Source: Gigantopelta aegis (taxonomy: Eukaryota). From it: a stretch of 64,000 nt of DNA. Shown piece by piece: positions 1-64,000 of the stretch. The notes under the pieces were generated by a model. That model had not been told where the DNA came from. It did not search any database and saw nothing but the letters and a program-made list of their open reading frames with translations. The number at the start of each line of letters is the position of its first letter. Position 1 is the first letter of the stretch. The DNA is taken from positions 3,754 to 67,753 of the forward strand of contig NW_024532772.1 in the NCBI RefSeq assembly GCF_016097555.1, given 5' to 3'. The translations under genes were made by a program, and so were the position numbers.

Positions 1-870
1 ATGTGCTGTCCCTAAAGACTATAATTCATTATACGCCAGACCATATATTACAATATTGGCACAACACAAAAGCCATTTAGGTCTAACTGTTACAGTCATT
101 ATATAACATTAAACTAATAGCTGAAAATTACATATCATAAAATGATTATAGTGGAAAGCATTTGACCATATATGTCAAACTCACTGAATTCCATATTGTC
201 AAAGTTTTCCTGATTCTTCTATTTTCGGGCATGCATGAACATGTACCCTCTGAATTTTTAGAAGCACTTAGTATTCATTATTATTGTAGTCATGATGATG
301 TCCATTTAATTCCCTTATAACAGAGACATTACCATAAGGGAGCTTATTGCTCACAAAGGAGGAACGGGGATGCAACTGTCAATAAAATCCATTGTAACAT
401 TAGACAAACCATAGTAATTTTGCTCATGACCATATCTGAAAGTTTAAGTGTACACTTCTTACTGCCTATATGGAAAGTCCTTCATGAAACTATGGACTGC
501 TTACCATAATTACATTCACTATGACAATGCATTCTCATATTATTCATGAGGAATTGGTATCGCTATTCATATTACTACACAATGGCTAGGTACAGGCAGT
601 CTCCTACGTAGAAACTGTGGGAGTACATTGTTATGACACAACAACACTGGATACATGTAACTATATATATTTAACACACAAGACTACCACTACATATAAA
701 TAGGTCCTTCTACATAGCAATTGTAGTTGAAAGGCTTAAGCAGAGAGGTAATAGTTATATAAGACATTTCAGACTTTATGTTTAATTGTTCTCTAAGTAA
801 AATATTTGGACAATAATTACTGGTATTCATATTGAATATTATTAATTAAATTTCAATGTAGACATTATTT

Positions 871-892
871 GTGTGTGTGGTGTGTGTGTGTG
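871..892. repeat. (GT)n microsatellite
   Basis: gtgtgtgtggtgtgtgtgtgtg read directly. Confidence 0.9.
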
Positions 893-1690
893 ATTCCATA
901 CCATGTCAGCATTTGTGAACAAGAGCATTATTTTTATAATGGTATAAGATGATATAAACGTACATAGAAGTAATCAATAAACAAACGATGGACTTGTTTG
1001 GTAGAATCCATTTTAAATATGTCTAAATATAAAAAACAGTGTTGTTAAAACAAAACAAACATGATACAATTATTTCATAGTATTTTTACCATGTACATAC
1101 ACACCCACCTATCCACAGCTATGACAATGAAAAATCATTAAAATAATCATAACTTCATATTCTATTATCTTAATTTTATTTAACTATAATTATTTCAAAT
1201 ATTTTTACAAGATTTTGTGTTTCTCGTCATTAATTTGATATAATGACTTTTAAGGAGAATGCATATGCTTAATACATTAATTTATTGCAAACACATCAAT
1301 TACCAACTAACAATTGTTAATATGAAGAGCTCCTTTACTGCTATTAATACAACAAGGTAGGTTTCAAGTGAAAAATTAATTGAGGATATCTATCATTAAT
1401 TACAAATCTACAGTAACATAGCTGACCTTATCCTGAAAATACTGTGATAAATGACTTTAGTGGCTCTAAACACAAAGAAAAGAACCATACATCGATAGAT
1501 GAGGGCTACTCTCAAGGATTGAGGATGGGATTGTGGTGTAATTATAACTTGCCACGCCCCTAAGCCATAACATATTGAACTCGAGCTTCTTCCAGATCAG
1601 TTAGTATATAAGAATGGCTAAAAGTCACAGTTTGCATTCGAAGTGATTTGTAGATATACTAGTGAGTCCCACTTAATCAAGAAGTGTATT

Positions 1691-2701
<1,011 letters not shown>

Positions 2702-5700
2702 ATCATTTGTGGAAAATAACTGAGGTCAGTCTTAATTATGTTTAAGTCATGTCTTCATGTCGTCCTAAAGACTTTGAGCTATTGTTGTAACGTAATAGTT
2801 GTCGTTTTATTGTTTGCAAAGTAATTACTCTACTCTACTTTGATGAAACTCCTTTATTTTTTCTAATTAGTGAAAGCTAGTACTGAGTCCTGTTATTATT
2901 TTTGTTCTTTTCAATTTCAGGGAATTATTCTCAATACAAATGACAATGTTTGGAGAGAAATCTCATGTCATTTTGTTAGCAGGACAACATTTTTATCACT
3001 AATTAATGCAGTCTGGTTCTGATAAACATTAATGACACTACTTTTATAGGTAAGTTTGTAGATATAAAAAAAAAACAACAAAATACCAGTTAATAATAAA
3101 AGTGAGATAATTTAGAAGAGACAGTTGGTAAGAACCTAGTCAGTTTGGTGTGCCGGTTCTTTGGCTAGAGAGGAAAGGTCTGATTGCATGCTATACATCA
3201 AAGCTTGAAGTAATTAGTTAATTAATAACCTAATAAAGTTAGTATGTTATTTAAAATATGTGGGTGTGGCATTATCACACTAGTGAAGAATGTCAAACAG
3301 TAATGGAAAGACAATATTATAGCACAAAGTATTTTCTAAATGTTGTGTAAAGATGTATAAAAAAAACATCATTTTCTTAGTAAAAACTGCCTAATAACCA
3401 GGTTTTATTTGTCATTAAGATTGCTATAGTCCCAATTTGTCTAATTATTAGTTAATAACTAGCTATATATAGTCTTTCTTATATCTCATTCTCTTAATTG
3501 GTAAGGACACATATTTGTACAATATGTCTATAATTAACATTTCTGAGGACAATGTCGTTAAGACATAAAACAATCTAATGGGGCAACACTGAAATCTTTG
3601 GACTACGATCAGAAGTTGTAGCATTTTCTTCAGATATTTCCCTCCCCCTACGCAAAGCATCTGGTATCAAGACTACAAAGAACTCATGAAAAGGTTTAGT
3701 CTGACTCACAAAGCTTTTTCCATCTACAATGTACACCCAATTTAAGTTTATGGTATAACTGAAATCCACTAAACTACAGTCATTCTTAAGCCATACATTG
3801 AAAGACACCAATAATATATGTCATTTGATTATTTTTTTTTCTTTTAAAGATTATTGTGAACCAAATTATACTATTAGCTTATGAATGTGTTGATGGACGC
3901 TCTGTGTCAGAAACAGGTAAGCTAGTGTGAATAAAACATAGGGACACAACCATATTTTATTCTAACTCTAATCATTATACAGAGTGTATCTCTTTCTTCT
4001 CCCTTAGTTGTTATTATAAATGTCCTTCAGAATCACAAAAAATTTGTAGCTCTGATGACAAGACTTACTCAAACCCAGTGTGAATTAAAGAAACCAAAAC
4101 TGTATCAATATGACAAATATTGTTGTGAGACACAATGGAAACAGTCAAAGTAAAGCAAAACACTCATAAACTTCCTTTCATCATTCATACCATAGTTAAT
4201 TAACTCTGGACTGTATTATGTAATACATATTATATTGTCAAATCAGATTATTAATATTCATAAGAGATTTGTTTCATCTACCTTAGATTGCACAGAGTAT
4301 ACAGTTAAACTTTTCAAGAGAAGATCTGTTTTCCTAATGTTCGGACACCTGATGGTGCTGTCTTCTATTAGGAGATGGAAGTTCAAATACTATGATTTGA
4401 ACAATGATGGAAATTACAACACTCTGATCTTCTAACTGAAATATATAACTTGATAGGAACAAAATCTTTTCAAGTTCAAGTTGACAACTGTTTGTCTCTA
4501 AGAGCAATAACTCAGTCTCTAAACAAGAATGGGATAATTGTTTTACCATAGCACGGTATTAAAGTTAAACTTTAATACCAAAAATATAATATCAACGAAA
4601 TTATTACTTCCTTTTCTATTAATTGTATAGAATCTAATTCCAATAAAGAGAAGAAGACATATTGTTAAGAGGCTCAGACATAATGACTTAACGATTCAAT
4701 CCATTTAGAAGAATTCTATTTTGGTAATCCACTTTAAACACTTCTATTGTTTGGCATTTAAAGTTAAATAAACTTATATATTTTATTATGATTTAAAAAT
4801 TATTCAATATATTATATTATCCCTAAACATTTTACCACTTGACGCAATCTTTATTGTGTAAAGAGAAATGTTATTATTAAATACTTAATTATTAATTATT
4901 GCAACCTTTTTTCATTAATAATTCAAATTCTCATTTTAATTGAATTATTTTAATCAACATAATAATATTAATACCCAGATTTATAAAGACTCCCTCATTT
5001 GCAAGAAACATCTCTCCTTATGTGGACATTTTATGTTGATATAAAAGAAATAAACAGTACTAATAACTCATAGGAGTCATACTAGCATTGTTCATAATAT
5101 CTGAAAGAACCAAACAGACCTAAAGCCACTTCATTGTATGTACTACAATAGAAGTCTGTTCATGTTAATAATGTCATTATCTGTTTATTAAAAATGAAAT
5201 AGCATTTTCAATCATGACCTAAGATGTATCATCTTAGCAACCTATGCACCCACTCTCATGATGTAAATATCTGTTTAAAAGATGTGAAAGCAAATGATTT
5301 GAGTTGAATTGTGATAAGGGTTCATGTTAAAAATAGAAAATGACTATTCACTATACTCTCAAGTTCTTAATTCACTATTGCCATAGATAATACTGTACAT
5401 AAAATACTAAGAAAAGGATTGTAGTACATATAGTACATATTATAACTGTGATTATAGTAATAATTATTATTATTAATACACATACATGATACAGATTCTT
5501 AAAGTTACAAATACAAAATTATATACTAATATAATAGTAAGAATATGCCATTAACTGACCTACATTAGAAGCATAAACACATCATGTTATTAACTCTCAC
5601 AAGTCAAACAAATATGATGTCATACACCACTGATATTGCCATCATCCAATGATGTTACAAGTCCTCATTATATTAATTGAAGTGACTAATGTGAATATTA

Positions 5701-5789
5701 ATCAGAGTATCCTGATCCATTATTCAATATCAGGTTGCTATAACGACAGACCCAAACTGTTTGCTGATTGTGTGTTACATAACAATTCA

Positions 5790-6075
5790 TATTAGTATAA
5801 CTATATCATGTTACATAATTATGATATAAAAGGTAAGTGGTTACCAAGACAACAATATTAAGGTCATTGACATGATTATACATCATTACTCATTGATTCT
5901 CAGGTAAATTCTTGTCAATCCTACAAGGAACAGTATTAATAATACTGTATAAGAGCAATACTAAACAATATCACATTTCTAAAGAAACATATTTTGACAT
6001 GATTAACTTGCCACAGTCACCAAGGGTGGAGTACCAATATGTGTAGGACAATGATAACATTGTGTGTGATTATCA
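5790..6075. repeat. ~290 bp dispersed/direct repeat, copy 1 (copy 2 at 6482-6770)
   Basis: A near-identical 290 bp string (tagtataactatatcatgttacataattatgatataaaaggtaagtggttaccaag...) recurs about 690 bp downstream. Confidence 0.8.
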
Positions 6076-6481
6076 TGATACCACATACAGGTAATAATAA
6101 ATCGACTTACTGGTGATAAATTATTTACAATACATTAATTTATACTATAAGTCAGAAATATTTGCAGATAGATTGTATAATGGATAGTCATACAGCACCC
6201 CTGTATCTTAAGTCATATCTGGACACTCTTTAAACTCCGAAATAAAGGAAGTATAGTCATCTTCCAACTTTAAACAAATTCAAAATTGAAAAAATCATAT
6301 CCATGGTTCAATTAGATGCAAATTCTCACTGTATAGCTAGAGTCTAAAATAAACCCCTTATAAAGTATATTGATATTAGATAATCATATCACTATGACAG
6401 AAACCCATACCCCTCATTTATCAACAAATCGTAGTATAGAAGCAAACAAAGGGTTAATTTTAATGAGCGCCACACAACATA

Positions 6482-6770
6482 TAGTATAACCTATATCATG
6501 GTTACATAATTATGATATAAAAGGTAAGTGGTTACCAAGTACACCATATTAAGGTCATTGACATGATTATTACATCATTACTCATTGATTCTCAGGTAAA
6601 TTCTTGTCAATCCTACAAGGAACAGTATTATAACTACTGTATAGAGCAATACTAAACAATATCACATTTCTAAAGAAAACATATTTTGAACATGATTAAC
6701 TTTGCCACAGTCCACCAAGGGGGGCGTACCAATATGTGTAGGACAATGATAAACATTGTTTGTGTGATAC
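6482..6770. repeat. ~290 bp direct repeat, copy 2
   Basis: See copy 1. A few indels and substitutions separate the copies. Confidence 0.8.
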
Positions 6771-6959
6771 ATTGTATATGAACAATGATAATACAATAGT
6801 AATAATAATTACTTTAGTGGAATATTACTTGATAAATTAGGAGTTCAATACGTGTTTGATCTATAGTAACTTCAATAAAAGCAATTGAGTTGTTCTACTA
6901 AAAGGCAGTAGTGTCTTTAACACCTGAGTGTTCTAAGAGATACTCATCATATACAAGAT

Positions 6960-8747
6960 CTCATGGTAATTTGAAGTATCTCATCTGAAGAGTTATAAAT
7001 AAAAAGCACATTGGAAACATAAATATTACTAACAGTAGTACCAATATGTAGTCTTATTTACACGATAGAAGAATCCACTAGCTCAGAAAATGTGTGACTC
7101 TTTAGGGTGACTCAACTCATGGTGATACTTACTTAGTTATGTGAGAATGTTCCAATAAATACTCAGACAGTCCTCTTATTTGGAATAATCCTCACACTTC
7201 TTGAAGTAGGTGATCTAAATCCTAATAAAGGTACTGCCGTGACAGTCTGAATGAAACAGTAATATCCTCTTTATCGAAAACGACCAAAAGTATAATGGAC
7301 TAACCAGCTATTGTTTAGCTAGTGGTCAATATGGTTACTCTTTTGTCATTTAGCTTCCATGAAGGTCTCATCTAGGTAGCAGTGATAGGGAACAATCCTA
7401 ATTGTATTAGCTCCAATAAATAAGATGGTGTAGCAACTCTTATGGTAGCCAGTAAAAATGGTCAGATCCAGAGTGAGAGAATCGTTTGAATTATTACTAG
7501 AGTAAATGGTAGATATTATGTTTCCATAAAATGTCCAAGACAGAAATGGACTAACAAGCTATTTGTTTGGCTAGCCAGAATGGTCACACCTTCTGTTGTT
7601 TCTAGCTCCTTACTTAACAATGGAGCATGATCCTAATGATTAGGTTTTAGAGAAAAACATAATAAAGGTACAACACCTCTTTATGGTAGCCAGTGTAAAT
7701 GGTCATGGAGGATAACTTTAATGAATTACAACATTATTAGAGCTAATGGAATGTCCAATAAATACCCAAGATTGAAAATGGACTAACAGCTATTTGTTTG
7801 GCTAGCGAGATGGGTCACTCTTCGTTGTTTTTCTATACCTACTTACCAATGGAGCAGACCATAACTTAACTAGTAATGAAGGTGCAAACACTCTATATGG
7901 TACCCAGTCTAAATGGTCATGGTGATATTGTTTGAATTAATTATTGAGAAGAATGTTCCAATAAATACAGCAAGATGAAGAGGACTAACAGCTACTTATT
8001 TGGCTAGCGAGGAATGGTCACTCTTCTGTTGTTTCTATCTTACTTCACAACAGTGCAGACCCCCTAACCAGCTAATAACAATGGCTGGACACCTTAATTG
8101 CAGCAGCAAGTAGAAATGGTCAGTGGTGAGTGTTGTTAAGTTATTACTAGAGAAGAATGTTCTTATAAATACCCAAGACCAAAAATGGAGTGACAGCTAT
8201 TTATAATGCTAGCCATAGTGGTCACATCTTCTGTTGCTTCTATCTTATTAACAAAGGGGCTGATCCCAACTTAGTCAGGGGGGGGGGGGGGGACCAATGG
8301 GGGACACCTCTTTTAATAGCTTCTGGCTGGAGGACATAATGAAAGTTGTGAGAGAGTTTATTGAAGACTCAATTGCAAAGTTAATATTAAGTTATCAAAT
8401 TCCAACTGGTACTACAGCATTGTACTTCTCAAGTTATTTGGACATGAAAATATGTGTTAGACAGCTACTGGAAGGTGGTGCTGATCCACTTATAAGAGAC
8501 ATGTTTGGTCATTCACCTCTAGATATAGCTCATCAACAAAGTCATCATAACATTGCATACTACTACTTCGAGAAGCTATGGCTGTTTTACATGATGTAGA
8601 TTATCAAGAGTCATTAGCAGGTTCTATTGAGTCAGGTTATTGTACACCTAGTAGACTATCAACTGATATTTATCAATAGCATACTCTGATATTGCAAAAA
8701 TATCTGATTCTAGAAGAAGATGATGATGTATATATAGTGATAAATTA
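6960..8747 (+). pseudogene. Unit 1: decayed ankyrin-repeat array plus conserved C-terminal tail of the DD-ANK family. 5' part absent
   Basis: Degenerate ANK motifs (GHSSVVS, ADPN, TPLM, NTQ) are broken by frameshifts every 30-60 bp. The 8297-8599 ORF matches the family C-terminus (QIPTGTTALYFSSYL...LLEGGADPLIRDMFGHSPLDIAHQ). It is followed by DYQESLAGSIESGY and the acidic LEEDDD end. Confidence 0.7.
8278..8292. repeat. poly(G) 15-mer
   Basis: Read directly. Confidence 0.9.
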
Positions 8748-9197
8748 GAAAGATAAGATTTGACAAGCTAATAAGTACAAGAATTGATGTTCCTATATAA
8801 AGCATTCAGCAAAGCAATTTGTATCATGATCATGAAAGTCATAAGATTGTTTGTTAACCCTAATAATTACTATATGTTTTTAATGTATTTTCCTTTTTAG
8901 TGATAAAGTGACCTGAAAGAAGTTAAGAGATACAAAACAATAAACATGAACATACATTTTTGAGATTTTTGGTATATTAGATTTAAAATGATACTGATAG
9001 TATACCAATGTTGTACGTTTATACATTGTTATTAATTATAATACCCTTTATTATAAATGAATATGAAACTTATAGCCCTACAGTCTTTTGTAATGTATAG
9101 TACATTAAATCATGTTAATAAGAGTAGTATTATTTCTGCTACAGCTAACTAAAGTAATACAATTATTGTCTTGGTTTAAAGAAATGGTTTTATAATA

Positions 9198-9198
<1 letters not shown>

Positions 9199-9242
<44 letters not shown>
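9199..9242. repeat. poly(A) ~44-mer
   Basis: Read directly. Confidence 0.9.
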
Positions 9243-9244
<2 letters not shown>

Positions 9245-9464
9245 ATAACTATTTAAGAAGAGTACTATCATCATAAGAACTGCAAGAATTATGTAATGAA
9301 ATGTCAAGAAAATCTTCAAACAGAAAGCAAATGTTCACTAAAGGTTATAAAAATCAAAATTTCAAACAGTTATCTGTTAAACGGTTTTACATAATATTGT
9401 CATATTAAATATATATAGGGAAGTTGTGTTCAGTAACTTCTATGAAAAGTTCATATCTAATTAA

Positions 9465-10480
9465 TTAACCAATTCAACACTGGGTTGATCCCTAGCATAA
9501 GATGAATAACTGGATGGATAGAGAAGAGAATGGACAGGTAGAAGGATCAACTTGTTCTTAAGTGAAGTACATGTATATAGAGTATTGTTACTTACTTATA
9601 ATATGGTCGTCCTGGTAATCCTTCTGGTAAAATAAATGATCTCTCTATGTTCATTAGTTTATTGTTAAGTATTCTAACTATATTCTCACTACAATACAAA
9701 GACAAAGATATAGTTAATAACTACTGGTATATACTAACTTGTCTGTGTCAGCAAATTTAATATGAGTATCATAAAGATTGGTAACAGCTGTTGAAAAGTC
9801 AGTTAAAGTCACTTCAAAAAAACATGCAATTTGTAGCTTACATGAGTAAAATTATACTATGGAATCCAAAAGTCATGTACAAAATAAGTTGGTACATGTT
9901 ATATATATGCAATCAGCTAATGATTCAGTGAGTAGTTTGTACAAACTTTGCATACCACAGCAATTAATTCAGTCATCCATTACAAGTAGTTGGTTGAGAA
10001 TAACTAATTCAATTCTTATGAAAGTCAGTTAATTATGAGTGAAGGAAATCTGTAGAAAAATGACATTATCATTAATATGTAAACTTTTATTATCTCAATT
10101 TGGTTCAAAACCAAATTAATATATCAAGTGAGCTTATTATAAGGTATTATAGTATAGGGTTTCTGTAAAGTTTAATAATTCATTGTATTACAATAGTTGG
10201 GTGAAAATAACTCATTAATTCTTATAGGAGAGCAAGTTAAATATGAGTGAAGAAAATCTGTAGAAAAATGACATTAGCAATTAATACACAAACTTTTATT
10301 ATCTCAATTTATGTCAAAACGGTGTCTTTATAATCAGGTAGTAGTTGTTTCTGTAAAGTTAATGATTCCTTGACATTATTCTAAGTTTCAGACACATAAT
10401 CTTCTATTGGATGAGACTGACCATTAACAGTTATGCTAGCACACCATGAAGCAACTCCAGTCAGTAGAATTAATAAATTT
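9465..10480 (-). pseudogene. GCPII/NAALADase-like gene relic (3'-terminal exon and exon-1 fragments; middle deleted)
   Basis: 9598-9750 is near-identical to 28850-28990 and 48690-48830. Reverse complement encodes [31 protein letters not shown], which matches GCPII [29 protein letters not shown]. 10390-10480 matches the exon-1 region 51470-51560. Confidence 0.6.
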
Positions 10481-10971
10481 TGAGCATGTTATAATTACCT
10501 TATATGGACAATTATATTATAGAACTTGAAAGGCTTAAATTACATTCCTGTCATTGCTAGCCCCCTTCTTGTTGTTCAAAGTAAACAAGTAAATTACAAC
10601 TTAATATCTCACACTACAATATTCCTTTTGTCAGCTTTAAACAGTTTTATAAACAAAGCCACAAAGATCTGATTGACTAGTTGGACTCTATACTAGCCAT
10701 TTATGAACTGAACTCATTGGTAATAGTATATATTGTGAAACTATCTCATTGGTAATAGTAATTATTTACTGGATATATCTCTGTCAAATAAAAAAGTGTA
10801 GACTAGTGGGTCTATTTCCTATCAAAGACAGTTTTGATACAGTCCTAGGTAGTGACAAAAGTGACTCAGCATTATTCTCTTTAGAAAATTTTATTATTAT
10901 CAAACTACTACTTTTTTGACAGAATTGCAAAAAAATACATCTTATATCTAGAGACTATTAGTACTTACACA

Positions 10972-11570
10972 ATGTCTGATAATACAGTCCACCTACTCTT
11001 GATATACTGTGTGATGAACTGAGACAAGTAGTTGAATGGGATCAAGTAGCTGTGTCTCTCAAGTTGTCTTTTGTCGATATTGAAGATGTCAGAGGACGAT
11101 TTTGCAACAATAAACTAGTGCAAAATGCATTCTTTACAAAAAATGATTAAACAAACCAACACTGTATATTCATGGTGTACTGTAGTTAATGCACTAGAAA
11201 AAGTGAACCTATAGAGTTGCTGAGAACAAATATGCTACTATTATAGATCAAGTTTACTGTACAACATGAAGGAGGCAGGAACAAATAATGACCAACATCA
11301 ACCACCATTAAAAATCAATTGAAAATAAATGCAACTTGAAAAAAACATAGTTGAAGAAATAATTAACTTAGAGACAAATTTGCTATGCTCGTTTTCAAAA
11401 AACATAGACATTTCCATGAAAAGTTTTTTTTACCATTACTTTCGATACTTGAAAGAATGTGGAGTACATGACAAATCTTCACCAGATGAAGCCCAATGTA
11501 TCATTTCATTGGAATATTTAAGAACTAAAATAATATACCCCCACCCTATAGTCATGTCGCCATTCTAAAT
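10972..11570 (+). pseudogene. Unit 2: DD-like exon (type A) with a 1-bp deletion, plus a fragment of the middle region. Truncated
   Basis: ATGTCTGATAAT...CTGTGTGATGAACTGAGACAAGTAGTTGAATGGGATCAAGTAGCTGTG is the paralogue of the 17129 exon and is frameshifted. The 11329 ORF carries the SPDEAQCI motif of the middle region. Confidence 0.65.
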
Positions 11571-11619
11571 TGATCCCCCAGACCAATTTTGCCTCCTAAA
11601 AATGGTTCCAGAGACTACT

Positions 11620-12440
11620 TTCAGTCTATTCCTGACTCCATTACCTCAATATCTATTGTGGCATAGTGACTGTTAGCGTTCTTATCACCAGTCTATTCCT
11701 GACTCCATTAACCTCAATATCTATTGTGGCATAGTGACTGTTAGCGTTCTTATCACCAGTCTATTCCTGACTCCATTACCTCAATAGCTATTGTGGCATA
11801 GTGACTATTAGCGTTCTTATTACTAGTCTACTCCTAACTCCATTAACTCAATAGCTATTGTTGGTCATAGTGACTGTTATAACATTCGTTATCACCAGTC
11901 TACTCCTGACTCCATTACCTCAATATCTATTGTGGATAGTGATTGTTAGTGTTCTTATCATCAGTCTACTCTTACTCCATTACCTCATATCTATTGTGGC
12001 ATAGTGACTGTTAACATTCTATATGACCAATACTCCACACCTCATTATTTCGATATCTATTGTGACGTAGTGACTATTAGCGTTTTTATCACTAGTCTAC
12101 TCCTGACTCCATTACCTCAATATCTATTGTGGCATAGTGACTGTTAGCATTCTTATCACCAGTCTATTCCTGAGCTCCATTACCATAATATCTATTGTAG
12201 CATAGTGACTGTTAGCGTTCTTATAACTAGACTACTCCTGATTCCATTACCTTAATATCTATTGTGGCATAGTGACTGTAACATTCTTATTACCAGTACT
12301 CCACACTTCATTACTTCGATATCTACCTTGACATGGTGATTGTTAGCGTTCTTACTCCACCACTCATTACTTCAATATCTATTGTAAATTAGTGACTGTT
12401 AACATTCTTATCACTAGTACTCCACACTCCTGCATATGTA
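11620..12440. repeat. Minisatellite: ~67 bp unit x ~12 (cagtctattcctgactccattacctcaatatctattgtggcatagtgactgttagcgttcttatcac)
   Basis: Head-to-tail units read directly. Related arrays occur at 21910-22120, 31620-32165 and 37860-38050, always just upstream of a DD exon. Confidence 0.9.
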
Positions 12441-12710
12441 CGTGGTTTTTACCTCCATTGTTTAAAATATTAGACTAATAACTTCTCTTGTGTATCAGTT
12501 AAATTGTTTATGGCATACAAGTTACATCATTGAGTGTACACCATATTTCTAGTGAATAGACTAAACCCCATAGAGAATCTATACTCACTGAGGTATGTAA
12601 TACTAATCAATATTATATATGGTAATGTATAGCGTGTTTCATATTGTTATGACAATATTGCAATCATAAGATTTTATTGTCTTTTTTCTTATATCATTCT
12701 ATAGTACGCA

Positions 12711-15129
12711 ATGTCTGATAATATCAGTCCCACCTAATGTTAATCTTTTATGTCGTGAACTGGAAGAAATATCTGAATGGGAAAAACTTGCAGTCTATCT
12801 CAATTTACCTGCTCATATATTCATGATGCCAAAGAATGTTACCCCACATGGAGGTATTTGGGAGCGCTGTGAAAAAGCATTGTGTACCAAAAATGGCTAG
12901 ACACAAAACCAATACTGTACATTCATGGCATACTATAGCTGATGCAGTATAGTAGAAAAAAGTAAATCTGCAGTTGCTGGGAACATTAGACAAAGTATAC
13001 TACTATTCTATGGATCAAGTGCATGAGAGATTACCAAATGCACAGATGTGATTCTAGTCACAATAATGAAGATGATGATTCAAGATTCATTAGTACTCCA
13101 GTCTGTATACTTCCAACAAACATCATAGAAGCGATTGCTAATCTACTAGACAGACATTTGCCCAATTACTCGCAGAAACTCAGAAAGAATTTGAAAAGAG
13201 ACCAGATTTACTTACACAGCTTGATCGATACGTGAAAACATTAACAGGCATAACCACATTACCAGATGGAAACTGAAGCAACATACAAAAAACTGTTTGA
13301 TGCATGGATAATAATATAACATCAACTGGCATTACCTTAATTGTTTACTTTCTTCAAAAATAGTTGAAGTGTTTCTTTCTGACACAGAATTGCCTGGAAA
13401 AGTGCAGATATATCAAAAAGATGCAACTGCAATTCATGAAGTCAAAGAAACTAAAGATTTTGTAAAGGAGATATTGTCAAAAAAAAAAAAAATGGATCAA
13501 TTCTGCTGCAAGTTAGTATTGATAGCAAAGGAGCAGACACAATCTATCATCTCAAAACGCAATTCATGATACAGTTGCATCATCTTATTGAGGAATGTAA
13601 TGAAGAGTCTTATTATGACATCTTTGTAGAGTAGGGTAATGTATACCGTAACTGGAGTGTTTCAAAAAATGCAGAAGCCATGCTAAGACCAACTATGCTA
13701 TAATATGACATCATAACAACACTCTGCCTAGAGATAATGTCAATAGCAATGATATAACTCCAGTCCCATTCAACCTTTTAGTAATGGTGTTTTCTTTTCA
13801 ATTATTCGCGGATGTTTGCACAAATAAAAAATGAAACACAGACTATTTATATTGCATCCAGAATGGTCACTTTTTCTGTTGTTTCTTTTTGCACTAACAA
13901 TGGGGCAGAGCCCGTAACCTAGCTAATAATGAGGGGGGGATATGACACCCTTACTGATTGCTAGCCAAATGGTCATGATTAACGTTTTGAGTTATTACTA
14001 AATATGTTCCTGTAAATACTCAAAACAATGAATGACAGCCGTTTACATTCAAAGCAGATGGTCAACTTTTCGGTTGTTTCTTCTATCTTGCTTAAATGAG
14101 TCAGAGCCTACATAACTACAAATATGGACACCTCTTATTATAGCTAGTGAAAAATGGTATGGTGAGTCGTTGGAGTTATTACTAGAGAAGAACGTTCCTA
14201 ATACTCAAACACAAGAATGAAGAGCTTGGCAAGCCAACTGGCCTGTATTTTCTATCGTTGCTTAATGGAGCAAAGCCACCATAACTACAAATAAATGGCT
14301 GACACCTCGTATGATTCTAAGTCAAAATGGTCATGATAAACGTTGTTTGAGTTATTACTAAGAATAGAATGTTCCTGTAATATTCAAACACACAGTGGAA
14401 TGACAACCCAATTGCCACGCCAGAATGGGTCACTTCCTCTGTTTTTTTCTATCTTGCTTACACAATGAGCAGAGCCTAACTAACTAACCAATAATGGGCT
14501 GGACACCTCTTATTTATAGCCGTGAAAATGGTTATATTGATGTCATTGAATTGTTACTAGAGGAAACTATGTCCAAATAATACACAAGAGATAATATAGA
14601 ACAACAGCCTTTATAGGAATGCTAGCCAATAGTGTCATACTAGCTTCTGTCAGCTTCTATCCTTACTTAACAAGGGGCTACGCCCCATTTAGGCAGGACC
14701 AATGGGTGGACACTCTTTTAATAGCTTCTGCTGGAGGACATAATGAGTTGTGAGTGAGTTATTGAAGACTCAAGTTAATATTAACCATCAAATTCCAACT
14801 GGCAATACAGCATTGTACTTCTCAAGTTATTTTGGACATGAAAATATCGTTAGACAGCTACTGGGAAAGTGGTGCTGATCCACTTATAAGAGACATGTTT
14901 GGTCGTTCACCTTTCATCAACCAAAGATATAGCTCATCAACAAAAGTCATCATAACATTGCATTACTACTTCGAGAATCTATGGCTGTTTTATGTGACAT
15001 AGATTACCAAGAGTCATTAGCAGGTTCTTTTGAGTCAGGTTATACAGCTGGTGGACTATCAACTTATTACTCATCAGTAGGATACTCTGATATTGCACAA
15101 ATTTCTGATCTAGAAGAAGATGATGATTG
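12711..15129 (+). pseudogene. Unit 3: DD-like exon (type B), middle region, ~9 decayed ANK repeats, C-terminal tail
   Basis: MSDNISP-type exon at 12711. Middle-region ORFs at 13023 and 13369 (TELPGKVQIYQKD). ANK relics at 13800-14700. C-terminal block at 14700-15129 (QIPTGNTALYFSSY...DYQESLAGSFESGY...SDLEEDDD) with many frameshifts. Confidence 0.7.
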
Positions 15130-15639
15130 ATATATATTAATAGATTATCAAAGGTAAGATTTGGCAAAGTAATAAAAAGTATTCTTTTTTTTCCTTAATA
15201 GAATAGTGTTAGTTACATGGAAATTATATAAGAATTAATGTTCATATTATAACGCATTCAGCAAAGCAATTTGTATCATGATCATGAAAGTCATAAGATT
15301 ATTTGTTAACCTATAAATTACTATAATTTTAATGTATTTTCCTTTTTAGTAAAAAGTGACCTGAAAAAGAAGTTAGGAGATACAAAACAATAAACATGAA
15401 CATACATTTTTGAGATTTTTGGTAATTAGATTTAAAATGATAACTGATAGTATACAGTGTTGTACATTTATACATTGCTATTGATTATAATACCCTTTAT
15501 TATAAATGAATATGAAACTTATCCACTACAGTCTTTTGTAACGTTACAGTACATTAAATCATGTCAATAAGAGTAGTAATTATTTCTGCTACAGCTAATA
15601 AACCATTGTTCTTAAGGGAAGTAACATGTATATAGAGTA

Positions 15640-16330
15640 TTGTTAATTATTTATAATATGGTGGTCATGGTAATTCTTCTGGTAAAATAATGATCTCTCT
15701 ATATTCATTAGTTTATTGTTAAGTATTCTAACTATATTCTCACTACAATACAGAGACAAAGATATAGTTAATAACTACTGTAATATACTAACTTGTCTGT
15801 GTCAGCATATTTTATGAGTGTATTATGAAGATTGGTAGCAGCTGTTCAACAAACCATGCAATTTGTAGCTTACATGAGTAAATTATATTATGGAATCCAA
15901 AATTCATGTGAATTACTCATGTACAAATAAGTTACTACATGTTATAGTCTATAGCAACCAGCTAATGATTCAGTGAGTAGTTTAAACAACTTTATACAAA
16001 GCTTGTGTTCCATAGCAATTAATCCAGTAATGTATTACAAATAGTTGGTGAAAATAACTTATTAATTCTTACAGGAGAGCCAGTTAAACATGAGTGAAGA
16101 AAATCTGTACAAAAATGACATTAGCAATTAATACACAAATTTTATTATCTCAATTTATGTCAAAACAGTGTCTTTATAATTATAATAGGTAGTAGTGTTT
16201 CTGTAAAGTTTAATGATTATTGACATCATTCTAAAGTTTCAGACACATAATCTCCTATTGGATGAGACTGACCATTAACAGTTACGCTAGCACACCATGA
16301 AGCAACTCCAGTTCATAAATTTTGAGCGTG
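15640..16330 (-). pseudogene. GCPII-like relic (3' exon and exon-1 fragments)
   Basis: 15660-15790 matches 9598-9750 and 28850-28990. 16230-16330 matches the exon-1 region 51470-51560. Confidence 0.6.
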
Positions 16331-16777
16331 TTATAATAATTTTGGACAATTATATTATAGAACTTGAAAGGCTTATCACATTCCTGTGGTTGGTAGCTCC
16401 CCCTTCTTGTTGTTGAAGGTAAGCAAGTAAACTACAACTGAATATCTCATACTACAATATCCTTTATGTCAGCTTTAAACAGTTTATGAACCAAAGCCAC
16501 AAGATCTGATTGACTATTTGGACTCTATACATACTAGCCTTTATAAACTGAACTCATTGGTAATAGTAATTATATACTGGATATATGTCTGTCAAAATAA
16601 GGTTGTAGACTAGTGGTCTATTTCCTATCAAGGACAGTTTTGACACAATCTAGGCGATGACAAAAGTGACTCAGCATTATCTTCTTCACAAAAATTTTAT
16701 TATTATCAAACTACTACTTTTTTGACAGAATTGCAAGAAACTAGATCTTATATCTAGAAACTATTATTACTTACATA

Positions 16778-17090
16778 ATGTCTGATAATATCAGTCCACC
16801 TACTGTTAAACTTTTATGTCGTGAACTGAAAGAAATATCTCAATGGGAAAAACTAGCAGTATATCTCAATTTACCTGATCATGGTTATCCAGGATGCCAA
16901 AGAATGTTACCCACATGGAGGTATTTGGGAACGCAAAAAAAGCATTGTCTAAAAAAAATGGCTAGATCAATCCAACACTACACATTCATGGGTGGTTATA
17001 GCTGATGCTGTAGAAGAAGTCAATGGTAGTCTTGCTGAGCATATCATTTCAAAAAAAGTATGCTAATATTCTAGATCAAGTGCCATCACA
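16778..17090 (+). other. Death-domain-like coding segment, type B
   Basis: Helix pattern LLCRELKEISQWEKLAVYLNLPDH...WLDQ.NT.HSW..IADAVE fits a six-helix DD signature (W..LA..L, I.D). Recognised by eye only. Confidence 0.5.
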
Positions 17091-17149
17091 AGTTGATGAA
17101 GTTGAACAAAGAGACATAACACAAGAAGTTGATGAAGTTGAACAAAGTT

Positions 17150-17440
17150 TCAAGATTCACAGTATCTGATAATATCAGTCCACCTTCTCTTGATGTACTG
17201 TGTGATGAACTGAGACAAGTAGTTGAATGGGATCAAGTAGCTGTGTCTCTCAAGTTGTCTTTTGTTGATATTGAAGATGTCAGAGGACGATTTTCAACAA
17301 TAAACCAGTGCAAAATGCATTCTTTACAAAATGGCTGGATCAAACCAATACTGTACATCATGGCATACTGTAGCTGATGCAGTAGAAAAAGTGAACCCTA
17401 GAGTTGCTGAGAATATCAGAATGAAGTATGCTACTATTAT
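17150..17440 (+). other. Death-domain-like coding segment, type A
   Basis: LCDELRQVVEWDQVAVSLKLSFVDIEDV...QNAFFTKWLDQTNTVHSWHTVADAVEKVNPRVAENIRMKYATIIDQV, reconstructed across one frameshift. Confidence 0.5.
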
Positions 17441-20400
17441 AGACCAAGTAACTTTAACTATACAACACGAAGGATGTCAAACAATATGATCAACGTCAAA
17501 CTGCCATGAAAAACCAATTGAAAATGAAATGCAACTTGAAAAAAACATAGTTGAGGAAATAATTAACTTAGAAGACAAATTTGCTATGCTTGTTTCAAAA
17601 ACACAGACAACTTTAGAAAGAAGGCCAGAAATTCTTTTACCGTTACTTCGATACTTGAAAAAACGTGGAGTACATGACAAAAACGTCACCAGATGAAGCC
17701 CAATGTATCACATATAGCAGAGTATTTGATATACTACACACACATTGGAATTATCTCAAATGCCGACTTCTAGAAAGAATAATTCATAACTTTCTTTCTA
17801 ACACTGAATTACCACTTGAAGTGCAGAAATATCAAGATGAAATGACAGCATTCAAAGAATCGACAAAAATGAAAGATCTTGCTGACGTTATAAAAGCAAA
17901 GCAAAGACACCAGATAAGGAGCAAGTAGTGTTGAAAGTGAAGGAAATGTGGCTAGATGTAACATTAGAGCATTTTGAGTTCTGGTAAAGCTGCTTTTCCA
18001 AGAATATGATGAGTCACTTCAAAATATTGTTGTCAGAAAAGGCAGTGTAAATGTTACCTGGAGTGTTTCTAAAAGATAGCTCTCCTCATAACAAGATCTA
18101 AATTTGACATTGAAGTATTAAAAGCAATTGGAGTCATCTCACTAACAGTAGTAACTATTGTAGTCTTTAACAATGAAGACTCACAAGATGACATGACTAT
18201 TGACTCAGGTCTGTTGGGAGCTGTTCAATCTGGTGGTCCTCTTTCTGCTATATCTCTTCTTCTTGAAGTAGGTGGTAATCCTAACCTACTAACACAGTCA
18301 GGTGAAAACAGTAATATCCTACTTTTATCTAAAATGAAAAAATGATAATGGTACCACTGTGTTACATGTTGGTAGTAAATATGGTCACTCTTCAGTTGTT
18401 TCTACCTACTTAATAATGGGATAGACCCAAACTTAGTTAAGAATAATGGTTGCACACCTCTTATGATAGCCAGTCAGGATGGCCATGATGATGTCATTCA
18501 ACTGTTACTAAAGTCAAATGTAGCAATAAATACCCAGAGCAAAAATGGAATAACAGCAAATTATATTGCAAGTCAGAATGGTTGCTTTTCTGTTTGTTTC
18601 TACCTTACTTAACAATGGGGCAGACCCTAACCTATGCAACAGTGATGGCTGGACACCTCTAATGGCAGCCAGTAAGAAGGTCATGATGATATTGTTGAAT
18701 TATTACTAAAGAGAAATGCCTTGTAAACACCAAAACAAAGAATGGAGCAACTGCAATTTATATAGCTAGCCAGAATGGTCACACTTCAGTTGTCTCTACT
18801 TTATTTAGGAATGGGGCAGATCCCCAATTTAGGTAGGAATGATGGGTTGGACACCTCTTGTATCAGCCAGTTTGAATGGTCATGGCGATGTCATTCCATT
18901 ATTACTGGATATGAATATTGCCATAAATATTCAAGGTAAAGGATGGGACATCAGCCATTGATCTTGCAAGCTTGAATGGTCATTTTATTTATTGTCTCTA
19001 ACTTACTTAACAATGGTGCAAACCCTAACGTTACTAGAAATGATGGTTGGACACCCTCTTATGGCAGGAAGTCAAAATGGCCATAGTGATATCGTTGAGT
19101 TATTACTAGAGAAGAATGTCCAATAAATACTCAAAACGTTGATGGAATAACAGCCATTTTCTACTGCCAGCCACTTGGCCATTCTTCTGTTGTTTTCTAC
19201 TACTTACTTAACATGGTGCAGACCCTAACCTAGCTGACAATGATGGCTGGACCACTCTCATGGTAGCCAGTCAGAATGGTCATTGTGATGTTGTTGAGTT
19301 ATTACTTGAAAATATGCTCAGATAAACACTAAAAACAAGCGAGGAGTGACAGCCATTTACATTGCTAGCAATAATGGTCACTCTTCTGTTGTCTCTACTA
19401 CCTATTTAGCAATGGGGCAGACCTAAGCTAGCTAGAAATAATGGTTGGACACCTCTTATGGCAGCTAGTAAGAATGGTCATGTTTGTGTTGTCTAGATGT
19501 TGATAGAGAAAAGATTCCCATAAATGCTCAAAACAAGCATGGAGCAACTGCTATTTATATTGCTAGTCAAAATGGTCACTCTCCATTGTTTCTCTTTTAC
19601 TTAGCTATTATGCAGACCTAATCTAGTCAATAATGATGGTTTTGGACACCTCTTATAGTAGCCAGTCAAAATGGTCATAGTGATGTTGTTGAATTATTAC
19701 TAGAGAAGAATGTTTCAATAAATGCTCAGAACAAAATTGGAAAAACAGCCATTCATATTGCCAGTCAAAGTGGCTACTCTTCCATTGTCTCAACATTACT
19801 CAACAAAGGAGCAGACCCTAATCTACCAGACAACAATGGTTGGACACCTCTTATGGCAGCCTGTTTGAATGGTTGTAGTGATGTCTTTCGATTATTACTG
19901 GAGGTAAATGTTCCAATAAATACTCAAGGTAAAGATGGAACAACAGCTATTGACCTTGCAAGCCTAAATGGTCACTCTTCTATGGTTGTCTGCCTTGCTT
20001 AGTAATGGTGCAGATCTTAACCTATCTAGAAATGATGGCTGGACACCTCTTATTGTAGCAGTCAGAATGGTCATGGTGATGTGTTTGAGTTATTACTAGA
20101 GAAGAATGTTTTGATAAATGCACAGAGCACAGATGGAATAACTGCCATTTCTATTGCTAGCCAGAATGGTCACTCTTCTGTCATTTTTACTTTACTTAAA
20201 AATGGCGCAGACCTAAAACTTAGCTGACAAATCTTGTTGGACACCTTTGATGGTAGCTAGTCAGAATGGTCATGATGATGTCGTGAAGCTATTACTAAAA
20301 CAAATTAATGTTTGCCATCAATACCCAAAACACAATGGAGCAACAGCTATTTATTTTGCTTGCAAGAACGGGCCATTTCTTCAGTTGTTTCCACATTACT

Positions 20401-21329
20401 TAACAATGGAGCAGACTCAAACATAGTCAAAAATAATGGCTTAACACCACTTATGGCAGCCAGCAAGAATGGTCATGTTGATGTCATTCAAGCGCTACTA
20501 CAGAGAAATGTACCAATAAATAGTCAAACTAATGATGGGAAAACAGCCATTTATCTTGCTAGTCAAAATGGTCATTCTTCTGTTGTTTCTACTTTACTTA
20601 CCGATGGGCAGACCCTAATGTAGCTAAGAATGATGGTTGGACACCTCTTATGATAGCCAGCACCAAAGGACATGGCAATGTTGTGAAAGAGATATTGAAG
20701 ACTCAAGCTAATATCAATCATCAAACTCCTACAGGTACTACAGCATTGCATCTTTCTAGTCAATATGGATATGAGGATATTGTTAAACAGCTATAGAAGG
20801 TGGTGCTAATCCACTTATAAGAGATATGTTGGGCTGGACACCTCTGATATAGCTCATCAAGAAGGTTGCCATAACATTGTATCACTACTTTTTGCTGGTT
20901 TCCGGCAAGACAATTATCAAGAGTCATTAGCAGGTTCTGTTGAGTCAGGTTATGTAACTGGTAGATTATCAACTAACCGTCATCATCAGCAGACTCTGAG
21001 TCATTGCAAATTAATGTAGGGAATTGAGAAACATTAACAAATGTCCAGAACACCTTCTCTACCTATCATTGAATTGACACAATAAGAAATTCTTAATTTT
21101 GTATAACCTATAATTTTTCTAAATATTTGCATTGTTGCTATGCTCTTGACATGTTGATGATTTTAATAATATTATATATTTATTGTTAGTGATATTGAAC
21201 ACTAATAGTTAGTTTGGTACAATACTTTCCCTACTTACAAAGCAATGACACTGATTTTCTGGCAAAATGCCTGGTTCATTACTGATGAAAGCAGATCATT
21301 ATATATAACATAATATAATATAATACATT

Positions 21330-21440
21330 AATACAGCTATGCCACTATAGGATCAACTGCTCCAAATGTCCATGCATGTATTATGATGAATATCTAATAT
21401 AACTAGTTTGATTTTATCTAACAAGTCTAGTCTACTAGGG
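21330..21440 (-). pseudogene. Isolated relic of the GCPII zinc-ligand exon ([14 protein letters not shown]...)
   Basis: ccactataggatcaactgctccaaatgtccatgcatg matches 30370-30420 and 50070-50110. Confidence 0.55.
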
Positions 21441-21909
21441 GATATATTTATAATGGTTGTGTATGAATAATATGGTTATGGCCACCAAAAACAACTCCTT
21501 CACGTGCAGCTACTCATATTCCAATTGAGTAGGCGTTAGGAATGTTTTTTTGATGTGGTTTCTTAGGAATGTGAAACTATGTCCAATGTGGGTGTGTATT
21601 AGTTATGCAAACAAAGGAAATGTAATAAGCCCCACCTCCTATTTTGTGCAAAGCGTCTTTTTATTCTGGTAAGCTCTTTAGCATTTCTCACACATTTTTA
21701 CTTATTTTTAACCTTTAACAGATTTGAGTAAGACTGTTGTTGTAAAGATCTGTTCTTCTCTATCTCTCTGAGCGACATTTTTCTCTACCACATGCTGCAT
21801 GCTGCACTATAAGACAAACTAAGCTTATTAGTAATAGAGAATCTGCTTGCTACTTCTGTCAATACTAATACTAGTTGTTTCATAATATTATCAATACTTG
21901 GAGGTATAT

Positions 21910-22120
21910 TTACTGTGACAGAGTAAGCCATTATTACCAATCTACTCTTGACTCAATTATCTCAATATCTATTGTGATATAGCGACTGTTAGAGTTCTTT
22001 CTTGTTTCAGTTCTCTTTTAAGTCATTTACCAATCTGCTCTTATCTCAATATATCTATTTTACGTGACACAGTGACTGTTAGTATTCTTACTACCAGTTT
22101 CACTCACTTACTTCATTATT
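21910..22120. repeat. Minisatellite-like array (~3 units) related to 11620-12440
   Basis: Repeated motif ctcaatatctattgtgatatagcgactgttag. Confidence 0.7.
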
Positions 22121-22394
22121 TACTAACTGTTTAATGTAACGTGATATAACTGTACATTGTTGAATTATAGCTACTAGCAACTTACTGTCTATTCATTAAT
22201 GACACTGAGAAAGATTCATCATTCATTTTATTGATCAGTAAGTGGATTTATCATTAGCATTACTATTAGAATATTAGTAAATTTGTATTTAATAATTTAG
22301 TGATTTTACAACTAACTACTATAAAAACTGATAAAATAGTTTTCCTTGAGTGTAGTTTATATTATTGTTTTATAATTCATTTACAGTTCATATA

Positions 22395-25300
22395 ATGTCT
22401 GATAATCTCAGTCCACCTACTCTTGATCTACTGTGTGATGCTAAGACAAGTAGTAGAATGGGATCAAGTAGCTGTAAGTCTCAAAGTATCTTATGTGGAT
22501 ATTAAAAGTATTGAGACACAATATTCTTGAATTAGCGCAGCGCAGAATACATTCTTTACAAAAATGGTTAGATCAAGCCAACACTGTACATTCATGGTGT
22601 ACTATAGCTGATGCAGTAGAAAAAGCAAATCCCTGCAGTTGCTGAGAACATTAGAACAAAGTACCTACTATTATAGATCTAGTACCATCCACTTCGCGAC
22701 ATGAAAAAATCTAAGCCTAAATGTAAAAAAAACAAACATAGTCCAACTAGTTACTTTATGAATAAGACAAACAAGTTATTACAACAAATCAAATGCCACA
22801 GCATAAGAAATGTAGTGTAAATGATGACCAACATCAAGCTATTATTGAAGAGCAGCAAATCATTCAGCTTCAAGTATCTTCAAATTCACAGCATAAAGAA
22901 TCTAGTGATACTCATCAATGAAATTATACAACCAGTACTAGTGATATCATTGAACAGCAAACAATTAATGGAGAGTGGAGTAAAGCTTGAAAGAAATATA
23001 GTCCAAGAAATCATGACTTTCTTGAGAGATTTGCAGCATTATTTTTCAGAAACTCAATCATTTTAGAAGAAAAACCAAAAATCCTTTTGCCTTTTTATCG
23101 ATACTTAAAGATTCTAATAGGTGAAGCATTACCAAGATGAATCTGGCATCACGTATGACAAACTATTTAATATGCTAGATAACTATTGGCATTACCTCAA
23201 TATCAACTTCTTCAAAGAATAATTAAACGATTTCTTTCCGACACTGAATTACCTCATGAAGTACAAGAATATCAAGATGATATAGTAGCATTTAAAAAAT
23301 CAACGAAAAAGAGAGATCTTGTAGATAATGTGAGATCAAAAAAGAGCACATCAGGTATGTACAAGTAGCATTGACAGTGGAGGAAGTATGGCTAGAGTCA
23401 CACTAGAGCATTTGAGTTTCTGGTAAAACTACTTTTTCAAGAATATGATAAATCACTTCAAGTTGTAGTTGTTCAAGAAGGTAGCTTGGTATATTGCTGG
23501 AGTCTTCTGAAGACCATAGCTTTCGCCTTCTTACAAATCCAAATTTGACCACAAAGTGCTAAAAGCAATTGGAGTCATCTCACTAACAGTAGGTACTGAT
23601 GTAGTCTTTAACAATGGAAGACTCACAAGACGATATGACATTTGACTCAGCTCTGTTGAGAGCTGTACAATCTGCATGGTCCCCTTTCTGCTATATCTCT
23701 ACTTCTTGAAGTAGGTGGTAATCCTAACCTACTAACACAGTCAGGAGAAACAGTGATATCTACTTTGTCTGCAATAAAAGATGATAATGGGACTACTGTG
23801 TTAATTATTGCTAGTAAATATGGTCACTCTTCTGTTGTCTCTACCTTACTTAGTAATAGGGGCAGATCCCAACATAGTTAACAATGATGGTTCCACACCT
23901 CTTATTGTAGCCAGTCAAAATGGTCAGCTGATATAATTAAGTTACTACTAGAGAAGAATGTTCCAGGTAAATATCCAAAACAAAGAAGGAGTAACAGCCG
24001 TTTGTATTGCTGGTCACCATGGTCACTCTTCTGTCGTCTCTAACTTACTAGCAATGGCAGATCCCAACATAGCTATGATGATGGCTGGACACCTCTTATG
24101 GCAGCCAGTGGAAATGGTCATGGTGATGTTGTTGAGTTATTATTAGAGAAGACTTCCAGTAAATACTAAAACAATTAATGAGTAAGAACAGACCATTTAT
24201 ATTGCTAGCCAGAATGGTTGTTCTTCTGTCATCGTCTTTCTTACTTAGCAATAGTGCAAATCCTAATATGCCTGACAATGATGGCTATACCCTCTTATGG
24301 TAGCCAGTGTAAATGGTCATGGTGATATTGTTGACATACTACTTAATAAAAGTGTTCCAGTAAATATCCAAAAACAATTATGGAACACAAGCTATTTATG
24401 TTGCTAGCCAGAATGGTTATACTTCTATTGTGTCTTCCTTACTCAACAATGGGGGCAGACCCTTATTTATCTGACAATGATGGTTGTACACCTCTTATGA
24501 TACTATTGAAAAAGGTCATAGTGATGTTCATTCAACCCCAATTTATTATTAAGCATAAGGTACCAATAAATACCAATCCAAAAGAGGGAACGAAACTGCA
24601 ATTTTTATTTTTGATTAGCAAGACTGGCCATTCTTCTGTTGTTTCTACCTTACTTAACAATGTGCAGATCCAAACATAGCTATGAATGATGGCTGGAGAC
24701 ACCCTCTTATGGCAGCCAGTGGGAGGTGTCATGGTGATGTTGTGTTAAGCTATTGCTAGAGAAGAATGCTCCAGTAAATAGCCCCAAACAAAAATGGAGG
24801 CTACAGCAATTTATATTGCTTGCTTGACTGGGCATCCATGTTGTTACTACTTTAATTAACAATGGGGCAGATCCTAACATACCCAAGATCAATGGTTGGA
24901 CACCTCTTATGATAGCCAGTCTAAATGGTTATGGTGATGTTGTTGACTTATTATTAGAGAAAAAAGTTCTAGTAAACACTCAAACCAAAAATGGTAGTAA
25001 CAGCCATTTGTATTGCTAGTCACATGGTCACTCTTCTGTTTGTCTCTATTTTACTGGCGCAGTAGGGCAGATCCTAACCTAGCTACAATGATGGACATGG
25101 ACACCACTAATGTCGCCAGTGTAAAATGGTCATGGTGATGTCATTGAGATACTACTTAATAAGAATGTTCCATTAATATCCAAGACAATATGGAAGAACA
25201 GCCATTTTTATTTGCTAGCAGAGTAGTCACTCTTCTGTCGTCTCTCTAACTTACTTAGCAATGGGCAGATCCAACATAGCTATGAATGATGGCTGACACC

Positions 25301-27768
25301 TCTTATGGCAGCCAGTGGAGGTGGTTTGGTGTGATGTTTGTTAAGCTATTACTAGAGAATAAATGTTCCAGTAAATACCCAAAACAAAAAATGGAGCTAC
25401 AGCAATTATATTGCTTGCTTGACTGGCACTCCACTGTTTTACTACTTTAATTAACATGGGGCAGATCCTAACATACCCAGGATCAATGGTGGACACCTCT
25501 TATGATAGCCATCAAAATGGTCATGGTGACAATCGTTGACTTATTATTAGAGAAGATGTTCCAGTAAACACTCAACCCAAAAGGGAGTAACAGCTATTTG
25601 TATTGCTTGCTTGATGGGCACTCCACTGTTGGTGCTACTACTTTAATTACAATGGGGGCAGATCCTAATTTACCTGACATGAAGGCTGGACACCCTCTTA
25701 TGGCAGCCAGTAAAAGCGGTATTGTGGGTTTTGGTAGTGATGTCATTGAGATACTACTAAGAATAATGTTCTGGTAAATACCCAAACCAAAAAGGGAGTA
25801 ACAGCCCTTTGTATCGCTAGTCACCATGGTCACTCTTCTGTTTGTCTCTATTTTACTAAGCAATGGGGCGATCCTACCTAGCTACAATGATGGCTATACA
25901 CCTCTTATGGCAGCCAGTGTAAATGGTCATGGCGATATTGTTGACATAGCTACTAATAAAAATGTTCTAGTAAATATCCAAAAACAATTATGGAACAACA
26001 GCGATATTTATGTTGCTAGCCAGATGGTTATTCTCTATTGTGTCTTCCTTACTTAACAATATGGGCAGACCCTAATGTTATCTGACATGATGGCTGTACA
26101 GCTCTTATGATAGCTATTGAAAAGGTCATAGTGATGTCATTCAATTATTATTAAAGCATAAGGTACCAATAAATACCCAATCCAAGATGGAGGAGAAACT
26201 GCAATTTTATTTTTTTAGCAAAACTGGTCATTCTTCTGTTGTTTCTACCTTACTTAACAATGGTGCAGATCCTAACATAGCTATGAACAATGGCTGGACA
26301 CTCTTATGATAGCTATTGAAAAAGATCATAGTAATGTCATTCAATTATTATTAAAGGCATAAGGTACCAATAAATACCCAATCCAAAGATGGAGAAACTG
26401 CAATTTATTTTTTTAGCAAACTGGTCACTCTTCTGTTGTTTCTACCTTACTTTAACAATGGTGCAGATCCTAACATAGCTATGAATGATGGCTGGACACC
26501 TCTTATGGCAGCCATTCAAATAGTCATAGTGATGTCATTGAGATCCTACTAGAGAAGAATGTTCTATTAAATACCCAAACAAAGAAGGAGTAACGCTATT
26601 TGTATTGCTAGCCACCATGTCACTTTTTTGTTGTTTCTACCTTACTTAGCAATGGGGCTGCCTCCCAACATAGCTGAAACGAAAGCTGGACAGCCTCCTT
26701 ATAGTAGCCAAGTCACTCTTCATAGGTCATACTGATGTCATTGAGATACTACTAGAGAGAATATTCAAGTAATACCCAACCAATAAGGAATAACGGCCAT
26801 TTGTATTGCTAGTCACCAGGGTGGTCATTCTTCTGTTTGTTTCTACCTTGCTTAGGCAATGATGCAGATCCCGAACCTACTAGCTGACAATGATGGTTGG
26901 ACACCTCTTATGAACAGCCGTAATAAATGGTCCTGTATGATGTCGTTGGATACTCTTAATAATAATGTGTTCTTGTAAACACTCAAACAATTATGGAAGA
27001 ACAGCTTTTATGTTGCTAGCCAGAGTGGTCACTCTTCTGTTGTTTCTTCCTTCTTAAGTAATGGGGCTGACCCTATTTACCTGACAATGATGGCTGGACA
27101 CCTCTTTATGGCAGCCAGTGGAGGTGGTCATGGTGATGTTGTTAAATTATTACTAGAGAACAATGTTCCAATAAAATACCCAAACAAAAATGGTGCTACA
27201 GCAATATTATGCTTTGCTTGACTGGGCACTCTTCTTGTCATTACGTACTTTAATTAACAATGGAGCAGATCCTAACATATCCAGGACAAAATGGTTGGAC
27301 ACCTCTTATGATAGCCTGTGGCCAAAGGACGATGACAATGTTATAAGAGGAGTATTAATGACCCGAATTAATATCAATCATCAAACGCCTCCTACTGGTA
27401 AACTACAGTCATTATATCTTTCTAGTCAATATGGATATGAGAATATTGTTAGAACGCTACTGAATGGTGGTGCTAATTCCACTTATAAGAAACATGTCAG
27501 GCATGACACCACTAGATAGAGCTATCAAAAAGGTCATCATAATATGTTATCACTAACTTCAAGAAACTAATACTGGTTTCCACGACGACATGATGCAAGG
27601 CATCATTAGTAGGTTCGTAGAGTCAGGCTACATACAACTGGTGGACTATCACTGATCACTCATCAGTAGTAGACTTCTGATGTTTGACCGATTCTGATCT
27701 AGAAGAAGACAATCCTCAACTCCTCCAATTTAAATTAGTAGGTAAGGTTTATGTAGTCAAGAACTTGT
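22395..27768 (+). pseudogene. Unit 5: DD-like exon (type A variant), middle region, ~36 heavily decayed ANK repeats, C-terminal tail
   Basis: ATGTCTGATAATCTCAGTCCACCTACTCTTGATCTACTGTGTGATG at 22395 is frameshifted. Middle ORFs at 22821 and 23186 (TELPHEVQEYQDDIVAFKKSTKKRDL). ANK relics at 23700-27300. C-terminus 27190 ORF (...LSSQYGYENIVRTLLNGGAN) and ...DLEEDNPQLLQFKLVGKVYVVKNL at 27700-27768. Confidence 0.7.
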
Positions 27769-28547
27769 GAGAGCCAATATCTAATAATGCATACACTAAA
27801 CTAATTGATTTAAACTAATACATTACTTAGTCATCTAATCACTTCACAGAAGGAAACTCTGATGTTGGCCAAGTGTCAAATATAAAGGAATACAATGATG
27901 ATACCCTCTCTTCTTACACTGAACCAAGCACACTAAGACAAGAGATATAATGTAGAAAAACAATAAAGTACTTATTTCCAGTTAATGCAATGTTAATAAG
28001 AATAGAATTTCAATTGAACTTCAATAACTGATGTTTCTAATTGAAAATTTCAAAAGCATTCTGTAAAATTAATGTGTATTGGTCAATTATTAGTTATAAA
28101 GCACATTACATGACTGTAATAGAAACAATGATCATTGTAATACAAAGAATTATCTAGAAGGATCTTGTAAATACTGAAAACCACATGATAGTTTAAATAA
28201 TTTAAATATTTATTTATATTTCATATATTTTAGGGACAAAATCACCTTACACATTACTGAAATATATCTTCAAAATGAACATAATTCATAAAACTTACTG
28301 ATTACTTTAATTATTAATGGTTTTAGTATGTTATTGTATCTTGTTAATTAATTATTTTGTATTAATTAAAATCCATATTTTATGAAACTACATTGCTTGA
28401 AATCCTAATACTAACAGTATATTATAACAGACTTTGTTTACAAATAATTATTTGTTTTAATTATTATAATATGATCTGTTGTGTTTAACTTTTTTGTATA
28501 ATTATAATTAACAATAAAGTTATAATACTTTCAAATGTAATTAATTA

Positions 28548-30227
28548 ATTAATCCATTCAACACTGGGTTGATTCATATTTGTGTAGCATAGCGTACATG
28601 GATAGCTACTATATCCAGCTGATGATGTACTTCATTCCAATCTTCTAATGTTGTAGCATTAAGATACTATCTACTACTCCTGGAAAAGAAGCACCTTCAT
28701 ATAAATTGACTGAACTAGGACAAATATAAACATGTCTGTATGGAGAAGAAAGAGAGGAAAGAGATGTTGAGGTATAAATGAAATGGATGGATAGAGAAAA
28801 GAATGGGCAGATAGAATGATCAACATTGTTCTTAGTGAGTACATATATAGAGAGTATTAATTACTTACTTATAATATGGTCGTCCTGGTAATCTTCTGGT
28901 AAAATAAATGATCTCTCTATATTCATTAGTTTATTGTTTAAGTATTCTAACTATATTCTCACTACAATACAGATACAAAGATATAGTTTAATAACTACTG
29001 GAATTATACTAACTTGTCTGTGTCAGCATATTTTATGAGTGTAGTATGAAGATTGGTAGCAGCTGTTTGAAAAAAGTTAGTTAAACAAGAGGAAAGGAAC
29101 TCTATAGAACAAATGATATTATTAATACAATAATTTATATGGATCTCTTATTTCATTAACTAATGTACTATATAATATAGGTAACATGTAAGAGTTAATA
29201 TGACATATTATAATATATATGTATATATTAGGAGGACATCTTACCAGTTGATATATTATGATGTTGTAATTGACTACCATATGTTGTCTGTAACTCATTA
29301 TATAGTTTCCATTAATCTCTCTGTATAATCATTTGGATTGTAAGGAAGAATGGGTGTGGTTTGATAGTGCCATGGCAAACAGTTAACCACACCTTTCCTA
29401 ATGCTTTATGATGTGTGAAGTCAGGATCACCAAAATGACTCATCCAATAAAAATTATCATGAACAGAATGATAGACAAAATAATGGTAGTTATTCTAAAT
29501 GGTTTGATGAATACAATATGGTTACTAAGTTCAATTAAATTGACAAATACATTATTAGAATGGATGGACATGATACCTGGTAATCTATGTCACAGCTGGT
29601 CACTCCAAGACTCTGAATAAAGAAAGTAAAGTCACTCGCAGAGCTCAATTATTTATCCTATAAATAACAAATCACATGATAATCATGTGACAATTTATGT
29701 AGTATACCTTGGTTTTGAAGATTTTGGAGTGGTTCTTTCCACTGTTCATAGACTGTCTGGAAATCATTACAAGGGACAAGCTACTACTAGAGGACAAATG
29801 TCATCTAGATAAATACAGAAGATTGATAATATATTTCTGCAAACTAACTTGTTTTGTGGAATTGTAAATAGATTCATATAACAGTGGACTACTAGAAGCT
29901 GAAAAAGATTCCATTCCTAGATTGAAAAATAAAACTATATATCATTAAATTTCTTGAGTTGTGATATAATTATAACAATATATTATTATTATAAATGTAA
30001 TCAAAGTCTTTACCTTCTACAAGCTACATCTACATTAAGATAAGCCATAGCATTTACTCCTAATAACTTTTTTACATCCTATATATATAATAGAAATAAT
30101 ATATTATATAACTATTTGTAATATACCTCAACATACTCTGTAGAACCAATCAAACCATATTCCTCAGCATCCCAACTACATAATACTACTGTTCTACACC
30201 TGGTCTCCACCTTTAAAATATAGAATT

Positions 30228-30267
<40 letters not shown>

Positions 30268-30720
30268 CTTCCTCTCTCTCACCTCTCTCTCTCTCTCTCT
30301 CATTCTTACCTGTGTTCCTCAGAAAGTCACCTAAACACTCGAGCTATGTCCATTAATACAGCTGTACCACTATTAGGATCAACTGCTCCAAATGTCCATG
30401 CATCATGATGATTACCTAACATAACAAGATGATCTGAGAAGAGAGAGAGAGAGAGAGAGAGAAAGATAGTAAGTAGTACAACAGTCACTATTGATCAACC
30501 TGGTTCTACTTTTCCATATATAACAGCAATACATTACTAATAGTCTCTTCCCTCTAATATATTATTTACTTGAAGGAAAATTAAACTATTAATAAACAAA
30601 GATAAACACACATTAGATCAGACATACTTTGTGTTACTAGTAGATTGATAGATATAGTAAGTGGTAATTTTAGTTCTCCCTTTCCATGACAAATGGAACT
30701 TCATATGTATCTAATTGACT
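28548..30720 (-). pseudogene. GCPII/NAALADase-like copy A: 3' two-thirds only, with frameshifts
   Basis: Collinear with 48350-50400 (- strand) and 53200-55335 (+ strand). Contains the [20 protein letters not shown] exon at 30320-30420 and the [15 protein letters not shown] exon at 30600-30700. Homology ends abruptly near 30720. Confidence 0.7.
30235..30300. repeat. (TC)n microsatellite in a GCPII intron. A (GA)n run lies at 30440-30466 on the other side of the same exon
   Basis: Read directly. The same intronic positions carry GA/TC runs in copies B and C. Confidence 0.9.
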
Positions 30721-31095
30721 TGTCCATGTTTTGTCTTTCAATAATCTTAGATCCAACATATAATTACAATAATTTCACTTACATTCAATATGTGAAGATT
30801 TTGAGAGTACAGAGACACCAGTACTGGTGAAGATTATGGAATTACTTGTCCAGACTCTTGTCGCTCCTATGTTGTAATATACGTGTGAAGGATGTAAATG
30901 AAAAGAAATTTGAATGGGCCTGTAAATTATGCACACAATGTTTCTACAATAATGAATATGATACAATGTGATTTATCCAAAGGGTGGTATCACTGGGTAT
31001 ATTTATCAAGCCAAAGATGTATAATTAAACATGTTTTGTCTTTCGAATAATCTTTGATCCAACATATAATAATTTCACTTACATTCAATAGGACC
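30715..31095. repeat. Pair of ~75 bp direct repeats flanking ~230 bp, at the truncation point of GCPII copy A
   Basis: catgttttgtctttc(g)aataatctt(a/t)gatccaacatataat...aatttcacttacattcaata appears at 30715-30790 and 31020-31095. Confidence 0.75.
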
Positions 31096-31619
31096 TGTAA
31101 TAAACATCGAACATCCCCATATTACTGAATGATATTGTAATACATGCTTAACATCTAAGAAGACAAGACAAAACACATCATAAGTCTAACACAATCCATA
31201 CTCAATATAACATTAGCTTTATTATAGACTATCTTAATTATTATTTCATTACGACCATTATTATAATTAATAATTCCAAATGTTCACGTGGATCGACCAA
31301 ACTATCAATGAATTATATATATGTAAGTGTGATGACTTCACTACCCACCTCCTCTTCTGGTAAGTTCTCTCAAATCTCTCATATTTATTCATTTAAAGTT
31401 TTTAACAGATTTAAATTTGCAATCTAAGCTGCCGTCTCAAAATAAACAAGAGTTTAATGAAACTAATTAAGAGAGAGATCTGTTATCACACTCAGTGCTT
31501 TTTTCTATAATAGTCAAAAGTAACCAAGATATCTACTTCTTGGTTCTATATCTCTGTTAATTAAGTTATATGTAATACTAGGGCCCTATAGCCTTAGCAA
31601 AGACAGAAATTAAGTCTTT

Positions 31620-32165
31620 TTACCAGTCTACTCTTAATTAAATACTTTATATGTACTGTGACATTGCGATAGGTAGTGTTCTCAATACCAGTCCGCAGTT
31701 GTCAATATTTGCTGTGACATAGCGATAGGTAGCGTTCTCAATACCAGTCTCAGTTGTCAATATTTGCTGTGACATACGACTGTTAGTGTTTCTCAATACT
31801 AGTCACATTGCCTAATATCTGTTAGGAACATAGTGACTTTTAGTGCTCCCAATACCAGTGTCGATCACCCTCAACATCTACTGTGACATAACAACTATTA
31901 CTTTTCTAATACGAGTTGCAATTGCCTTAATATCTACCGTACACGTGACATAGCGACTGTTAGCATTCGCAATAACCGGTCTCTATTGCCTCATATTTGT
32001 TTGGGAACATAGTTGCTTGTAGTGCACACAGTACCAGTCTCAATTCCATTGATATCTTCTGTACCATAGCAACTGTTAGTTTTCTTAAAATGAGTTTACA
32101 ATTGCTTACATCTGCTGTGACATAGCAACTGTTACTGTTCTTATTACCACTGTCATTCTTGACTT
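31620..32165. repeat. Minisatellite: ~57 bp unit x ~9 (taccagtctcagttgtcaatatttgctgtgacatagcgataggtagcgttctcaa)
   Basis: Read directly. Lies upstream of the unit 6 DD exon. Confidence 0.85.
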
Positions 32166-32214
32166 GTTTACCTAGCTTATGATTGTTAGTATTTGTTACA
32201 GTTCATGATTCACA

Positions 32215-35200
32215 ATGTCTGATAATATCAGTCCATCTACTGTTAATCTTTTATGTCATGAACTGGAAGAAATATATGATGGGAAAAACTAGCAGTATAT
32301 CTCAATTTACCTAATCCTGTTATTCAGGATGCTAAAGTTCGTTATCCACATGGAGGCATTTGGGAGTTCAAAATGCATTGTCTACAAAAATGGCTAAAGC
32401 AAACCAACACTGTACATTCATGGAGTACTATAGTTAGTGCAGTAGAAAAGTGGATAGTAGTGTTGCTGAGCATATCAAAACAAAGTATGCTACTATTCTA
32501 GATCAAGTGCTAACTACTTCACAAAAAGAAGAACAATTAATTGTAACTGAAGGTCCAACTAGCACACATGATCCCATGATTAACAACCTAGAACAAATAC
32601 CATCAACTTCATCAAATATGACCAACATTCAACTAGTAACTCTAGAATTGAAGAAGAAAACACCATTAAAAGAGGTAGTTGAAAAAGAGGTAGTTGAACA
32701 GATTCTTAATTTAGAAGACAAATTTGCTATGTTAGTTTCAAAAACGCAGACATCTTTTGAGCAAAACCAGAAATTCTTTTACCATTACTTCGGTACTTGA
32801 AAGAACGTGAAATAGATGTCAAAACTTCACCAGATGAAGCCCAATGTATTACATATAGCAGAGTATTTGATATACTACACACACATTGGAATTATCTCAA
32901 ATGCCGACTTCTAGAAAGAATAATTCATAACTTTCTTTATGACACTGAATTACCACTTGAAGTACAGAAATATCAGATGAAATAGAAGTTTTTTAAAAAG
33001 TTAACGAAAATGAAAGATCTTATCAACAATATAAAACCATTATACCAAGTAAAGTGAAGGTTGTATTGAAAGTAAATGAAATGTGGCTAGATGTCACATT
33101 AGAGCATTTTGAGTCTCTTGTAAAGCTCCTTTTTGAAGAATATGCAGATTCTCTTTATGTCACTTCTGTCAAAAAAGGTTGTAGTGTGTTTGTGTGGAGT
33201 GTTCCTGAAGTCATAGCTTTCTTCATGCTGACAGTGAGATTGTCCAGACTTGAAAATGAAATGTTAAAAGCAATTGGAGTCATCTCACTAACATAGGTAC
33301 TATTGTAGCCCTTTAACAATGAAGACTCGCAGATGATATGACATTTGACTCAGGTCTTGTTGAGGAGCTGTTCAATCTGATGGTCCTCTTTCTGCTATAT
33401 CTCTTACTTCTTGAAGTAGATGGTAATCCTAACCTACTAACACAGTCAGGAGAAACAATAATATCTACTGTATCTAAAATGAAAAGTATTGATGGTACTA
33501 CAGCATTGTACATAGCTATTGATATGGTTACTCTTTTGTTGTCTCCTCATTACTTAGTAATAGAGCAAATCCTAACCTTATAGTTCAGAAAGATGGTGCA
33601 ACACCTTTATGGCAGCCAGTCAAAATGGTCATGCAGATATTGTTGAACTATTATTAGAGAAGGATTTTCCAATAAATACCCAAGACAGAATGGAGTAACA
33701 GCTATTTGTTTGGCTAGTCAGAATGGTCACACTTCTGTCGTTTCTATTTACTTCGCAATGGAGCAATATCCTAACTTAACTAGTAATTGAAGGTGCAACA
33801 CACTCTTATGGTAGCCAGTGGAAATTGGTCATGGTGAGTATCGTTGAATTATTGCTAGAGAGAATGTTCCAATAAATACTCGAGCCAAAATGGAGTAACA
33901 CAGCCATTTATATGGCTAGCCATTGTGGCCACTCTTCTGTTGTTTCTATCTTACTAAGAATGGAGCAGACCTAATGTAGCTAGAAATGACGGGTTTGACA
34001 CCTCTTATGTAGCCCAGTTTTTCCTGGTAGTGGTGATGTTGTTGAATTATTGCTAGAGAAGAATGTTCCAATAAATACCAAGAGCCCAAAATGGAGCAAC
34101 AGCCATTTATGTTGGAGCCAAATGGTCCCCCATTCCTTCTGTTGTTTCTATCTTACTTTAACATGGAGCAGACCCTAAACTAGCTGCTAAAAATGGTGCA
34201 ACACCTCTGATGGTAACCAGTGAAAATGGTCATGATGATATTGTTAAATTATTACTAGAGAAGAATGTTCAATAATACTCGAGCCCAAAATGGAGTAACA
34301 GCCATTTATATGGCTAGCCATGTGGCCACTCCTTCTGTTGTTTCTATCTTACTTAAGAATGGAGCAGACCCCTAATGTAGCGAAAATGACGGTTTGACAC
34401 CTCTTATGGTAGCCATTTCACGGTAGTGGTGATGTTGTTGAATTATTGCTATAGAGAAGAATGTTCCAATAAATCCCAAGATAAATATGGAAGAAACAGC
34501 CACTCTCTGCAAGTCAGAATGGTCATTCTTCTATCATTTCTATTTTACTTGCCAATAGTGCAGACCCTAACCTAGCTGATAATGATGGGTTGTACACCTT
34601 TCTTATGATAGCCCGTGATAATGGTCATGGGTGATATCGTTGAATTATTATTAGAGAAGAGTGTTCCATGTCAATACTCAAATCAAAAAGGAAAATACAG
34701 CCATTTATTTTGCTAGCCAGAATGGTCATTTTCTTCATTTCTATTTTTACTTAGCCATGGTGGCAGGACTCCTAACCTAGCTGATAACAATGGTGCAACA
34801 CCTCTTATGGTTGGCAAGTTATAATGGTATGGTGATATCGTTGAATTATTATTAGATAAAGAATGTTTTAATAAATCCCCAAGCCAAAAAATGGAGCAAC
34901 AGCAATTTACTTTTGCTAGCCAGAAAGGTCATTCTTCTGTAGTTTCTATCTTACTTACCAATGGTGCAGACCCTAACCTAGCTGATAATGATGTTGCAAC
35001 ACCGCTTATGATAGCCCCATTTGAATAATGGTCATGGTGATATCATTGAATTATTATTAGAAAGGATGTTCCAATAAATACCCAAGCCAAAAATGGAGCA
35101 ACAGCAATTTACTTTGCTAGCCAGAAAGGTCATTCTTCTGTAGTTTCTATCTTACTTACCATGGTGCAGACCCTAACCTAGCTGATAATGATGGTGCAAC

Positions 35201-36010
35201 ACCTCTTATGATAGCCAGTCAAAATGGTCATGGTGATATCATTGAATTATTATTAGAAAAGGATGTCCCAATAAATACCCAAGACAAAAAAAAAACAAAA
35301 TGGAGTAACCGCTATTTATGTGGCTAGCCAAATGGTCATTCTTCTGTAGTTCTATTTTACTTACAATGGTGCAGATCTTAACGTAGCTGATAACATTGGT
35401 GAAACCCGCTTATAATAGCCCGTCAAAATGGTTTTATGGTGACATCATTGAATTATTATTACTAGAAAAGAATGTTCCCATAAATACCCAAATGAAAATG
35501 GAATATCAGCCATTTATATTGCTAGCCAGAATGGCCATTCTTCTGTTTGTTACTACTTAATTACTATGGGGCAGACCCTAACCTAGCCAGGACCAATGGT
35601 TGGACACCTCTTATAATAGCTTCTGCTAGTGGATATGATGATTGTGAGAGAGTTTATTGGAAGCTCAAGTTGATATTAATTATCAAACTCCTACTGGGCA
35701 CTACAGCATTACATTTTTGTAGTTATTATGGATATAAAAATATAGTTATACAGTTATTGGAACATGGTGCTAATCCACTTATACGAAGACAATTCAGTTT
35801 TGACACCACGAGATATAGCTTATCAACAAGTCGTCATGACATTGTATGCACTACTTCTTCAAAAAGCTGAAGCTGTTTCCATGACGATGATCAAGTGTCA
35901 TTGGCTGATGATCATTCTTACACAAGTTGTGGACTATCAACTGACTACTCATCATTGCAGAACATGATGATATGTGCACGATGTCAGATCTAGAGGATGA
36001 TGATAAGGTA
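32215..36010 (+). pseudogene. Unit 6: DD-like exon (type B, frameshifted), linker, middle region, ~23 ANK repeats, C-terminal region ending in a GT donor
   Basis: MSDNISPSTVNLLCHELEEI at 32215. ORFs at 32450 and 32797 (SPDEAQCITYSRVFDILHTHWNYLKCRLLERIIHNFL). ORF at 33054 (MWLDVTLEHFESLVKLLFEEY). ANK relics at 33400-35600. ORF 35547 (TGTTALHFCSYYGYKNIVIQLLEHGANPLIRR). ...DLEDDDK|gtaaat at 36010. Confidence 0.65.
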
Positions 36011-36829
36011 AATTTAACAAACTAATAAGGAATACTAATCCTAATAATAAATAGAACACTATTAATTACCTATAAATTAGACATGAATTAGTGTTGCCCT
36101 TTATAAAACATTCAACTAAACAATATGATGAAAAGTCATATATATATAAGTTACTATGTTGTTAACTAATAATTTTTATAATGTTTAATGCATGTTTTCC
36201 TTTTATAATCACAAGTCACCAGATAGGAGATACAAACTTAACATTAATTATTTATGTTCGTTTATACATATTTGTAATTAAATAATTACTGATATAGTAT
36301 GGAGTGTTATATTTTTTATTATATGATAACATATTCTAACTCTAATATTTGAGACCATTACATCACTTATCATACAAGTCAGTTATATCCAGTAGGGCAT
36401 TTCCCTCTACTATAACTGACTAATAATAAAGTGATTAAAGAAATGTTTTATGAATAATGAGAATACTGTATGCCACAAGAACTGCTGGAAAACAAAAATT
36501 GTAATATTTAGTAAAATAACAAGAAAATATTCAAAATAATGTCAAAAAGTTATCAAAAATCAAAATACCAAACTGTTATTCTGTTACTAAATCTTTTTTA
36601 TGTAATATTGTTATAATAAGTTTCATTCAGAAACTTCAAAGTCACAATAGTTCACACAAAATGAAAACAATACTGGTCACTGGTTGATCATAATTTATGT
36701 AGTATAGCCATACATGGATAGCCAGCAGAATGATCACAGTGATGTTGATGAGTAAATTAGAAAGTTTTGATAAAAGCAATGTTGTTATAAATTGTAGCAA
36801 TACTTTTTTTTTTTTGCTTCTTTCTGCAG

Positions 36830-36898
36830 GACAATTATCAAGAGTCATTAGCAGGTCCTGTTGATTCAGGTTATGTAACTGGTAGATTAATCAACTAA
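36830..36898 (+). pseudogene. Terminal coding exon DNYQESLAGPVDSGYVTGRLIN* after acceptor ..tttctgcag
   Basis: Polypyrimidine tract plus AG acceptor. Homologous to the contiguous tail of unit 4 (20890-20990). The block 36830-38320 is a duplicate of 20900-22390. Confidence 0.5.
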
Positions 36899-37249
36899 CT
36901 GCTCATTGTCAGTAGCCTCTGAGTCATTGCAAGTTGATATAAGGGAACCGAGAAACATTTCCATCTCTACCCATCATTGAATGACACAAATAGATATTCT
37001 TAATTTTTGCATACCTATGAATTTTTTAATTTTACCTTTTAAATATTTGCATTGTTGCTATGCTCTTGACATGTTGATGATTTTAATAATAATTATATAT
37101 TTATTGTTAGTAATATGAACACTAATAGTTAGTTTGGTACAATACTTTCTCTACTTACAAAGCAATGACACTGATTTTTCTGGCAAAATACCTGCTTCAT
37201 TACTGATGAAAGCAGATCATTATATATAATATAATACATCAATACATTA

Positions 37250-37330
37250 ATACAGTTTGTACCACTATTAGGATCAACTGCTCCAATGTCCCATAGCATC
37301 ATGATGAATACCTAATATAAACTAGTTTGA
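37250..37330 (-). pseudogene. Isolated relic of the GCPII zinc-ligand exon
   Basis: Matches 21330-21440 and 50070-50110. Confidence 0.5.
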
Positions 37331-37859
37331 TTTTATCTAGCAGTCTAGTCTACTAGGGGATAATATTTATAAGTATGTGGTATGAATAATATGTTATAGA
37401 CACCCAAAACACACCTTTTAAGTGCAACCACTGATTCTAGCCTCACATTAGAGTGACCCAATTGAGTAGGCGTTAGGAATGTCTGTGATGTGGTTTCTTG
37501 AAACTATGTCCAATGTGGGTGGTGTATATCGTCAAGAAATGTAATAAGTCCCCACCTCCTATTTTTGTGCAAAGCGGTCTGTTATTACGGTAAGCTCTTT
37601 AACATTTCTCATATTTACTTATTTTTAACCTTAAAACGATTTGAACTAGGAAGCAAAAGTTACTGTCTTAAGATAGTAGGACTGTTGTTGTAAAGGTCTG
37701 TTCTTCTCTATTCTCTTCGAGCGCTCTCTTCTCTGCCACTGTGCATGTTGCACTATAAGGCAAACTAAGCTTATTAGTAATTGAGAAATATGCTTGCTAC
37801 TTCTGTCAATACTAATACTAGTTGTTTCATAATATTATCAATACTTAGAGGTATGTTTA

Positions 37860-38050
37860 GTGACTTTTAGCGATTCTTATTACCATCTACTCTTGACTCA
37901 ATTATCTCAATATCTATTGTGATATAGTGACTGTTAGAGTTCTTGTTTCAGTTCACCCTTAAGTCAATTACCAATCTGCTCTTATCTCATATATCTATCG
38001 TGTGGTGACACAGTGACTGTAGTATTCTTACTACCATTCACTCACTTCAG
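37860..38050. repeat. Minisatellite-like array related to 21910-22120
   Basis: Motif ctcaatatctattgtgatatagtgactgttagagttctt. Confidence 0.7.
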
Positions 38051-38316
38051 TATTTACTAACTGTTAATGTAATATGATATAACTGTTTCAATATTATAGC
38101 TACTACTAACTTACTGTCTATTCATTAATGACACTGAGAAAGATTCATCATTCATTTTATTGATCAGTAAGTGGATTATCATTAACATCACTATTAGAAT
38201 ATTAGTAATTTGCATTTAATGATTTAGTGATTTTAACTACTACTATAATAACTGATAAAATAGTTTCCTGAGTATAGTTTATATTATTGTTTTGTATTTC
38301 ATTTACAGTTCATACA

Positions 38317-41300
38317 ATGTCTGATAATCTCCGTCCACCTACTCTTGATCTACTGTGTGATGAGCTAAGGCAAGTAGTTGAATGGGATCAAGTAGCTGTA
38401 AGTCTCAAAGTATCTTATGTGGATATAAAAGTATTGAGACACAATATTCTGAATAGCCACAGCGCAAAATGCATTCTTTACAAAAATGGCTAGATCAAAC
38501 CAACACTGTACATTCATGGCATACTATAGCTGATGCAGTAGAAAAAGCAAAAATCCTGCAGTTGCTGAGAACATTAGAACAAAGTATGCTACTATTATAG
38601 ATCTAGTACCATCCACCTCACAACATGAAAAATCTAGCGATGTAAAAAATGAGCATAATCCAACTAGTTACTTTATGAATAAAGAGCAACAAGGTATTAC
38701 ACTAAATCAAAGCCACAGTGTAAGAATGTAGCGTAAATGATGACCAACATCAAGTTATTATTGAAGAGCAGCAAATCATTCAGTATCTTCAAATTCACAG
38801 CATGAAGAATCTAGTGATACGCTCAATGACAATTATACAACCAGTACTAGTGATATCATTGAACAGCAACAATTAATGGAGAGTGGAGTAAAGCTTGAAA
38901 GAAATATAGTGCAAGAAATCATTGACTTTCTTGAGAGATTTGCAGCATTAGTTTCAGAAACTCAAGCATTTTTTAGAAGAAAAAACCAAAAATTCTTTTA
39001 CCTTTTTATCGATACTTAAAGATTCTAATAGGTGAAGCATTACCAGATGAATCTGGCATCACATATGACAAACTATTTAATATGCTAGATAACCATTGGC
39101 ATTATCTCAAATATCAACTTCTTCAAAGAATAATTAAACGATTTCTTCCGACACTGAATTGCCTTATGAAGTACAAAAATATCAAGATGATATAGTAGCA
39201 TTTAAAAAGTCAACGAAAATGAGAGATCTTGTAGATAATGTGAGATCAAAAAAGAGCATATCAGGTAATGTACAAGTAGCATTGACAGTGGAGGAAGTAT
39301 GGCTAGAGGTCACATTAGAGCATTTTGAGTTTCTAGTAAAACTACTTTTTCAAGAATATGATAAGTCACTTCAAATTGTAGTTGTTCAAGGAGGTAGCTT
39401 GTATATTGCTTGGAGTCTTTCCAAAGCTTTCCTTCTTACAAAATCCAAATTTGACTACAAAGTGCTAAGGGCAATTGGAGTCATCTCACTAATAGTAGGT
39501 ACTATTGTAGTCTTTAACAATGAAGACTCACAAGATGATATGACTATTGACTCAGTCTGTTGGGAGCTATTCAATCTGGTGGTCCTCTTTCTGCTATATC
39601 TCTACTTCTTGAAGTAGGTGGTAATCCTACCTACTAACACAGTCAGGAGAAACAGTGATATCTACTTTATCTAAAATAAAAAATGATAATGGTACCACTG
39701 TGTTACATGTTGCTAGTAAATATGGTCACTCTTCAGTTGTTTCTACCTTACTTAGCAATGGGATAGATCCAAACGTAGTTATGAATAATGGTTGTACGCC
39801 TCTTATGCTAGCTAGTCAGGATGGCCATGATGATGTCATTCAACTGTTACTGAAGTCAAACGTAGCAATAAATACCCAAGGCAAAAATGGAATAACAGCA
39901 AATTATATTGCAAGTCAGAATGGTCACTTTTCTGTTGTTTCTACCTTGCTTAGCAAAGGGGCAGATCCCAACTTAGTTAACAATGATGGCTGGACACCTC
40001 TTATGGCAGCTAGTAAAAATGGTCATAATGATGTCATTGAGATACTACTTTAAAAAAAGGGTATTATGACAAATACCCAAAACAAATATGGAAGAACAGC
40101 CATTTATATCGCTACCCAGAGAGGTCACTCTTCTGTTGTCACTCTCTTACTTAACAATGGGGCAGATCCCAACATAGTGACAATGAAGGCTGGACACCTC
40201 TTATGGTAGCCAGTTTAAATGGTCAACTGATGTCTTTGAGATACTACTAGAGAAAAATATTCCAGTAAATACCCAAAACAATAAGGGAATAACAGCCATT
40301 TGTATCGCTAGTCACCATGGTCACTCTTCAGTTGTTTCTACCTTACTTAACAATGGGGCAGATCCTAATGTAGCTACAAATGATGGTTGGACACCTCTTA
40401 TGACAGCCAGTATAAATGGTCATATGATGTCATTGAGATACTACTAATAATAATGTTTAGTAAATACCCAAAACAATTATGGAAGAACAGCCATTTTATT
40501 GCTAGCCAGAGTGGTCACTCTTCTGTTGTCGCTTTCTTACTCAACAATGGGGCAGACCCTAATTTACCTGATAATGAAGGTTGGGCACCTCTTACGATAG
40601 CCAGTCAAAATGGACATGGTGATGTAATTGAGATATTACTAAGGAAGAATGTTCCAGTAACACCCAAACAAAAAGGGAATAACAGCTATTTGTATGCTAG
40701 CCACCATGGTCACTCTTCTGTTGTCTCTATGTTACTTAGCAATGGGGCAGATGCCAACCTAGCTATGACCAATGGATGGACACCTCTTATGGCAGCCAGT
40801 CAAAATGGTCATGCTGATGTTGTTGAGATACTACTTAACAAGAATGCTCTAGTCAACACCCAAAACAATTATGGAAAAACAGCCATTTATATTGCTAGCC
40901 AGAATGGTCACTCTTCTGTTATTACACCTTACTTAGAAATGGAGCAGACCTTAATTTACCTGGCAATGATGGCTGTACACCTCTTATGGTAGCCAGTCAA
41001 AGTGGTCATGCTGATGTCATTGAATACTACTGGAGAAAAATGTTTCATTAAATACCCAAACAAAGAAGGAGCAACGGCTATTTGTATGGCTAGCTACCAT
41101 GGTCACCTTCCTGTTGTCGCTATGTTAATTAGCAATGGAGCAGATGCCAAAATAGCCGATAATGATGGCTGGACACCTCTTCTGGTAGCTAGTCTAAATG
41201 GTCATGATGATGTCATTAAGATACTACTAGAAAATAATGTTCTAGTAAATACCCAAAACGAAAAAAGGATAACTGCTATTTATATTGCTAGTCAGAGTGG

Positions 41301-44300
41301 TCACTCTTCTGTTGTTTCTACCTTGCTTAGCAATGGGGTAGATCCCAGCCTAGCTACGAGTGATGGCTGGACACCTCTTATGGCAGCCAGTCAAAATGGT
41401 CATACTGATGTTATTGAGATATTACTTAATAAGAATGTTCTAGTAAACACTCAAAACAATTACGGAAGAACAGCCATTTATATTGCTAGCCAGAATGGTC
41501 ACTCTTCTGTTGTTTCTTCCTTACTCAAGAATGGGGCAGATCCTAATTTATCTGACAATGATGGCTGTACACCTCTTATGGTAGCCAGTCAAAATGCTGA
41601 TTATGATGTCATTAAGATACTACTAGAGAAGTATGTTTCACGTAAATATCCAGAACAAGGAAGGAGAAACAGCTATTTGTATTGCTAGCCACCATGGTCA
41701 CTCTTCTGTTGTTTCTACCTTACTTAGCAATGGGGCAGACCCCAACATAGCTGACAATGATGGCTGGACACCTCTTATGGTAACCAGTCTAAACAGTCAT
41801 GGTGATGTCATTAAAAAACTATTAATGAAAAATGCTACAGTAAATGCCCAAACTAAAAAGGGAATAACAGCCATTTATATTGCTAGCCAGAATGGTCACT
41901 TTTCTGTTGTTACTACCTTACTTAGAAATGGGCAGATCCCAGCCTAGCTACAAGTGATGGCTGGACACCACTTATGGCAGCCAGTCAAAATGGTCATGCT
42001 GATGTCGTTGAGAAATTACTTAAAAACAACGTTTTAGCAAATACTAAAAACAATTTTGGGAAAACAGCTATTTATATTTCTAGCCAGAGTGGTCACTCTT
42101 CTGTTGTCTTTTCCTTACTCAACAATAGTGCAGACCCTACTCTACCTGACAATGATGGCTATACACCGCTAATGGTAGCCAGTCAAATGCTCATGATGAA
42201 GTCATTAAGATACTACTAGAGAAGTATGTCCAGTAAATACCCAAAATAAGAAGGACAAACAGCCATTTATATTGCTAGCCACCATGGTCTCTCTTTTGTT
42301 GTCTCTATCTTACTTGGCTTTGGAGCAGATCCCAACATAGCTGACAATAATGGATGGACACCTCTTATGATAGCCAGTGTAAACTCTTATGGTGATGTCA
42401 TTGAGATACTTCTAGAGAATAATGTTCCAGTAAATACCCAAAACAAAAAGGGAGTAAACACCTATTGTATTGCTAGCCAGAACGGTCACTCTTCTGTTGT
42501 TTCTACCTTACTAAGAAATGGGGCAGATCCCAACTAGCTGCAAATGATGGCTGGACACCTCTTATGGCAGCCAGTCAAAATAGTCATGCTGATGTTATTG
42601 AGATATTACTTAATAAGAATGTTCTAGTAAACACCAAAAACAATTATGGAACAACAGCCATTTATATTGCTAGCCAGAATGGTTGCTCTTCTGTCGTATC
42701 CTCCTTACTTAACAATGGGGCAGACCCTAATTTACTGACAATGATGGCTGTACACCTCTTATGATAGCTATTGAAAAAGGTCATAGTGATATCATTAAAT
42801 TATTATTAAAGCACAGGGCACCGATAAATACCCAATCCAAAGATGGAGAAACTGCAATTTATTTTTTTAGCAAGACTGGTCATTCTTCTGTTGTTTCTAC
42901 CTTACTTAGCAATGGTGCAGATCCTAACTTAGCTAACAATAATGGCTGGACACCTCTTATGGCAGCCAGTAGAAATGGTCATAGTGATGTCGTTTTAAGA
43001 TACTATTAGAGAATAATGTTCTAGTAAATGCACAAACCGAAAAGGAGTAACGGCCATTTGTATTGCTAGTCACCATGGTCACTCTTCTATCATTTCTATC
43101 TTACTTAACAATGGGGCAGATCCCAGCTTAGCTGACAATGATGGATTGACATCTCTTATGGCAGCCAGTGGAAATAGTCATAGTGATGTTGTTAAGATAC
43201 TATTAGAGAATAATGTTCTAGTAAATGCACAAACCGAAAAGGAGTAACGGCCATTTGTATTGGTAGTCACCATGGTCACTCTTCTATCATTTCTATCTTA
43301 CTTAACAATGGGGCAGATCCCAGCTTAGCTGACAACGATGGCTTGACATCTCTTATGGCAGCCAGTGGAATGGTCATAGTGATGTTGTTGAGTTATTATA
43401 GAGCAGAATATTTCAGTAAATACTCAAACAAATAATGGAAGAACAGCCATTTATATTGCTAGCCAAAATGGTTACTCTTCTGTCATCTCGTTCTTACTTA
43501 GCAATGGTGCAAACCCTAATATACCTGACAATGATGGTTGTACACCCTTATGGTAGCCAGTAAAAATGGTTACATTGATGTCATTAAGATACTACTACAG
43601 AATAATGTTCTAATAAATACCCAAAATGAAGAAGGAGTAACAGCTATTTGTATTGCTCGCCATCGTGGTCACTCTTCAGTTGTTTCTATCTTACTTAACA
43701 ATGGGGCAGATCCCAACACAGCTACAAATGATGGCTGGACACCTCTTATGGCAGCCGTGTAAATGGTCATACAGATGTCATTGAAATACTACTTAATAGA
43801 AATGCTCCTAGTAAACATCCAAAACAATTATGGAAGAACAGCCATTTATGTTGCTAGCCAGAGTGGTCACTCTTCTGTTGTCTCTTCCTTACTTAACAAT
43901 GGGGCTGACCCTAATTTACCTGACAACGAAGGTTGGATACCTCTTATGATAGCCAGTCACAATGGTCATGGTGATGTCATTGACATACTACTTAATAAAA
44001 ATGTTCTAATAAATACCAAAAACAAATATGGAAGAACAGCCAATTTATATCGCTACCCAGAGTGGTCACTCTTTTGTTGTCTCTACCTTACTTAGCAATG
44101 GCGCAGATCCCAACATAGCTGACATTGAGGTTGGACACCTCTTATGGCAGCCATTGTAAATGGTCATGTGATGTGATGGAGATACTATTAAAGAGAAATG
44201 TTCCAGTAAATACCCAAACCAAAAGGGGAATACAGCCATACGTATTGCTAGTCACCATGGTCATTCTTCTGTTGTTTTCTATCTTACTTAACAATGGAGC

Positions 44301-47300
44301 AGATCCCAACCAAGCTGACAATGATGGCTGGACACCTCTTATGACAGCCAGTATAAATGGTCATGCTGATGTCATTGAGATACTACTTAATAATAATGTT
44401 TTGTAAATACCCAAAAACTATTATGGAAGAACAGCGATTTTTATTGCTAGCCAGAGTGGTCACTCTTCTGTTGTCTTTTCCTTACTCAACAATGGGGCAG
44501 ACCCTAATTTACCTGATAATGAAGGTTGGACACCTCTTATGATAGCCAGTCAAAATGGTCATGGTGATGTCATGGAGATACTGTTAGAGAGAAAATGTTC
44601 CAGTAAATACCCAAACCAAAAGAGGAATAACAGCCATATGTATTGCTAGTCACCATGGTCATTCTTCTGTTGTTCTATCTTACTTAACAATGGGGCAGAT
44701 CCCAATCTAGCTGACTATGATGGCTGGACACCTCTTATGATAGCCAGTGTAAATGGTCATGCTGATGTCGTTGAGATACTACTTAATAAGAATGTTCCAG
44801 TAAATATCCAAAACAATTATGGAAGAACAGCTATTTATATTGCTAGCCAGAATGGTTGCTTGTCTGTTGTCTCTGCTTACTCAACAATGAGGCAGACCCT
44901 AATTTACCTGACAATGAAGGATGGACACCTCTTATGAGAGCCAGTCAAAATGGTCATGATGATGTCATTGAGCTACTACTAGAGAAGACTGTTCCATTAA
45001 ATACCCAAAACAAAGAAGGAATAACAGCTGTTTGTATTGCTAGCTATCGTGGTCGCTTTTCTGTTGTCTCTAAATTACTTAGCAATGGAGCAGATCCCAA
45101 CATGGCCGACAATGATGGCTGGACAACTCTTCTGGTAGTTAGTCTAAATGGTCACGGTGATGTCATCAGGATACTACTAGAGAATAATGTTACAGTAAAT
45201 ACCCAAACCAATAAGGGAATAACGGCCATTTATATTGCCTGTCAGAGTGGTAATTCTTCTGCCATTTCTACCTTACTTCACAATGAAGCAGATCCCAACC
45301 TAGTTGACAATGATGGCTGGACACCACTTATGATAGCTAGTGTGAATGGTCATACTGATGTTGTTGATTTACTACTTAATAAGAATGTTCCAGTAAATAC
45401 CCCCAAAACAATTATGGAACAACAGCCATTTATTTGCTAGCCAGAATGGTTGTTCTTCTGTTGTATCCTCCTACTCAAAAATGGGGGCAGATCCTAATTT
45501 ACCTGACAATGATGGCAATACACCTCTTATGATAGCTATTGAAAAAGGTCATAGTGATGTCATTCAGTTGTTATTGAAGCAGAAAGTACCAATAAATACC
45601 CAATCTAAAGATGGAGAAACTGCAATTTATTTTTTTAGCAACTGGACTGGTCATTCTTCTGTTTCTGTTGTTTCTACCTTATTACTATTAGCAATGGTGA
45701 AAGATCCTAACATAGCTATGAACAATGGCTGTACACCTCTTATGATAGCTACCTCTTATGAAAAAGGTCATAGTGATGTCATTCAATTTTATTAAAGCAG
45801 AAAGTACCAATAAATACCCAATCTAAAGATGGAGAAACTGCAATTTATTTTTTTAGCAAGACTGGTCACTCTTCTGTTGTTTCTACCTTACTTAGCAATG
45901 GTGCAGATCCTAACATAGCTATGAACAATGGCTGTACACCTCTTATGATAGCTATTGAAAAAGGTCATAGTGATATCATTCAATTATTATTAAAGCATAA
46001 GGTACCAATAAATACCCAATCTAAAGATGGGAGAAACTGCAATTTATTTTTTAGCAAGACTGGGTCACTCTTCTGTTGTTTCTACCTTACTTTAACAATG
46101 GTGCAGATCCTAACATAGCTATGAACAATGGCTGTACACCTCTTATGATAGCTATTGAAAAAGGTCATAGTGATGTCATTCAATTATTATTAAAAGCATA
46201 AGGTACCAATAAATACCCAATCCAAAGATGGAGAAACTGCAATTTATTTTTTTAGCAAGACTGGTCATTCTTCTGTTGTTTCTACCTTACTTAACAATGG
46301 TGCAGATCCTAACATAGCTATGAATGATGGCTGGACACCTCTTATGGCAGCCAGTCAAAGTGGTCATAATGATGTCATTAAGTTACTACTAGAGAAGAAT
46401 GTTCTATTAAATACCCAAAACAAAGAAGGAGTAACAGCTATTTGTATCGCTAGTCACCATGGTCACTTTTTCTGTTTGTTTCTACCTTACTTAGCAATGG
46501 GGCAGATCCCAACATAGCTGACAATGATGGTTGGACACCTCTTATAGTAGCCAGTCTAAATGGTCATACTGATGTCATTGAGATACTACTAGAGAAGAAT
46601 ATTCAAGTAAATACCCAAACCAATAAGGGAATAACGGCCATTTGTATTGGTAGTCACCATGGTCACTCTTCTATCATTTCTATCTTACTTGACAATGGTG
46701 CAGATCCCAACCTAGCTGACAATGATGGTTGGACACCTCTTATGACAGCCAGTATAAATGGTCACGCTGATGTCGTTGAGATACTACTTAATAAAAATGT
46801 TGTAGTAAACATCCAAAACAATTATGGAAGAACAGCCATTTATGTTGCTAGCCAGAGTGGTCACTCTTCTGTTGTTTCTTCCTTACTTAATAATGGGGGT
46901 GACCCTAATTTACCTGACAATGATGACTGGACACCTCTTATGGCAGCCAGTGGAGGTGGTCATGGTGATGTTGTTAAATTATTACTAGAGAACAATGTTC
47001 CAATAAATACACAAAACAAAAATGGAGCTACAGCAATTTTATATTGCTTGCTTGACTGGCCACTCTTCTGTCATTACTATTTTAATAACAATGGAGCAGA
47101 TCCTAACTTAGCCAGGACTAATGGCTGGACACCTCTCATGATAGCCTGTGCCAAAGGACATGACAATGTTATAAGAGAGTTATTAATGACCCCAAATTAA
47201 TATCAATCATCAAACTCCTACTGGTACTACAGCATATATCTTTCTAGTCAATATGGATATGAGATATTGTTAGACAGCTACTGAATGGTGGTGCTAATCC

Positions 47301-47587
47301 ACTTATAAGAAACATGTCAGGCATGACACCACTAGATAGAGCTTATCAAAAAGGTCATCATAACATTGTATCACTACTTCAAGAAAACTATACGTGGTTT
47401 CCACGACGACAGTGATCAAGCATCATTAGCAGGTTCTATTGAGTCAGGCTACACAACTGGTGTACTATCAACTGATCACTCATCAGTAGTAGACTCTGAT
47501 GTTGGACAGATATCTGATCTAGAAGAAGACAATCCTCAACTCCCAATTAAACTAGCTGGTAAGGTTTATGTAATCAAGAACTTGTGA
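38317..47587 (+). CDS. Unit 7: best-preserved DD-ANK family gene. DD-like N-terminus, linker, middle region, ~75 ankyrin repeats, C-terminal tail ending ...ISDLEEDNPQLPIKLAGKVYVIKNL*. Open frames are interrupted every 200-700 bp, so it is either a young pseudogene or an intact gene broken by sequence errors
   Basis: MSDNLRPPTLDLLCDELRQVVEWDQVAVSLKVSYVDIK at 38317. 39159 ORF (152 aa; EVWLEVTLEHFEFLVKLLFQEYDKSLQIVVVQGG...LRAIGVISLIVGTIVVFNNEDSQDD). ANK ORFs of 132-228 aa at 39655, 40387, 41002 and 44856. Terminal ORF 47366-47587. Repeat consensus DGWTPLMAASQNGHxDVVEILLNKNVPVNTQNNYGRTAIYIASQNGHSSVVSTLLNNGADPNLADN. Confidence 0.5.
39650..47200 (+). other. Ankyrin-repeat array of unit 7 (~76 x 33-aa repeats)
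   Basis: 99-bp periodicity of the GHSSVVS...ADPN...DGWTPLM motifs across 7.5 kb. Confidence 0.75.
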
Positions 47588-48349
47588 GAGCCAATATCTA
47601 ATAATGTTACACTAAACTAATTTGATTTAAAATAATACATTAATAACATCTGATCACTTCACAGAGCAGACTCTGATGTTGGTCAATTGTCAAATATAAA
47701 GGAATACCATGATGATACTCTCTTCTTACACTGAACCAAGCACACTAAGACAAGAGATATAATGTAAGAAAAACAATAAAGTACTTATTTCCAGTTAATG
47801 CAATGTTAATAATGATAAGATAGAATTTCAATTGAACTTCAATAACTGATGTCTCTAATTGAAAATTTCAAAAAGCATTCTGTAAACATAATGTGTATTA
47901 ATCAATTCATTAGTTATAAAGCACATTACATTGACTGTAATAGAAACAATGATCATTGTAATACAAAGAAGTATCTAGAAGGATCTTGTAATAATAGTTT
48001 AATAATTTAAATATTTAATTATATTTCATATATTTAGGGACAAACTCACCTGACACAGTTACTGAAATATATTTTCAAAATGAACATATTCATAAACATA
48101 CTGATACTTTAATTATTAATGTTTTGTTATGTTATTGTATCTTGTTAATTAATTATTTGTATTAATTAAAATCCATATTTATGAAACTACATTGCTTGAA
48201 ATCTGAATACTAAATAACATATTATAGCGGACTTGTTTACAAATAATTATTGTTTAATTATTATAATATGATATGGTGTGTTTTACATTTTTGTATAATT
48301 ATAATAACAAAAGTTTATAATACTTCAGATGTAATTAATTAATTAATTA

Positions 48350-51010
48350 ATTAACCCATTTAATACTGGGTTGATTCATAATTTGTTGTAGCATAGCGTA
48401 CATGGATAGCTACTATATCCAGCTGATGATGTACTTCATTCCAAATTTCTAATGTTGTAGCATTAAAGATACTATCTACTACTCCTGGAAAAGAAGCACC
48501 TTCATATGAATTGACTGAACTAGGAGCAAATATAACATGTCTGTATGGAGAAAGAAAGAGAGGAATGAGATATTAAGGTTTAAATGAATGGATGGATAGA
48601 GAAAAGAATGGACAGATAGAAGGATCAACCATTGTTCTTAAGTGAAGTACATGTATATCGGAGTATTTGTTACTTACTTATAAGATGGTCGTCCTGGTAA
48701 TCCTTCTCGGTTGAAAATAAATGATTCTCTCTATATTCATTAGTTTATTGTTAAGTATTCTGACTATATTCTCACTACATACAGAGGACAAAGATATAGT
48801 TAATAACTACTGGAATATTATACTAACTTGTCTGTGTCAGCATATTTTATGAGTGTATTATGAAGATGGTAGCAGCTGTGAAAAGTCAGTTAAACAAGAG
48901 TAAAGGAACTCTATAGAACAAATAACCATTATTAATACAATAATTTATATGATCTCTTATCATTAACTAATATACTAATATAATATATATAACATGTAAG
49001 AGTTAATATGACATATTATAATATATATGTATATATAGGAGGACATCTTACCAGTTGATATATTATGATGTTGGAATTGACTACCATATGTTGTCTGTAA
49101 TCATTATATAGTTCCATTAATCTCTCTGAATAATCAATTGGATTGTAAGGAAGAATGGGGTGTGTTGATAGTGCCATGGCAACAGTTAACACACCTCTCC
49201 TAATGCTGTATATGATGTGTGAAGTCAGGATCACCAAAATGACTCATCCATAAAAATTATCATGAACAGAATGATAGACAAAATAATGGTAGCTATTCTA
49301 AATGGATTGATAAATTCAATTAAATGAATAAATACATTATTAGAATGGATGGGCATGATACCTGGTAATCTATGTCACAGCTAGTCACTCCAAGACTCTG
49401 AATAAAGAAAGTAAAGTCACTCGCAGAGCTCAAATTATTTATCCTATTAAATAAACAAATCACATGATAATCATGTGTCAATTACATATACCTTGGTTTT
49501 GAAGATTTGGAGTGGTTCTTCCACTGTTCATAGACTGTCTGGAAATCATTACAAGGACAAGCTACCTAGAGGACAAATGTCATCTTGGATAAGATTAATG
49601 TACACTAACTTGTTTTGTAGCATTGTAAATAGATTCATATAACAGTGGACTACTAGAAGCTGAAAAAGATTCCATTCCTATATTAAAAAATAAAACTATA
49701 TATCATTAAATCTCTTGAATAGTTATATAATTATAATATTATTATTATTATTATAAATGTAATCAAGTCTTTACCTTCTACAGCTACATCTACATTAAGA
49801 TAAGCCATAGCATTTGCTCCTAATAACTTCTCTACATCCTATATATAATATAAATAATATATTATATAACTATTTGTATATAATATACCTCACACTACTC
49901 TGTAGAACCAATCAAACCATATTTCTCAGCATCCCAACTACATAATACTACTGTTCTACCTGGTCTCCAACCTTTAAAATATAGAATTCTTCTTCTCTCT
50001 CTCAGTCATTCTTACCTGTGTTCCTCAGGTCACCTAACACTCGAGCTATGTCCATTATGCAGCTGTACCACTATTAGGATCAACTGCTCCAAATGTCCAT
50101 GCATCATGATGATTACCTACATAACAAGATGATCTGAGAAGAGAGAGAGAGAGAAATATAGTAAGTAGTACAACAGTCCCTATTGATCTACCTGGTTCTA
50201 CTTTTCCATAAATAACAGCAAATACATTACTAATAGTTCTTCTCTCTAATATATTATTTACTGAAGGAAAGTAAACTATTAACAAACAAAGATAAACACA
50301 CATTAGATCAGACATACTTTGTGTTACTAGTAGACTGATAGATATAGTAATTGGTAATATTTAGTTCTCCCTTCCATGACAATGGAACTTCATATGTATC
50401 TAATTGACTAAAGAGAGAAACATACAGACATTTATTATTATTATATATAGTTACTTCATAAAATGGACAGCATCTCCATAAGATATTGGTTGAACAGGTA
50501 TAGCAGGAACATCACCAGATCTGATAAAACATCTTCATAAGACCGACGATATACTTCATCTGAAAGAGAACAGAGATTATAAGGACAATGACAAACAAGG
50601 TAGTTAGCACCAACTGCTGGTATTCCAGGAGTAAGAGGATCTCCACTTGATATCATAACTGACCCTCGTTGTAACCCTCAGGAGGAAGACTAGGACCATT
50701 AGGGTAGACAGGGGGACCTCCTTTGGGAGCAACATCTGCTGGATCAGAGTATATGATTAATCCAGTACATCGAATCTTTGAGCTAAATGAGCCTGTTAAA
50801 GATATAAAGTGCTATCCTACAGACACAGACTCATTCCAAAAAGTAAAAGTATTAAATTATGAAACTTATGATACCTTATCTCCCCTGTATATCCTACCAT
50901 ATCTTGCTATACAAATATGACCAGTAATGTTTAGACTTAAATTTTTAGTAATATAATCAAAGTCTTTAAATTGTGCATAATTTACATAAACCAGAGGTCC
51001 CTAAATTAAA

Positions 51011-51063
<53 letters not shown>

Positions 51064-51630
51064 TTTAGCGCAAGATAAATAATTGCTTACTTCAGCTGAT
51101 CCAATCCTGAATAACTATTAAAAGGAGGAGGGGACATCAGTGTCATTTTCTCCTGGTGTCAGGGGAGGGTTCCTGCCTGTTTCTGCAGTGTAGAGGACAT
51201 CTTTGTCATCATTAAGAACCTTTAGTACATTGTAGTTGCTGCGATTTACATAACTCAATAATACACTATAATTTGTCATCTCTACAAGATCAAAATTATT
51301 TTGTGAGAAAGACTGATAAATGAGGTTAGCAATATCTTTATTTTGTTCCTTGCCAGCAATATGAGGTCTGGCAGTAAGTTGTCTATCAGAGAAGTATTAA
51401 TAATTATGATCAGTTTAATCTTGTAACACTTTACCTTAAAATTCTTTTTATTTATTTGAATCCAAACTTTCAGACACATAGTCTCCTATTGCTGAGACTG
51501 ACCATTAACAGTACAATAGCACCCCATGAGTTAACTGCAGGTCAGTAGACTCATTAATACTCCATCCTAGTAGGAAACCAGCCCCAAAACTGGTACAAAG
51601 TAACAATACTACACTGATAATGGCACAAAT
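48350..51630 (-). pseudogene. GCPII/NAALADase-like copy B: inverted 5'-truncated duplicate of copy C. Lacks the start codon and cytoplasmic tail, and carries frameshifts
   Basis: - strand ORFs: 49016 ([19 protein letters not shown]), 50055 ([26 protein letters not shown], then a stop caused by a missing T), 50456 ([12 protein letters not shown]...[11 protein letters not shown]). Exon GPLVYVNYAQFKDF...[18 protein letters not shown] at 50940-51010 is intact. Homology to copy C stops at 51630 after the TM-coding segment. A 1-bp deletion lies inside the TM exon. Confidence 0.75.
51013..51060. repeat. (GA)n microsatellite in a GCPII-B intron
   Basis: Read directly. Confidence 0.9.
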
Positions 51631-52350
51631 TTTACAGAGGATATACTTGGACTTTTTAGATGATTTTTTAGATGGCAATATGTGAATTCTTTTTGGATAG
51701 GGAGCAGCTCATCCGAACTATGATCATCGGCCATTATAGTATACGGACAAAAGTACTATTTATATTGCATTACATTTCAGTATAAATTTCAGAATGTTTC
51801 CGTATTCTTCCGCATACTAATCGCAGCTGATTTTATATAATAATTATATCGATTATTAGTTTGTAGTGCAATGGCCGATAAAGGTGGACTATTAGATGAT
51901 GACAGAACGAACGAGTTGGGCTCTATCAAAAAAGAGGACCATCCATTACAATCTAAAAGATCGCTTAAAAAGTCCAGACATATCTTCAGTCTAGTTTGTG
52001 CCATTATCTGTGTAGCATTGTTGCTTTGTACCAGTTTTGGGGCTGGTTTCCTACTAGGATGGAGTATTAATGAGTCTACTGAACCTGCAGTTAACTCATG
52101 GGGTGCTATTGTAACTGTTAATGGTCAGTCTCAGCCAATAGGAGACTATGTGTCTGAAAGTTTGGATTCAAATAAATAAAAGAGAATTTAAGGTAAAGTG
52201 TTACAAGATTAAACTGATCATAACTATTATTATTACTTCTCTGATAGACAACTTACTGCCAGACCTCATATTGCTGGCAAGGAACAAAATGAAGATGTTG
52301 CTAACCTCATCTATCAGTCTTTCTCACAACATTATTTTGATCTTGTAGAG
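51280..52350. repeat. Centre of the B/C palindrome. Inverted-repeat arms 51280-51630 and 52010-52350 flank a ~380 bp unique spacer that holds the copy C start codon
   Basis: Frame-shifted six-frame ORFs 51282-51479(-) and 52148-52348(+) translate to near-identical peptides ([26 protein letters not shown]...), which is the signature of an inverted duplication. Direct comparison shows about 95% identity. Confidence 0.85.
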
Positions 52351-55335
52351 ATGACAAATTATAGTGTATTATTGAGTTATGTAAATCGCAGCAACTACAA
52401 TGTACTAAAGGTTCTTAGTGATAATAAAGATGTCCTCTACACTGCAGAAACAGACAGGAACCTCCCCTGACACCAGGAGAAAATGACACTGATGTCCCTC
52501 CTCCTTTTAATAGTTACTCAGGAATTGGGATCAGCTGAAGTAACCAATTATTTATCTCATGCTAACTCTCTCTCTTCTTTCTCCTTTAGGGACCTCTGGT
52601 TTTGTAAATTATGCACAATTTGAAGATTTGATTATATTACTAAAAACTTAAGTTTAAACATTACTGGTCATATTTGTATAGCAAGATATGGTAGGATATT
52701 CAGAGGAGATAAGGTATGAGAAGTCTCATAATTTAATACTTCTAGTCTGTGAATGGGACTGTGTCTGTAGGATAGCACTTTATATATTAACAGGCTCATT
52801 TAGCTCAAAGATTGGATGTACTGGATTAATCATATACTCTGATCCAGCAGACTATGCTCCCAAGGAGGTCCCGCTGTCTACCCTAATGGTCCCTAGTCTT
52901 CCTCCTGGAGGGTTGCAACGAGGGTCGTTATGATAATAAATGGAGATCCTCTTACTCCTGGAATACCAGCAGTTGGTACTATTACCTTGTTTGTCATTGT
53001 CCTTATAATCTCGTTCTCTTTCAGATGAAGTATATCGTCGATCTTATGAAGATGTTATCAGATCTGGTGATGTTCCTGCTATACCTGTTCAACCAATATC
53101 ATATGGAGATGCTGTCCATTTTATTGAAGTAACTTATAATAATAATATAATAAATGTCTGTATGTTTCTCTCTTTAGTCAATTAGATACATTTGAAATCC
53201 CATTGTCATGGAAGGGAGAACTAAATATTACCAATTACTATATCTATCAGTCTACTAGTAACACAAAGTATGTATGTCTGATCTAATGTGTGGTTTATCT
53301 TTGTTTGTTAATAGTTTAACTTTTCTTCAAGTAAATAATATATTAGAGAGAAGAACTATTAGTAATGTATTTGCTGTTTTTATGGAAAAGGTAGAACCAG
53401 GTTAGATCAATAGGGACTGTTGTACTACTTACTATCTCTCTCTCTTTCTCTCTCTTCTTCCCTCTTTCTCTCTCTCTCACTCAGATCATCTTGTTATGTT
53501 AGGTAATCATCATGATGCATGGACATTTGGAGCAGTTTATCCTATAGTGGTACTGCTGTATTAATGACATAGCTCGAGTGTTAGGTGACCTGAGGAACAC
53601 AGGTAAGAATGAGAGAGGAGAGAGGAGAGAGAGAGAGAGAGAGAGAGAGAAGAATTCTATATTTTAAAGGTTGGAGACCAGGTAGAACAGTAGTATTATG
53701 TAGTTGGGATGCTGAGGAATATGGTTGATTGTTCTACAGAGTATGTTGAGGTATATATATACAAATAGTTATATATATATATTATTTATATTATATATAG
53801 GATGTAGAGAAGTTATTAGGAGCAAATGCTATGGCTTATCTTAATGTAGATTTAGCTGTAGAAGGTAAAGACTTGATTACATTTATATAATGATAATATT
53901 ATTATAATTATATAATTATAACAATTGATGTATTTAATGATATAATACTTTTATTTTCAATCTAGGAATGGAATCTTTTTCAGCTTCTAGTAGTCCATTG
54001 TTATATGAATCTATTTACAATGCCACAAAACAAAGTTAGTGTACATTAATCTTCTGTATTTATCCAAGATGACATTTGTCCTCTAGGTAGCTTGTCCTTG
54101 TAATGATTTCCAGACTGTCTATGAACAGTGGAAGAACCATTCCAAATCTTCAAAACCAAGGTATATGTAATTGTCACATGATTATCATGTGATTTGTTAT
54201 TTAATAGGATAAATAATTTGGGTTCTGGAAGTGACTTTACTTTCTTTATTCAAAGTGTGGGAGGTGGACCAGCTGTGATATAGATTAACAGGTACCATGT
54301 CCATCCATTTCTAATAATGTATTTGTCCATTTAATTTGAACTTATCAAGCCATTTTGTATTCATCAATCCATTTAGAATAGTTACGATTATTTTGTCTAT
54401 CATTCTGTTCATGACAATTTTTATTGGATGAGTCATTTTGGTGATCCTGACTTCACACATCATAAAGCATTAGGAGAGGTGTGGTTAACTGTTGCCATGG
54501 CACTATCAACCACACCCATTCTTCCTTACAATCCAATTGATTATTCAGAGAGATTAATGGAACTATATAATGAGTTACAGACAACATATGGTAGTCAATT
54601 ACAACATCATAATATATCACTGGTAAGATGTCCTCCTGATATATACATATATATTATAATATGTCATATTAACTCTTACATGTTATATATATATTATATT
54701 AGTATATTAGTTAATGACATAAGAGATCATATAAATTATTGTATTAATAATGTCATTTGTTCTATAGAGTTCCTTTACTCTTGTTTAACTGACTTTTCAA
54801 CAGCTGCTACCAATCTCATAATACACTCATAAAATATGCTGACACAGACAAGTAATAGTAATTCCAGTAGTTATTAACTATATCTTTGTCTCTGTATTGT
54901 AGTGAGAATATAGTTAGAATACTTAACAATAAACTAATGAATATAGAGAGATCATTTATTTTACCAGAAGGATTACCAGGACGACCATATTATAAGTAAG
55001 TAATAATACTCTATATATATGTACTTCACTAAGAAACAATGGTTGATCCTTCTATCTGTCCATTCTTTTCTCTATTCATCCATTCATTTATACCTTAATA
55101 TCTCTTTCTCTCTTTCTTTCTCCATACAGACATGTTATATTTGCTCCTAGTTCAGTCAATTCGTATGAAGGGGTCGTTCTTTTTTCCAGGAGTAGTAGAT
55201 AGTATCTTTAATGCTACACATTAGAAGATTGGAATGAAGTACATCATCAGCTGGATATAGTAGCTATCCATGTACGCTATGCTACACAAATTATGAATCA
55301 ACCCAGTATTAAATGGGTTAATTAATTAATTAAAC
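51871..55335 (+). CDS. GCPII / NAALADase-like copy C (M28 peptidase, transferrin-receptor family; type II membrane protein). Multi-exon with a start codon. Several exons carry 1-bp indels, so it may itself be a pseudogene
   Basis: Exon 1 ORF 51871-52179 gives MADKGG...cytoplasmic tail..[22 protein letters not shown] (TM)..ESTEP. Exon 2 (from about 52247) ...[19 protein letters not shown]...[14 protein letters not shown] matches GCPII HLAGTEQN...YDVLLSYPN. 52688 [22 protein letters not shown]...[10 protein letters not shown] matches GAKGVILYSDPADYFAPGV...LPGGGVQRGN. 52940- [12 protein letters not shown]|intron|[11 protein letters not shown]. 53510- [12 protein letters not shown] (zinc-ligand region, with indels). 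54428 [50 protein letters not shown]. 54890- [31 protein letters not shown]. Stop near 55333. Confidence 0.7.
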
Positions 55336-56048
55336 TAATTGAAAAAATTGTTGAATGTGTTAATTGAATTGACTTACTAATTATTACAAAATTTATAATG
55401 CTGTTTAATTTATAACTTATTATTAAATAGTTATTATTTTACACTATTAGTTGCAATTTTCCTTTTTTCCAGTTAATTGATTATTATTATTATGTTATAA
55501 TCAGGTACTTTTGATCATAAGTTATTGGAATAATTAACACTTTTAAACTAAATGTACATTTGTCTTATTATACTATTAATCAATTGAACAATTGATTTTG
55601 CCCAGCAGGAGCTCGTCCCCAAACCTACATGTCTTCATGTATGCCTGCATAGGAATGAGGATAGATATGACTATATGTCAGATAGATTGCTATTTTGCAA
55701 AGTTCAAGTTTAATGTTACCTTTTCATTATCTGTTGGATTAGATAAATATAGTAGAATACAACAAACTACTAGAAGATTCTTATCAGCTCATGAAATTGG
55801 CTTCTTCTTTCAATAGAAGAGCACAAAATATATGTGCACTAGTGATAGTAAATTAAACCCTCTAAAAATCCCTTAAATTTGTACTTATTGTAGAGTATTA
55901 TTGACTAGCTATATATTCATCTAGTTCAACAAGATAGAGGTAGTTAGTATTATTGACTATCTAGTTCAACAAGATAGATTATGGTACATCTACTATATGT
56001 TATACCTAATCACAACAAAGGTCACTTTTGTTTAGTTGTTTATCTAGT

Positions 56049-56165
56049 AGTTCTTGGTATAACTTGATTATGATGACATCAGAGTGATGTCATCATAATG
56101 ATGACCACATCCATGTAAGCCATTAAACCCTATGACACATATCATAGTACAAGTTATACCAAGAA
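56049..56165. repeat. Nested inverted repeat / hairpin (outer arms cttggtataacttg...caagttataccaag; inner near-perfect 33-bp palindrome attatgatgacatcaGAGtgatgtcatcataat)
   Basis: Read directly. Confidence 0.8.
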
Positions 56166-56849
56166 GCACTTGTGTTACAATTACTAAAAATTCAGCAGAA
56201 AGTCCATGAATCTGGTTCTGATTCCAATCATCTAAAACTATTTACACAATAAAGTATGGACAGATCTCTTGACACTTTGCTATGAAAGTGTCATGATATG
56301 ATAACGGATCTCTCTTATTATAACATAATATTTTCAATTATTGCAGATTACAAGTTTTTAAAATAAATTTTAGTACAAGTTGTAATTGATAATATGTGTC
56401 GAAAGAAAAGAACCAAAAAATTGAAAACGTTATACAAAAAATAAATTATCAGTCATAACGAGGGCCTATTAATTAATGTATACCATTGTTAGTATTATTA
56501 TTATTTTCAGTTATTTTGTAAACATGTATATGAATAAATCATACATTTTTCGAGGGAAAAAATTTCAAAATTATAATATCATAATTAATTAATTAATTAA
56601 TTATATTAATTAATTAATTAATTAACCTCTACTTTTTGATGAGGGCACTTGTTTAAGTAGAGGTTGTGCTGAAGTTGATAAGAGAACTGTTTTGAGTGGA
56701 TTGATAGCTAGACACCTAAGAAAGAGAGAGAGAGAGAGAGTCTCAACTAGTAATCCCCATAGTAGAAATATACTACATTAACTTAAAGGAATAAATTCAC
56801 TAATTTATTTATAGTTATCAAATCAACTATCTCATTACTATGTGTAATC

Positions 56850-58707
56850 CCAGGGGCATACCTGTTGTACCCGTTAACGGTGTACTATTGGGATGATTCC
56901 CTAGGAGATAATCCGCTAGGTGGAGAATATACTGAACCCATTCCATCGCCACTGTTACTGGAATAGCTCGGTAGGCATAGGGAAGCCTTGAGGTGGGGAA
57001 CCAGTTGGTGACATATCTATGGGTTTACTCATAATAGCCAAACCTGATGAGAAATACTCATTCATATGCATGTCCATATATGGTTATATGTATCTATAAA
57101 TCATTCATCCATCCATCTATCCATTAATCTTTTTATTCATCTAAACAAACTAGCATAATATGTACCTTGAAAGTGTTCGGAGAGATAATCAGGTGACCCC
57201 AAGGAGGAGGGATCAGGAATGCCTCTCACCGAAATATGGTCCTGGAAATCCCGAGGGATAAAATGGAGGAGCAGGCATGTTGGTGTCTCCATGGTAACTA
57301 TAACCTCCATAATGAAGCTAAAAATTACACAATTTTTAACATTGAATAATCATACAATTAGAATTGTGTATTTGTAAGTATGTGTATTTCTCTGCTAGGC
57401 TATTTACCTGGGGGGTGAGAAACTCATGGGACTCATTTTCCCTCGTTTTATTGCCTCCCGAGCATCATTGGTGTACTAAAGATATCTAAGTAGAAAAGAG
57501 GGGAGAGAGAGAGAACATTATTTTACACAGGAAGTTCCAATGATGTATGTGGTCAATAGACTAGTAATCAGTGGTCATTATATCAGACCACAAGTACACA
57601 CACCAAATACCATAGCAATTAGAATACAATCTAGAAATGCTTTTTATAATATAACAAACAATTGAAAAAGATTTGAAAATGAATAAGAGAATTTACAATA
57701 GGAGTATTGTTACAGTATAGACAGGTAGTGCGGCCAATACCGATAGGTAGTATGAGGATTAAAATGGAGGATAAGTTGGTGAGTAATTGAAGGCTGCAGC
57801 TGCTGATGCGTGATGGTGTAGAGAGTACAATATATATTATAAATATAATTATACTAAATGTTTTTATACTTATAGGGTGTGGGTTCTTACCATAGCTATG
57901 ACTCAAAGCAGCTGCTCTAGCCTTGTCAGCTTGTGTGCGAGAGCTTCTTTAGTTTGAGCCACTTTAACTTCAACCTGATCAAAATTTTTCTTTATTACAT
58001 TGTCCCTGTCTAAATCACTGTCATTTATATCTACTCATCAATTCTCTTTACCTTCTGTTCTTGAGATCATGAAATTGAATACTGCAGACTTTGGCAGCAG
58101 GGCCAGGTTTCTCAAAAGTCACAAACCCCAAATCCTAAAGAATAAGAATGGAAATCAGCCCCCATGATATACAATACAGATCTTAATAGTATCACAAGTT
58201 CACTATAATATCAATCTTTTTTTTATGACATACCTCTGTGTCTGTTTGGGTGTTTGTGTACATCATACATCATCTGAACTTCTTCGATCTAAAGAGAGAG
58301 AAACCCGGAGAGAGAGAAACATTGCAAGTAAGTTTTTAATGATGCTTATTAAGAAAACCATATAATTAAGCTAATTCAATAATGAGTATAATTAACATTC
58401 CTTTAATCACATACTCTGTATTATATATTAGTGATATTTACATCAAGATGAAACAATTTAAGATACAATTAAGATCAGATGATATTGTGGTCTATATTTG
58501 ATTATTTGAATACAAACAATTCACAAAATGAAACCAAAAAAGGAAATAAATAAATAAAAATATTATTGGATTGTCTTACATTGCCAAATTTGGAGAAGAA
58601 ACTCCTTCATATCATCTTCATCAGTATCAGAACTTAGACCACCTACGAAAATCCTACGAACCTATATCAGAAATAAATTTAGTCATTAAGTGTAGTAATA
58701 TGATGGT

Positions 58708-58751
<44 letters not shown>

Positions 58752-61700
58752 GGAAGGAGAGAGAGAGAGAGGAGAGAGAGAGAGAGTCATTCAGTCAGTA
58801 CACATATAATTTTATTGCAATATTTTTAAAACTATTGTTGTCATAAATATATACAAGTTTCTTTTGATGATCTGTCTGTCCTGAAGACTGTCAAAAATGT
58901 CACACTTTACTGAAGCTAGTACTTTCCCTTCCACTCAAATTACAAAATAAACAGTAAACACTTAAACAAATAAGTTAACATTTATGGAACACCCAATACA
59001 ATATAATCTTTGTATACAAACAAACCACCTACATACATGTACATTTACATACATGTACAACATTTAACTTCATTTGTGTATATATATTACAGTAGTATTG
59101 TTTTTGATTAGTTCTCAAACACATTTCCTCTAACTATCCAATATCCTCTTTGCAACCAGAACTACAGTCAAGTCACACAAAATAAACTTATACATGTAAA
59201 ATAACACATTCCATAACTCCCTAAGTTTTCATAACTGAACTCCAGCAGCTTGGAACACAGCCAAATAAGGACAATAAGGACTGTACCATATAAATAGAGT
59301 GTATTACAATGCTAACATCCAATATATAACACTGTAACTTGATATTATTATTTTTGAATTTAGTTAAGCCACGCCCAGCAAGCTACACTAGCATTTAATG
59401 ATTATTCATAGCTATAGCTTGTATCTTGTTTATTGTATTCAAAGACTGTTTGAATTTTAAACATCATTTAAAGATCAGCTCACTGATAAGAACCAGGTTA
59501 CAAGAAATAAGAATTATATTAACAATATTCATGTCAAATGTAAGAATGACCTTTCTTTACAGGAATGTGTCTACATTTACATCATCAAAATTATAAGTAT
59601 ATTTTACTTCTACATGTATAAAGGCACACACACACACATAGATATATCAAATTGATCAACTCCACTAACTACATATATCATTCTGATATCACGTCAAATA
59701 GAGTAGAATTTTCCTTTATAAGTAATCGTAATGAAAAGGTCCTTCCTTTCAAAGGTTAAAATAAATACAGGAAAGCGCTGTGGATATTAGCTTCAATAGT
59801 AAGATAATTCTTAAATCAGAGGTACTCCCAAAGAGAACCATTACTTAGAGAGAACCCTTTACTTAGAGAGAACCCAAAAGGCTGAGTATAACTGTGATAT
59901 AATAACAACTAGTTTAAACATTGGCTATAACTCTCAGTATAGTTGCCAGATAACTTGGTCACTACTATAGTAATGATATAGCATTCAAATGTCTTCAATA
60001 TGAAAACTGTCATCTCATCTAATAGTGTATTACTAATAGTAGACAATTAAGTTAAAAAGAGATAACATTTTCCTAATAGTGTCAAGTTGTCCACACTCTA
60101 AACTAATATAGTTCATAAATTGTTGCAGCCTTAAGATTGTATAGGCTCTATTGAATGTTACTAATAGTCTCAGCTTGTCATCTATCTACCAGGACACTCT
60201 GATAAAACAAACCAGCCCTCTATTCTCTTCACTCCACTACAAATTTTTTAATAGAGGAATTTAATATTGAAGAGTATGCCATCAGTTTTTTACAAACAAG
60301 TGATAAGATTGATCAAACTCATTGAAAGTTAGCTGCCCATTACTGATAATATGTTATGATAATAATATAATATAATAAGTATGTAGATTTGATATGATCT
60401 ATGGCACATTAATAGCATATAATAATGATATACTACTGTAGCTATGATACTAGGAATTAATGTAAGATGACTGCTCACATTGACATTGTATTAAAGTTAA
60501 AAAGAGACATTTTTTTACATTCAGTGCTACTGACCTGAGATACTGGTGTTGGTCTAGATCCATTTCTTTTAGGAACAGCCATTTCTTAGCAAAGTTTAGG
60601 ATCAAATCTATCAAAGGAAATACAATCAATCATAAGTTATCATACAGGTAGTTGACTCTAGTTAGATCAATAAACATAGACTAGATATCTTCTCAAATAA
60701 GGACAACAACAACAACACCACGTCATATTTCTCTTGATATTATTATCAAGCCTCAAGTTTCACTAAAGTAGATTAAATATTGACAGAGTTTGATAACTGT
60801 CATTGAATGGGAACTTGGTATGTTGTTACTAAGTGTATTGTGATAAACACAAAGTCAGTATTGATGGAGTACATGAAATACCAATGGTACTCCAATATAT
60901 AATTGTTGTTGATAAAAATTATCGACAGTACTAGCTTTAGTCTTTGATGATGTTTCATATCATGTAACAGTGTGTATGACAAAGTTATTAGACTATATTA
61001 AGTTACTGTGGTTAGTACATATTATAGGCTATCTTGAGTCATTGTGGTAAGTACTGATGTTCACTAGTCTAGAGCTTACTGATGGTAGCTATCCTAGGTC
61101 ATTGTAGTAAGTACTGATGTTCACTAGTCTAGAGCTTACTAATGGTAGCTATCCTAGGTCACTGTGGTAAGTACTGATGTTCACTAGTCTAGAGCTTACT
61201 AATAGTAGCTATCCTAGATCACTGTAGTAAGTACTGATGTTCACTAGTCTAGAGCTTACTAATGGTAGCTATCCTAGATCACTGTGGTAAGTACTGATAT
61301 TCACTAGTCTAGAGCTTACTAATGGTAGCTATCCTACTGTTGTTCACTAGTCTAGAGCTTACTAATGATAGCTGTTATTGGATAGAGTTTATTGATGATT
61401 ATAAAGCAGTAATGGTCACAATTGATAAAGTATACTTCTCAGTTTTTAAGTAATCCTCCAAACCCTTTATAAAAACTATCGCAATTATCAAATTGTAAAC
61501 TAATAGAAGCCAAGTTAACTAACAAGACCATTAACAATATACACATATCGCTACTACTTTGTACGCATATTTTATACATGACTTGTGTACATTTGAATGG
61601 ACACATTTAAATAACTTTCAATATAGTATAATGGTCAAATTGAGTTATCAAGATTATATGCTCATCACCAAACATACACTAAATGACCACAATCCAGCAC

Positions 61701-62454
61701 TTCCTTAAATGGAAAATACACGGCAGTTTACATGACAATTTTGGGTAGCTACTGCAAGCTAGTTGTGATGGGGACATTACTGACACTTTAATACAATGTA
61801 TTGAGAATTAGCATCTAATCTATCTTACCACATCACTATACTAAGTGTTAATATTAAGAAATAACAAGCTCTGTTAATTAGTACTTCGTTGCTATGGTGA
61901 TCTAGAAAACAACTATCACTAACAAAGCTAGTGAACATTATGAGTCAAAGTCATCGTCCTATTAGAGACTCTTAGTATATTATATGATAGTCAGTAGGCT
62001 TATTTATAAATGGCAGTCAAATTTATAAGAACTCACAAGTTTTTCGTCAATTACTAGAGGGTTCTCAGCATGAGCATCCAAAATATATTGTACTGTTTCA
62101 GCATCTTTAAAAGTAATGAAACCAAAACCACTAGAAGAAAAGAAAAGAAGAAGAGAAGAAAGACAAGGAGAGAGAAATACAATTAATGATAATGAAACTA
62201 TATCTTTTCCTCTTAGACTTCTCTAAACACATACAAATTTCACTGAATGAATGTATGTATACAAAGTGTGTAGAACTAATGATAAAGGATGAAAAACTAA
62301 CAATGTTAGTCAACTGATGTTTAGATAGTTAAATGTCAGTAACTAACATGTTATAATTTATAACACTCACCGTGAACGTTTAGCTTGATCTTTCATAATT
62401 GTACATTCCAAAATGTCTCCAAACTCAGCGAAAAATGTGCAAAGTGTTTCTGCA

Positions 62455-62487
<33 letters not shown>

Positions 62488-63311
62488 TGGAGAGAGATAG
62501 AAAAAGAGAGAGAGAAAGAACATTTTAAAATTGACATACAAATCTATTTTACATCACAAGTACACATAATTATAAATCAAAATTGGTCACTTAAACCACT
62601 TGTAAGACTCACCCATAATGAATACTATAATTAACTGAATGAGATAAGGTTTCAATTCATGCCTAAAGCATGGTAGTTGTATGCTTTAGACATAAGTATC
62701 ATACCACACACATTCTCTAGGGCTGGTATCAAGTACACATATCTTAAAGTCAATACTTATATCCTGAGTCTGATACCACAATTAAGACTGATACCTATAC
62801 TCGTAATCTGGCTAGCATCCACAAACATTGTACTATGGGTCAGAACATATCACTAGTAATGGACTAAAAAGGTGGCAATAACCATTAACTATCTTGTCAA
62901 GTTTACGCAAACATAATACATACCTTCAGTTGTCTCCAAGTTGAGAGCACCTACAAATAGTTTGCTAAAAAATATAGTGCAGAGAAATGATCAGTTTAGT
63001 GTAGCAGAAACAGATACAATAATTCACTCAGTCTGTTATATATAATAATTTTGTGTATTTTCACTTTATAATATTATGTATTATCCAATAGTGAGCAAGC
63101 ATATAATTCTCTTTGATAAACTACAAAGAAATAACCATAACTAGATATTTCCCAGTGAAAACATTTTAGCTGTGAATTAAATAATTAACTCACTTGTGTT
63201 GGCTGTCTTCACAAGCTGGGGGGCTTTCTGGTGGAGAAGGAGAGCAAGTATCTGAGCTATTCGTCTTCTCGGTGACTTTGTCCTCTTCTGGTTGCAAAGT
63301 TAGACTCGAAG
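56850..63311 (-). CDS. Multi-exon gene for a two-RRM RNA-binding protein (Musashi / hnRNP-A/B / DAZAP1-like) with an Ala/Pro/Gly/Tyr-rich C-terminal region
   Basis: Minus-strand exons with GT/AG borders: 63195-63311 (MPVPSSLTLQPEEDKVTEKTNSSDTCSPSPPESPPACEDSQH), 62925-62964 (KLFVGALNLETTE, RNP-2), 62371-62439 (TLCTFFAEFGDILECTIMKDQAKRS), 62017-62130 (RGFGFITFKDAETVQYILDAHAENPLVIDEKL, RNP-1). RRM2: 58580-58653 (IFVGGLSSDTDEDDMKEF..), 58224-58278 (IEEVQMMYDVHKHPNRHR), 58071-58153 (GFGxVTFEKPGPAAKVCSIQFHDLKNR), 57891-57974 (VEVKVAQTKEA...). Further low-complexity C-terminal exons lie at 56850-57830 (..LHYGGYSYHGDTNMPAPPFYPSGFPGPYFG..). Confidence 0.75.
58706..58790. repeat. (GA)n compound microsatellite (intronic)
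   Basis: Read directly. Confidence 0.9.
61028..61370. repeat. Minisatellite: ~60 bp unit x ~6 (agctatcctaggtcattgtagtaagtactgatgttcactagtctagagcttactaatggt), intronic
   Basis: Read directly. Confidence 0.9.
62017..62964 (-). CDS. RRM1-coding exons of the RNA-binding protein gene (three exons, phases consistent)
   Basis: Splice phases join cleanly: ..SQHN|KLFVGALNLETTE|TLCTFFAEFGDILECTIMKDQAKRSR|GFGFITFKDAET... Canonical RNP-2 and RNP-1 are both present. Confidence 0.8.
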
Positions 63312-63800
63312 GAACCGGCATGTTGAGCAATTATATCTGAAATTATAGTTGTAGTGAGAAGACTTTCAGGGGCAGTGACAGGTTGTCTAAGTTCGTTGTT
63401 ATTAGTGACAGTGTTATAGCGTTTTTTTCTAGTGTTTTTTGTCCAGTAGACAGGTGAAATAAATTTGCTTTTTGTAGGGATAGTGGACGGGAGGTAAGTG
63501 AGACTAATACAAATAGTTGTGGAAGTGAGTTTGACGTGGAAGAGTGTTAAAAACTGCAGCGACGCAACTTGCACTACAATCTAAAGCTAAGAAAAGACGT
63601 AGAGAGAGACGGACGATTGCACTAAACTTCAGACTAAAGCGAAGGACACTACGACAGCACAGCACACACAGCTAAAGAACACTGCACTAACAACACACCA
63701 ACTAACTGCAGAACCCTGGCCTGTGAATGGCTGTTCTAAACGTAGTTGTGGGAGTATTAAATGCCAGCAGTAAGCGGAAATTGAGCGTGGGAGGTAGGAT
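63312..63800 (-). promoter_or_regulatory. GC-richer 5' region (putative promoter / 5'UTR) of the RNA-binding protein gene
   Basis: The local rise in G+C and CpG (gcgacgcaacttgcac...agacggacgattgcac...gcgaaggacactacgacagc) contrasts with an AT-rich background and sits immediately upstream of the inferred ATG at 63311-63309. No TATA box was verified. Confidence 0.4.
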
Positions 63801-64000
63801 TTTCTCTATGAATAAAATTATTTGCCGTCAATGAAGATTAAAAATAAAATATATATTATTTAGTTAAGACACGTTTCAAGAGTTTTAAAATCTGGTCTTT
63901 CTCGAAGTTCCTTCATTCCGTGAGCATATGGGCATTGATCAGATAGTAAACGCGGACAGCCTTGTGGATGATGGTCATAAAACCAGCATAACTTCGTTTT

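Follow-up and report, generated by a model that had tools for sequence, protein, structure and literature searches.

How did pieces of a GCPII-like peptidase gene come to lie in every spacer of an array of death-domain/ankyrin (DD-ANK) genes? The stretch of DNA analysed here, called the window (64,000 nucleotides), is demosponge nuclear DNA that carries a tandem array of six intronless DD-ANK genes. A preliminary description of the window proposed an ancestral cassette, with the DD-ANK gene on the plus strand and the GCPII-like gene on the minus strand, which was duplicated as a block, with more and more of the peptidase gene being lost from copy to copy. A literature search gave nothing beyond general background on the expansion of death-domain genes in sponges. 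The window was compared with an independent contig (L001, 96.6-98% identical) and with two paralogous arrays from independent assemblies (L002 and L003). The peptidase source gene, the spacer fragments and the boundaries between duplicated blocks are described below.

Results and discussion

The peptidase gene and its long copies

In a protein search, the top match of the source gene of the spacer relics is Amphimedon NAALADL1 (53% identity, E 1e-231). According to the Pfam analysis of a composite of the exons of copies A and B, the PA, Peptidase_M28 and TFR_dimer architecture is present: TFR_dimer (5e-26), Peptidase_M28 (3.2e-6) and PA (2.7e-4, where 21.4 bits is slightly below the 23.9-bit cut-off). 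PF04253, PF02225 and PF04389 are present in all homologues found, and the sequence can be aligned to the solved GCPII and GCPIII structures. The same three matches are given by GCPII, NAALADase and NAALADL1 (MEROPS M28B, transferrin-receptor-like), and the GCPII/NAALADL1 genes have the same H..D zinc-ligand and SWDAEE motifs, both of which can be aligned here to solved GCPII/GCPIII, and the same multi-exon organization of about 17 exons. As judged from its sequence, the source gene is a GCPII-like M28B peptidase gene of about 17 exons (E1-E17).

The H..D motif is located in E8. Twelve letters of E8 align to HRDSWVFGAIDP of solved GCPIII, and 18 letters align with LGGHRDSWVFGAIDPTSG of GCPIII 3fec. 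We take the zinc ligands of the GxHxD...D(P) motif to be His377 and Asp387 in human numbering. The exon that the preliminary description named as the zinc-ligand exon is thus correctly named. The relic exon that it regarded as 3'-terminal is the penultimate one (E16 of about 17), and the exon encoding HVIFAPSS... comes after it.

Only two copies in the window are full length; the third long copy and the relics are fragments. Copy A (48339-51734, minus strand, about 17 exons) and copy B (51871-55333, plus strand) are arranged head-to-head. According to blastn, 48339-51728 matches 55333-51895 in inverted orientation at 89.6%, and the substitution difference between A and B is 6.5%. The full pair placed at 48350-55335 in the preliminary description is indeed two full-length copies, and its orientation can now be specified as head-to-head. 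The two start codons are only 137 bp apart, so that at least one of the two copies is probably without its native promoter. In these respects, the full length of A and B only and the short distance between their ATGs, the locus is unlike GCPII/NAALADL1 genes.

Copy C (28538-30720, minus strand, 2.2 kb) consists of E6-E17 with all the introns of this range, and is cut 3 bp upstream of E6. It shows 89% identity to B 53176-55332 by blastn. In L001, no frameshift is present in E6-E17 of A or in E6-E16 of C. E1-E5 of A and the entire copy B were read from the error-rich window sequence only, as were spacers 1-3.

The DD-ANK genes

The 186-aa ORF of unit 6 is matched by Pfam PF00531 (Death), weakly when read directly from the window (E 0.0034), and Ank ORFs follow directly. 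In L001, unit 5 is one ORF of 1262 aa with 19 Ank stretches. The paralogues P0122 and P0125 contain both PF00531 and Ank. A death domain at the N terminus and an ankyrin array within one ORF are thus found for the DD-ANK partner.

Unit 1 (7196-8740, plus strand), delimited by self-blast and tail alignment, has a short ANK array and a conserved 3' tail (8351-8720). An intergenic piece, named X (9288-9407, no strand assigned), precedes the GCPII 3' end, and it is common to spacer 5 (36502-36665) and L002 with 71-78% identity. Remnants of the ANK tail and X were sought downstream of B as a mark of the ancestral position, and none was found there. The Rfam scan of the window gave no matches. A poly(A) run of about 45 nt is located at 9194-9241, and the window contains a 1-kb poly-C tract.

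Relics in the spacers

The window was searched with copy B by blastn, and with an nhmmer profile built from copies A, B and C. Both searches detected GCPII-like fragments on the minus strand in every spacer of the array, with E-values from 3e-119 down to 1e-4 for the spacer pieces. The pieces reported in the preliminary description (9465-10480, 15640-16330, 21330-21440, 37250-37330, 28548-30720 and 48350-55335) are all present, with limits that differ by a few to about 40 bases. A weak nhmmer match at 6161-6261 (E 0.005) was judged to be due to chance.

In spacer 1, four minus-strand pieces are arranged collinearly with B. The final 35 bp or so of the terminal exon E17 and the stop region are located at 9454-9494 (E 1e-4 by nhmmer, 9e-6 by blastn). 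The segment 9503-9807 (91% to B, E 3e-119) contains the 3' part of E15, intron 15, E16 with an intact reading frame, and 95 bp of intron 16; we call this segment young. The old segment, 10021-10316, contains the end of intron 14 and the first 28 bp or so of E15 (about 78%). It is doubled (10021-10155 and 10227-10316) by a tandem duplication of about 209 bp. This old piece is short and AT-rich, with E about 1e-9. The 3' third of exon 1 is located at 10378-10475 (83%, E 1.6e-21 by blastn).

The relic of spacer 2, also on the minus strand, is collinear with B as well. The segment 15598-15850 (92%, E 1e-98) contains the 3' part of E15, intron 15, an E16 interrupted by a stop codon, and 51 bp of intron 16, and it is followed by the intron 14/E15 5' piece (16074-16162) and the exon-1 fragment (16217-16315, E 1.3e-22). 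Some 400 bp of the spacer-1 sequence is deleted here, which brings the segment 15598-15850 directly against the sequence downstream of unit 2.

The relics of spacers 3 and 5 are different. Spacer 3 retains the 5' two-thirds of E8, beginning at the exon acceptor site (21326-21407, minus strand, 84%, E 8e-19). Spacer 5 holds two relics on the minus strand. Relic 5a is a degenerate stub of the terminal exon E17 (36670-36724, E 2.6e-6 in the window), which is located at 7807-7854 in the cleaner contig L001 (E 6.9e-10). Relic 5b is an E8 fragment of the same class as in spacer 3 (37245-37320, 87%, E 1.5e-15), and a translation of 24 residues is read from it in L001. The E8 piece of spacer 5 was correctly recognized in the preliminary description, but it does not stand alone, as the E17 stub is a separate relic. 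We considered the two pieces as one collinear relic, and this was dropped since an ANK-tail fragment sits between them.

The preliminary description would have been contradicted by similarity confined to low-complexity sequence and not collinear with the exons of B. The relic similarity is in unique sequence and extends over intron 15 and a portion of intron 16.

Common breakpoints and duplication junctions

The GCPII DNA has one orientation and one position relative to the ANK 3' tail in every spacer. Spacers 1 and 2 have an identical 5' truncation and an identical internal deletion of 2.5 kb. Spacers 3 and 5 have the same E8 relic with common breakpoints, inside a block of 86% identity (20862-23777 and 36778-39679). 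As the breakpoints are common to these relics, each deletion arose once and was then copied. According to self-blast, larger duplicated blocks are 20862-27321/36778-43171 and 23821-30720/43666-50409. The 5' truncation of copy C coincides with the end of the latter.

The E17 stub is directly followed by a fragment of the ANK 3' tail (36778-36922, plus strand), which is the left end of the block 36778-43171. The window, L001 and the paralogous array L002 all show the junction between the stub and the ANK-tail fragment. It is a tandem-duplication junction; thus the stub was probably born truncated and would never have been a full gene. At the 20862/36778 boundary the original seems to be the left copy, and at the 30720/50409 boundary it seems to be the right one. 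These blocks are compatible with more than one order of events, and the order given below is inferred.

The relics are collinear and co-oriented, their flanks are duplicated and their junctions are common, which are the features of non-processed partial duplicates. Introns are kept in the fragments, and the fragments are thus genomic copies. L002 and L003 have the same relics and the same architecture. L003 contains two E15-E17 relics with one 5' breakpoint (profile position 2913) and an E8 relic.

These observations bear on the progressive loss described above, in which a full two-gene cassette was duplicated and each copy then decayed independently. Every spacer does have GCPII DNA in the right orientation, and the retained length grows roughly from left to right, from the relics to C and then to A and B. 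However, the relic classes do not form a nested series: spacers 1 and 2 have E1 and E15-E17 without E8, spacers 3 and 5b have E8 only, and the E17 stub of spacer 5a is a third class. The breakpoints are identical within spacers 1/2 and within spacers 3/5, the stub is located at a duplication junction, spacer 5 has two separate relics, and the relic of spacers 1 and 2 combines parts of different age, as described below. Independent decay of a full cassette is thus unlikely, and the claim that successive copies lost progressively more is not upheld. The other part of the proposal survives in a modified form: the convergent neighbourhood was copied at the DNA level, with the same relics in L002 and L003, but the amounts varied and the stub was probably born truncated.

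A relic of mixed age

The exon-1 fragment of spacer 1 is 96% identical to its counterpart in spacer 2, and 81-85% identical to A and B. In the exon-1 fragment, 12 of 79 sites are fixed differences between gene and relic, compared with 0 of 237 in the E15-E16 segment (Fisher p = 3e-8). Units 1 and 2 have ANK tails with 77-79% identity to that of unit 6, whereas the identity of the adjacent relic is about 91%. The intergenic sequence is unalignable. On these identities, the remainder of the relic is far older than its E15-E16 segment.

Interlocus gene conversion between a gene and pseudogene fragments is known from CYP21A2/CYP21A1P-type systems. The relic resembles these in a patch of a few hundred bases that is more gene-like than the adjacent relic and flank, and in a boundary where continuous homology breaks off. 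Unlike in those systems, the direction and timing here are only inferred. The identity contrasts, across short segments of 79 to 260 sites, suggest that the 3' part of the relic was probably replaced with sequence of an intact copy through gene conversion. Conversion shortly before units 1 and 2 separated would account for a segment younger than both its relic and the neighbouring ANK sequence. The young segment may instead be a recent secondary acquisition. Since the exon-1 fragment is absent from L003, it could itself have been acquired secondarily by the spacer 1/2 relic and not be ancestral.

Function could also keep the segments gene-like, for example if read-through from the DD-ANK genes were antisense to E15-E17. 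In the window, L002 and L003 alike, the divergence of the E15-E17 segments is 3 to 5 times lower than that of their flanks, and spacer 1 and the two L003 relics retain an uninterrupted E16 ORF. However, intron and exon parts are equally conserved, E16 of spacer 2 carries a stop and the 3' part is missing there, and the spacer-5 stub is degenerate. We consider a functional role very unlikely, and presume that the relics are functionless. There is slightly less chance still that the segments are maintained by recurrent conversion or selection and that read-through antisense against the intact GCPII-like genes couples the two families; if this were true, antisense from DD-ANK read-through would link the regulation of the DD-ANK and GCPII-like genes.

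Mobile elements and assembly quality

Spreading by a mobile element (capture of gene fragments) or by retroposition was also considered. An insert of about 214 bp splits E15 in the spacer 1/2 relic and is flanked by repeated TTAACTGACTTT(T)C, the poly(A) run described above is present, and the DD-ANK genes are intronless. Nevertheless, introns are kept in the relics: spacers 1 and 2 retain intron 15 with a portion of intron 16, and C retains all the introns of its range, which is not the form of a processed pseudogene. The relics have a constant place relative to the ANK tail with co-duplicated flanks. The terminal inverted repeats are at chance level only, and at five extra loci examined the insert and its flanks are found at homologous positions only, unlike a captured fragment. 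A mobile origin is thus extremely unlikely.

The window is poor at the level of single bases, with 311 gap openings against 234 mismatches to L001. L001 reads the same exons and the 1262-aa DD-ANK ORF cleanly, so that most of the frameshifts across the window are indel errors of the assembly. Many 1-bp indels and substitutions evenly spread over codon positions had at first led to a reading of A, B, C and all the ANK units as pseudogenes; this was rejected in view of the clean exons and long ORFs of L001. That the repeats and relics are themselves an artefact of collapsed or chimeric repeats, or of a fold-back giving the A/B palindrome, is scarcely credible: despite the indel errors and the poly-C tract, L001 reproduces 28819-50404 with C, A and the two spacer-5 relics, the difference between A and B far exceeds the error level, and L002 and L003 share the architecture.

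Proposed history

We consider it likely that the debris observed in the spacers was left by repeated duplications in which the DD-ANK gene was accompanied by more or less of its convergent GCPII-like neighbour. In the ancestral state, a GCPII-like gene of about 17 exons would have been located tail-to-tail downstream of a DD-ANK gene. Repeated duplications at the DNA level, by tandem or unequal-crossover events and one inverted event, would have carried the DD-ANK gene and varying stretches of the neighbour. The debris is of at least four kinds. The first, the last-exon stub fused to an ANK-tail fragment (spacer 5a and L002), would have been truncated at birth. The second, part of E1 joined to E15-E17 by the single 2.5-kb deletion (spacers 1 and 2), would have formed once and then been copied with its unit, after the putative conversion of its 3' part; a 3'-only version is present twice in L003. 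The third, the lone E8 fragment (spacers 3 and 5b, and L003), would also have formed once, and been copied within a block of about 10 kb. The fourth is the 5'-truncated copy C, presumably ended by the block boundary.

The relics are what repeated segmental duplication ordinarily leaves behind, and they do not represent a novel type of element. Partial-duplicate pseudogenes of immune-type clusters are likewise intron-containing fragments in a fixed orientation and position to the amplified gene, with common breakpoints passed on by later duplications and a junction that fuses parts of two genes. Nothing essential differs here; the pair of DD-ANK and GCPII-like genes and the sponge lineage are new instances.

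The uses of these results are modest, and no long-standing question is opened by them. For annotation, the many frameshifts in the window should be regarded as assembly errors and not as pseudogenisation, and the short ORFs of GCPII-like sequence in the spacers should be read as junk and not as genes. The locus provides a worked example of the growth of a lineage-specific DD-ANK immune-type array, in which the fragments of a neighbouring gene serve as breakpoint markers.

Array and source gene

Self-comparison of the window showed six tandem units of the death-domain/ankyrin (DD-ANK) gene on the + strand. The ankyrin (ANK) arrays lie at about 7196–8274 (unit 1), 13817–14730 (unit 2), 18338–20690 (unit 3), 23805–27320 (unit 4), 33480–35620 (unit 5) and 39679–47170 (unit 6). 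In each unit, a death-domain segment and a middle segment of ~800 bp are followed by the ANK array and a conserved 3' tail of ~350 bp. Spacers 1 and 2 contain orphan death-domain segments (10968–11503, including the start of the middle domain, and 16774–17083) upstream of the real one of the next unit; they represent additional DD-ANK units in truncated form. Upstream of DD-ANK units there is a ~68-bp satellite (11622–12430, 21931–21999 and 37858–38055), which has grown to ~800 bp in spacer 1. Its position is conserved in two paralogous arrays, L002 (2188–2573, 12737–13535) and L003 (12598–12714).

The window is AT-rich eukaryotic DNA with a GC content of ~27–39% outside an almost pure poly-C tract of ~1 kb (1690–2700, + strand, GC skew about -0.6). 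The tract probably arose as an artefact of sequencing or assembly; otherwise it is an extreme homopolymer. At about 62007–62543 on the - strand, RNA-recognition-motif-like ORF fragments (GFGFITFKDAETV..., ...FAEFGDILECTIMKD...) suggest an unrelated gene of this type past the array end.

The glutamate-carboxypeptidase-II-like (GCPII) gene has ~17 exons (E1–E17), as modelled with the retrieved protein P0001 and the consensus of copies A, B and C as guides. According to the database searches, the composite of the peptidase exons best matches Amphimedon queenslandica NAALADL1 (53% identity, E 1e-231), with further sponge GCPII-like proteins ranking next, and contains the Pfam domains TFR_dimer, Peptidase_M28 and PA. 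These matches assign the window to a demosponge, although its gene is not the Amphimedon one. The E6–E10 translation can be aligned to the solved GCPII, GCPIII and NAALADL structures, and in this alignment E8 (copy B 53484–53603, +) encodes the His/Asp zinc-ligand motif. E16 (54907–54996, +) is the penultimate exon, and was called 3'-terminal in the preliminary description; E17 (55131–55322, +), encoding HVIFAPSS...IKWVN, comes after it.

The full pair and the fuller copy described earlier were both recovered. Copies A (48339–51734, -) and B (51871–55333, +) are the head-to-head arms of an inverted duplication (48339–55333), with an identity of 89.6% when gaps are included and 93.5% by substitutions only. 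Their start codons are 137 bp apart (51734–51871), and nearly all the sequence upstream of them was removed by the duplication. Thus, at least one of the two probably lacks the native promoter. Copy C (28538–30720, -) retains E6–E17 with introns, and its homology ends 3 bp upstream of E6. The sequence after the truncated copy (30720–32196) is found once in the window, and contains a ~65-bp direct repeat (30725–30790, 31031–31090) and a ~56-bp tandem repeat (~31650–32150).

Frameshifts and assembly quality

One-bp frameshifts are apparent throughout all genes of the window, and the genes were read as pseudogenes at first. An independent contig of the same locus, L001 (ENA ERZ21830300, ctg715763l, 216.7 kb), was reached from a DD-ANK query through the protein P0121 (98% identical). 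L001 1–21728 corresponds to window 28819–50404 at 96.6–98% identity, with 311 gap openings and 234 mismatches. In L001, E6–E17 of copy A and E6–E16 of copy C are free of frameshifts. The two copies differ there at 18 of 978 exon sites with no coding indels, and at 45 of 802 non-coding sites with 8 indels. Unit 5 in L001 is one ORF of 1262 aa, and unit 6 (L001 9441–18903) consists of three ORFs of 186, 575 and 2347 aa; the 1262-aa and 2347-aa ORFs are broken up in the window. With clean exons and long ORFs in L001, the pseudogene reading was dropped. The window frameshifts are mostly assembly indel errors, a badly damaged allele being less likely, and they are therefore unusable for pseudogene calls. 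Because the window is rich in such errors, substitution-only identities were used for relic comparisons. Unit 5 is intact, whereas unit 6 may be a genuinely disrupted gene since it is split even in the cleaner L001. The unit-6 ANK array is about twice as long as that of unit 4 owing to internal duplication, and differs by one 198-bp repeat between the window and L001.

Relics and their breakpoints

The window was searched by blastn with copy B and by nhmmer with a profile of A, B and C. Both searches agree on the relic set and gave no further convincing GCPII pieces in the window. All pieces lie on the - strand of the spacers, as had been described for those of spacers 1 and 2. Spacer 1 contains the 3' third of E1 (10378–10475), the end of intron 14 with the initial ~28 bp of E15, in two copies owing to a ~209-bp tandem duplication (10227–10316, 10021–10155), the 3' part of E15 through intron 15, E16 and 95 bp of intron 16 (9503–9807), and, where a deletion of 200 bp has ended, the final ~35 bp of E17 (9454–9494). 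Spacer 2 has the same organisation (16217–16315, 16074–16162, 15598–15850) without the tandem duplication and without ~400 bp, which in spacer 1 include the intergenic piece X (9288–9407) as well as the end of E17. A poly(A) run of ~45 nt (9194–9241) lies within these ~400 bp, at a distance of ~450 bp from ANK unit 1 on its downstream side; possible sources are the tail of a retroelement, a microsatellite or an artefact.

E15 of the spacer 1/2 relic is split by a ~214-bp sequence (9808–10020, 15845–16071), which also occurs in L003 (2316–2453, 9175–9317). The motif TTAACTGACTTT(T)C is present on both flanks, resembling a target-site duplication. In the sequences examined, no copies of the insert were found outside homologous positions.

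The breakpoint mapping proposed in the preliminary description gave a common 5' truncation inside E1 (profile position ~245–254) and a common 2.5-kb internal deletion (~340–350 to ~2782–2844) for spacers 1 and 2. The two relics are 90–97% identical along their length (substitutions only). This relic would have formed once and then been copied along with its unit.

The recurring zinc-ligand exon corresponds to ~80 bp of E8, from the acceptor site on, in spacers 3 (21326–21407) and 5 (37245–37320). These pieces lie within an 86%-identical block (20862–23777 and 36778–39679), a part of a larger duplication (20862–27321 and 36778–43171). An overlapping block (23821–30720 and 43666–50409) pairs unit 4 and copy C with unit 6 and copy A, and copy C terminates at its edge. 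Spacer 5 also contains an E17 stub (36670–36724). An ANK 3' tail fragment (36778–36922), the left end of the duplicated block, follows within 55 bp, so the GCPII pieces of spacer 5 belong to different relics.

This architecture is better preserved in L002 (ERZ21862620, ctg187747l), where an ANK tail is followed by piece X, an E17 stub of 150 bp (E 1.4e-41) and directly an ANK-tail fragment. The fusion is the junction of a tandem duplication that broke within E17 on one side and within the ANK tail on the other. Thus, this relic class was never a whole gene. L003 (ctg189295l) contains two ~550-bp relics that extend from the 3' part of E15 through E17 and share their 5' breakpoint with those of spacers 1 and 2; an E8 relic lies further along. 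No GCPII fragments were found within ±10 kb of two further DD-ANK loci (L004 and L005).

Mosaic age of the spacer 1/2 relic

In the E1 fragment, the identity between spacers 1 and 2 is 96%, and that of either to A and B is 81–85%. Fixed gene-versus-relic differences occupy 12 of 79 sites in E1 and 0 of 237 in the E15–E16 segment (Fisher p = 3e-8), where the pattern is star-like and the copies are about equidistant from one another. Units 1 and 2 share only 77–79% identity with unit 6 in their ANK tails, and ~700 bp of intergenic sequence is unalignable, yet the next relic is ~91% identical. The L002 E17 stub is 94–97% identical to A and C, whereas its flanks are 72–78%. The young segment starts precisely where continuous gene homology returns past the ~214-bp insert.

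From these comparisons, we infer an old relic, which dates back about as far as the unit divergence. Gene conversion, with an intact copy as donor, probably replaced its longest homologous stretch; this would have occurred a short time before the separation of units 1 and 2 (and of the L003 relics). Secondary acquisition of the young segment is a possible alternative to conversion. The segment is unlikely to be under selection, given that its intron and exon parts are conserved equally and several relic copies are broken.

Origin of the relics

Transposon capture or retroposition would place GCPII fragments in the spacers without duplication of a neighbouring gene. Against this, intron sequence is kept, so the relics are not retrocopies; their position is constant, their flanks are co-duplicated, terminal repeats are absent, and in the sequences examined the ~214-bp insert and its flanks occur at homologous sites only. 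An assembly artefact is opposed by the reproduction of C, A and the spacer-5 relics in L001 and by the 6.5% substitution divergence of A and B.

The preliminary description derived the spacers from a cassette of a DD-ANK gene (+) and a GCPII-like gene (-) whose copies lost progressively more of the peptidase gene. The ancestral neighbourhood of the two genes stands; progressive loss is wrong, since the contents of the relic classes are not nested. The relics are independent truncations and deletions, each copied afterwards. Tandem duplication is a known route of expansion for death-domain immune-type families of sponges (PMC3879445). The relics are a standard result of tandem and segmental duplication where a gene family is clustered and lineage-specifically expanded, with non-processed partial copies of a neighbouring gene marking the duplication junctions. 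The novelty is confined to one more instance of this known duplication biology.

Follow-up and report, generated by a model that had tools for sequence, protein, structure and literature searches.

A heterotypic pair of death-domain-like modules at the start of one unit in a tandem array of ankyrin-repeat genes

How does one member of a tandem gene array come to begin with two different death-domain-like modules when its neighbours begin with one? The question is raised by an AT-rich window of 64 kb (G+C about 33%), by which we mean the whole stretch of DNA analysed here, the plus strand of which is a tandem array of related units. Each unit encodes, from the N- to the C-terminus, a module of about 100 residues, a linker and a middle domain of about 300 residues, an ankyrin-repeat (ANK) array with the consensus ..GWTPLMIASQNGH.. 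and an acidic tail of the pattern ..SLAGS.ESGY.TG... Unit 4 (16.8-21.0 kb, plus strand) is the member with the double head, and the explanation that we favour for this tandem is that, in a gene cluster undergoing recombination, one paralogue recently had a head duplicated or inserted.

The array and its death-domain heads

The modules were placed by tblastn with both module types, followed by frameshift-aware protein-to-DNA alignment guided by intact homologues. By tblastn, the window holds eight death-domain-like modules, with positions being given here for seven, all on the plus strand: type A in unit 2 (10972), type B in unit 3 (12711), type B followed by type A in unit 4 (16778-17082 and 17162-17450), type A in unit 5 (22395), type B in unit 6 (32215), and type A in unit 7 (38317). 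No further module of this kind was detected in the window by tblastn at E<=1. The arrangement bears out the earlier note on this DNA, which had read unit 4 as B then A, units 2, 5 and 7 as carrying only A, and units 3 and 6 as carrying only B. Type A can be divided into two subtypes, A1 (units 2 and 4; ..EDVRGRFSTINQCKM..) and A2 (units 5 and 7; ..KSIETQYSELAQRKM..), and every head opens with a nearly invariant start block of about 20 nt, TCTGATAATATCAGTCCACC. An initial manual repair of these A modules (..RFCNNKPVQNAFFTKWLDQ..), which produced an apparent TGA stop common to units 5 and 7, was ruled out; the intact homologues give the true readings ..RFSTINQCKMHSLQKWLDQ.. and ..YSELAQRKMHSLQKW.., in which the apparent common stop is gone.

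The units are unequally preserved, with units 2 and 3 being truncated and unit 1 represented by its tail only, and with unit 7 extending over about 38.3-47.5 kb on the plus strand. Unit 7 also contains a near-identical 198-nt duplicate (43010-43215 and 43207-43415), equal in length to two ANK repeats, the copies of which differ by four substitutions and by one single-base indel that shifts the frame. A non-coding element of about 550 bp is present in three copies, one of them inverted (28538-29085, 48339-48894 and 54784-55357), is 88-89% identical to an inter-unit segment of the related contig described below (L003 8647-9174), and could represent either a dispersed repeat or an element marking unit boundaries. 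Exons resembling glutamate carboxypeptidase II (GCPII) or NAALADase (match to GCPII in the PDB, E=4e-26) are found downstream of the array. They belong to an inverted duplication whose two arms, each about 3.4 kb long (48339-51728 on the minus strand and 51895-55333 on the plus strand), are separated by about 170 bp and share 89.6% identity; between the arms there are 152-207 mismatches as well as 61-83 gap events. The idea that this structure is a fold-back read artefact that could calibrate the error rate of the assembly was dropped in view of the 152-207 substitutions found besides the gaps, and the inverted duplication may be a real, diverged one. Two short exons of an RRM-type RNA-binding protein on the minus strand (62007-62222 and 62370-62543; ..KDQAKRSR | GFGFITFKDAETVQYILD..) belong to a gene that is not related to the array, and an Rfam scan of the window gave no match. 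These neighbouring genes mark the locus as part of an animal genome.

Both modules of unit 4 had been called death-domain-like from the letters, and profile comparison, structure prediction and fold search agree with that description. Against the Pfam Death family (PF00531, cut-off 22.6 bits), the A2 module of unit 7 scores 35.6 bits, above the cut-off, and the repaired A1 and B modules of unit 4 score 18.7 bits (profile positions 4-82 of 86) and 17.1 bits (positions 11-80 of 86), both below it. Within the family, the scores are 26.7 bits for P0029, 33.2 for P0033 and 21.0 for P0017, and P0001 gives no match at E<=0.01. All three repaired window modules match nearly the whole profile, and both modules of unit 4, like the intact proxies closest to them, fall under the gathering cut-off of the Pfam family; they are death domains (DDs) by fold and borderline by Pfam score. 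In an alignment headed by the repaired B-A tandem the first DD was left without aligned homologues, and AlphaFold2 was consequently run on intact proxies and not on the broken window copies: P0017 for type B (85% identical) and P0001 for type A1 (88% identical). The P0017 model has helices at residues 7-17, 23-29, 34-43, 49-62, 70-80 and 82-108, with a pLDDT of 79-93 over most of the DD, mostly 86-93, and the P0001 model has helices at 9-17, 23-29, 34-43, 47-60, 68-76 and 80-105, with a pLDDT of 76-87. The structural objection foreseen in the earlier note, namely that neither segment might adopt a six-helix death fold, thus falls away, since both proxies place six helices in their first ~105 residues. 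For both models, the best Foldseek matches in the PDB are DDs at a probability of 1.00, with the DD of FADD coming first (target TM 0.76-0.81, rmsd 2.2-2.5 A) and being followed by those of RAIDD, RIPK1, TRADD, TNFR1, ankyrin-G, ankyrin-B and ankyrin-1. Both head types of unit 4 are accordingly modelled with the death fold.

Relatives were collected with two word-indexed searches and one exhaustive HMMER search. The close family consists of 28 proteins, with 12 representatives at E<=1e-30, and each of them carries only one DD, which is N-terminal and starts MSDN..PPT (12 of the 12 representatives). All 28, like the 10 relatives checked, are unnamed predictions of ENA or Logan assemblies. What sets this DD subfamily apart is its constant position at the extreme N-terminus together with an MSDN..PPT motif; none of its members in the databases searched has a name. 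The same subfamily also occurs in P0030 and P0031, whose bodies are transmembrane and Ser/Thr-rich and lack ANK repeats. A related contig, ERZ21862620 ctg189295l (loci L001, L003 and L004), runs collinear with the window, its DNA being 75-90% identical, and carries five units, genes a to e, with one DD each. Because its open reading frames (ORFs) are long (1,133 aa and, in L003, >3,683 aa), we regard the array genes as functional at least in the related contig, and for the same reason the array genes, each with the order DD, middle domain, ANK array and acidic tail, appear from their sequence to be intronless.

The double head of unit 4 and its origin

Unit 4 begins, on the plus strand, with a 5' flank and leader (16341-16777) of the type found upstream of A1-type units, the flank aligning with the upstream region of unit 2 (10350-10971) and also, in the related contig, with L003 9343-9768 upstream of gene d, and the leader, ..CTATTATTACTTACATA, standing directly before an ATG at 16778. 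This ATG opens the type-B module (MSDNISPPTVKLLCRELKEISQWEKLAVYLNLPDH..ILDQV; 16778-17082), which shares 84 of 99 residues with the intact protein P0017, contains no stop codon, and needs four frame corrections (16883, 16941, 16958 and 17046). It is followed by a short acidic linker (PSQVDEVEQRDITQEVDEVEQ; 17083-17147), the PSQ start of which matches the post-DD linker of the B-type protein P0018, while a search for the origin of the linker VDEVEQRDITQEVDEVEQ detected no source for the remainder. Next come a vestigial leader (TTTCAAGATTCACA) and a degenerate start codon (17148-17164), both recognized by leader alignment, and the type-A1 module (VSDNISPPSLDVLCDELRQVVEWDQVAVSLKL..IIDQV; 17162-17450), which agrees with P0001 at 84 of 95 residues, has no stop, and needs two frame corrections (17330 and 17359). 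The first codon of this A module is GTA (17162-17164), where the other heads in the window have ATG.

The body of unit 4 is that of the family. Its linker and middle domain (17451-18330) have no Pfam match and are 85% identical in protein to gene d, with seven further frameshifts and no stop, in a comparison guided by a sequence built from P0001 and P0005. The ANK array and acidic C-terminal tail (18331-21016) contain about 25 repeats, as estimated from the span, with the stop-to-stop segments showing the ANK consensus TPLM(I/A)ASQNGH in a shifting frame, and the tail reads ..YQESLAGSVESGYVTG.. at 20810-21016. The middle domain, of about 300 aa, is conserved between the DD and the ANK array (17451-18330 in unit 4; 38650-39620 in unit 7) with the pattern ..FAMLVSKTQ..LLPLLRYLK..WHYLKC.LLERII.NFLSDTELP.EVQKYQD..WLDVTLEHFEFLVKLLFQEY.., and a Pfam scan of the unit 7 segment equivalent to the middle domain of unit 4 found no significant family; its N-terminal part is modelled as long helices in the AlphaFold2 prediction for P0001.

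The two heads are adjacent on the same strand with 79 nt between them, and they form a direct repeat that starts at 16774 and 17158, with a spacing of 384 nt that drops to 368 nt further on. Their DNA is 74-88% identical in blocks, and their proteins are 49% identical after frame repair. The short tandem duplication that had been noticed between them is real as a repeat, since AAGTTGATGAAGTTGAACAAAG occurs exactly twice (17090-17111 and 17126-17147), but the 22-nt copies are not head-to-tail, with 14 nt lying between them and the period being 36 nt, or 12 codons, from start to start. TRF called no tandem array over 16500-17700, and no other copy of AAGTTGATGAAGTTGAACAAAG was found in the window or in the fetched loci, none being expected by chance.

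Had the two heads been alternative or mutually exclusive first coding exons, or served alternative promoters of one gene, as the earlier note also entertained, each would be expected to have its own start codon and a splice donor leading to a common acceptor. The B head does have its own ATG and upstream flank, and the two heads differ in type, as such an arrangement would allow. The A head, however, starts with GTA, its leader amounts to only ~14-19 nt with no promoter-sized flank, and inspection of 17082-17170 revealed no strong splice-donor consensus after B. Moreover, the DD is continuous with linker, middle domain and ANK array in one uninterrupted, intron-free ORF, both in the related contig and in the 28 homologues (for example, P0004 with 491 aa, P0029 with 814 aa, and the >3,683-aa ORF of L003), and the DD is thus not a separate exon. 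This arrangement is therefore hardly credible for unit 4.

The comparison with gene d points to insertion. From 17165 to 18098, unit 4 is 90.6% identical in DNA to gene d (L003 9769-10710), and unit 4 is the orthologue of that single-DD gene. Both gene d and the paralogous unit 2 have an A1 DD only, behind the same 5' flank as unit 4, and what unit 4 has in excess of either is 384 bp (16778-17161), made up of the B-type DD, the acidic linker and the short leader remnant. The leaders of the two heads are exchanged. By leader alignment, the B head of unit 4 stands behind an A1-type flank and leader (..ACTTACATAATG), the flank being common to it and to the A1 head of unit 2, and the A1 head of unit 4 is preceded by TTCAAGATTCACA-GTA, in which the final 13 bases of the leader agree at 12 of 13 positions with unit 6 and its B-type leader (TTCATGATTCACA-ATG); by hand count on the alignment, about 17 of the 19 bases upstream of the start match B-type, and no match to the A1-type leader was found in the bases before this A1 head. 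Both ends of the insertion fall in the start block, and it is precisely at this block that the direct repeat opens (16774 and 17158).

On this evidence, the B head was probably inserted at the start of a single-DD unit 4, through ectopic recombination or template switching between heads. The starting state would have been a single-DD (A1) gene, the orthologue of gene d, which would have received at its very start the 384-bp segment consisting of a B head, an acidic linker and ~14-19 nt of B-type 5' leader, with the exchange between paralogous heads presumably having taken place at the start block. A 36-nt in-frame duplication of 12 codons would later have arisen in the new linker, and the old start codon, now internal, would have come to read GTA. 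We infer that the tandem is the derived state because gene d and unit 2 are single-DD, because a vestigial leader still precedes the A module of unit 4, and because that module starts with GTA. Some observations count against the insertion: B and A are out of frame as assembled, with the B frame ending in TGA TAA, the leader match is short (13-19 nt), and a precise deletion between two start blocks would restore a single DD, so that the direction of change rests on parsimony (unit 2 and gene d) and on the vestigial leader. The window does not contain the donor of the B head, the nearest B heads being only 80-85% identical in DNA, and the dN/dS of the B head, 0.78, is measured over only 100 codons, a length at which it is uninformative. 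The 11-mer TTCAAGATTCA of the unit 4 junction (17150-17160) also occurs in the linker of unit 3 (13079-13089), at a similar distance after the DD, and on this sequence match the unit 3 linker could be an alternative, though weaker, origin for the leader remnant.

An ancestral tandem that has been lost repeatedly, the other history suggested in the earlier note, has against it the single A1 DD of gene d and unit 2, the vestige of leader and start codon before the A module, and the single DD of all 12 close representatives, none of which has a DD-DD tandem. In the wider set of relatives, such tandems do occur: 16 of the 167 relatives fetched have two or more DDs ~100-120 residues apart, among them P0032, in which a DD pair directly precedes the same kind of middle domain, P0038, with two DDs and >20 ANK repeats, and P0041, in which the second DD retains a duplicated N-terminal head (MS..IIMSD). 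No heterotypic B-A pair was found outside unit 4 among the relatives fetched; DD-DD tandems as such are not new in the wider clade. Exchange of heads between bodies is seen elsewhere: the B head of P0019 is followed by a linker of the A2 type, and P0028 couples a B-like DD tail with an A1-type linker.

The tandem might also have been made by the assembly, through a mis-join or collapse of a B-type and an A-type unit from noisy long reads. Mis-assembly is common for tandem paralogues, and this assembly is poor, as seen in a poly-C tract, frequent single-base indels and the 61-83 gap events in 3.4 kb of the inverted duplication. Joining at a common sequence, however, would give one hybrid DD and not two complete ones, the junction has features of its own (a unique linker with the 36-nt duplication, the leader remnant and the mutated start), and the B head of unit 4 copies no other B head in the window (80-84% identity). 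Such a mis-join is very unlikely, and we retain the insertion as the preferred account.

Frame breaks: assembly error or decay

As assembled, no DD module in the window is an intact ORF. The B and A modules of unit 4 lie in different frames, B in frame 1 and A in frame 2, and with six internal frameshifts they do not form one continuous ORF, although the quality of the assembly limits what this comparison can say. The frame of B closes at TGA TAA (17167-17172), and that of A is open from 17120 onwards. By direct reading of the sequence, removal of one T from the TTT at 17148-17150 would fuse B and A in frame (..EVEQSSRFTVSDNISPP.. / ..QEVDEVEQSSRFTVSDNISPP..). The B-A fusion protein is a putative product of a sequence ridden with indels.

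The frame breaks could mean that the whole array, unit 4 included, consists of decayed pseudogenes and that the B-A tandem is rearrangement debris that encodes nothing. To weigh this, lesions were counted over the unique N-terminal 1.1-1.4 kb of the units, with dN/dS being taken against the orthologue. Unit 4 (17162-18331) has nine frameshifts and no stop, or 130 nt per lesion, at a dN/dS of 0.34; unit 7 (38317-39720) has nine frameshifts and one stop, or 140 nt per lesion, at 0.39; unit 5 (22395-23818) has 18 frameshifts and one stop, or 75 nt per lesion, at 0.37; and unit 6 (32215-33332) has eight frameshifts and one stop, or 124 nt per lesion, at 0.59. The coding interruptions are single- or two-base indels, one per ~75-140 nt. 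Each DD module contains two to six frameshifts, many of which are one-base changes in runs of A or T (such as A7 and A8 at 16941 and 16958), and three modules contain stops.

Decay is favoured by this burden of lesions in every DD module, by the truncation of units 2 and 3, and by the lost start codon of the unit 4 A module and its being out of frame with B. It is also favoured by the comparison of unit 7 with gene e, in which indels stand at about one per 15 substitutions, near the neutral ratio, and by lesions in the cleaner related contig. There, the DD of gene c (L003 4081-4374) has a Trp-to-stop change, and gene d, the orthologue of unit 4, has ACG for ATG (L003 9766-9768) and one frameshift in its DD (9954), and because of these lesions some array members are evidently decaying in that contig too.

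Set against decay of the whole array is the pattern of the changes. The dN/dS of 0.34-0.39 is not above that of two intact paralogues of the related contig (0.50), and the mismatches are biased towards codon position 3 (130, against 89 at position 1 and 64 at position 2); the bodies of the array genes are under purifying selection. Frameshifts outnumber in-frame stops by 44 to 3 in 5.1 kb, against about 2 to 1 expected under neutral decay (our own rough figure), and of the four units measured, units 4, 6 and 7 are alike in lesion density (one per 124-140 nt), with lesions being about twice as dense in unit 5 (one per 75 nt). The GCPII-like exons, which are unrelated to the array, are also frame-broken, with the breaks differing between the two arms, and young internal duplicates carry single-base indels at up to one per 1-4 substitutions, a figure drawn from two short pairs and one ANK pair and hence suggestive only. 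Technical noise is further indicated by a tract of ~1 kb at 1693-2699, almost pure C with scattered other bases, which is probably a sequencing or assembly artefact; the collinear related contig has ..GTGTACTTCACCATTTGTGG.. at this site and no tract.

Given the dN/dS of 0.34-0.39 and the ratio of 44 to 3, most lesions look like assembly errors, and we hold with good confidence that indel errors of the assembly account for most of the frameshifts, decay of the whole array into pseudogenes being unlikely. In an assembly so rich in indels, apparent pseudogenes need to be treated with caution. If the frame breaks are errors, as we think likely, the insertion of the B head would have given rise to a product of the form DD(B)-linker-DD(A1)-middle-ANK, which is predicted to expose two distinct surfaces for homotypic interaction on a single ankyrin scaffold. 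Should the breaks be real, the unit 4 gene would have been decapitated by the insertion.

Relation to known death-fold proteins and meaning of the tandem

The combination of an ANK array with a DD is shared with the canonical ankyrins (ANK repeats-ZU5-UPA-DD) and with DAPK1 (kinase-ANK-ROC/COR-DD), but in the window genes the order is reversed, with the DD at the N-terminus. The window genes also differ from these proteins in having no ZU5, UPA, kinase or ROC domain, their place being taken by the middle domain with no Pfam match, and the ANK arrays of the family are far longer, as illustrated by the >3,683-aa ORF of the related contig. Death-fold modules in tandem are familiar from the paired death effector domains (DEDs) of caspase-8 and FLIP and from the paired CARDs of RIG-I and MDA5. 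Unit 4 resembles these, and the DD-DD proteins P0032, P0038, P0041 and P0043, in the pairing of N-terminal death-fold domains on a larger protein, and it differs from them in that its two DDs are of different subtypes and only 49% identical; its likeness to the DED and CARD tandems is one of domain arrangement, and the fusion is seen in a single gene of one assembly.

Expansions of DD-bearing innate-immune genes within particular lineages have been described in sponges, cnidarians and other invertebrates. A study of sponge NLRs reportedly provides one example. Another comes from a survey of cnidarian PRRs (PMC8260672). The window family has in common with such expansions that tandem, fast-diversifying genes join a death-fold head to a repeat array, with heads being shuffled between bodies here, and it differs from them in having no NACHT or NB-ARC domain. 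A putative immune role for the family rests on this analogy.

For a paralogue in a tandem gene family, gaining a duplicated domain at the 5' end is a routine event, and DD-DD arrangements are already present among the relatives. The particular value of unit 4 lies in its offering a clean, datable birth of a double death-fold head, the traces of which are all still visible: a start block present in duplicate, a fossil leader and a dead start codon. A bolder interpretation, which we put forward as doubtful, even less likely than the pseudogene array, is that the DD serves as an exchangeable "address label" (A1, A2 or B) recombined at the 20-nt start block, and that unit 4 encodes a functional B-A bridging adaptor. 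If this were true, the double head would couple two otherwise separate DD signalling networks in an array of invertebrate immune-like receptors. Our search of the literature found no description of this DD-middle-ANK family, and the locus is a sign of a family, so far undescribed and restricted to a lineage, of very large DD-middle-ANK proteins whose heads are interchangeable and which by analogy may be candidate innate-immune-type scaffolds of a marine invertebrate or holobiont.

What the first reader, a model, noticed from the sequence alone, without database searches (positions are those of the whole stretch)
38317..47587. Giant ~75-ankyrin-repeat gene as the youngest array member
About 7.5 kb of nearly uninterrupted 99-bp ANK periodicity, with open frames up to 228 codons. 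The repeat consensus is extremely regular (DGWTPLMAASQNGH.DV.EILL.KNV.VNTQN..G.TAIYIASQNGHSSVVSTLL.NGADPNL.DN), implying recent intragenic repeat amplification or homogenisation. The apparent lack of introns across 7.5 kb contrasts with the short-intron structure of the neighbouring GCPII-like and RRM genes. The frameshifts may be sequencing error rather than decay.
Basis: seen in the sequence. Interest (0 to 1): 0.6.

Follow-up and report, generated by a model that had tools for sequence, protein, structure and literature searches.

The report
Giant sponge death-domain ankyrin-repeat gene
This is a real, intron-free sponge gene for a roughly 3,150-residue protein with a death domain and 80 ankyrin repeats; nearly all its apparent frameshifts are sequencing noise, and it is a large member of a known kind of gene, not a new kind.

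Summary
Window 39722-47146 is a 198-bp (two-ankyrin) tandem array, and 38317 and 47587 are the ATG and the stop of the gene.

An independent public contig of the same locus (ENA ERZ21830300 ctg715763l, L001) differs from the window by 64 substitutions and 357 indels over 21.6 kb. So the window is indel-noisy.

- In L001, 79 of the 81 frame-breaking lesions in this gene disappear, leaving ORFs of 186, 575 and 2,347 codons.
- The neighbouring paralogue, broken 98 times in the window, is one 1,262-codon ORF in L001.
- With two one-base repairs the gene encodes 3,154 aa: an N-terminal FADD-like death domain, a linker, a helical plus alpha/beta middle region, 80 ankyrin repeats in exact 33-residue register, and an acidic tail.
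- The two remaining lesions are shared by both assemblies. They are absent from a syntenic, uninterrupted 3,683-codon orthologue in a related genome (dN/dS 0.23-0.40). This copy is therefore probably a very young null allele or pseudogene of a constrained gene.
- Repeat units are 77% identical at the median. Only one five-unit block is recent.

The host is a demosponge. The gene is a new member of a known kind, of modest interest.

The parts
38317..38597 (+). N-terminal death domain (aa 1-94 of the repaired protein), starting at the ATG.
38598..38881 (+). Low-complexity, Ser/Gln-rich linker. It contains the first lesion shared by both assemblies: a net +2 nt relative to the orthologue, around 38773-38782 (L001 9898-9907).
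   Evidence: The frame changes from 0 to 2 here in both the window and L001. There are no window/L001 indel differences between 38725 and 38969. The orthologue reads straight through this stretch. Adding one A restores an open frame. Many GT..AG pairs could also restore it.
38882..39687 (+). Middle region with no Pfam family: a helical part (six predicted helices), a small alpha/beta (ferredoxin-like) domain, and an ANK-like capping segment.
39688..47414 (+). Ankyrin-repeat array: 80 repeats in the accurate copy, in exact 33-residue register. Two subtypes alternate (DGWTPLMxASxNGHxDVIEILLxKNVxVNTQN and xGxTAIYIASQxGHSSVVSxLLNNGADPNLxDN).
   Evidence: TRF. Anchor spacing is exactly 33 aa across 79 repeats. 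An HMM built from these repeats finds 80 hits. Pfam Ank_2 scores 1712 bits on the 2,347-aa ORF.
40494..40497 (+). Second shared lesion: a 1-bp deletion in ANK repeat 9. The sequence reads CCATTT-TATTG where the orthologue has CCATTTATATTG.
   Evidence: It is the only unpaired frame-breaking indel against the repeat consensus that is not a window/L001 difference. It separates the 575-aa and 2,347-aa ORFs of L001. The orthologue has the extra A.
45511..46323 (+). Young block of near-identical 198-bp units (units 30-34, type IAIEKGH/FFSKTGH). There are five units in L001 and one fewer in the window.
   Evidence: Pairwise identity is 96.5-100%. The window lacks about one unit around 45664-45690 relative to L001.
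47415..47587 (+). Acidic, Ser-rich C-terminal tail and the TGA stop (47585-47587).
   Evidence: Translation of L001. Coordinate mapping to the window. The same kind of tail is present in the intact paralogue, gene 3.

Best explanation
The region is a real, single-exon gene in a demosponge genome. It lies in a tandem cluster of paralogues that share one architecture: an N-terminal FADD-like death domain, a linker, a helical plus ferredoxin-like middle region, an ankyrin array and an acidic tail. This member is the giant of the cluster, at about 3,150 aa with 80 ankyrin repeats.

The window comes from an indel-noisy assembly. 79 of the 81 frame-breaking lesions in the gene are sequencing or assembly errors (shown). 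Two lesions are shared with the accurate assembly: a net +2 nt in the linker and a -1 nt in repeat 9. Both are absent from an uninterrupted 3,683-codon syntenic orthologue. This copy is therefore most likely a very recently disabled allele or pseudogene of a gene that is otherwise under purifying selection (inferred).

For the intact protein, I infer from the domains that the long ankyrin solenoid is the binding or sensing scaffold. The death domain would recruit other death-fold proteins by homotypic oligomerisation, coupling recognition to cell-death or innate-immune signalling. Array length changes through gain and loss of repeat units.
For: Same locus, better copy: L001 aligns to window 28819-50404 with 21,288 matches, 64 substitutions and 357 indel events, 314 of them single bases.

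Error signature: 75% of the bases missing from the window lie in runs of 2 or more identical bases, against 45% of all bases. Indels are as dense in non-coding DNA and in gene 3 as in this gene.

Control gene: gene 3 has 98 frame-breaking differences in the window but is one 1,262-codon ORF in L001.

This gene: 81 indel differences from L001, 79 of them frame-breaking, plus two lesions shared by both assemblies. L001 has ORFs of 186, 575 and 2,347 codons. 56 of the 63 indels against the repeat consensus coincide with L001 differences. The rest are three compensating pairs plus one shared deletion. Two one-base repairs give a 3,154-aa ORF with 80 repeats.

Orthologue: ENA ERZ21862620 ctg189295l carries a 3,683-residue ORF according to the collection's gene call. 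I read its first 2,505 aa without a stop and found 62 ANK hits. Identity over the N-terminal 458 codons is 91.6% at the nucleotide level. dN/dS is 0.23 for the death domain, 0.32 for the middle region and 0.40 for the first 20 repeats. The orthologue lacks both lesions.

Age of the lesions: no stop occurs in the 7,272 nt downstream of the second lesion, which bounds neutral decay at about 1% divergence or less.

Host: the neighbouring GCPII/NAALADL1-like gene is closest to Amphimedon queenslandica (52% identity) and Ephydatia muelleri (46%).

Background: Amphimedon has about 460 death-fold genes outside the NLRs (PMC3879445).
Against: - I could not show that the window and L001 were built from independent reads. 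If they share reads, the two 'confirmed' lesions could be common errors.
- The first lesion lies where several GT..AG pairs could restore the frame by splicing.
- The other haplotype may be intact.
- No transcript or protein evidence was available.
- The signalling or immune role is inferred from domain content and cluster dynamics only.
- The most variable repeat positions match the canonical ANK binding surface only in part: positions 3, 5, 13 and 14 in subtype B, and mainly 13 in subtype A.
- Only 2,505 of the orthologue's 3,683 residues were read here.
Confidence: 0.55

Rival explanations
1. The gene is fully intact and functional in this genome too. On this reading the two residual lesions are not real disabling mutations. 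They would be errors common to both assemblies, confined to one haplotype, or (for the linker lesion) removed by a short intron.
For: A 2,347-codon ORF at 38% GC remains completely open downstream. The orthologue is intact and under purifying selection. Many GT..AG pairs of 41-269 nt restore the frame at the first lesion. The independence of the two assemblies is unproven.
Against: The second lesion sits in the middle of an ANK repeat with uninterrupted homology on both sides, so it cannot be an intron. It is the loss of a lone A between T's, not a homopolymer-length error. The first lesion is a net +2 nt relative to the orthologue. The family is otherwise intron-free: gene 3, P0002 and the orthologue all read straight through. 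L001 shows no other lesion in 11 kb of coding sequence across gene 3 and ORF C, so two errors within 2.2 kb would be unusual. Other family members in the same kind of assemblies also end in frame-shifted tails.
Confidence: 0.3
2. It is an old, dead pseudogene. On this reading all of the roughly 60-80 frameshifts in the window are real, and L001 is a different, intact haplotype or paralogue.
For: Taken alone, the window shows 59 frame-breaking indels against the repeat consensus and no ORF longer than 228 codons.
Against: The window and L001 differ by 0.3% substitutions but 357 indels. That ratio of about 1:5.6 is the reverse of natural divergence. The indels are mostly single bases in short homopolymers. 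They are equally dense in non-coding flanks and in the neighbouring gene, which is intact in L001. The window also contains a 1,008-base poly-C tract typical of an artefact.
Confidence: 0.02
3. The intact protein is a structural or mechanical ankyrin-like scaffold, such as a spring or membrane-cytoskeleton linker, and not an immune or cell-death signalling component.
Against: Pfam finds no ZU5, UPA, spectrin-binding, channel or transmembrane domain. The death domain is N-terminal and closest to FADD, CRADD and PIDD. The genes sit in a tandem cluster with birth-and-death dynamics: copy-number and repeat-number variation, truncated and frame-shifted members. That pattern is more typical of conflict or immune gene families than of housekeeping scaffolds.
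Confidence: 0.15

Closest known systems
Canonical ankyrins (ANK1/2/3, UNC-44)
   Different: Canonical ankyrins have 24 N-terminal repeats, then a ZU5-ZU5-UPA supramodule, and a C-terminal death domain. Here the death domain is N-terminal, there are 80 repeats, and Pfam finds no ZU5 or UPA. The middle domain is unrelated.
FADD / CRADD / PIDD death domains (adaptors of the DISC and PIDDosome)
   Different: Those adaptors are small proteins or carry DED, CARD or LRR-ZU5 partner domains. None carries an ANK array. Assembly was not tested here.
Other ANK plus death-domain proteins (NF-kB p100/p105, ANKDD1A/B, DAPK1)
   Different: In those proteins the death domain is C-terminal to 6-10 ANK repeats, and they carry RHD or kinase/ROC-COR domains that are absent here (general knowledge; Pfam).
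Expanded death-fold gene repertoire of demosponges (Amphimedon queenslandica, about 460 death-fold genes besides NLRs)
   Same: The host lineage is the same: the neighbouring gene is closest to Amphimedon. The theme is also the same: many death-domain genes in varied architectures, proposed as adaptors or effectors of innate immunity (PMC3879445).
   Different: That paper does not describe this death domain / middle domain / ANK architecture. None of the 20 clusters of this family that I checked carries a name or an annotated accession.
Giant ANK-array proteins already in databases (for example Haliotis cracherodii 'uncharacterized protein', 4,108 aa, P0050; many 2,000-3,700-aa ENA proteins)
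   Same: Their ANK content is comparable. Pfam Ank_2 scores 1,363 bits in 36 stretches for P0050 and 1,275 bits for P0038, against 1,712 bits for the 2,347-aa ORF here. Some carry the same death-domain and middle-domain modules (P0032, P0035, P0047, P0067).
   Different: They are only 24-46% identical. With an HMM built from this gene's repeats, the next-best protein has 46 hits against 80 here, though that HMM is biased towards this gene.
NLR-type receptors with highly regular repeat sensor arrays (NACHT-ANK, NACHT-WD40, NACHT-LRR)
   Same: An N-terminal death-fold effector is joined to a C-terminal array of near-regular repeats. The genes form clusters, and repeat units turn over.
   Different: Pfam finds no NACHT, NB-ARC or other NTPase domain, so this is not an NLR.

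Membership tests
Ankyrin-repeat proteins (Pfam clan Ank: PF00023, PF12796) | Tandem 33-residue repeats that match the ANK profile (TPLH-like motif, helix-turn-helix, beta-hairpin loop). | tested here: met
   PF00023 scores E=5.8e-45 on window ORF 41002-41688. Ank_2 scores 1712 bits on the 2,347-aa ORF of L001. There are 80 repeats at exact 33-aa spacing.
Death-domain superfamily (PF00531, death fold) | Sequence match to the Death profile above the curated cut-off. | tested here: met
   The window copy scores 22.8 bits against a cut-off of 22.6 after one frame fix. The L001 ORF P0015 carries a precomputed PF00531 hit. Paralogues score 28.3 and 31.2 bits.
Death-domain superfamily (PF00531, death fold) | Six-helix death fold. 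| tested here: met
Death-domain superfamily (PF00531, death fold) | Homotypic oligomerisation with other death-fold domains. | not testable with these tools
   This needs biochemistry, such as pull-down, filament or oligomer assays.
Canonical ankyrins (ANK1-3 / UNC-44) | ZU5-ZU5-UPA supramodule between the ANK domain and a C-terminal death domain. | tested here: not met
   Pfam scans of this gene's pieces, of intact gene 3 and of 58 family members find no ZU5 or UPA. The death domain is N-terminal.
NLR / STAND receptors | Central NACHT or NB-ARC NTPase domain. | tested here: not met
   Pfam finds only Death and Ank families, plus one kinase in 1 of 58 members.
Processed or unitary pseudogene (disabled copy) | Disabling lesions that are present in accurate sequence and absent from functional relatives. 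| tested here: inconclusive
   Two lesions are shared by the window and L001 and absent from the intact orthologue. The independence of the two assemblies, the state of the other haplotype and expression are all unknown. The remaining 79 lesions are noise.
Sponge death domain / middle domain / ANK family (unnamed; defined here by profile A2) | An N-terminal death domain followed by the conserved middle region of about 200 aa (motifs HWHYLK, FKxSTKM, WLDVTLExFE, FDSALL) and then ANK repeats. | tested here: met
   The L001 copy P0001 scores E=4.5e-67 against the profile. 874 library proteins reach E<=1e-3 and 200 reach E<=1e-10. 38 of 58 sampled members have Ank and 29 have Death.

The most novel reading that the evidence does not exclude
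The death domain / helical / ferredoxin-like / ANK genes could form a large, so far unnamed, sponge-restricted family of cytosolic sensors or adaptors. A profile of the N-terminal half finds at least 874 representatives, and none of the 20 clusters I checked has a name. In this reading, the number and sequence of ANK repeats (about 15 to 96) is the rapidly evolving specificity determinant, and the N-terminal death domain triggers death-fold signalling. That would be an NTPase-less counterpart of NLRs. The giant gene here and its 3,683-aa orthologue would be the extreme members.
Probability: 0.25. Interest if true: 0.6.

Novelty: new member of a known kind. Interest (0 to 1): 0.3.

Why it matters
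1. Practical: the window comes from an indel-noisy assembly, with about 1.6% single-base indels. Any 'pseudogene', 'frameshift' or 'short ORF' call elsewhere in this window should be distrusted until it is checked against a high-accuracy copy.

2. Biological: it documents a conserved, intron-free sponge gene with 80-96 ankyrin repeats behind a FADD-like death domain. The gene belongs to a large unannotated family. This adds a concrete and testable architecture to the known expansion of death-fold genes in demosponges. It also offers a natural case of a very young null allele next to an intact orthologue.

Tried and rejected
- Exact-sequence look-ups of window ORFs and of the 2,347-aa and 1,262-aa L001 ORFs in the protein collection found nothing, so the window's own source could not be identified.
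- The first AlphaFold run, on P0002 with 15 sequences, was too poor to use (mean pLDDT 57). A 58-sequence alignment gave a usable model (pLDDT 81.8).
- The afdb50 fold library was unavailable.
- I enumerated GT..AG introns that could rescue the first lesion. There are too many candidates for this to be informative.
- tblastn of the Amphimedon GCPII protein against the window could not separate introns from errors. It did reveal the inverted gene copies.
- Averaging unit identity along the diagonals found no large-scale internal duplication of the array.
- Two rounds of cluster look-ups, 20 clusters in all, gave no names or organisms for the family.
- Two literature searches found general context only and no description of this architecture.
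- Rejected ideas: a transposon-borne or satellite origin, because the coding frame is conserved across 80 units, dN/dS is below 1 and an orthologue exists. Also programmed frameshifting or an alternative genetic code, because the lesions vanish in the better assembly.
Full report
OBSERVATION

Tandem Repeats Finder reports one array at 39722-47146 with period 198 bp, 37.5 copies, 77% matches and score 6784. It matches Pfam Ank at E=6e-45. Aligning the array to its own consensus gives 63 indels, 59 of them frame-breaking. The stated start, 38317, is the ATG of an ORF that matches the Death domain. The stated end, 47587, is the last base of the stop codon.

CONTEXT

The window is AT-rich eukaryotic DNA, about 33% GC. 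The ANK gene is one of a tandem cluster, all on the + strand. Death-domain starts occur at 10986, 12730, 16778, 17162, 22395, 32215 and 38317. Other ANK arrays lie at 18381-20660, 23806-27193 and 33592-35620. The unit 36778-50409 is a segmental duplicate of 20862-30720 at 86-88% identity, flanks included. The neighbouring GCPII/NAALADL1-like gene is closest to Amphimedon queenslandica (52% identity) and Ephydatia muelleri (46%), with Nematostella next at 35%. The host is therefore a demosponge.

THE KEY RESULT: A BETTER COPY OF THE SAME LOCUS

A protein search with the N-terminal part found only 17 relatives, all unnamed ENA proteins. One of them, P0001, is 92% identical. It lies on ENA ERZ21830300 contig ctg715763l, fetched as L001. 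A global alignment of L001 with window 28819-50404 gives 21,288 matches, 64 substitutions and 357 indel events, 314 of them single bases.

- A substitution-to-indel ratio of 1:5.6 is the reverse of natural divergence.
- 75% of the bases missing from the window lie in runs of two or more identical bases, against 45% of all bases.
- The indels are as dense in non-coding DNA as in coding DNA.

The neighbouring paralogue, gene 3 (window 32215-36025), serves as a control. It has 99 indel differences, 98 of them frame-breaking, yet it is one uninterrupted 1,262-codon ORF in L001. Errors cannot create long ORFs, so L001 is the accurate copy and the window is indel-noisy. A 1,008-base poly-C tract at 1692-2699 fits that picture.

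THE GENE IN THE ACCURATE COPY

Within 38317-47587 the window differs from L001 by 81 indels, 79 of them frame-breaking, and 9 substitutions. Of the 63 indels against the repeat consensus, 56 coincide with L001 differences. Six more are three compensating pairs, and one is shared by both assemblies.

L001 has ORFs of 186 aa (death domain), 575 aa and 2,347 aa. Only two lesions remain:
1. A frame change in the linker, at L001 about 9898-9907 and window about 38773-38782.
2. A 1-bp deletion in ANK repeat 9, where the sequence reads CCATTT-TATTG (window 40494-40497).

Two one-base repairs give a 3,154-aa protein. It consists of:
- a death domain (residues 1-94);
- a Ser/Gln-rich linker;
- a middle region of about 250 aa;
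- 80 ankyrin repeats, from residue 459 to 3098, with exact 33-residue spacing over 79 consecutive repeats and two alternating subtypes;
- an acidic tail.

There is no intron in the array, and gene 3 has none at all.

AGE OF THE REPEATS

The 39 two-repeat units have a median pairwise DNA identity of 76.8%, with dS about 0.41 and dN/dS about 0.58 between units. Only units 30-34 (96.5-100% identical) and the pair 17/18 (95.5%) are young. No large internal duplication is visible. In the young block the window has one unit fewer than L001. The array is thus very regular in length, but most of it is old. 'Recent amplification or homogenisation' applies only to about 1 kb.

AN INTACT ORTHOLOGUE

A second ENA assembly, ERZ21862620 contig ctg189295l (L003, L004), carries a syntenic cluster. 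It includes a gene-3-like gene (P0008) and, downstream, an ORF that the collection's gene call lists as 3,683 residues. I read its first 2,505 residues: there is no stop, the N-terminus is the same, and 62 ANK hits fall in that part.

Against the repaired gene, nucleotide identity is 91.6% over the N-terminal 458 codons. dN/dS is 0.23 for the death domain, 0.32 for the middle region and 0.40 for the first 20 repeats. This indicates purifying selection.

The orthologue reads straight through both lesion sites. Relative to it, this genome has a net +2 nt in the linker and lacks the A of a TAT codon in repeat 9. Neither change is a typical homopolymer-length error. L001 shows no other lesion in about 11 kb of coding sequence. 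I therefore think both lesions are real in the sequenced haplotype. Because 7,272 nt downstream remain free of stops, neutral decay can amount to at most about 1% divergence. That points to a very young null allele or pseudogene.

I could not show that the two assemblies rest on independent reads, nor see the other haplotype. An intact gene therefore remains a serious rival. Several GT..AG pairs could in principle splice out the first lesion, but not the second.

WHAT THE PROTEIN IS

A profile of the death domain plus middle region finds 874 proteins at E<=1e-3, and 200 at E<=1e-10, among 1.84 billion representatives. Of 58 sampled members, 38 carry ANK repeats and 29 a Pfam Death hit. None has a NACHT domain. 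None of the 20 clusters I looked up has a name. Almost all come from ENA assemblies.

HOW IT PROBABLY WORKS (INFERRED)

The ANK solenoid would be the binding or sensing scaffold. The N-terminal death domain would recruit other death-fold proteins by homotypic assembly, linking recognition to cell-death or innate-immune signalling. Three points favour this over a housekeeping structural role:
- the genes form a tandem cluster with birth-and-death dynamics;
- repeat number varies widely, from about 15 to 96;
- demosponges are known to have about 460 death-fold genes beyond the NLRs (Amphimedon, PMC3879445).

The most variable repeat positions match the canonical ANK binding surface only in part. 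Nothing functional was tested.

COMPARISON AND NOVELTY

This is not a canonical ankyrin: it has no ZU5 or UPA domain and its death domain is N-terminal. It is not an NLR: it has no NTPase domain. Giant ANK arrays of similar content already exist in databases. Examples are a 4,108-aa Haliotis protein and many 2,000-3,700-aa ENA proteins, some with the same death-domain and middle-domain modules. With an HMM built from this gene's repeats, the next-best protein has 46 hits against 80 here, but that HMM is biased.

The finding is a new, unusually large member of a known kind of gene. Its main practical lesson is that this window's frameshifts are assembly noise.

Noticed in passing
window 1692-2699: A 1,008-base poly-C tract (985 C, 13 A, 8 G, 2 T). 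It is almost certainly a sequencing or assembly artefact, and it fits the indel-noisy character of the whole window.
   Followed up: partly
window 48387-51624 (-) and 51922-55319 (+); also 28577-30686 (-) and 9595-9684 (-): The GCPII/NAALADL1-like gene is present as a head-to-head inverted pair: a nearly full minus-strand copy and a plus-strand copy about 90% identical over 2.2 kb. Further partial minus-strand copies sit between the death-domain/ANK genes. Each segmental-duplication unit therefore carries an ANK gene plus an inverted GCPII fragment.
   Followed up: partly
window 32215-36025: The neighbouring paralogue, gene 3, looks like a wreck in the window, with 98 frame-breaking indels. 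It is an intact 1,262-codon single-exon ORF in the accurate contig L001 (3367-7155). The same caution probably applies to the other ANK arrays at 18381-20660 and 23806-27193, for which no accurate copy was available.
   Followed up: yes
window 11622-12418 and 37858-38055; also 31649-31859 and 61038-61336: A 67/135-bp minisatellite (11 and 6 copies) has a short related copy just upstream of the giant gene. Separate tandem repeats of 55 bp and 60 bp lie elsewhere. Their function is unknown.
   Followed up: no
L003/L004 (ENA ERZ21862620 ctg189295l, record 154134-178848): This is a syntenic cluster in a related genome. The giant gene is an uninterrupted 3,683-codon ORF there, while the gene-3 orthologue (P0008) is split into three ORFs of 545, 256 and 353 aa. 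Which cluster member is disabled therefore differs between the two genomes.
   Followed up: partly
window 45664-45690 (L001 16804-17014): Inside the block of five near-identical 198-bp units, the window has one unit fewer than L001. This is either a repeat collapse in the noisy assembly or a genuine copy-number difference.
   Followed up: no
L002 13865-15730 (-): A Roc/COR-A (ROCO-type GTPase) gene lies next to a truncated death-domain/ANK family member on another contig of the related assembly.
   Followed up: no

Follow-up and report, generated by a model that had tools for sequence, protein, structure and literature searches.

Two GCPII/NAALADase-like genes lie head to head in the window (the whole 64,000-nt stretch of DNA that was analysed), as the first-pass annotation had proposed, and their products match human GCPII from the PDB over its full length (E = 1e-124 to 1e-140). 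Both genes were delimited by self-BLAST, spliced alignment and exon mapping. The right-hand gene, copy C, is a full-length GCPII-like gene on the + strand at 51871..55333, starting with an ATG at 51871 and ending with a TAA at 55323-55325. Its 17 exons are located at 51871-52192, 52248-52539, 52590-52713, 52794-52975, 53025-53128, 53178-53267, 53315-53400, 53485-53602, 53670-53750, 53801-53864, 53966-54034, 54091-54160, 54208-54288, 54377-54622, 54770-54851, 54903-54995 and 55130-55325. The left-hand gene, copy B, is also full length and occupies 48339..51734 on the - strand, with an ATG at 51734-51732, a stop codon at 48349-48347 and again 17 exons (51734-51435, 51382-51091, 51000-50875, 50792-50611, 50559-50455, 50407-50318, 50275-50192, 50133-50016, 49971-49889, 49838-49775, 49677-49610, 49561-49492, 49443-49365, 49297-49052, 48908-48828, 48774-48678 and 48540-48347). 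Spliced alignment gave a score of 1820 with 16-17 frameshifts for copy C, and frameshift-aware spliced alignment to the NAALADL1 protein of Amphimedon (P0001) gave 1782 with 16 frameshifts for copy B; against the PDB, C had a match at E = 1e-139 and B matched GCPII/GCPIII at E = 1e-140 to 1e-142.

The two genes form the arms of an inverted repeat of ~7 kb, which is present where it had been described. A blastn self-alignment, as the first-pass annotation had recommended, pairs 48339-51728 (-) with 51895-55333 (+) over 3521 columns with 152 mismatches and 83 gap openings, for an identity of 89.6% when gaps are counted, and a repeat search of the window recovered 25 or more collinear inverted blocks of 87-100% identity, far exceeding chance. 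The exons correspond one by one, and GT..AG is kept in all 16 introns of both copies. The intronic GA/TC microsatellites are collinear between the arms as well, but unequal in length, with 23 units at 51016-51061 in B vs ~5 units at ~52565-52575 in C. The identity of ~95% given earlier applies to substitutions only (94.2% outside the inner 130 nt), and falls to 88-90% once indels are counted. Similarly, the inner arm ends previously set at 51630 and 52010 are close to where high identity stops (near 51625 and 52000), but homology of ~70% continues up to both start codons (local alignment z = 16 vs shuffles). On the outer side, arm B ends in a self-complementary (TTAA)n run at 48334..48355, which contains the stop codon and within which homology ends, identity falling sharply to background beyond it; arm C ends in a (TTAA)4 run at 55317..55333, also with the stop codon inside, and homology ends 8 nt past the stop. 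BLAST found no other copy in the window of the flank downstream of C (55334-58000), and in local alignment against shuffles neither the spacer nor the outer flanks retained any B/C homology.

It had been claimed that only copy C keeps a start codon and cytoplasmic tail, and that B is a 5'-truncated duplicate. Neither statement holds: B begins with ATGGCCGAT at 51734-51726 (-), the same first three codons as in C at 51871, and this ATG is followed by a recognisable homologous tail and a transmembrane segment in a gene of full length. In the alignment, the ATG and cytoplasmic tail make up an inner diverged segment of each copy, at 51626..51734 (-) in B (MADDHSSDELLPIQKE..SKKSSKKSKYIL) and at 51871..51999 (+) in C; the B segment differs from that of C by ~28% mismatches, an 18-nt deletion and one frameshift.

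The copy that is truncated is a third, copy A (28538..30720, -), a 5'-truncated GCPII-like pseudogene that covers residues ~373-783 and has 12 frameshifts. A direct repeat (26162-30720 vs 46001-50409, 88.7%) includes copy A together with the tail of an ankyrin gene. Two further GCPII relics lie on the - strand, the first (9502..9807) consisting of one exon (residues 692-721) and the adjacent intron, 91-92% identical to C, and the second (15598..15849) covering this segment again, at 92-93% identity to C. Copy B is flanked by an ankyrin-repeat array at 39722..47146 (+; 198-nt units, 37.5 copies), whose gene converges on the 3' end of B, and a gene of the same kind precedes copy A and both relics. 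The pair had been placed at the distal end of a tandem gene array; it does end a repeated series, but the unit of that series is an ankyrin gene (+) followed by a GCPII-like gene (-), and in most units the GCPII part has shrunk to half a gene or a 300-bp relic.

A frame-corrected B/C consensus matches the Pfam families PA (3e-09), Peptidase_M28 (7e-20) and TFR_dimer (4e-29), and a hydrophobic segment of 27 residues follows the cytoplasmic tail. With this arrangement of tail, transmembrane anchor, PA, Peptidase_M28 and TFR_dimer domains, the genes belong to the M28B family (GCPII/NAALADase/NAALADL1/transferrin-receptor). Among database proteins, NAALADL1 of Amphimedon comes closest (55% identity), which makes a demosponge the probable host; nothing closer turned up in a metagenome scan. 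We take the zinc ligands of human GCPII to be His377, Asp387, Glu425, Asp453 and His553, with Glu424 as the general base, and placed them via alignments. All six catalytic positions are present in the A/B/C consensus, so the ancestral gene would have had the residues of an active M28B enzyme, while B and C as assembled each lack one ligand. In C, Asp387 is lost through TAT (Tyr) at 53538..53540 (+), where B and A have GAT (Asp), turning GAVDPNSG into GAVYP.SG at the zinc-bridging residue; in B, Glu425 is lost through AAA (Lys) at 49922..49924 (-), where C and A have GAA (Glu), turning WDAEEYG into WDAEKYG. The truncated copy A keeps both residues. Glutamate recognition in GCPII presumably depends on the S1' residues Lys699 and Asn257, with Arg534/Arg536 as the S1 arginine patch. 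Here, the counterparts of Lys699 (SSVNSYEG) and Asn257 (LQRGSVM) are both Ser, and the Arg534/Arg536 segment is without arginine, SGRARY aligning with VTSCDIDY. Amphimedon NAALADL1 shares the Ser in place of Asn257 and likewise lacks arginine across the Arg534/Arg536 segment. The designation GCPII-like holds at family level only, the strict GCPII substrate residues being absent.

Between the two ATGs lies a unique asymmetric spacer of 136 bp (51735..51870), as seen by BLAST and by comparison of its halves: the halves have no reverse-complement similarity (z = 1.0), and within the window the spacer matches itself alone. It contains TATA-like strings at 51759, 51781 and 51832, and five CpG (observed/expected 1.99), a number reached by only 1% of 136-nt windows at a mean of 0.83. 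A cluster of 10 CpG in ~200 bp (51714..51912) covers the spacer and both 5' ends; it is the densest near the arms of only seven such clusters in the window, where overall CpG observed/expected is 0.22. So dense a cluster in CpG-depleted DNA suggests a shared divergent promoter, and the spacer most likely represents such a putative promoter together with the 5'UTRs, past or present. Bidirectional-promoter pairs are divergent genes with start sites <1 kb apart, transcribed both ways; in Amphimedon, head-to-head genes make up 45% of the total, the median intergenic distance is 587 bp, and sponge promoters have raised CpG (PMC4773876). Sponge genomes are CpG-depleted, and that of Amphimedon is 81% CpG-methylated (PMC7385117). 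The 136 bp from ATG to ATG lie within the distance of bidirectional-promoter pairs, for which B and C would be candidates.

Divergence between the arms amounts to 5.8% in exons and 8.2% in introns, or 10-12% when indels are counted, some of the latter being multi-nucleotide and up to several tens of nt long. There are 218 substitutions between B and C, with 46 transitions and 39 transversions among in-register codons, and dS (0.077) exceeds dN (0.037; omega 0.48, P = 0.0025). The transition bias, the excess of dS over dN and of introns over exons, and the microsatellite differences indicate that the arms are separate evolutionary entities and not one locus represented twice. A three-way comparison with copy A was made in the 3' half, where A overlaps. 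In this half, A, B and C have 82, 53 and 69 private substitutions (52, 49 and 64 without the first 200 columns of A), shared-derived amino-acid states are distributed in a star-like manner (AB 4, BC 4, AC 2), and lineage omega is 0.86 for A, 1.05 for B and 0.40 for C. The palindrome had been portrayed as a hotspot for gene conversion. However, in the 3' half, d(B,C) ~ d(A,B) ~ d(A,C), with copy A 20 kb away; as B and C resemble A as much as they resemble each other, nothing there indicates arm-to-arm conversion, and the hotspot claim is left without support. Neither arm identity above that to other paralogues nor long identical tracts, both typical of sex-chromosome palindromes, were found. 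We conclude that the pair is an ordinary inverted gene duplication rather than an actively homogenised palindrome.

We suggest that a whole 17-exon M28B gene, encoding a type II membrane zinc peptidase, was probably duplicated in inverted orientation, leaving two copies head to head around a unique spacer, both of them decaying. The pair probably originated in a burst of segmental duplication of the unit formed by an ankyrin-repeat gene and a GCPII-like gene converging on it, which would also have yielded the half copy A and the two 300-bp relics; B and C have since diverged by ~6% in exons and ~8% at intronic and synonymous sites. The mechanism of duplication may have been a microhomology-mediated template switch, which fits an outer edge inside self-complementary (TTAA)n, 8 nt past the stop codon. 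In effect, ~375 bp lie between the stretches of high identity, made up of the spacer and the two ~28% diverged 5' coding ends; by reference to work on inverted repeats in yeast, this separation, combined with the divergence of the arms, should make the structure fairly stable.

The inner ends complicate the history, though not the structure. They differ at 31 of 110 positions vs 187 of 3213 elsewhere in the arms (Fisher P = 6e-13), and a single simple duplication is insufficient to explain ~28% divergence in the first 130 coding nt next to 8% in introns. It is possible, if doubtful, that the head-to-head pair is old and its gene bodies were homogenised later, a long conversion or template-switch event having overwritten one copy with the other between the transmembrane region and a point 8 nt beyond the stop codon, ~8% of neutral divergence ago. 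The diverged 5' ends and unalignable flanks suggest an age well beyond 8%, as does the lack of residual homology in the spacer and outer flanks; the step from 28% to 5.8% mismatches is located at C ~52000 / B ~51625, synonymous changes are also commoner in the tail (~5 in ~26 synonymous sites, hand count from the alignment), and runs of lineage-private differences, 13 of them consecutive in B, show mosaic exchange among copies. On the other hand, divergence is fairly even along 3.3 kb, recent identical tracts are missing, and the B-C distance is not smaller than A-B or A-C. The same step would also result if the tail had evolved fast or under positive selection, or if a small patch had been copied from a third paralogue. 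Furthermore, conversion is normally suppressed when sequences differ as much as the tails do.

Neither B nor C gives an open reading frame in the assembly. Copy C as assembled is not an intact gene: its CDS of 2300 nt is not divisible by 3, it has frameshifts, and Tyr replaces the zinc-bridging Asp. Across 90 homologues, 97 alignment columns are >=95% conserved; C departs from them at 9 and B at 10, compared to 0-3 in real proteins. The frameshifts of B and C are private to each, and their ratio to stops is 16-17 : 0-1 in the GCPII copies and 7-25 : 1, or with zero stops, in the ankyrin arrays, an excess far above what is usual for decaying pseudogenes. One nonsense codon is observed where 3.5 are expected (P = 0.13), and an in-frame TAG of B (49895..49897, -; STE*CE, where A and C have STEYVE) may reflect two closely spaced 1-nt indels instead of a clean nonsense substitution. 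The window also contains a 1008-nt poly-C run and a G15 run within an ankyrin repeat. These artefacts imply that many frameshifts may be technical, and that C, with its low omega, could be intact. One could also propose that the two paralogues, or C at least, are functional and co-expressed from the 136-bp promoter, their frames broken in the assembly only, by small indel errors left uncorrected in repeats. In agreement with this, frameshifts far exceed stops in every coding repeat of the window, 32/32 splice sites are intact, omega is low both overall and on the C lineage, 1-nt indels are about as dense in exons (1.0%) as in introns (1.4%), the richness of the centre in CpG points to an active promoter free of methylation, and B and C miss the same nucleotide in the low-complexity string AATAAA[A]TAAAAG, which is what one would expect of a systematic error; the two homopolymer runs show an imperfect assembly. 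We nevertheless regard a functional pair as rather unlikely. The zinc-ligand changes (C Asp387Tyr, B Glu425Lys) are substitutions and not indels, B and A have Gly -> Ser/Ala changes in common in the conserved LGSGSDF motif, omega is ~1 on the B lineage, frameshift density varies four-fold among ankyrin arrays (4-19 per kb) where uniform noise would not, and copy A and the relics prove real decay of the GCPII-like gene in this region. In our reading both copies are in decay or have decayed recently, and assembly noise may account for some of the indels.

An assembly artefact, either a fold-back chimeric read or paralogues or haplotypes from elsewhere mis-joined in inverted orientation, is conceivable in a highly repetitive region with clear technical artefacts, but fold-back, unlikely on internal evidence, predicts random-error differences only and an exact symmetry axis, in place of the transition-biased substitutions with their excess of synonymous changes, unequal microsatellites, long indels and asymmetric spacer beside the most diverged parts of the arms, and a mis-join would be expected inside shared sequence, giving a chimeric gene and not two complete genes whose 5' ends meet exactly in unique DNA, so that we consider either origin very improbable.

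An inverted duplication with decaying copies can be compared with several known systems. Mammalian sex-chromosome palindromes, whose arms are reportedly >99.9% identical and held so by arm-to-arm gene conversion, likewise consist of inverted repeats that carry genes and flank a short unique spacer; in contrast, the arms described here are 6-8% diverged, only 3.4 kb long and equally close to a third, direct copy. Human FOLH1 (PSMA) and FOLH1B/PSMAL are megabases apart on chromosome 11, the duplicate being without 5' exons. As in that case, a GCPII-family gene has been duplicated and a copy is degenerate or truncated, but our copies abut head to head and are both full length, and the truncated one is the third copy A. 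Inverted duplicates of pseudogenes give rise to hairpin-RNA and endo-siRNA loci, such as the Drosophila hpRNA loci and the pseudogene hairpins of mouse oocytes. The present pair similarly consists of inverted, probably decaying gene copies. Any transcript reading through both would form a long hairpin, and the upstream ankyrin gene (+) heads towards the pair; its arms, however, are only ~90% complementary. The demosponge Ephydatia muelleri (locus L001, GCA_049114765.1) also has two M28B paralogues inverted within a few kb of each other, although these are convergent, lie ~5.4 kb apart on either side of another gene, and are annotated as intact (763 and 783 aa). Finally, while the partners here are mutual paralogues in a 7-kb inverted repeat with frames broken as assembled, they share with the head-to-head pairs of the compact genome of Amphimedon queenslandica (Fernandez-Valverde & Degnan 2016, PMC4773876) a divergent orientation, a very short interval and raised CpG near the presumed starts.

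The ~7-kb inverted repeat formed by copy B (left arm, minus strand, 48339–51734) and copy C (right arm, plus strand, 51871–55333) is real. A BLASTN self-comparison joins both arms in a single alignment (48339–51728 against 55333–51895; 3521 columns, 89.6% identity, 152 mismatches, 83 gap openings), and a repeat search of the window returned 35 collinear inverted blocks spanning 48.3–55.3 kb at 87–100% identity. In a global MAFFT alignment running from the start codons out to the arm ends, 3105 positions match and 218 do not, and 60 gap events account for a further 213 columns. The identity of about 95% reported in the first-pass annotation is correct if substitutions alone are counted (94.2% once the innermost 130 nt are set aside), but not with gaps included. 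The exon-by-exon collinearity reported there was borne out: a custom frameshift-aware spliced aligner, run with the Amphimedon queenslandica NAALADL1 protein against each copy, placed the same 17 exons in C (51871–55325) and B (51734–48347), with 16/16 introns bounded by GT..AG in each. The intronic GA/TC microsatellites are collinear between the arms as well, but unequal in length; a run of 23 units at 51016–51061, for example, is specific to B.

Differences between the arms are distributed rather uniformly over their length. The outer edges are abrupt: a few bases past 48339 and 55333 identity is already at background level, and a sensitive local alignment detects no residual homology farther out (z = -0.2 to 2.1). 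A self-complementary (TTAA)n run holds both the outer edge and the stop codon, offering a microhomology that would suit a replication template switch making an inverted copy. Going by studies of inverted repeats in yeast, a perfect palindrome should be far more fragile than this structure, whose high-identity parts are separated by an effective spacer of ~375 bp and whose arms have diverged by 6–10%. We conclude that the inverted segmental duplication is genuine, though ordinary in kind.

A hand-stitched translation matched human glutamate carboxypeptidase II (GCPII) over its full length (E = 1e-124), as well as Peptidase_M28 and TFR_dimer; a frame-corrected consensus additionally matched the PA domain. 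The Amphimedon protein came top of 7751 database relatives at 55% identity, followed by those of other sponges (Ephydatia, Geodia, Halisarca), and a metagenome contig scan yielded nothing closer (at most 53%, over fragments). On these matches, a demosponge is the probable source of the window. Assignment to the M28B/GCPII family is solid. Judged by residues, strict assignment to GCPII is not: human GCPII relies on Lys699, Asn257 and Arg534/Arg536 for recognition of glutamate and of the acidic P1 residue, but the sequence here has Ser at each of the first two positions and no arginine at the last, and the Amphimedon protein likewise has Ser at the Asn257 position and no arginine in the Arg534/Arg536 segment.

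Copy B had been described as 5'-truncated, with only C retaining the start codon and cytoplasmic tail. This is wrong: from 51734 the minus strand reads ATGGCCGAT (Met-Ala-Asp), as does C at 51871, the B tail (MADDHSSDELLPIQKE..SKKSSKKSKYIL) aligns with that of C, and beyond the tail the two transmembrane segments hardly differ. The arm boundary placed at 51630/52010 does coincide with a step in identity, but homology goes on inward to the start codons. Within this inner segment (51626–51734 and 51871–51999) 31/110 positions are mismatched (28%), compared to 187/3213 (5.8%) elsewhere (Fisher P = 6e-13), and the alignment is highly significant against shuffles (z = 16). Relaxed constraint is ruled out as the cause of the step, because introns differ by only 8.2%. 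It may be that the B/C pair is older and its gene bodies were overwritten later, that change in the cytoplasmic tail was accelerated or positively selected, or that a patch was copied in from a third paralogue.

The two start codons are separated by 136 bp (51735–51870), a spacer with no reverse-complement symmetry inside it (z = 1.0) and no further copies within the window. The CpG observed/expected ratio of the window as a whole is 0.22 (computed over 3001–64000), a depletion that points to heavy methylation of CpG in the germline; CpG depletion is a feature of sponge genomes, and CpG methylation in Amphimedon reaches 81% (PMC7385117). The spacer holds five CpGs (observed/expected 1.99), a count reached by only 1% of 136-nt windows. 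With both 5' coding ends it makes up a cluster of 10 CpGs at 51714–51912, among the densest of the seven in the window (the others at 17641, 31667–31938, 37575, 52919, 56872 and 63262–63903). Amphimedon shows a marked CpG rise at promoters, has 45% of its genes head to head and a median intergenic distance of 587 bp (PMC4773876). Taken together, the CpG richness and this literature lead us to read the spacer as a putative unmethylated divergent promoter, common to B and C now or recently. If the copies proved intact after error correction, they would exemplify paralogues served by one divergent promoter, 136 bp long and CpG-island-like, in a sponge genome poor in CpG.

The suggestion of gene conversion between the arms found no support, as there is no sign of homogenisation and, in the 3' half, B and C are no closer to each other than to copy A, a third GCPII-like copy (28538–30720, minus strand). 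In the part of the 3' half alignable in all three, private substitutions number 82 in A, 53 in B and 69 in C, or 52, 49 and 64 without the degenerate first 200 columns of A; thus, the B–C distance is about that of each to A, which lies 20 kb off in direct orientation. Site patterns and amino-acid states polarised by the Amphimedon protein (shared-derived: AB 4, BC 4, AC 2) leave the branching order star-like, and no long identical tracts occur between the arms. Differences private to one lineage are clustered in places, for instance 13 B-private sites in a row near C 54860–55050; such runs reflect some mosaic exchange or damage on a local scale, and not homogenisation between the arms. On a small scale, the pair shows cleanly how the arms of an inverted gene duplication drifted apart instead of being homogenised.

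The placement of the pair at the end of a tandem gene array needs qualifying: it does end a repeated series, but the unit of that series is an ankyrin gene (plus strand) followed by a GCPII-like gene (minus strand). A direct repeat (26162–30720 against 46001–50409, 88.7%) joins the ankyrin gene tail to the 3' half of the peptidase gene, copy A. This copy covers residues about 373–783; its 5' half is truly missing, with no related sequence upstream. Two minus-strand GCPII relics (9502–9807 and 15598–15849), each ~300 bp with one exon plus intron and 91–93% identical to C, lie just downstream of an ankyrin array, and show that several duplications of the ankyrin and peptidase unit were followed by deletion of its peptidase part. 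The downstream flank of C is unique, with no copies within the window.

Six tandem ankyrin-repeat genes lie on the plus strand (7500–8720, 13820–15120, 18381–20660, 23806–27320, 33525–35620 and 39722–47146), with arrays of up to 37.5 units of 198 nt (66 aa, two ankyrin repeats). Their N-terminal exons (e.g. 16745–17925, 32438–33293, 38765–39016) gave no Pfam match, and a death domain considered at the ankyrin-gene start was rejected, being without Pfam support. An A44 run (9199–9242) separates the first ankyrin array from the first relic and could be a retroposon tail or another artefact. Non-coding-looking tandem repeats are found at 11622–12418 (67 nt, ~11 copies), 31649–31859 (55–56 nt, 3–4 copies, CpG-rich) and 61038–61336 (60 nt, 5 copies, 95% identical); a scan of the whole window returned no tRNA or Rfam families.

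As assembled, neither B nor C is alive. Frameshifts number 16–17 in C, 16 in B and 12 in A, and the C coding sequence (2300 nt) is no multiple of three. Each frameshift is private to a single copy, with the exception of a nucleotide at the exon 1 end absent in both C (52171–52192) and B (51456–51435), in AATAAA[A]TAAAAG. The loss is relative to the frame set by exon 2 and by both the human and the Amphimedon protein; it is either an ancestral frameshift common to the two copies or a systematic error that depends on sequence context. In C, a weak alternative donor (GT|GTCTGA, ~52151) would keep the frame with the loss of 15 conserved residues.

Several observations were counted towards decay. 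Across 648 in-register codon pairs B and C differ with dS = 0.077, dN = 0.037 and omega = 0.48 (<1, P = 0.0025). Lineage omega in the 3' half is 0.86 for A, 1.05 for B and 0.40 for C, the difference between B and C being not significant (Fisher P = 0.15). Single substitutions place Tyr at the zinc-bridging Asp387 in C (53538–53540) and Lys at the zinc ligand Glu425 in B (49924–49922; human GCPII numbering). At 97 columns at least 95% conserved in 90 homologues, C departs from the conserved residue nine times and B ten times, with five positions in common, compared to 0–3 departures in genuine proteins. Two candidate lesions were not taken as firm: the stop in C exon 13 (TAC to TAA, 54284–54286), near which an in-frame alternative donor GT is available at 54275, and TAG in B (49897–49895), where two nearby 1-nt indels fit equally well. 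On balance we lean slightly towards both copies being non-functional, and consider it probable that at least B is.

The frameshifts may alternatively be technical, with reading frames intact in the real genome, which we regard as rather unlikely. Frameshifts greatly outnumber in-frame stops (16–17 to 0–1 in B and C, 7–25 to one or zero in the ankyrin arrays), and 1-nt indels are similarly dense in exons and introns. The window also holds a 1008-nt poly-C tract and, in an ankyrin repeat, a G15 run. The former (1692–2699, ~5% scattered A/G/T, with spurious 270–360-aa ORFs on both strands) looks like a sequencing or assembly artefact, not biology. The latter (8278–8292), at a place that is normal coding sequence in the repeat consensus, is likely technical and gives reason to distrust small indels in the window. 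Against uniform noise, frameshift density relative to the unit consensus spreads from 4–8 per kb in the largest ankyrin array to 11–19 in three others, all with few in-frame stops. A deficit test for nonsense substitutions, set up to separate technical from real frameshifts, gave 1 observed against 3.5 expected, a difference short of significance (P = 0.13). In the homopolymer-context analysis 1-nt indels lie mostly in runs of 1–2 nt and none in long runs, a context that is no clean fit to classic slippage or classic nanopore error. The assembly here is untranslatable as it stands, and without read-level checks frameshift counts in the window do not amount to evidence of pseudogenes.

That the palindrome itself is an assembly artefact is very improbable: a single-locus fold-back predicts only random-error differences and an exact axis between the arms, whereas the substitutions show transition bias and a synonymous excess, introns are more diverged than exons, microsatellites are unequal, and the arms meet in unique, asymmetric DNA flanked by their most diverged parts, while a repeat-driven mis-join would be expected inside shared sequence and not in a unique spacer.

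We give very little credence to the idea that the decaying pair is retained as a hairpin-RNA locus whose endo-siRNAs regulate functional M28B paralogues elsewhere. Read-through from the upstream plus-strand ankyrin gene, or transcription that runs from the CpG-rich promoter at the centre into the arm across from it, would give an imperfect dsRNA of roughly 3.4 kb as the source of the endo-siRNAs; if true, this would be an early-animal case of RNAi regulation by pseudogene-derived RNA. As a milder alternative, the 5'-end identity step may mark past concerted evolution of a sponge palindrome. Significance beyond annotation is small, and the main practical value lies in a warning about the indel load of this assembly and in corrected gene models: a head-to-head pair of full-length copies, a half copy and two relics inside an ankyrin-gene duplication series.

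Head-to-head gene pairs are commonplace in Amphimedon (PMC4773876). A GCPII-like gene on a 108-kb ENA metagenome-assembly contig (10001–12442 of locus L002; 813 aa, 45% identical to the query) is intronless, in contrast to the 17 exons of the window copies. In Ephydatia muelleri (locus L001, GCA_049114765.1) two intact GCPII-like genes (10001–14821, plus strand; 20183–23380, minus strand) are inverted like the pair described here, but they are convergent and ~5.4 kb apart rather than head to head. Inverted paralogue pairs of the GCPII-like family thus occur in another demosponge.

Follow-up and report, generated by a model that had tools for sequence, protein, structure and literature searches.

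All three copies of a GCPII-like metallopeptidase gene in the window, the 64,000-nucleotide stretch of Gigantopelta aegis contig NW_024532772.1 analyzed here, are broken as written, and their single-base lesions are, on statistical grounds, very probably unpolished consensus errors in a repeat-rich region. The initial annotation had stated that no copy translates end to end, which is the case, and had left two readings of this, sequence or assembly error and pseudogenization of the whole family. The first is favored and the second is unsupported. Directly observed are a lesion spectrum dominated by 1-bp homopolymer indels, low dN/dS, equal damage to unrelated ankyrin genes and a related scaffold, L002, that is frame-intact, all of which argue against a family that is wholly pseudogenized. 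Most 1-bp lesions would have arisen where homopolymer lengths were miscounted in a long-read consensus, and the multi-copy region would have been left unpolished, or could not be polished. We deduced both the type of sequencing and that polishing failed in repeats.

The GCPII-like copies are interleaved with tandem ankyrin-repeat genes (Table 1). Copies B and C are arranged head-to-head and each has all 17 exons, whereas structural truncation is limited to copy A and two fragments. In copy C, the 16 introns measure 47-145 nt and are bounded throughout by GT..AG. The 136-nt spacer of the divergent pair is presumed to be a shared promoter region. Homology in copy A begins precisely at the E6 acceptor, and a search of the nearby sequence for exons E1-E5 found them absent. 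Copy A is the sister of B, with a dS of 0.03 between them compared with 0.07 between B and C.

Table 1. Features of the window discussed in the text (positions in nt unless given in kb).
Feature	Position	Strand	Details
Poly(C) run	1692..2699	+	1008 nt, ~5% scattered other bases
GCPII fragment D	9.6-10.5 kb		Internally deleted
GCPII fragment E	15.6-16.3 kb		Internally deleted
Gene copy A, 5'-truncated	28543..30718	-	Exons E6-E17 only
E8 of A	30310..30433	-	+T 30335, +TTT 30325
Largest ankyrin-repeat array	39722..47146	+	TRF, 198-nt period, 37.5 copies
Gene copy B	48345..51734	-	17 exons, E1 51435-51734 to E17 ~48345-48540
E8 of B	50016..50133	-	-T 50119, -T 50057
B/C spacer	51735..51870	.	136 nt separating divergent start codons
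Gene copy C, GCPII/NAALADase-like	51871..55327	+	17 exons, E1 51871-52192 to E17 55130-55327
E3 of C (GPLVYVNY..IARYGR)	52590..52713	+	-1 at 52603, -1 at 52627
E8 of C, with zinc ligands H410 and D420	53485..53602	+	-A 53544, -G 53566, D420Y at 53538

Repair of the small indels alone yields a stop-free open reading frame of 2313 nt that encodes 770 residues over 17 exons, with GT..AG at every splice site checked. Its product is 60% identical, at 98% coverage, to NAALADL1 of the sponge Amphimedon queenslandica (A0A1X7V380), the best match in a library of 5.8 billion sequences, where no full-length protein match exceeded 60% identity. Protein searches also returned exon-sized matches from other sponge-like contigs. 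We take the window, whose nearest protein is this Amphimedon one, to be of demosponge origin. The repaired frame is colinear with other sponge proteins, even in the segments between compensating indels, and with human GCPII/III; identity to human GCPII is ~37%. Three Pfam domains pass their curated cut-offs, namely PA (PF02225, 4.6e-9), Peptidase_M28 (PF04389, 2.3e-20) and TFR_dimer (PF04253, 1.9e-29). Among solved structures in the PDB, phmmer places GCPIII (3FEC, E=6.7e-152, residues 95-758) and GCPII (~1e-148) first, with weaker matches to NAALADL1 (4TWE, 8e-117) and the transferrin receptor (~1e-51). The label 'GCPII-like' given in the initial annotation is therefore correct, as shown by the three domains and the best solved matches. 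Near the N-terminus, a short charged tail leads into a hydrophobic stretch, [26 protein letters not shown], that lines up with the sponge homologues' anchors; from its sequence we judge it to be a putative type-II membrane anchor.

The repaired consensus keeps H410, D420, E457, E458, D486 and H574, and the aligned sponge proteins show no variation at these positions. The human co-catalytic zinc site is formed by H377, the bridging D387, E425, D453 and H553, with E424 as the catalytic glutamate. All six zinc-site and catalytic residues are intact in L002 and in copy A. In copy C, GAT has become TAT (53538-53540), replacing the bridging zinc aspartate, and in copy B, E458K (AAA, 49922-49924) replaces the zinc-ligand glutamate of the DAEE motif; both changes may be real or errors. 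Like members of the GCPII/NAALADase family (MEROPS M28B; human FOLH1, NAALAD2 and NAALADL1), the repaired protein combines a predicted anchor with three domains. Five zinc ligands and the catalytic glutamate are found in the repaired consensus. Unlike family members, the window copies are untranslatable as written, and B and C have each had one ligand replaced. The genes are ordinary members of a well-known family and form a local cluster, in which B and C stand head-to-head in the company of truncated copy A and the two fragments. The M28B cluster is real, and is made up of predicted type-II membrane metallopeptidase paralogues, of which B and C are full-length and A is truncated.

Measured against the repaired frame, the load of small indels is ~25 in the 2313 nt of copy C, ~31 in copy B and 25 in the 1285 nt of exon in copy A. 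These counts come from gap-tolerant re-alignment with exons checked by hand, since MAFFT under-counts indels by showing paired -1/+1 events as runs of mismatches; a terminal '-1(A)' seen in E17 of each copy is an extraction artefact and was left out. Every lesion named in the initial annotation was located in the sequence, although those listed are a small fraction of the damage. The zinc-ligand exon, E8, is damaged differently in each copy, as had been claimed. In copy C it carries the two 1-bp deletions described and, as written, gives ..[11 protein letters not shown]. In copy B it lacks the T whose loss (50057) gives ..GTAA and then a stop, together with a second T at 50119 that had gone unlisted. 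In copy A the insertions placed near 30320-30345 are present. Exon E3 is likewise as described, with two 1-bp deletions in C and an intact sequence in B (50875-51000, 126 nt), where E6 and E10-E13 are also free of indels. Copy C contains a messy local cluster of indels in E17 (55174-55181) and, after repair, a nonsense codon, Y564* (TAA, 54286-54288).

A lesion common to the copies at the E5/E6 junction was considered and rejected, as the extra T is present in C alone and the frame of B is correct there. Two 1-nt deficits do seem to be common to C and B, at the end of E1 (52174 and 51453, respectively) and at the start of E4 (52814 and 50772). Both sit within homopolymer runs, and with ~10 errors per copy distributed over 190 runs, ~0.5 coincidences are expected by chance. 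They could be ancestral mutations, but ancestral shared frameshifts are disfavored because they would contradict the B-C dN/dS of 0.34. Fragments D (at 10.4 kb) and E (at 16.3 kb) diverge exactly at the shared E1 lesion and so are uninformative on it.

Nearly all exon indels are 1 bp long (24 of the 25 in copy C and 22 of the 25 in copy A, a share given as about 92-96%). Homopolymer length is changed by 33 of the 38 singleton 1-bp indels (87%), with 43% of bases lying in runs, and many events fall in runs of just 2-3 bases. The direction of change differs by copy, being mostly insertion in A and mostly deletion in B; over the window copies as a whole, insertions are about as frequent as deletions. 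Neutral animal DNA typically has ~0.05-0.2 indels per substitution, widely varied in length and biased toward deletion. The exon-intron contrast is also informative. Longer indels affect 0.29% of exon nucleotides compared with 2.1% of intron nucleotides (B-C p=2e-6), a 7-11-fold rarity in exons, whereas 1-bp indels are not depleted in this way (2.6% of exon versus 3.3% of intron nucleotides). Substitutions affect 2.9% of exon and 4.2% of intron nucleotides. It follows that real indels have been selected against in exons and the 1-bp ones have not.

An independent outside reference is provided by ENA scaffold L002 (ERZ23495435), the one close sequence returned by searches for the organism or locus. 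It covers nine of the exons at ~94% identity to the window copies and represents a paralogue or orthologue at a locus separate from A, B and C. From its name alone, we infer that the scaffold is of short-read origin. Within 909 nt of shared exon, no frameshift occurs in L002, compared with 11-15 in each of C, B and A, so the frameshift load of the window copies is far above chance. L002 has more substitutions than the window copies and yet an intact frame: singleton substitutions and 1-bp indels number 57 and 3 in L002, 32 and 8 in C, 25 and 11 in B, and 28 and 19 in A (Fisher p=4.6e-5). This amounts to 0.25-0.7 1-bp indels per substitution in the window copies as opposed to 0.05 on the L002 branch.

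The dN/dS between copies, which the initial annotation had proposed to check, is well below 1 for every pair except A-B. For B and C, the 0.34 quoted above derives from 27 synonymous and 35 non-synonymous differences (p=7.6e-5); L002 against A, B or C gives 0.25-0.31 and A-C gives 0.37. Five of the six comparisons therefore fall at 0.25-0.37, with nearly all of the codons lying downstream of the first frameshift. The A-B value of 0.8, based on 25 differences, is not significant, but this is the sole pair compatible with relaxed selection, and on the terminal branch of A, 1 synonymous change stands against 7 non-synonymous ones. Terminal branches with L002 as outgroup carry 5 synonymous and 11 non-synonymous changes (p=0.19), just 16 being usable after masking. 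The genes underlying copies B and C remain intact and subject to purifying selection, or did so until very recently.

Damage is not confined to the peptidase genes. In the largest ankyrin-repeat array, the longest stop-free stretch is 248 residues and 16 of 31 intervals between successive motifs are non-multiples of 3, corresponding to ~0.5% indels per nucleotide. Across the four ankyrin arrays tested, the frame switches every 360-1200 nt. Thus, genes unrelated to the GCPII-like copies are frameshifted at a similar rate. The long poly(C) run near the start of the window also looks like an artefact, consistent with a noisy consensus.

A compromise, which we regard as unlikely, is that errors account for most 1-bp indels and yet B and C are genuine paralogues without catalytic activity (pseudoenzymes), each short of a different zinc ligand, or that C is a very young pseudogene on account of Y564*. 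Non-catalytic members of the family exist, such as the transferrin receptor and NAALADL2. D420Y and E458K strike two of the five metal ligands, all five of which are kept in the other copies and L002, and the rough expectation among the ~35 non-synonymous B-C differences is ~0.2 rather than 2 ligand changes. Moreover, the singleton substitutions are without an error-type bias: those that copy a neighboring base number 38 of 47 in A, B and C and 26 of 31 in L002 (p=1). However, some substitution errors are also to be expected in an assembly whose indel errors run at 1-1.5%, the counts are tiny, and all three changes copy the neighboring base (GGAA>GAAA, TTG>TTT and ACC>AAC), so that D420Y, E458K and Y564* fit errors at homopolymer boundaries.

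Genuine pseudogenization, in which the three copies and the ankyrin genes are dead and have accumulated independent small indels by mutation, seems to us very unlikely. Each copy does have multiple breaks, two of which are seemingly common to B and C, and the changes to the zinc ligands of B and C, the nonsense substitution in C, the missing exons 1-5 of A, the two internally deleted fragments and the A-B dN/dS are all as this explanation would have them. Indeed, the window resembles unprocessed pseudogene clusters in having tandem or inverted paralogues with frame breaks alongside truncated copies (A, D and E). It differs in its dN/dS of ~0.3, which is measured downstream of the supposed frameshifts, its non-neutral indels and its splice sites, which are intact wherever checked. 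The indels are >90% 1 bp, too frequent relative to substitutions when set against the L002 branch, balanced between insertion and deletion, and depleted from exons in their longer class alone. To reach ~25-31 frameshifts against ~30 substitutions per copy would need sudden, very recent and simultaneous decay of unrelated families. Part of the pseudogene idea may nonetheless be true, given the loss of E1-E5, the deleted fragments and the nonsense substitution, and copy A in particular, truncated and with its excess of non-synonymous changes and its high A-B ratio, may be a true pseudogene.

We give slightly less credence still to the possibility that the lesions are real and that an unusual mutational process, strongly biased toward single-base indels, is destroying a whole 60-kb sponge cluster of GCPII-like and ankyrin genes, so recently that purifying selection is still visible, or, in a milder form, that B and C encode intact pseudoenzymes, with a different zinc ligand lost from each. 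Finally, the B/C pair almost certainly is not an assembly or fold-back (missed-adapter) artefact, in which one locus was read twice with different errors: the almost perfect palindrome, whose ~3.4-kb arms lie head-to-head around a 136-nt center, suggests one, but the center contains no adapter, the arms differ by ~3% in substitutions with a synonymous excess shaped by selection, the N-terminal exons have diverged, microsatellites differ between the arms, and B is nearer to A than to C.

Consensus error, the reading we prefer, has precedents. Watson and Warr reportedly described in 2019 how indel errors in long-read assemblies produce frameshift 'pseudo-pseudogenes'. Long-read assemblies carry homopolymer-length errors that pseudogenize genes, and these persist in repeats after short-read polishing (Kastor, PMC12007338; Polypolish, PMC8812927). 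As in those cases, lesions in the window occur at ~1% per nucleotide, are mostly 1 bp and in homopolymers, fall evenly across exons, introns and unrelated genes, persist in a repeat-rich region, and give way to open frames after simple repair. The window differs in that many events lie in runs of 2-3 bases and in that the bias between insertion and deletion varies by copy.

The apparent pseudogenization is thus mostly artefact, and to take the loss of the local GCPII-like family at face value would be wrong. The window should be flagged as carrying roughly 0.5-1.5% single-base indel errors, and gene models and pseudogene or frameshift calls drawn from it need accurate reads first. Other repeat-rich stretches of the assembly probably call for the same caution.

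Self-comparison of the window, almost all of which is multi-copy sequence, revealed one GCPII-like (M28B peptidase) gene present three times (copies A, B and C). The window is eukaryotic in character, with a G+C content of ~34%, short GT..AG introns and (AG)n microsatellites. Copy C was mapped as 17 exons (E1-E17) with canonical splice sites throughout, and copy B carries all 17. These two copies lie head to head with their start codons 136 nt apart. A fold-back read artefact was rejected as the origin of this palindrome, because its arms differ by ~3% substitutions with a synonymous excess; the diverged first exons and the greater proximity of B to A than to C also oppose it. In copy A only E6-E17 were found, E1-E5 being missing: similarity to B and C begins precisely at the acceptor of E6, and the sequence beyond that point (30718-30800 and upstream) is unrelated. 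This upstream sequence contains a 55-nt tandem repeat (31649-31859).

Features of the window (window positions)
Feature	Position	Strand	Details
GCPII-like copy A	28.5-30.7 kb	minus	self-comparison
GCPII-like copy B	48.3-51.7 kb	minus	self-comparison
GCPII-like copy C	51.9-55.3 kb	plus	self-comparison
GCPII-like fragment	9595-9821 + 10360-10458	minus	internally deleted
GCPII-like fragment	15560-15845 + 16229-16309	minus	internally deleted
E8-like pieces	21326-21406 and 37245-37320		~80 nt, 84-93% identity
Ankyrin-repeat genes	7.4-8.7, 13.8-15.4, 18.4-20.7, 23.8-27.2, 33.6-35.6, 39.7-47.1 kb	plus	tandem, at least 6, 198-nt period
Poly(C) run	1692-2699		1008 nt, ~5% scattered A/G/T; ordinary AT-rich flanks
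RNA-binding protein gene exons	62007-62222, ~62440-62520, 63900-64000	minus	
Minisatellite	11622-12418		67/135-nt unit, ~6-11 copies
Minisatellite	61038-61373		60-nt unit, 5 copies, 95% matches

The lesions listed by the initial annotation are all present in the sequence. In E8, the zinc-ligand exon, an A is missing at 53544 and a G at 53566 in copy C, a T is missing at both 50057 and 50119 in copy B, and copy A has gained T at 30335 and TTT at 30325. E3 is intact in B, as noted; in C, one base is missing at 52603 and another at 52627. The damage is far wider than that list, with ~25 indel events in C, ~31 in B and 25 within 1285 nt of exon in A.

Undoing small indels alone restores a 2313-nt open reading frame of 770 codons without an internal stop. 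The repaired protein has PA, Peptidase_M28 and TFR_dimer domains, its closest solved relatives are GCPIII and GCPII, and the consensus holds the catalytic Glu and all five zinc ligands; it is a typical M28B member. Across 98% of its length it shares 60% identity with Amphimedon queenslandica 'NAALADL1' (A0A1X7V380), and its identity to proteins from Ephydatia, Geodia and Halisarca, three further demosponges, is 45-54%. On these matches, a demosponge is the most likely source of the window. Alignment with the sponge proteins bears out the frame everywhere, including three initially problematic places: the end of E1, the start of E4 (..GDKAHLAQR[L/F]GC) and the E5/E6 junction (..HFMNQLD). Public 'metagenome' assemblies contain host-like sponge contigs (L001, L002 and L003), with more distant GCPII-like genes on L001 (a 330-kb contig) and L003.

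Six independent lines of evidence point to technical error: the indel spectrum, the rate relative to L002, selection, the exon/intron contrast, the unrelated ankyrin genes and the poly(C) run. Single-base events make up >90% of exon indels in A and C, and 33 of the 38 singleton 1-bp indels alter the length of a homopolymer, although such runs comprise only 43% of bases. Several events are packed together at some sites (for example, C 55174-55181). L002, an independent 1579-bp ENA metagenome scaffold (ERZ23495435 scaffold_73085), spans E7-E15 at ~94% identity and is an outgroup to all three copies. Singleton substitutions and single-base indels number 57 and 3 in L002, 32 and 8 in C, 25 and 11 in B, and 28 and 19 in A (Fisher p=4.6e-5), and 909 nt of exon contain no frameshift in L002 versus 11-15 in each window copy.

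Single-base indels are about equally dense in exons and introns (2.6% versus 3.3% per aligned nt). Substitutions are fewer in exons (2.9% versus 4.2%), and longer indels are 7-fold rarer there when pooled (0.29% versus 2.1%) and 11-fold rarer between B and C (p=2e-6). Real indels are purged from exons by selection, whereas 1-bp indels are untouched by it.

Unrelated ankyrin-repeat genes are also frameshifted in the arrays tested. In the largest array (7.4 kb, 37.5 units), 16 of the 31 spacings from one ankyrin motif to the next are not divisible by three and no stop-free stretch exceeds 248 aa, implying an indel rate of ~0.5% per nt; the frame switches every few hundred nt in the four arrays tested (18.4 kb onward). 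Related upstream domains adjoin the arrays (for example, 17.5-18.4, 32.7-33.6 and 38.9-39.8 kb). The poly(C) run resembles an artefact of sequencing or of the consensus. The RNA-binding protein gene, apparently single-copy, has RRM motifs (..FFAEFGDILECTIMKD.. and ..GFGFITFKDAETV..) and, at the window edge, a CCCH zinc finger (CWFYDHHPQGCPRLLSDQCPYAH).

The initial annotation's headline, that the whole family is pseudogenised, is very probably wrong. Its proposed check, dN/dS between copies, gave 0.34 for B-C (p=7.6e-5) after frame repair with codons adjoining indels masked; A-C gave 0.37 and L002 against each copy 0.25-0.31. Nearly all codons behind these values lie downstream of each copy's first frameshift, so the frames were open for most of the divergence. 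Some observations weigh against error. B and C are each one base short at two common places (52174/51453 and 52814/50772), as set by the sponge proteins, where chance predicts ~0.5 coincidences (~10 events per copy, 190 runs, E1-E5); both deficits sit in A or G runs, and as ancestral frameshifts they would contradict the selection signal. After frame repair, three lesions are substitutions: copy C has D420Y (53538), changing the bridging zinc Asp, and the nonsense change Y564* (54286-54288); copy B has E458K (49922-49924), changing the zinc-ligand Glu of DAEE. Two of the three thus fall on zinc ligands, all of which are kept by copy A and L002. Error-like character was looked for among singleton substitutions and not demonstrated, so these three may be real; they could reflect either erroneous bases or a genuine loss of catalytic function. 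Copy A has a structural truncation and, on its own branch, 1 synonymous and 7 non-synonymous changes; whatever the status of its indels, it may be a genuine pseudogene. The two internally deleted fragments (9.6-10.5 and 15.6-16.3 kb), ~6 kb apart within a duplicated segment, each bring a portion of exon 1 together with exons 15-16 over ~0.6-0.9 kb and are real structural gene remnants. No other GCPII exons lie near the E8-like pieces.

Sequence error, raised by the initial annotation only as a caveat, is with high confidence the better explanation of the small indels in A, B and C. Homopolymer-length errors kept in long-read assemblies fragment genes and, in repeated sequence, outlast short-read polishing (PMC12007338, PMC8812927); the indels here match these published errors in both type and setting. 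The reported feature is an assembly-quality artefact, and the GCPII-like genes here are unremarkable representatives of a known family.

Follow-up and report, generated by a model that had tools for sequence, protein, structure and literature searches.

The minus strand of the 64,000-nucleotide stretch of DNA analysed here (the window) carries, at 56653-63321, a 14-exon gene whose introns are all canonical GT-AG (Table 1). The pairing is kept in 13 of 13 introns, so that 26 of 26 splice dinucleotides are intact. As a preliminary description of the locus had proposed, the first RNA recognition motif (RRM1) is undamaged: exons 1-4 join in phase to encode NKLFVGALNLETTEETLCTFFAEFGDILECTIMKDQAKRSRGFGFITFKD, with KLFVGAL and RGFGFITF both present. 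The corresponding RRM2 motifs, RIFVGGL and RGFGFVTF, are present only once single-nucleotide lesions are removed. Fourteen one-base edits yield a frame-corrected ORF of 417 codons that aligns colinearly with sponge orthologues over its whole length and recovers a series of C-terminal low-complexity motifs (FNYSPTYPPFYP, FSPP, YGGY, PPFYPSGF, DYLSEHFQGLA, YSPPSGLSP and VNGYNQV). Pfam RRM_1 matches the frame-corrected protein twice (E 1.9e-33).

Table 1. Exons of the Musashi-like gene, with encoded segments and departures from the orthologous reading frame (+1, one extra base; -1, one missing base).
Feature	Position	Strand	Content and frame changes
Exon 1	63194..63321	-	Start codon ATG at 63321; encodes the N-terminus, 42 codons + 2 nt (MPVPSSLTLQPEE); frame intact
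Exon 2	62924..62964	-	RRM1 RNP-2 (KLFVGAL)
Exon 3	62371..62449	-	RRM1, middle part
Exon 4	62037..62130	-	RRM1 RNP-1 ((R)GFGFITF) and end of RRM1
Exon 5	60535..60607	-	Inter-RRM linker (IDPKL...AVPKRNGSRPTPVSQ); +1 T in ATTTGAT, 60606-60604
Exon 5, extra segment	within 60535..60607	-	12 nt, in frame (TGCTAAGAAATG), containing TAA; absent from all orthologues
Exon 6	58580..58661	-	RRM2 RNP-2 (RIFVGGL) and EFFSKFGN; +1 in GAGTTTCTTC, T run 58601-58599
Exon 7	58234..58288	-	IEEVQMMYDVHKHPNRHR; in frame; 6 nt extra (VH) relative to all orthologues
Exon 8	58052..58134	-	RRM2 RNP-1 (GFGFVTFEKPGPAAKVCSIQFHDLK); +1 G in GGGG, 58129-58126
Exon 8, second lesion	58062-58052	-	-1 near AAGAACAGAAG
Exon 9	57891..57974	-	VEVKVAQTKEALAHQADKARAAAL; -1 in GCACA-CAAGCT, 57938-57928
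Exon 10	57741..57802	-	AAAAFNYSPTYPPFYPH; +1 twice: TTTTAATCC at 57764-57756, CATACTACC at 57754-57746
Exon 11	57408..57485	-	DIFSTPMMLG...KRGKMSPMSFSPP; one or two frame changes, at G run 57462-57453 and at C6 run at donor 57417-57408
Exon 12	57166..57317	-	LHYGGYSYHGD...PPFYPSGFPGPYF / VRGIPDPSSLGSPDYLSEHFQ; +1 G in TTCGGTGAG, 57233-57225
Exon 13	56862..57043	-	GLAIMSKPIDMSPTGSPPQGFPMP...YSPPSGLSPRESS..NSTPVNGYNQ
Exon 13, lesions	56975-56967 (+1), 56895-56887 (+1), 56883-56873 (-1), 56869-56862 (-1)	-	From explicit reconstruction
Exon 14	56653..56715	-	C-terminus VSSYQSTQNSSLINFSTTST; TAA stop 56655-56653

The earlier assignment to the Musashi / hnRNP A-B-D / DAZAP1 group of two-RRM proteins is borne out, and comparison with orthologues places the closest matches among Musashi homologues. 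In a protein search, the best match of the full-length corrected protein is a transcript-derived protein at 65% identity, and RRM2 is ~86% identical to an Amphimedon queenslandica protein. The named proteins among the best 120 matches are nearly all Musashi homologues (42-48% identity for the named top matches), and none of these 120 carries an hnRNP or DAZAP1 name. With the Musashi family (MSI1/MSI2, Drosophila Rbp6/msi) the protein shares two N-terminal RRMs, the RNP-2 (K/R)(L/I)FVGGL and RNP-1 RGFGF(I/V)TF motifs, the linker IDPK..AVP, and a Pro/Tyr/Gly-rich C-terminal half. It differs from its Musashi relatives by a VH insertion and a T-to-P change in the RRM2 loop, as well as by four extra codons in the linker.

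The tandem-RRM architecture is also common to the hnRNP A/B-D group (hnRNP A1, A2/B1, D, DL) and DAZAP1. Over both RRMs, the best solved-structure matches are hnRNP DL, A2/B1 and A1 (E ~1e-33 to 1e-35), a ranking that is unfair to Musashi because its solved structures contain a single RRM. Musashi-named proteins in the large protein database score ~167-171 bits versus ~120 bits for the solved hnRNP structures, the queries differing slightly. Unlike hnRNP A1, the window protein has no Gly-rich/RGG tail; its tail matches those of sponge Musashi-like proteins.

The Amphimedon 'RNA-binding protein Musashi homolog 2-like' gene (P0030, contig ACUQ01021206.1) displays ~80% exon nucleotide identity and, where the contig covers the gene, the same intron positions at the exon 6-7, 7-8 and 8-9 junctions. 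Compared with the Amphimedon model, the window gene has two additional introns and, as exon 11, a further coding segment that it shares with P0001 and P0003. The length of exon 1 equals that of the P0001 N-terminus, and the two sequences are alignable. By sequence comparison, the locus is a predicted, ordinary gene for a Musashi-like RNA-binding protein with two RRMs, from a demosponge with affinity to Amphimedon. Its placement as an MSI orthologue or within a sponge-specific sister group is judged from best hits, and either label is putative. The locus adds one further sponge Musashi-like gene, with intron positions and C-terminal tail conserved as expected. In other animals, Musashi binds UAG-containing RNA motifs and controls translation in stem or progenitor cells.

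Unlike its Musashi relatives, the window gene as given has no open frame beyond exon 4: the raw spliced sequence runs into a stop directly after that exon. Frameshift-aware alignment against full-length orthologues identifies at least 11-12 single-base frame changes, and explicit reconstruction gives 14 (eight '+1' and six '-1'), all within exons 5-14. In the reconstruction, exons 5, 6, 9 and 12 carry one each, exons 8, 10 and 11 two each, and exon 13 four. The count is method-dependent in exon 11, where the alignment program needs one change and motif conservation (FSPP) calls for two, and in exon 13, where the program needs only 2-3. The translation on both sides of every shift continues the orthologue alignment, so the matches flanking the shifts are not due to chance. 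The shift sites have no common motif, and six of the eight '+1' events extend a run of identical bases. Alternative splice sites that might rescue the frame were sought at the exon 4/5, 8/9, 11/12 and 13/14 junctions, none of which has a GT or AG where one would be required.

The preliminary description had reported just two lesions, both '+1' and both in RRM2, a picture that the present count of at least 11-14, of both signs, spread over exons 5-13 and accompanied by a TAA in exon 5, shows to be incomplete. Its extra T in EFFSKFGN is confirmed: GAGTTTCTTCTCC lies at 58604-58592, removal of one base restores the motif, and exon 6 is 82 nt long here versus 81 nt in Amphimedon. The extra G in RGFGFVTFE is likewise present, as ggatttGGGGtttgtgac at 58135-58118 with its G run at 58129-58126, and appears as a 1-nt gap in the DNA alignment with the Amphimedon orthologue. 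Its coordinates had been placed ~20 nt away, at 58145-58153, which is the polypyrimidine tract of the intron preceding exon 8.

In the corrected frame, the gene is strongly constrained. Against Amphimedon, dN/dS is 0.07 and the differences by codon position are 45/31/126. At sites with one and the same residue in the three other sponge sequences, the window protein differs at 10.9%; the same measure gives 7.3%, 8.0% and 17.9% for the orthologues. Since 10.9% falls within the orthologue range, there is no excess amino-acid decay in a region with ~13 indels, which implies a ratio of indels to neutral substitutions of roughly 1 or higher (lower bound ~0.3). Natural neutral DNA usually accumulates ~0.05-0.2 indels per substitution. 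Relaxed constraint, as expected of a pseudogene, is not seen: dN/dS is low, the GT-AG borders are intact, and the single TAA lies inside the inserted 12-mer. Frame-disrupting mutations are present, and sequence errors would produce them equally.

Single-base run-length indels also break every other gene examined in the window, and such lesions are found in exons and introns alike. In three NAALADL1-like copies, the frame breaks differ between copies within the same exons, and a three-way paralogue alignment assigns 31, 14 and 12 unique 1-nt indels to the copies versus 64, 48 and 71 unique substitutions. Runs of at least two bases hold 53 of the 57 indels, compared with ~42% of bases overall. 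The ankyrin array at 23.7-27.6 kb has ~18% mismatches to the array at 39.7-47.4 kb, whose own units differ by ~20% among themselves, yet frame-breaking gaps are ~4x denser in the former (36/kb versus 9/kb). Across a 10-kb duplication, 1-nt gaps number 3-17 per 500 columns (mostly 7-17), with 20-105 mismatches. Indel load is decoupled from substitution divergence across the window, and the density of single-base indels varies regionally between about 0 and 3.5%. A poly-C tract of 1,008 nt at 1692-2699 is a further sign that the assembly is raw or was poorly polished. When ankyrin units were aligned to their own consensus, indels were not enriched in homopolymers; this test is discounted because alignment at ~20% divergence is too noisy.

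From these observations we infer, indirectly, that the frame breaks probably arise from single-base errors in the consensus of a noisy assembly and that the gene is functional. Run-length miscalls of one base, in either direction, would affect exons 5-14 at ~1.3-1.5% per base, and the true transcript would be read without interruption for ~417 codons. Sequence error is favoured over a pseudogene because the same indels occur window-wide, their density is not tied to divergence, and constraint on this gene is strong. These window-wide lesions and the constraint agree with the homopolymer-error reading put forward at the outset; calling them a classic signature was too strong, as the runs are mostly of 2-3 bases. 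Run context alone does not discriminate, because natural small indels also favour short runs. Like the run-length errors seen in assemblies left uncorrected or polished poorly, the lesions are of '+1' and '-1' type, sit in runs, and affect exons, introns and all genes; they differ in that the affected runs here are mostly only 2-3 bases long and in their regionally variable density. The main value of the locus is one of quality control: with single-base indel noise of about 0.5-3.5%, varying by region, frameshifts, 'pseudogenes' and truncated ORFs in the window are not to be trusted as read. Before genes are predicted on this assembly, it should be polished, or else the prediction should rely on methods that tolerate frameshifts.

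Several observations sit uneasily with sequence error. Exons 1-4 (342 nt) are free of lesions and exons 5-14 carry 11-14 in 914 nt, and the copies of a 300-nt intronic tandem repeat at 61.0-61.3 kb do not differ by any indel. Given this uneven spread, the error rate must shift sharply near 60.6-61.0 kb. The TAA in the extra 12 nt of exon 5 is no simple 1-nt error, and 1.3-1.5% is a high indel density if the consensus is a finished one.

Same-species reads, cDNA or a second assembly were not found in the collections searched. An exact look-up of one window ORF returned nothing, the exact DNA pattern around the first lesion, with either length allowed, had 0 matches in metagenome contigs, and a protein-guided scan of those contigs revealed no relative. 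Neither tRNA genes nor Rfam RNA genes, sought as internal error probes, were found in the window.

The main alternative, which we consider unlikely, is that the gene is a young pseudogene or decaying duplicate of a Musashi-like gene, in which the frameshifts and the exon 5 TAA are real and a functional copy exists elsewhere. The at least 11 frame breaks, the TAA in the 12-nt insertion, the 6 nt inserted into the RRM2 loop, and a P in place of the T conserved in TNRHRG would all fit such decay, as would the lack in databases of any transcript-derived protein closer than 65-86% identity. This missing same-species protein is uninformative on expression, because the NAALADL1-like gene, whose best database match is 49% identical, has none either. 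The gene also adjoins duplicated genes with relaxed-looking substitutions: the NAALADL1-like copies exhibit a dN/dS of 0.68 and a flat codon-position spectrum, and their substitutions show a transition bias (ts/tv ~1.2). These features mean that some window genes may truly be decaying; the dN/dS and flat spectrum slightly favour real decay of the copies, and so lend no support to a technical origin of their frameshifts. The inverted B/C duplication was considered as a palindromic read artefact, and here the ts/tv of ~1.2 suggests real paralogue divergence.

For the Musashi-like gene itself, decay is hard to reconcile with a lineage-specific amino-acid change that is not raised (10.9% versus 7-18% in expressed orthologues), with the preservation of every splice dinucleotide, and with a corrected frame that contains no nonsense substitution outside exon 5. 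A pseudogene would also require an indel-to-substitution ratio of ~1, and the absence of lesions from the first 342 coding nt is unexpected under a uniform rate (p ~0.01). Moreover, 1-nt indels are similarly in excess, and independent of substitutions, throughout the window. That the lesions are real, marking either a young unprocessed Musashi pseudogene or a truncated one-RRM product of exons 1-4, is rather doubtful. If they were, the locus would lie in a block of decaying duplicates in a lineage with unusually many single-base indels per substitution.

It is quite improbable that most 1-nt lesions are assembly errors and that only the 12-nt extra segment of exon 5 is real, its TAA truncating the protein after RRM1 or marking an allele- or isoform-specific defect. 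This segment is the only lesion not explained by a single 1-nt change; no orthologue has it, and it partly repeats the 19 nt that follow it. However, with two more single-base changes (CTT[T]GCT and AAGAAA[A]TG) it would encode LAKKM, inserted in frame into a linker whose length varies, and the exons downstream are as conserved as the upstream ones. Least credible by far is that real frame changes are overcome by insertion/deletion RNA editing or programmed frameshifting, for which nothing specific speaks beyond the corrected frame being the conserved one: we know of no such mechanism for sponge nuclear genes, the sites have no motif in common, and the same lesions occur at varying density in intronic sequence and in every other gene.

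The Musashi-like gene is probably an ordinary functional gene whose assembled exons 5-14 carry single-base consensus errors at a rate of ~1.3-1.5%. It lies in eukaryotic DNA of ~33% G+C (the base composition of the window) and, as previously described, encodes two RNA recognition motifs (RRMs), the first of them intact. Exons 1-4 splice in phase to give MPVPSSL...NKLFVGALNLETTEETLCTFFAEFGDILECTIMKDQAKRSRGFGFITFKDAETVQYILDAHAENPLVIDEKL, in which RRM1 is complete and its RNP-2 and RNP-1 motifs are both canonical, and Pfam finds two RRM_1 domains in the protein after frame correction (E 1.9e-33).

Features of the window and their coordinates
Feature	Position	Strand	Remarks
NAALADL1-like fragment	9469-9684		
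NAALADL1-like copy A	28538-30720		truncated
NAALADL1-like copy B	48339-51728	minus	
NAALADL1-like copy C	51895-55333	plus	
Ankyrin-repeat arrays	7680-8600, 13842-14870, 18338-20850, 23675-27560, 33526-35780, 39667-47380		
Musashi-like gene	63321-56653	minus	14 exons; GT...AG at every intron
Tandem repeat, 60 nt x 5 copies	61038-61336		intron 4 of Musashi-like gene; 95% matches
Tandem repeat, 67 nt, ~11 copies	11622-12418		intergenic or intronic; 3-5% indels
Tandem repeat, 55-56 nt, ~3-4 copies	31649-31859		intergenic or intronic; 3-5% indels

Sequence comparison suggests that sponge Musashi-like proteins are the closest to the gene product. Full-length identity is 65% to a 412-aa sponge orthologue from transcript-like Logan contigs (P0001), and identity across RRM2 is ~86% to the Amphimedon queenslandica protein 'Musashi homolog 2-like, partial' (P0030). 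Of the best 120 matches, those that carry a name are nearly all Musashi homologues (42-48% identity), none bearing an hnRNP or DAZAP1 name. The solved structures spanning both RRMs are those of hnRNP DL, A2/B1, and A1, a ranking that is not decisive because solved Musashi structures comprise single RRMs only. On the Amphimedon contig ACUQ01021206.1 the intron positions of exons 6-9 are identical and exon nucleotide identity is ~80%, pointing to a demosponge related to Amphimedon as the likely source of the window sequence; synonymous sites are saturated (pS 0.73), and the source is therefore not a close relative. At positions 1108-1353 of that contig the Amphimedon gene model has a single long exon, whereas the window counterpart is split into three (exons 10-12). 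The exon 11 coding segment (...DIFSTPMMLG..KRGKMSPMSFSPP) is additional to the Amphimedon model; P0001 and P0003, the sponge proteins derived from transcripts, also have it. The difference suggests that introns were gained or lost, or that the Amphimedon model is incomplete.

Uncorrected, the spliced sequence meets a stop directly after exon 4. The preliminary description, which counted two lesions in RRM2, both +1, and favored sequencing error, was right in direction but undercounted the lesions and missed the -1 events. Under a stiff frameshift penalty, frameshift-aware protein-to-DNA alignment has to change frame 12 times to follow P0001, 11 times for P0003, and 7 times for P0030, which is partial. 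An explicit reconstruction uses 14 one-base edits (a surplus base in the window at 8 sites and a missing one at 6) and restores a 417-codon ORF that ends at the exon 14 TAA and is colinear with the orthologues across the entire low-complexity C-terminal half. The first of the two reported lesions lies where it was placed (GAGTTTCTTCTCC at 58604-58592): deleting one base gives ...DEDDMKEFFSKFGN, and exon 6, at 82 nt, is one base longer than its 81-nt Amphimedon counterpart. The extra G of the second is also real, appearing as a 1-nt gap in the DNA alignment with Amphimedon, but it was placed at 58145-58153, inside the upstream intron; the G run occupies 58129-58126, within ggatttggggtttgtgac across 58135-58118.

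In the corrected frame, dN/dS against the Amphimedon coding sequence is 0.07 and differences per codon position are 45/31/126, so this frame is the one maintained by selection. These values argue against a genuine young pseudogene, which is an unlikely account of the locus. Of 129 sites on which the other three sponge sequences are unanimous, the window deviates at 14 (10.9%), compared with equivalent rates of 8.0% for P0001, 17.9% for P0003, and 7.3% for P0030; a region with ~13 indels thus shows no excess of amino acid change. Were the indels natural, at most ~13-40 neutral substitutions would accompany them, an indel/substitution ratio of ~0.3-1 or more, compared with the 0.05-0.2 typical of neutral DNA. 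None of the splice dinucleotides is damaged. A mixed case, in which a defect in exon 5 alone is real, is highly improbable: the in-frame 12-nt segment TGCTAAGAAATG in the inter-RRM linker (60590-60579) contains a TAA and is missing from all orthologues, but reads LAKKM if two additional ±1 changes are made, the TAA reading being the alternative. This segment partly duplicates the following 19 nt.

Elsewhere in the window, indel load is independent of divergence, dependent on region, and present in the exons of all genes, and so resembles a technical error floor. Several Death-domain/ankyrin-repeat genes are present, their arrays having a 198-nt period with two repeats per unit (37.5 units in the largest). 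Death-domain-like ORFs precede the arrays (e.g. 16778-17377), which belong to a 10-13 kb tandem segmental duplication. Frame-breaking gap density varies 4- to 6-fold among arrays. Mismatches amount to ~18% between the 23.7-27.6 kb and 39.7-47.4 kb arrays, not exceeding the ~20% between units within the latter, whereas frame-breaking gaps against a common consensus reach 36/kb in the former and 9/kb in the latter (~4x), and the former opens 138 gaps over half the aligned length, compared with 112. Across the 10-kb direct duplication, the number of 1-nt gaps per 500 aligned columns keeps to 3-17 (7-17 in most bins) as mismatches vary between 20 and 105. A 1,008-nt poly-C tract at 1692-2699 (95% C, interrupted here and there by isolated other bases) lies between ordinary AT-rich flanks. 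It is almost certainly an artefact of sequencing or assembly, and fits a poorly polished assembly.

The NAALADL1-like peptidase gene occurs in three and a half copies, none intact; B and C are inverted, head to head, with ~130-170 nt between them. B and C share 89.6% identity, their alignment opening 83 gaps over 3.5 kb, and A, B, and C are equidistant, giving a star-like tree. Frame breaks differ among the three within the same conserved exons, each copy being correct where another is shifted. Their three-way alignment contains 64, 48, and 71 unique substitutions and 31, 14, and 12 unique 1-nt indels. Fifty-three of these 57 indels lengthen or shorten a run of two or more identical bases, a context that accounts for ~42% of bases; natural 1-nt indels also favor short runs, so sequence context does not discriminate, and its earlier use as a diagnostic was overstated. 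The earlier caution about all frameshifts in the window is reinforced by frame breaks across its genes: none should be taken as biology without read-level support.

Besides this failure of run context to discriminate, three points count against consensus error. The lesions are unevenly spread: they are confined to exons 5-14 (914 nt) and absent from exons 1-4 (342 nt), and the five copies of the intron 4 repeat show no indels among them, so the error rate would have to shift sharply near 60.6-61.0 kb. The substitutions between B and C have a dN/dS of 0.68, a flat codon-position spectrum (27/22/24), and a transition bias (ts/tv ~1.2); these copies may be truly relaxed, in which case the window may hold true pseudogenes. 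Lastly, no same-species reads, cDNA, or second assembly were found in any collection.

The intron 4 repeat lies only 0.4 kb from the indel-rich exons. Several 3' splice sites in the Musashi-like gene are immediately preceded by (CT)n and (CA)n microsatellites of considerable length (58720-58790, 62450-62510, 56715-56745, and others); several of these microsatellites have phase-shifting single-base interruptions that would fit the same indel noise. In exon 7, a 6-nt insertion relative to all orthologues (Val-His; 58261-58256) falls in the RRM2 beta2-beta3 loop and adjoins a T->P substitution within the conserved TNRHRG motif. At 63880-64000, on the minus strand, the 3' end of a neighboring gene encodes a CCCH-type zinc-finger-like C-terminus (...LCWFYDHHPQGCPRLLSDQCPYAHGMKELRERPDFKTLETCLN*) and runs beyond the window edge.
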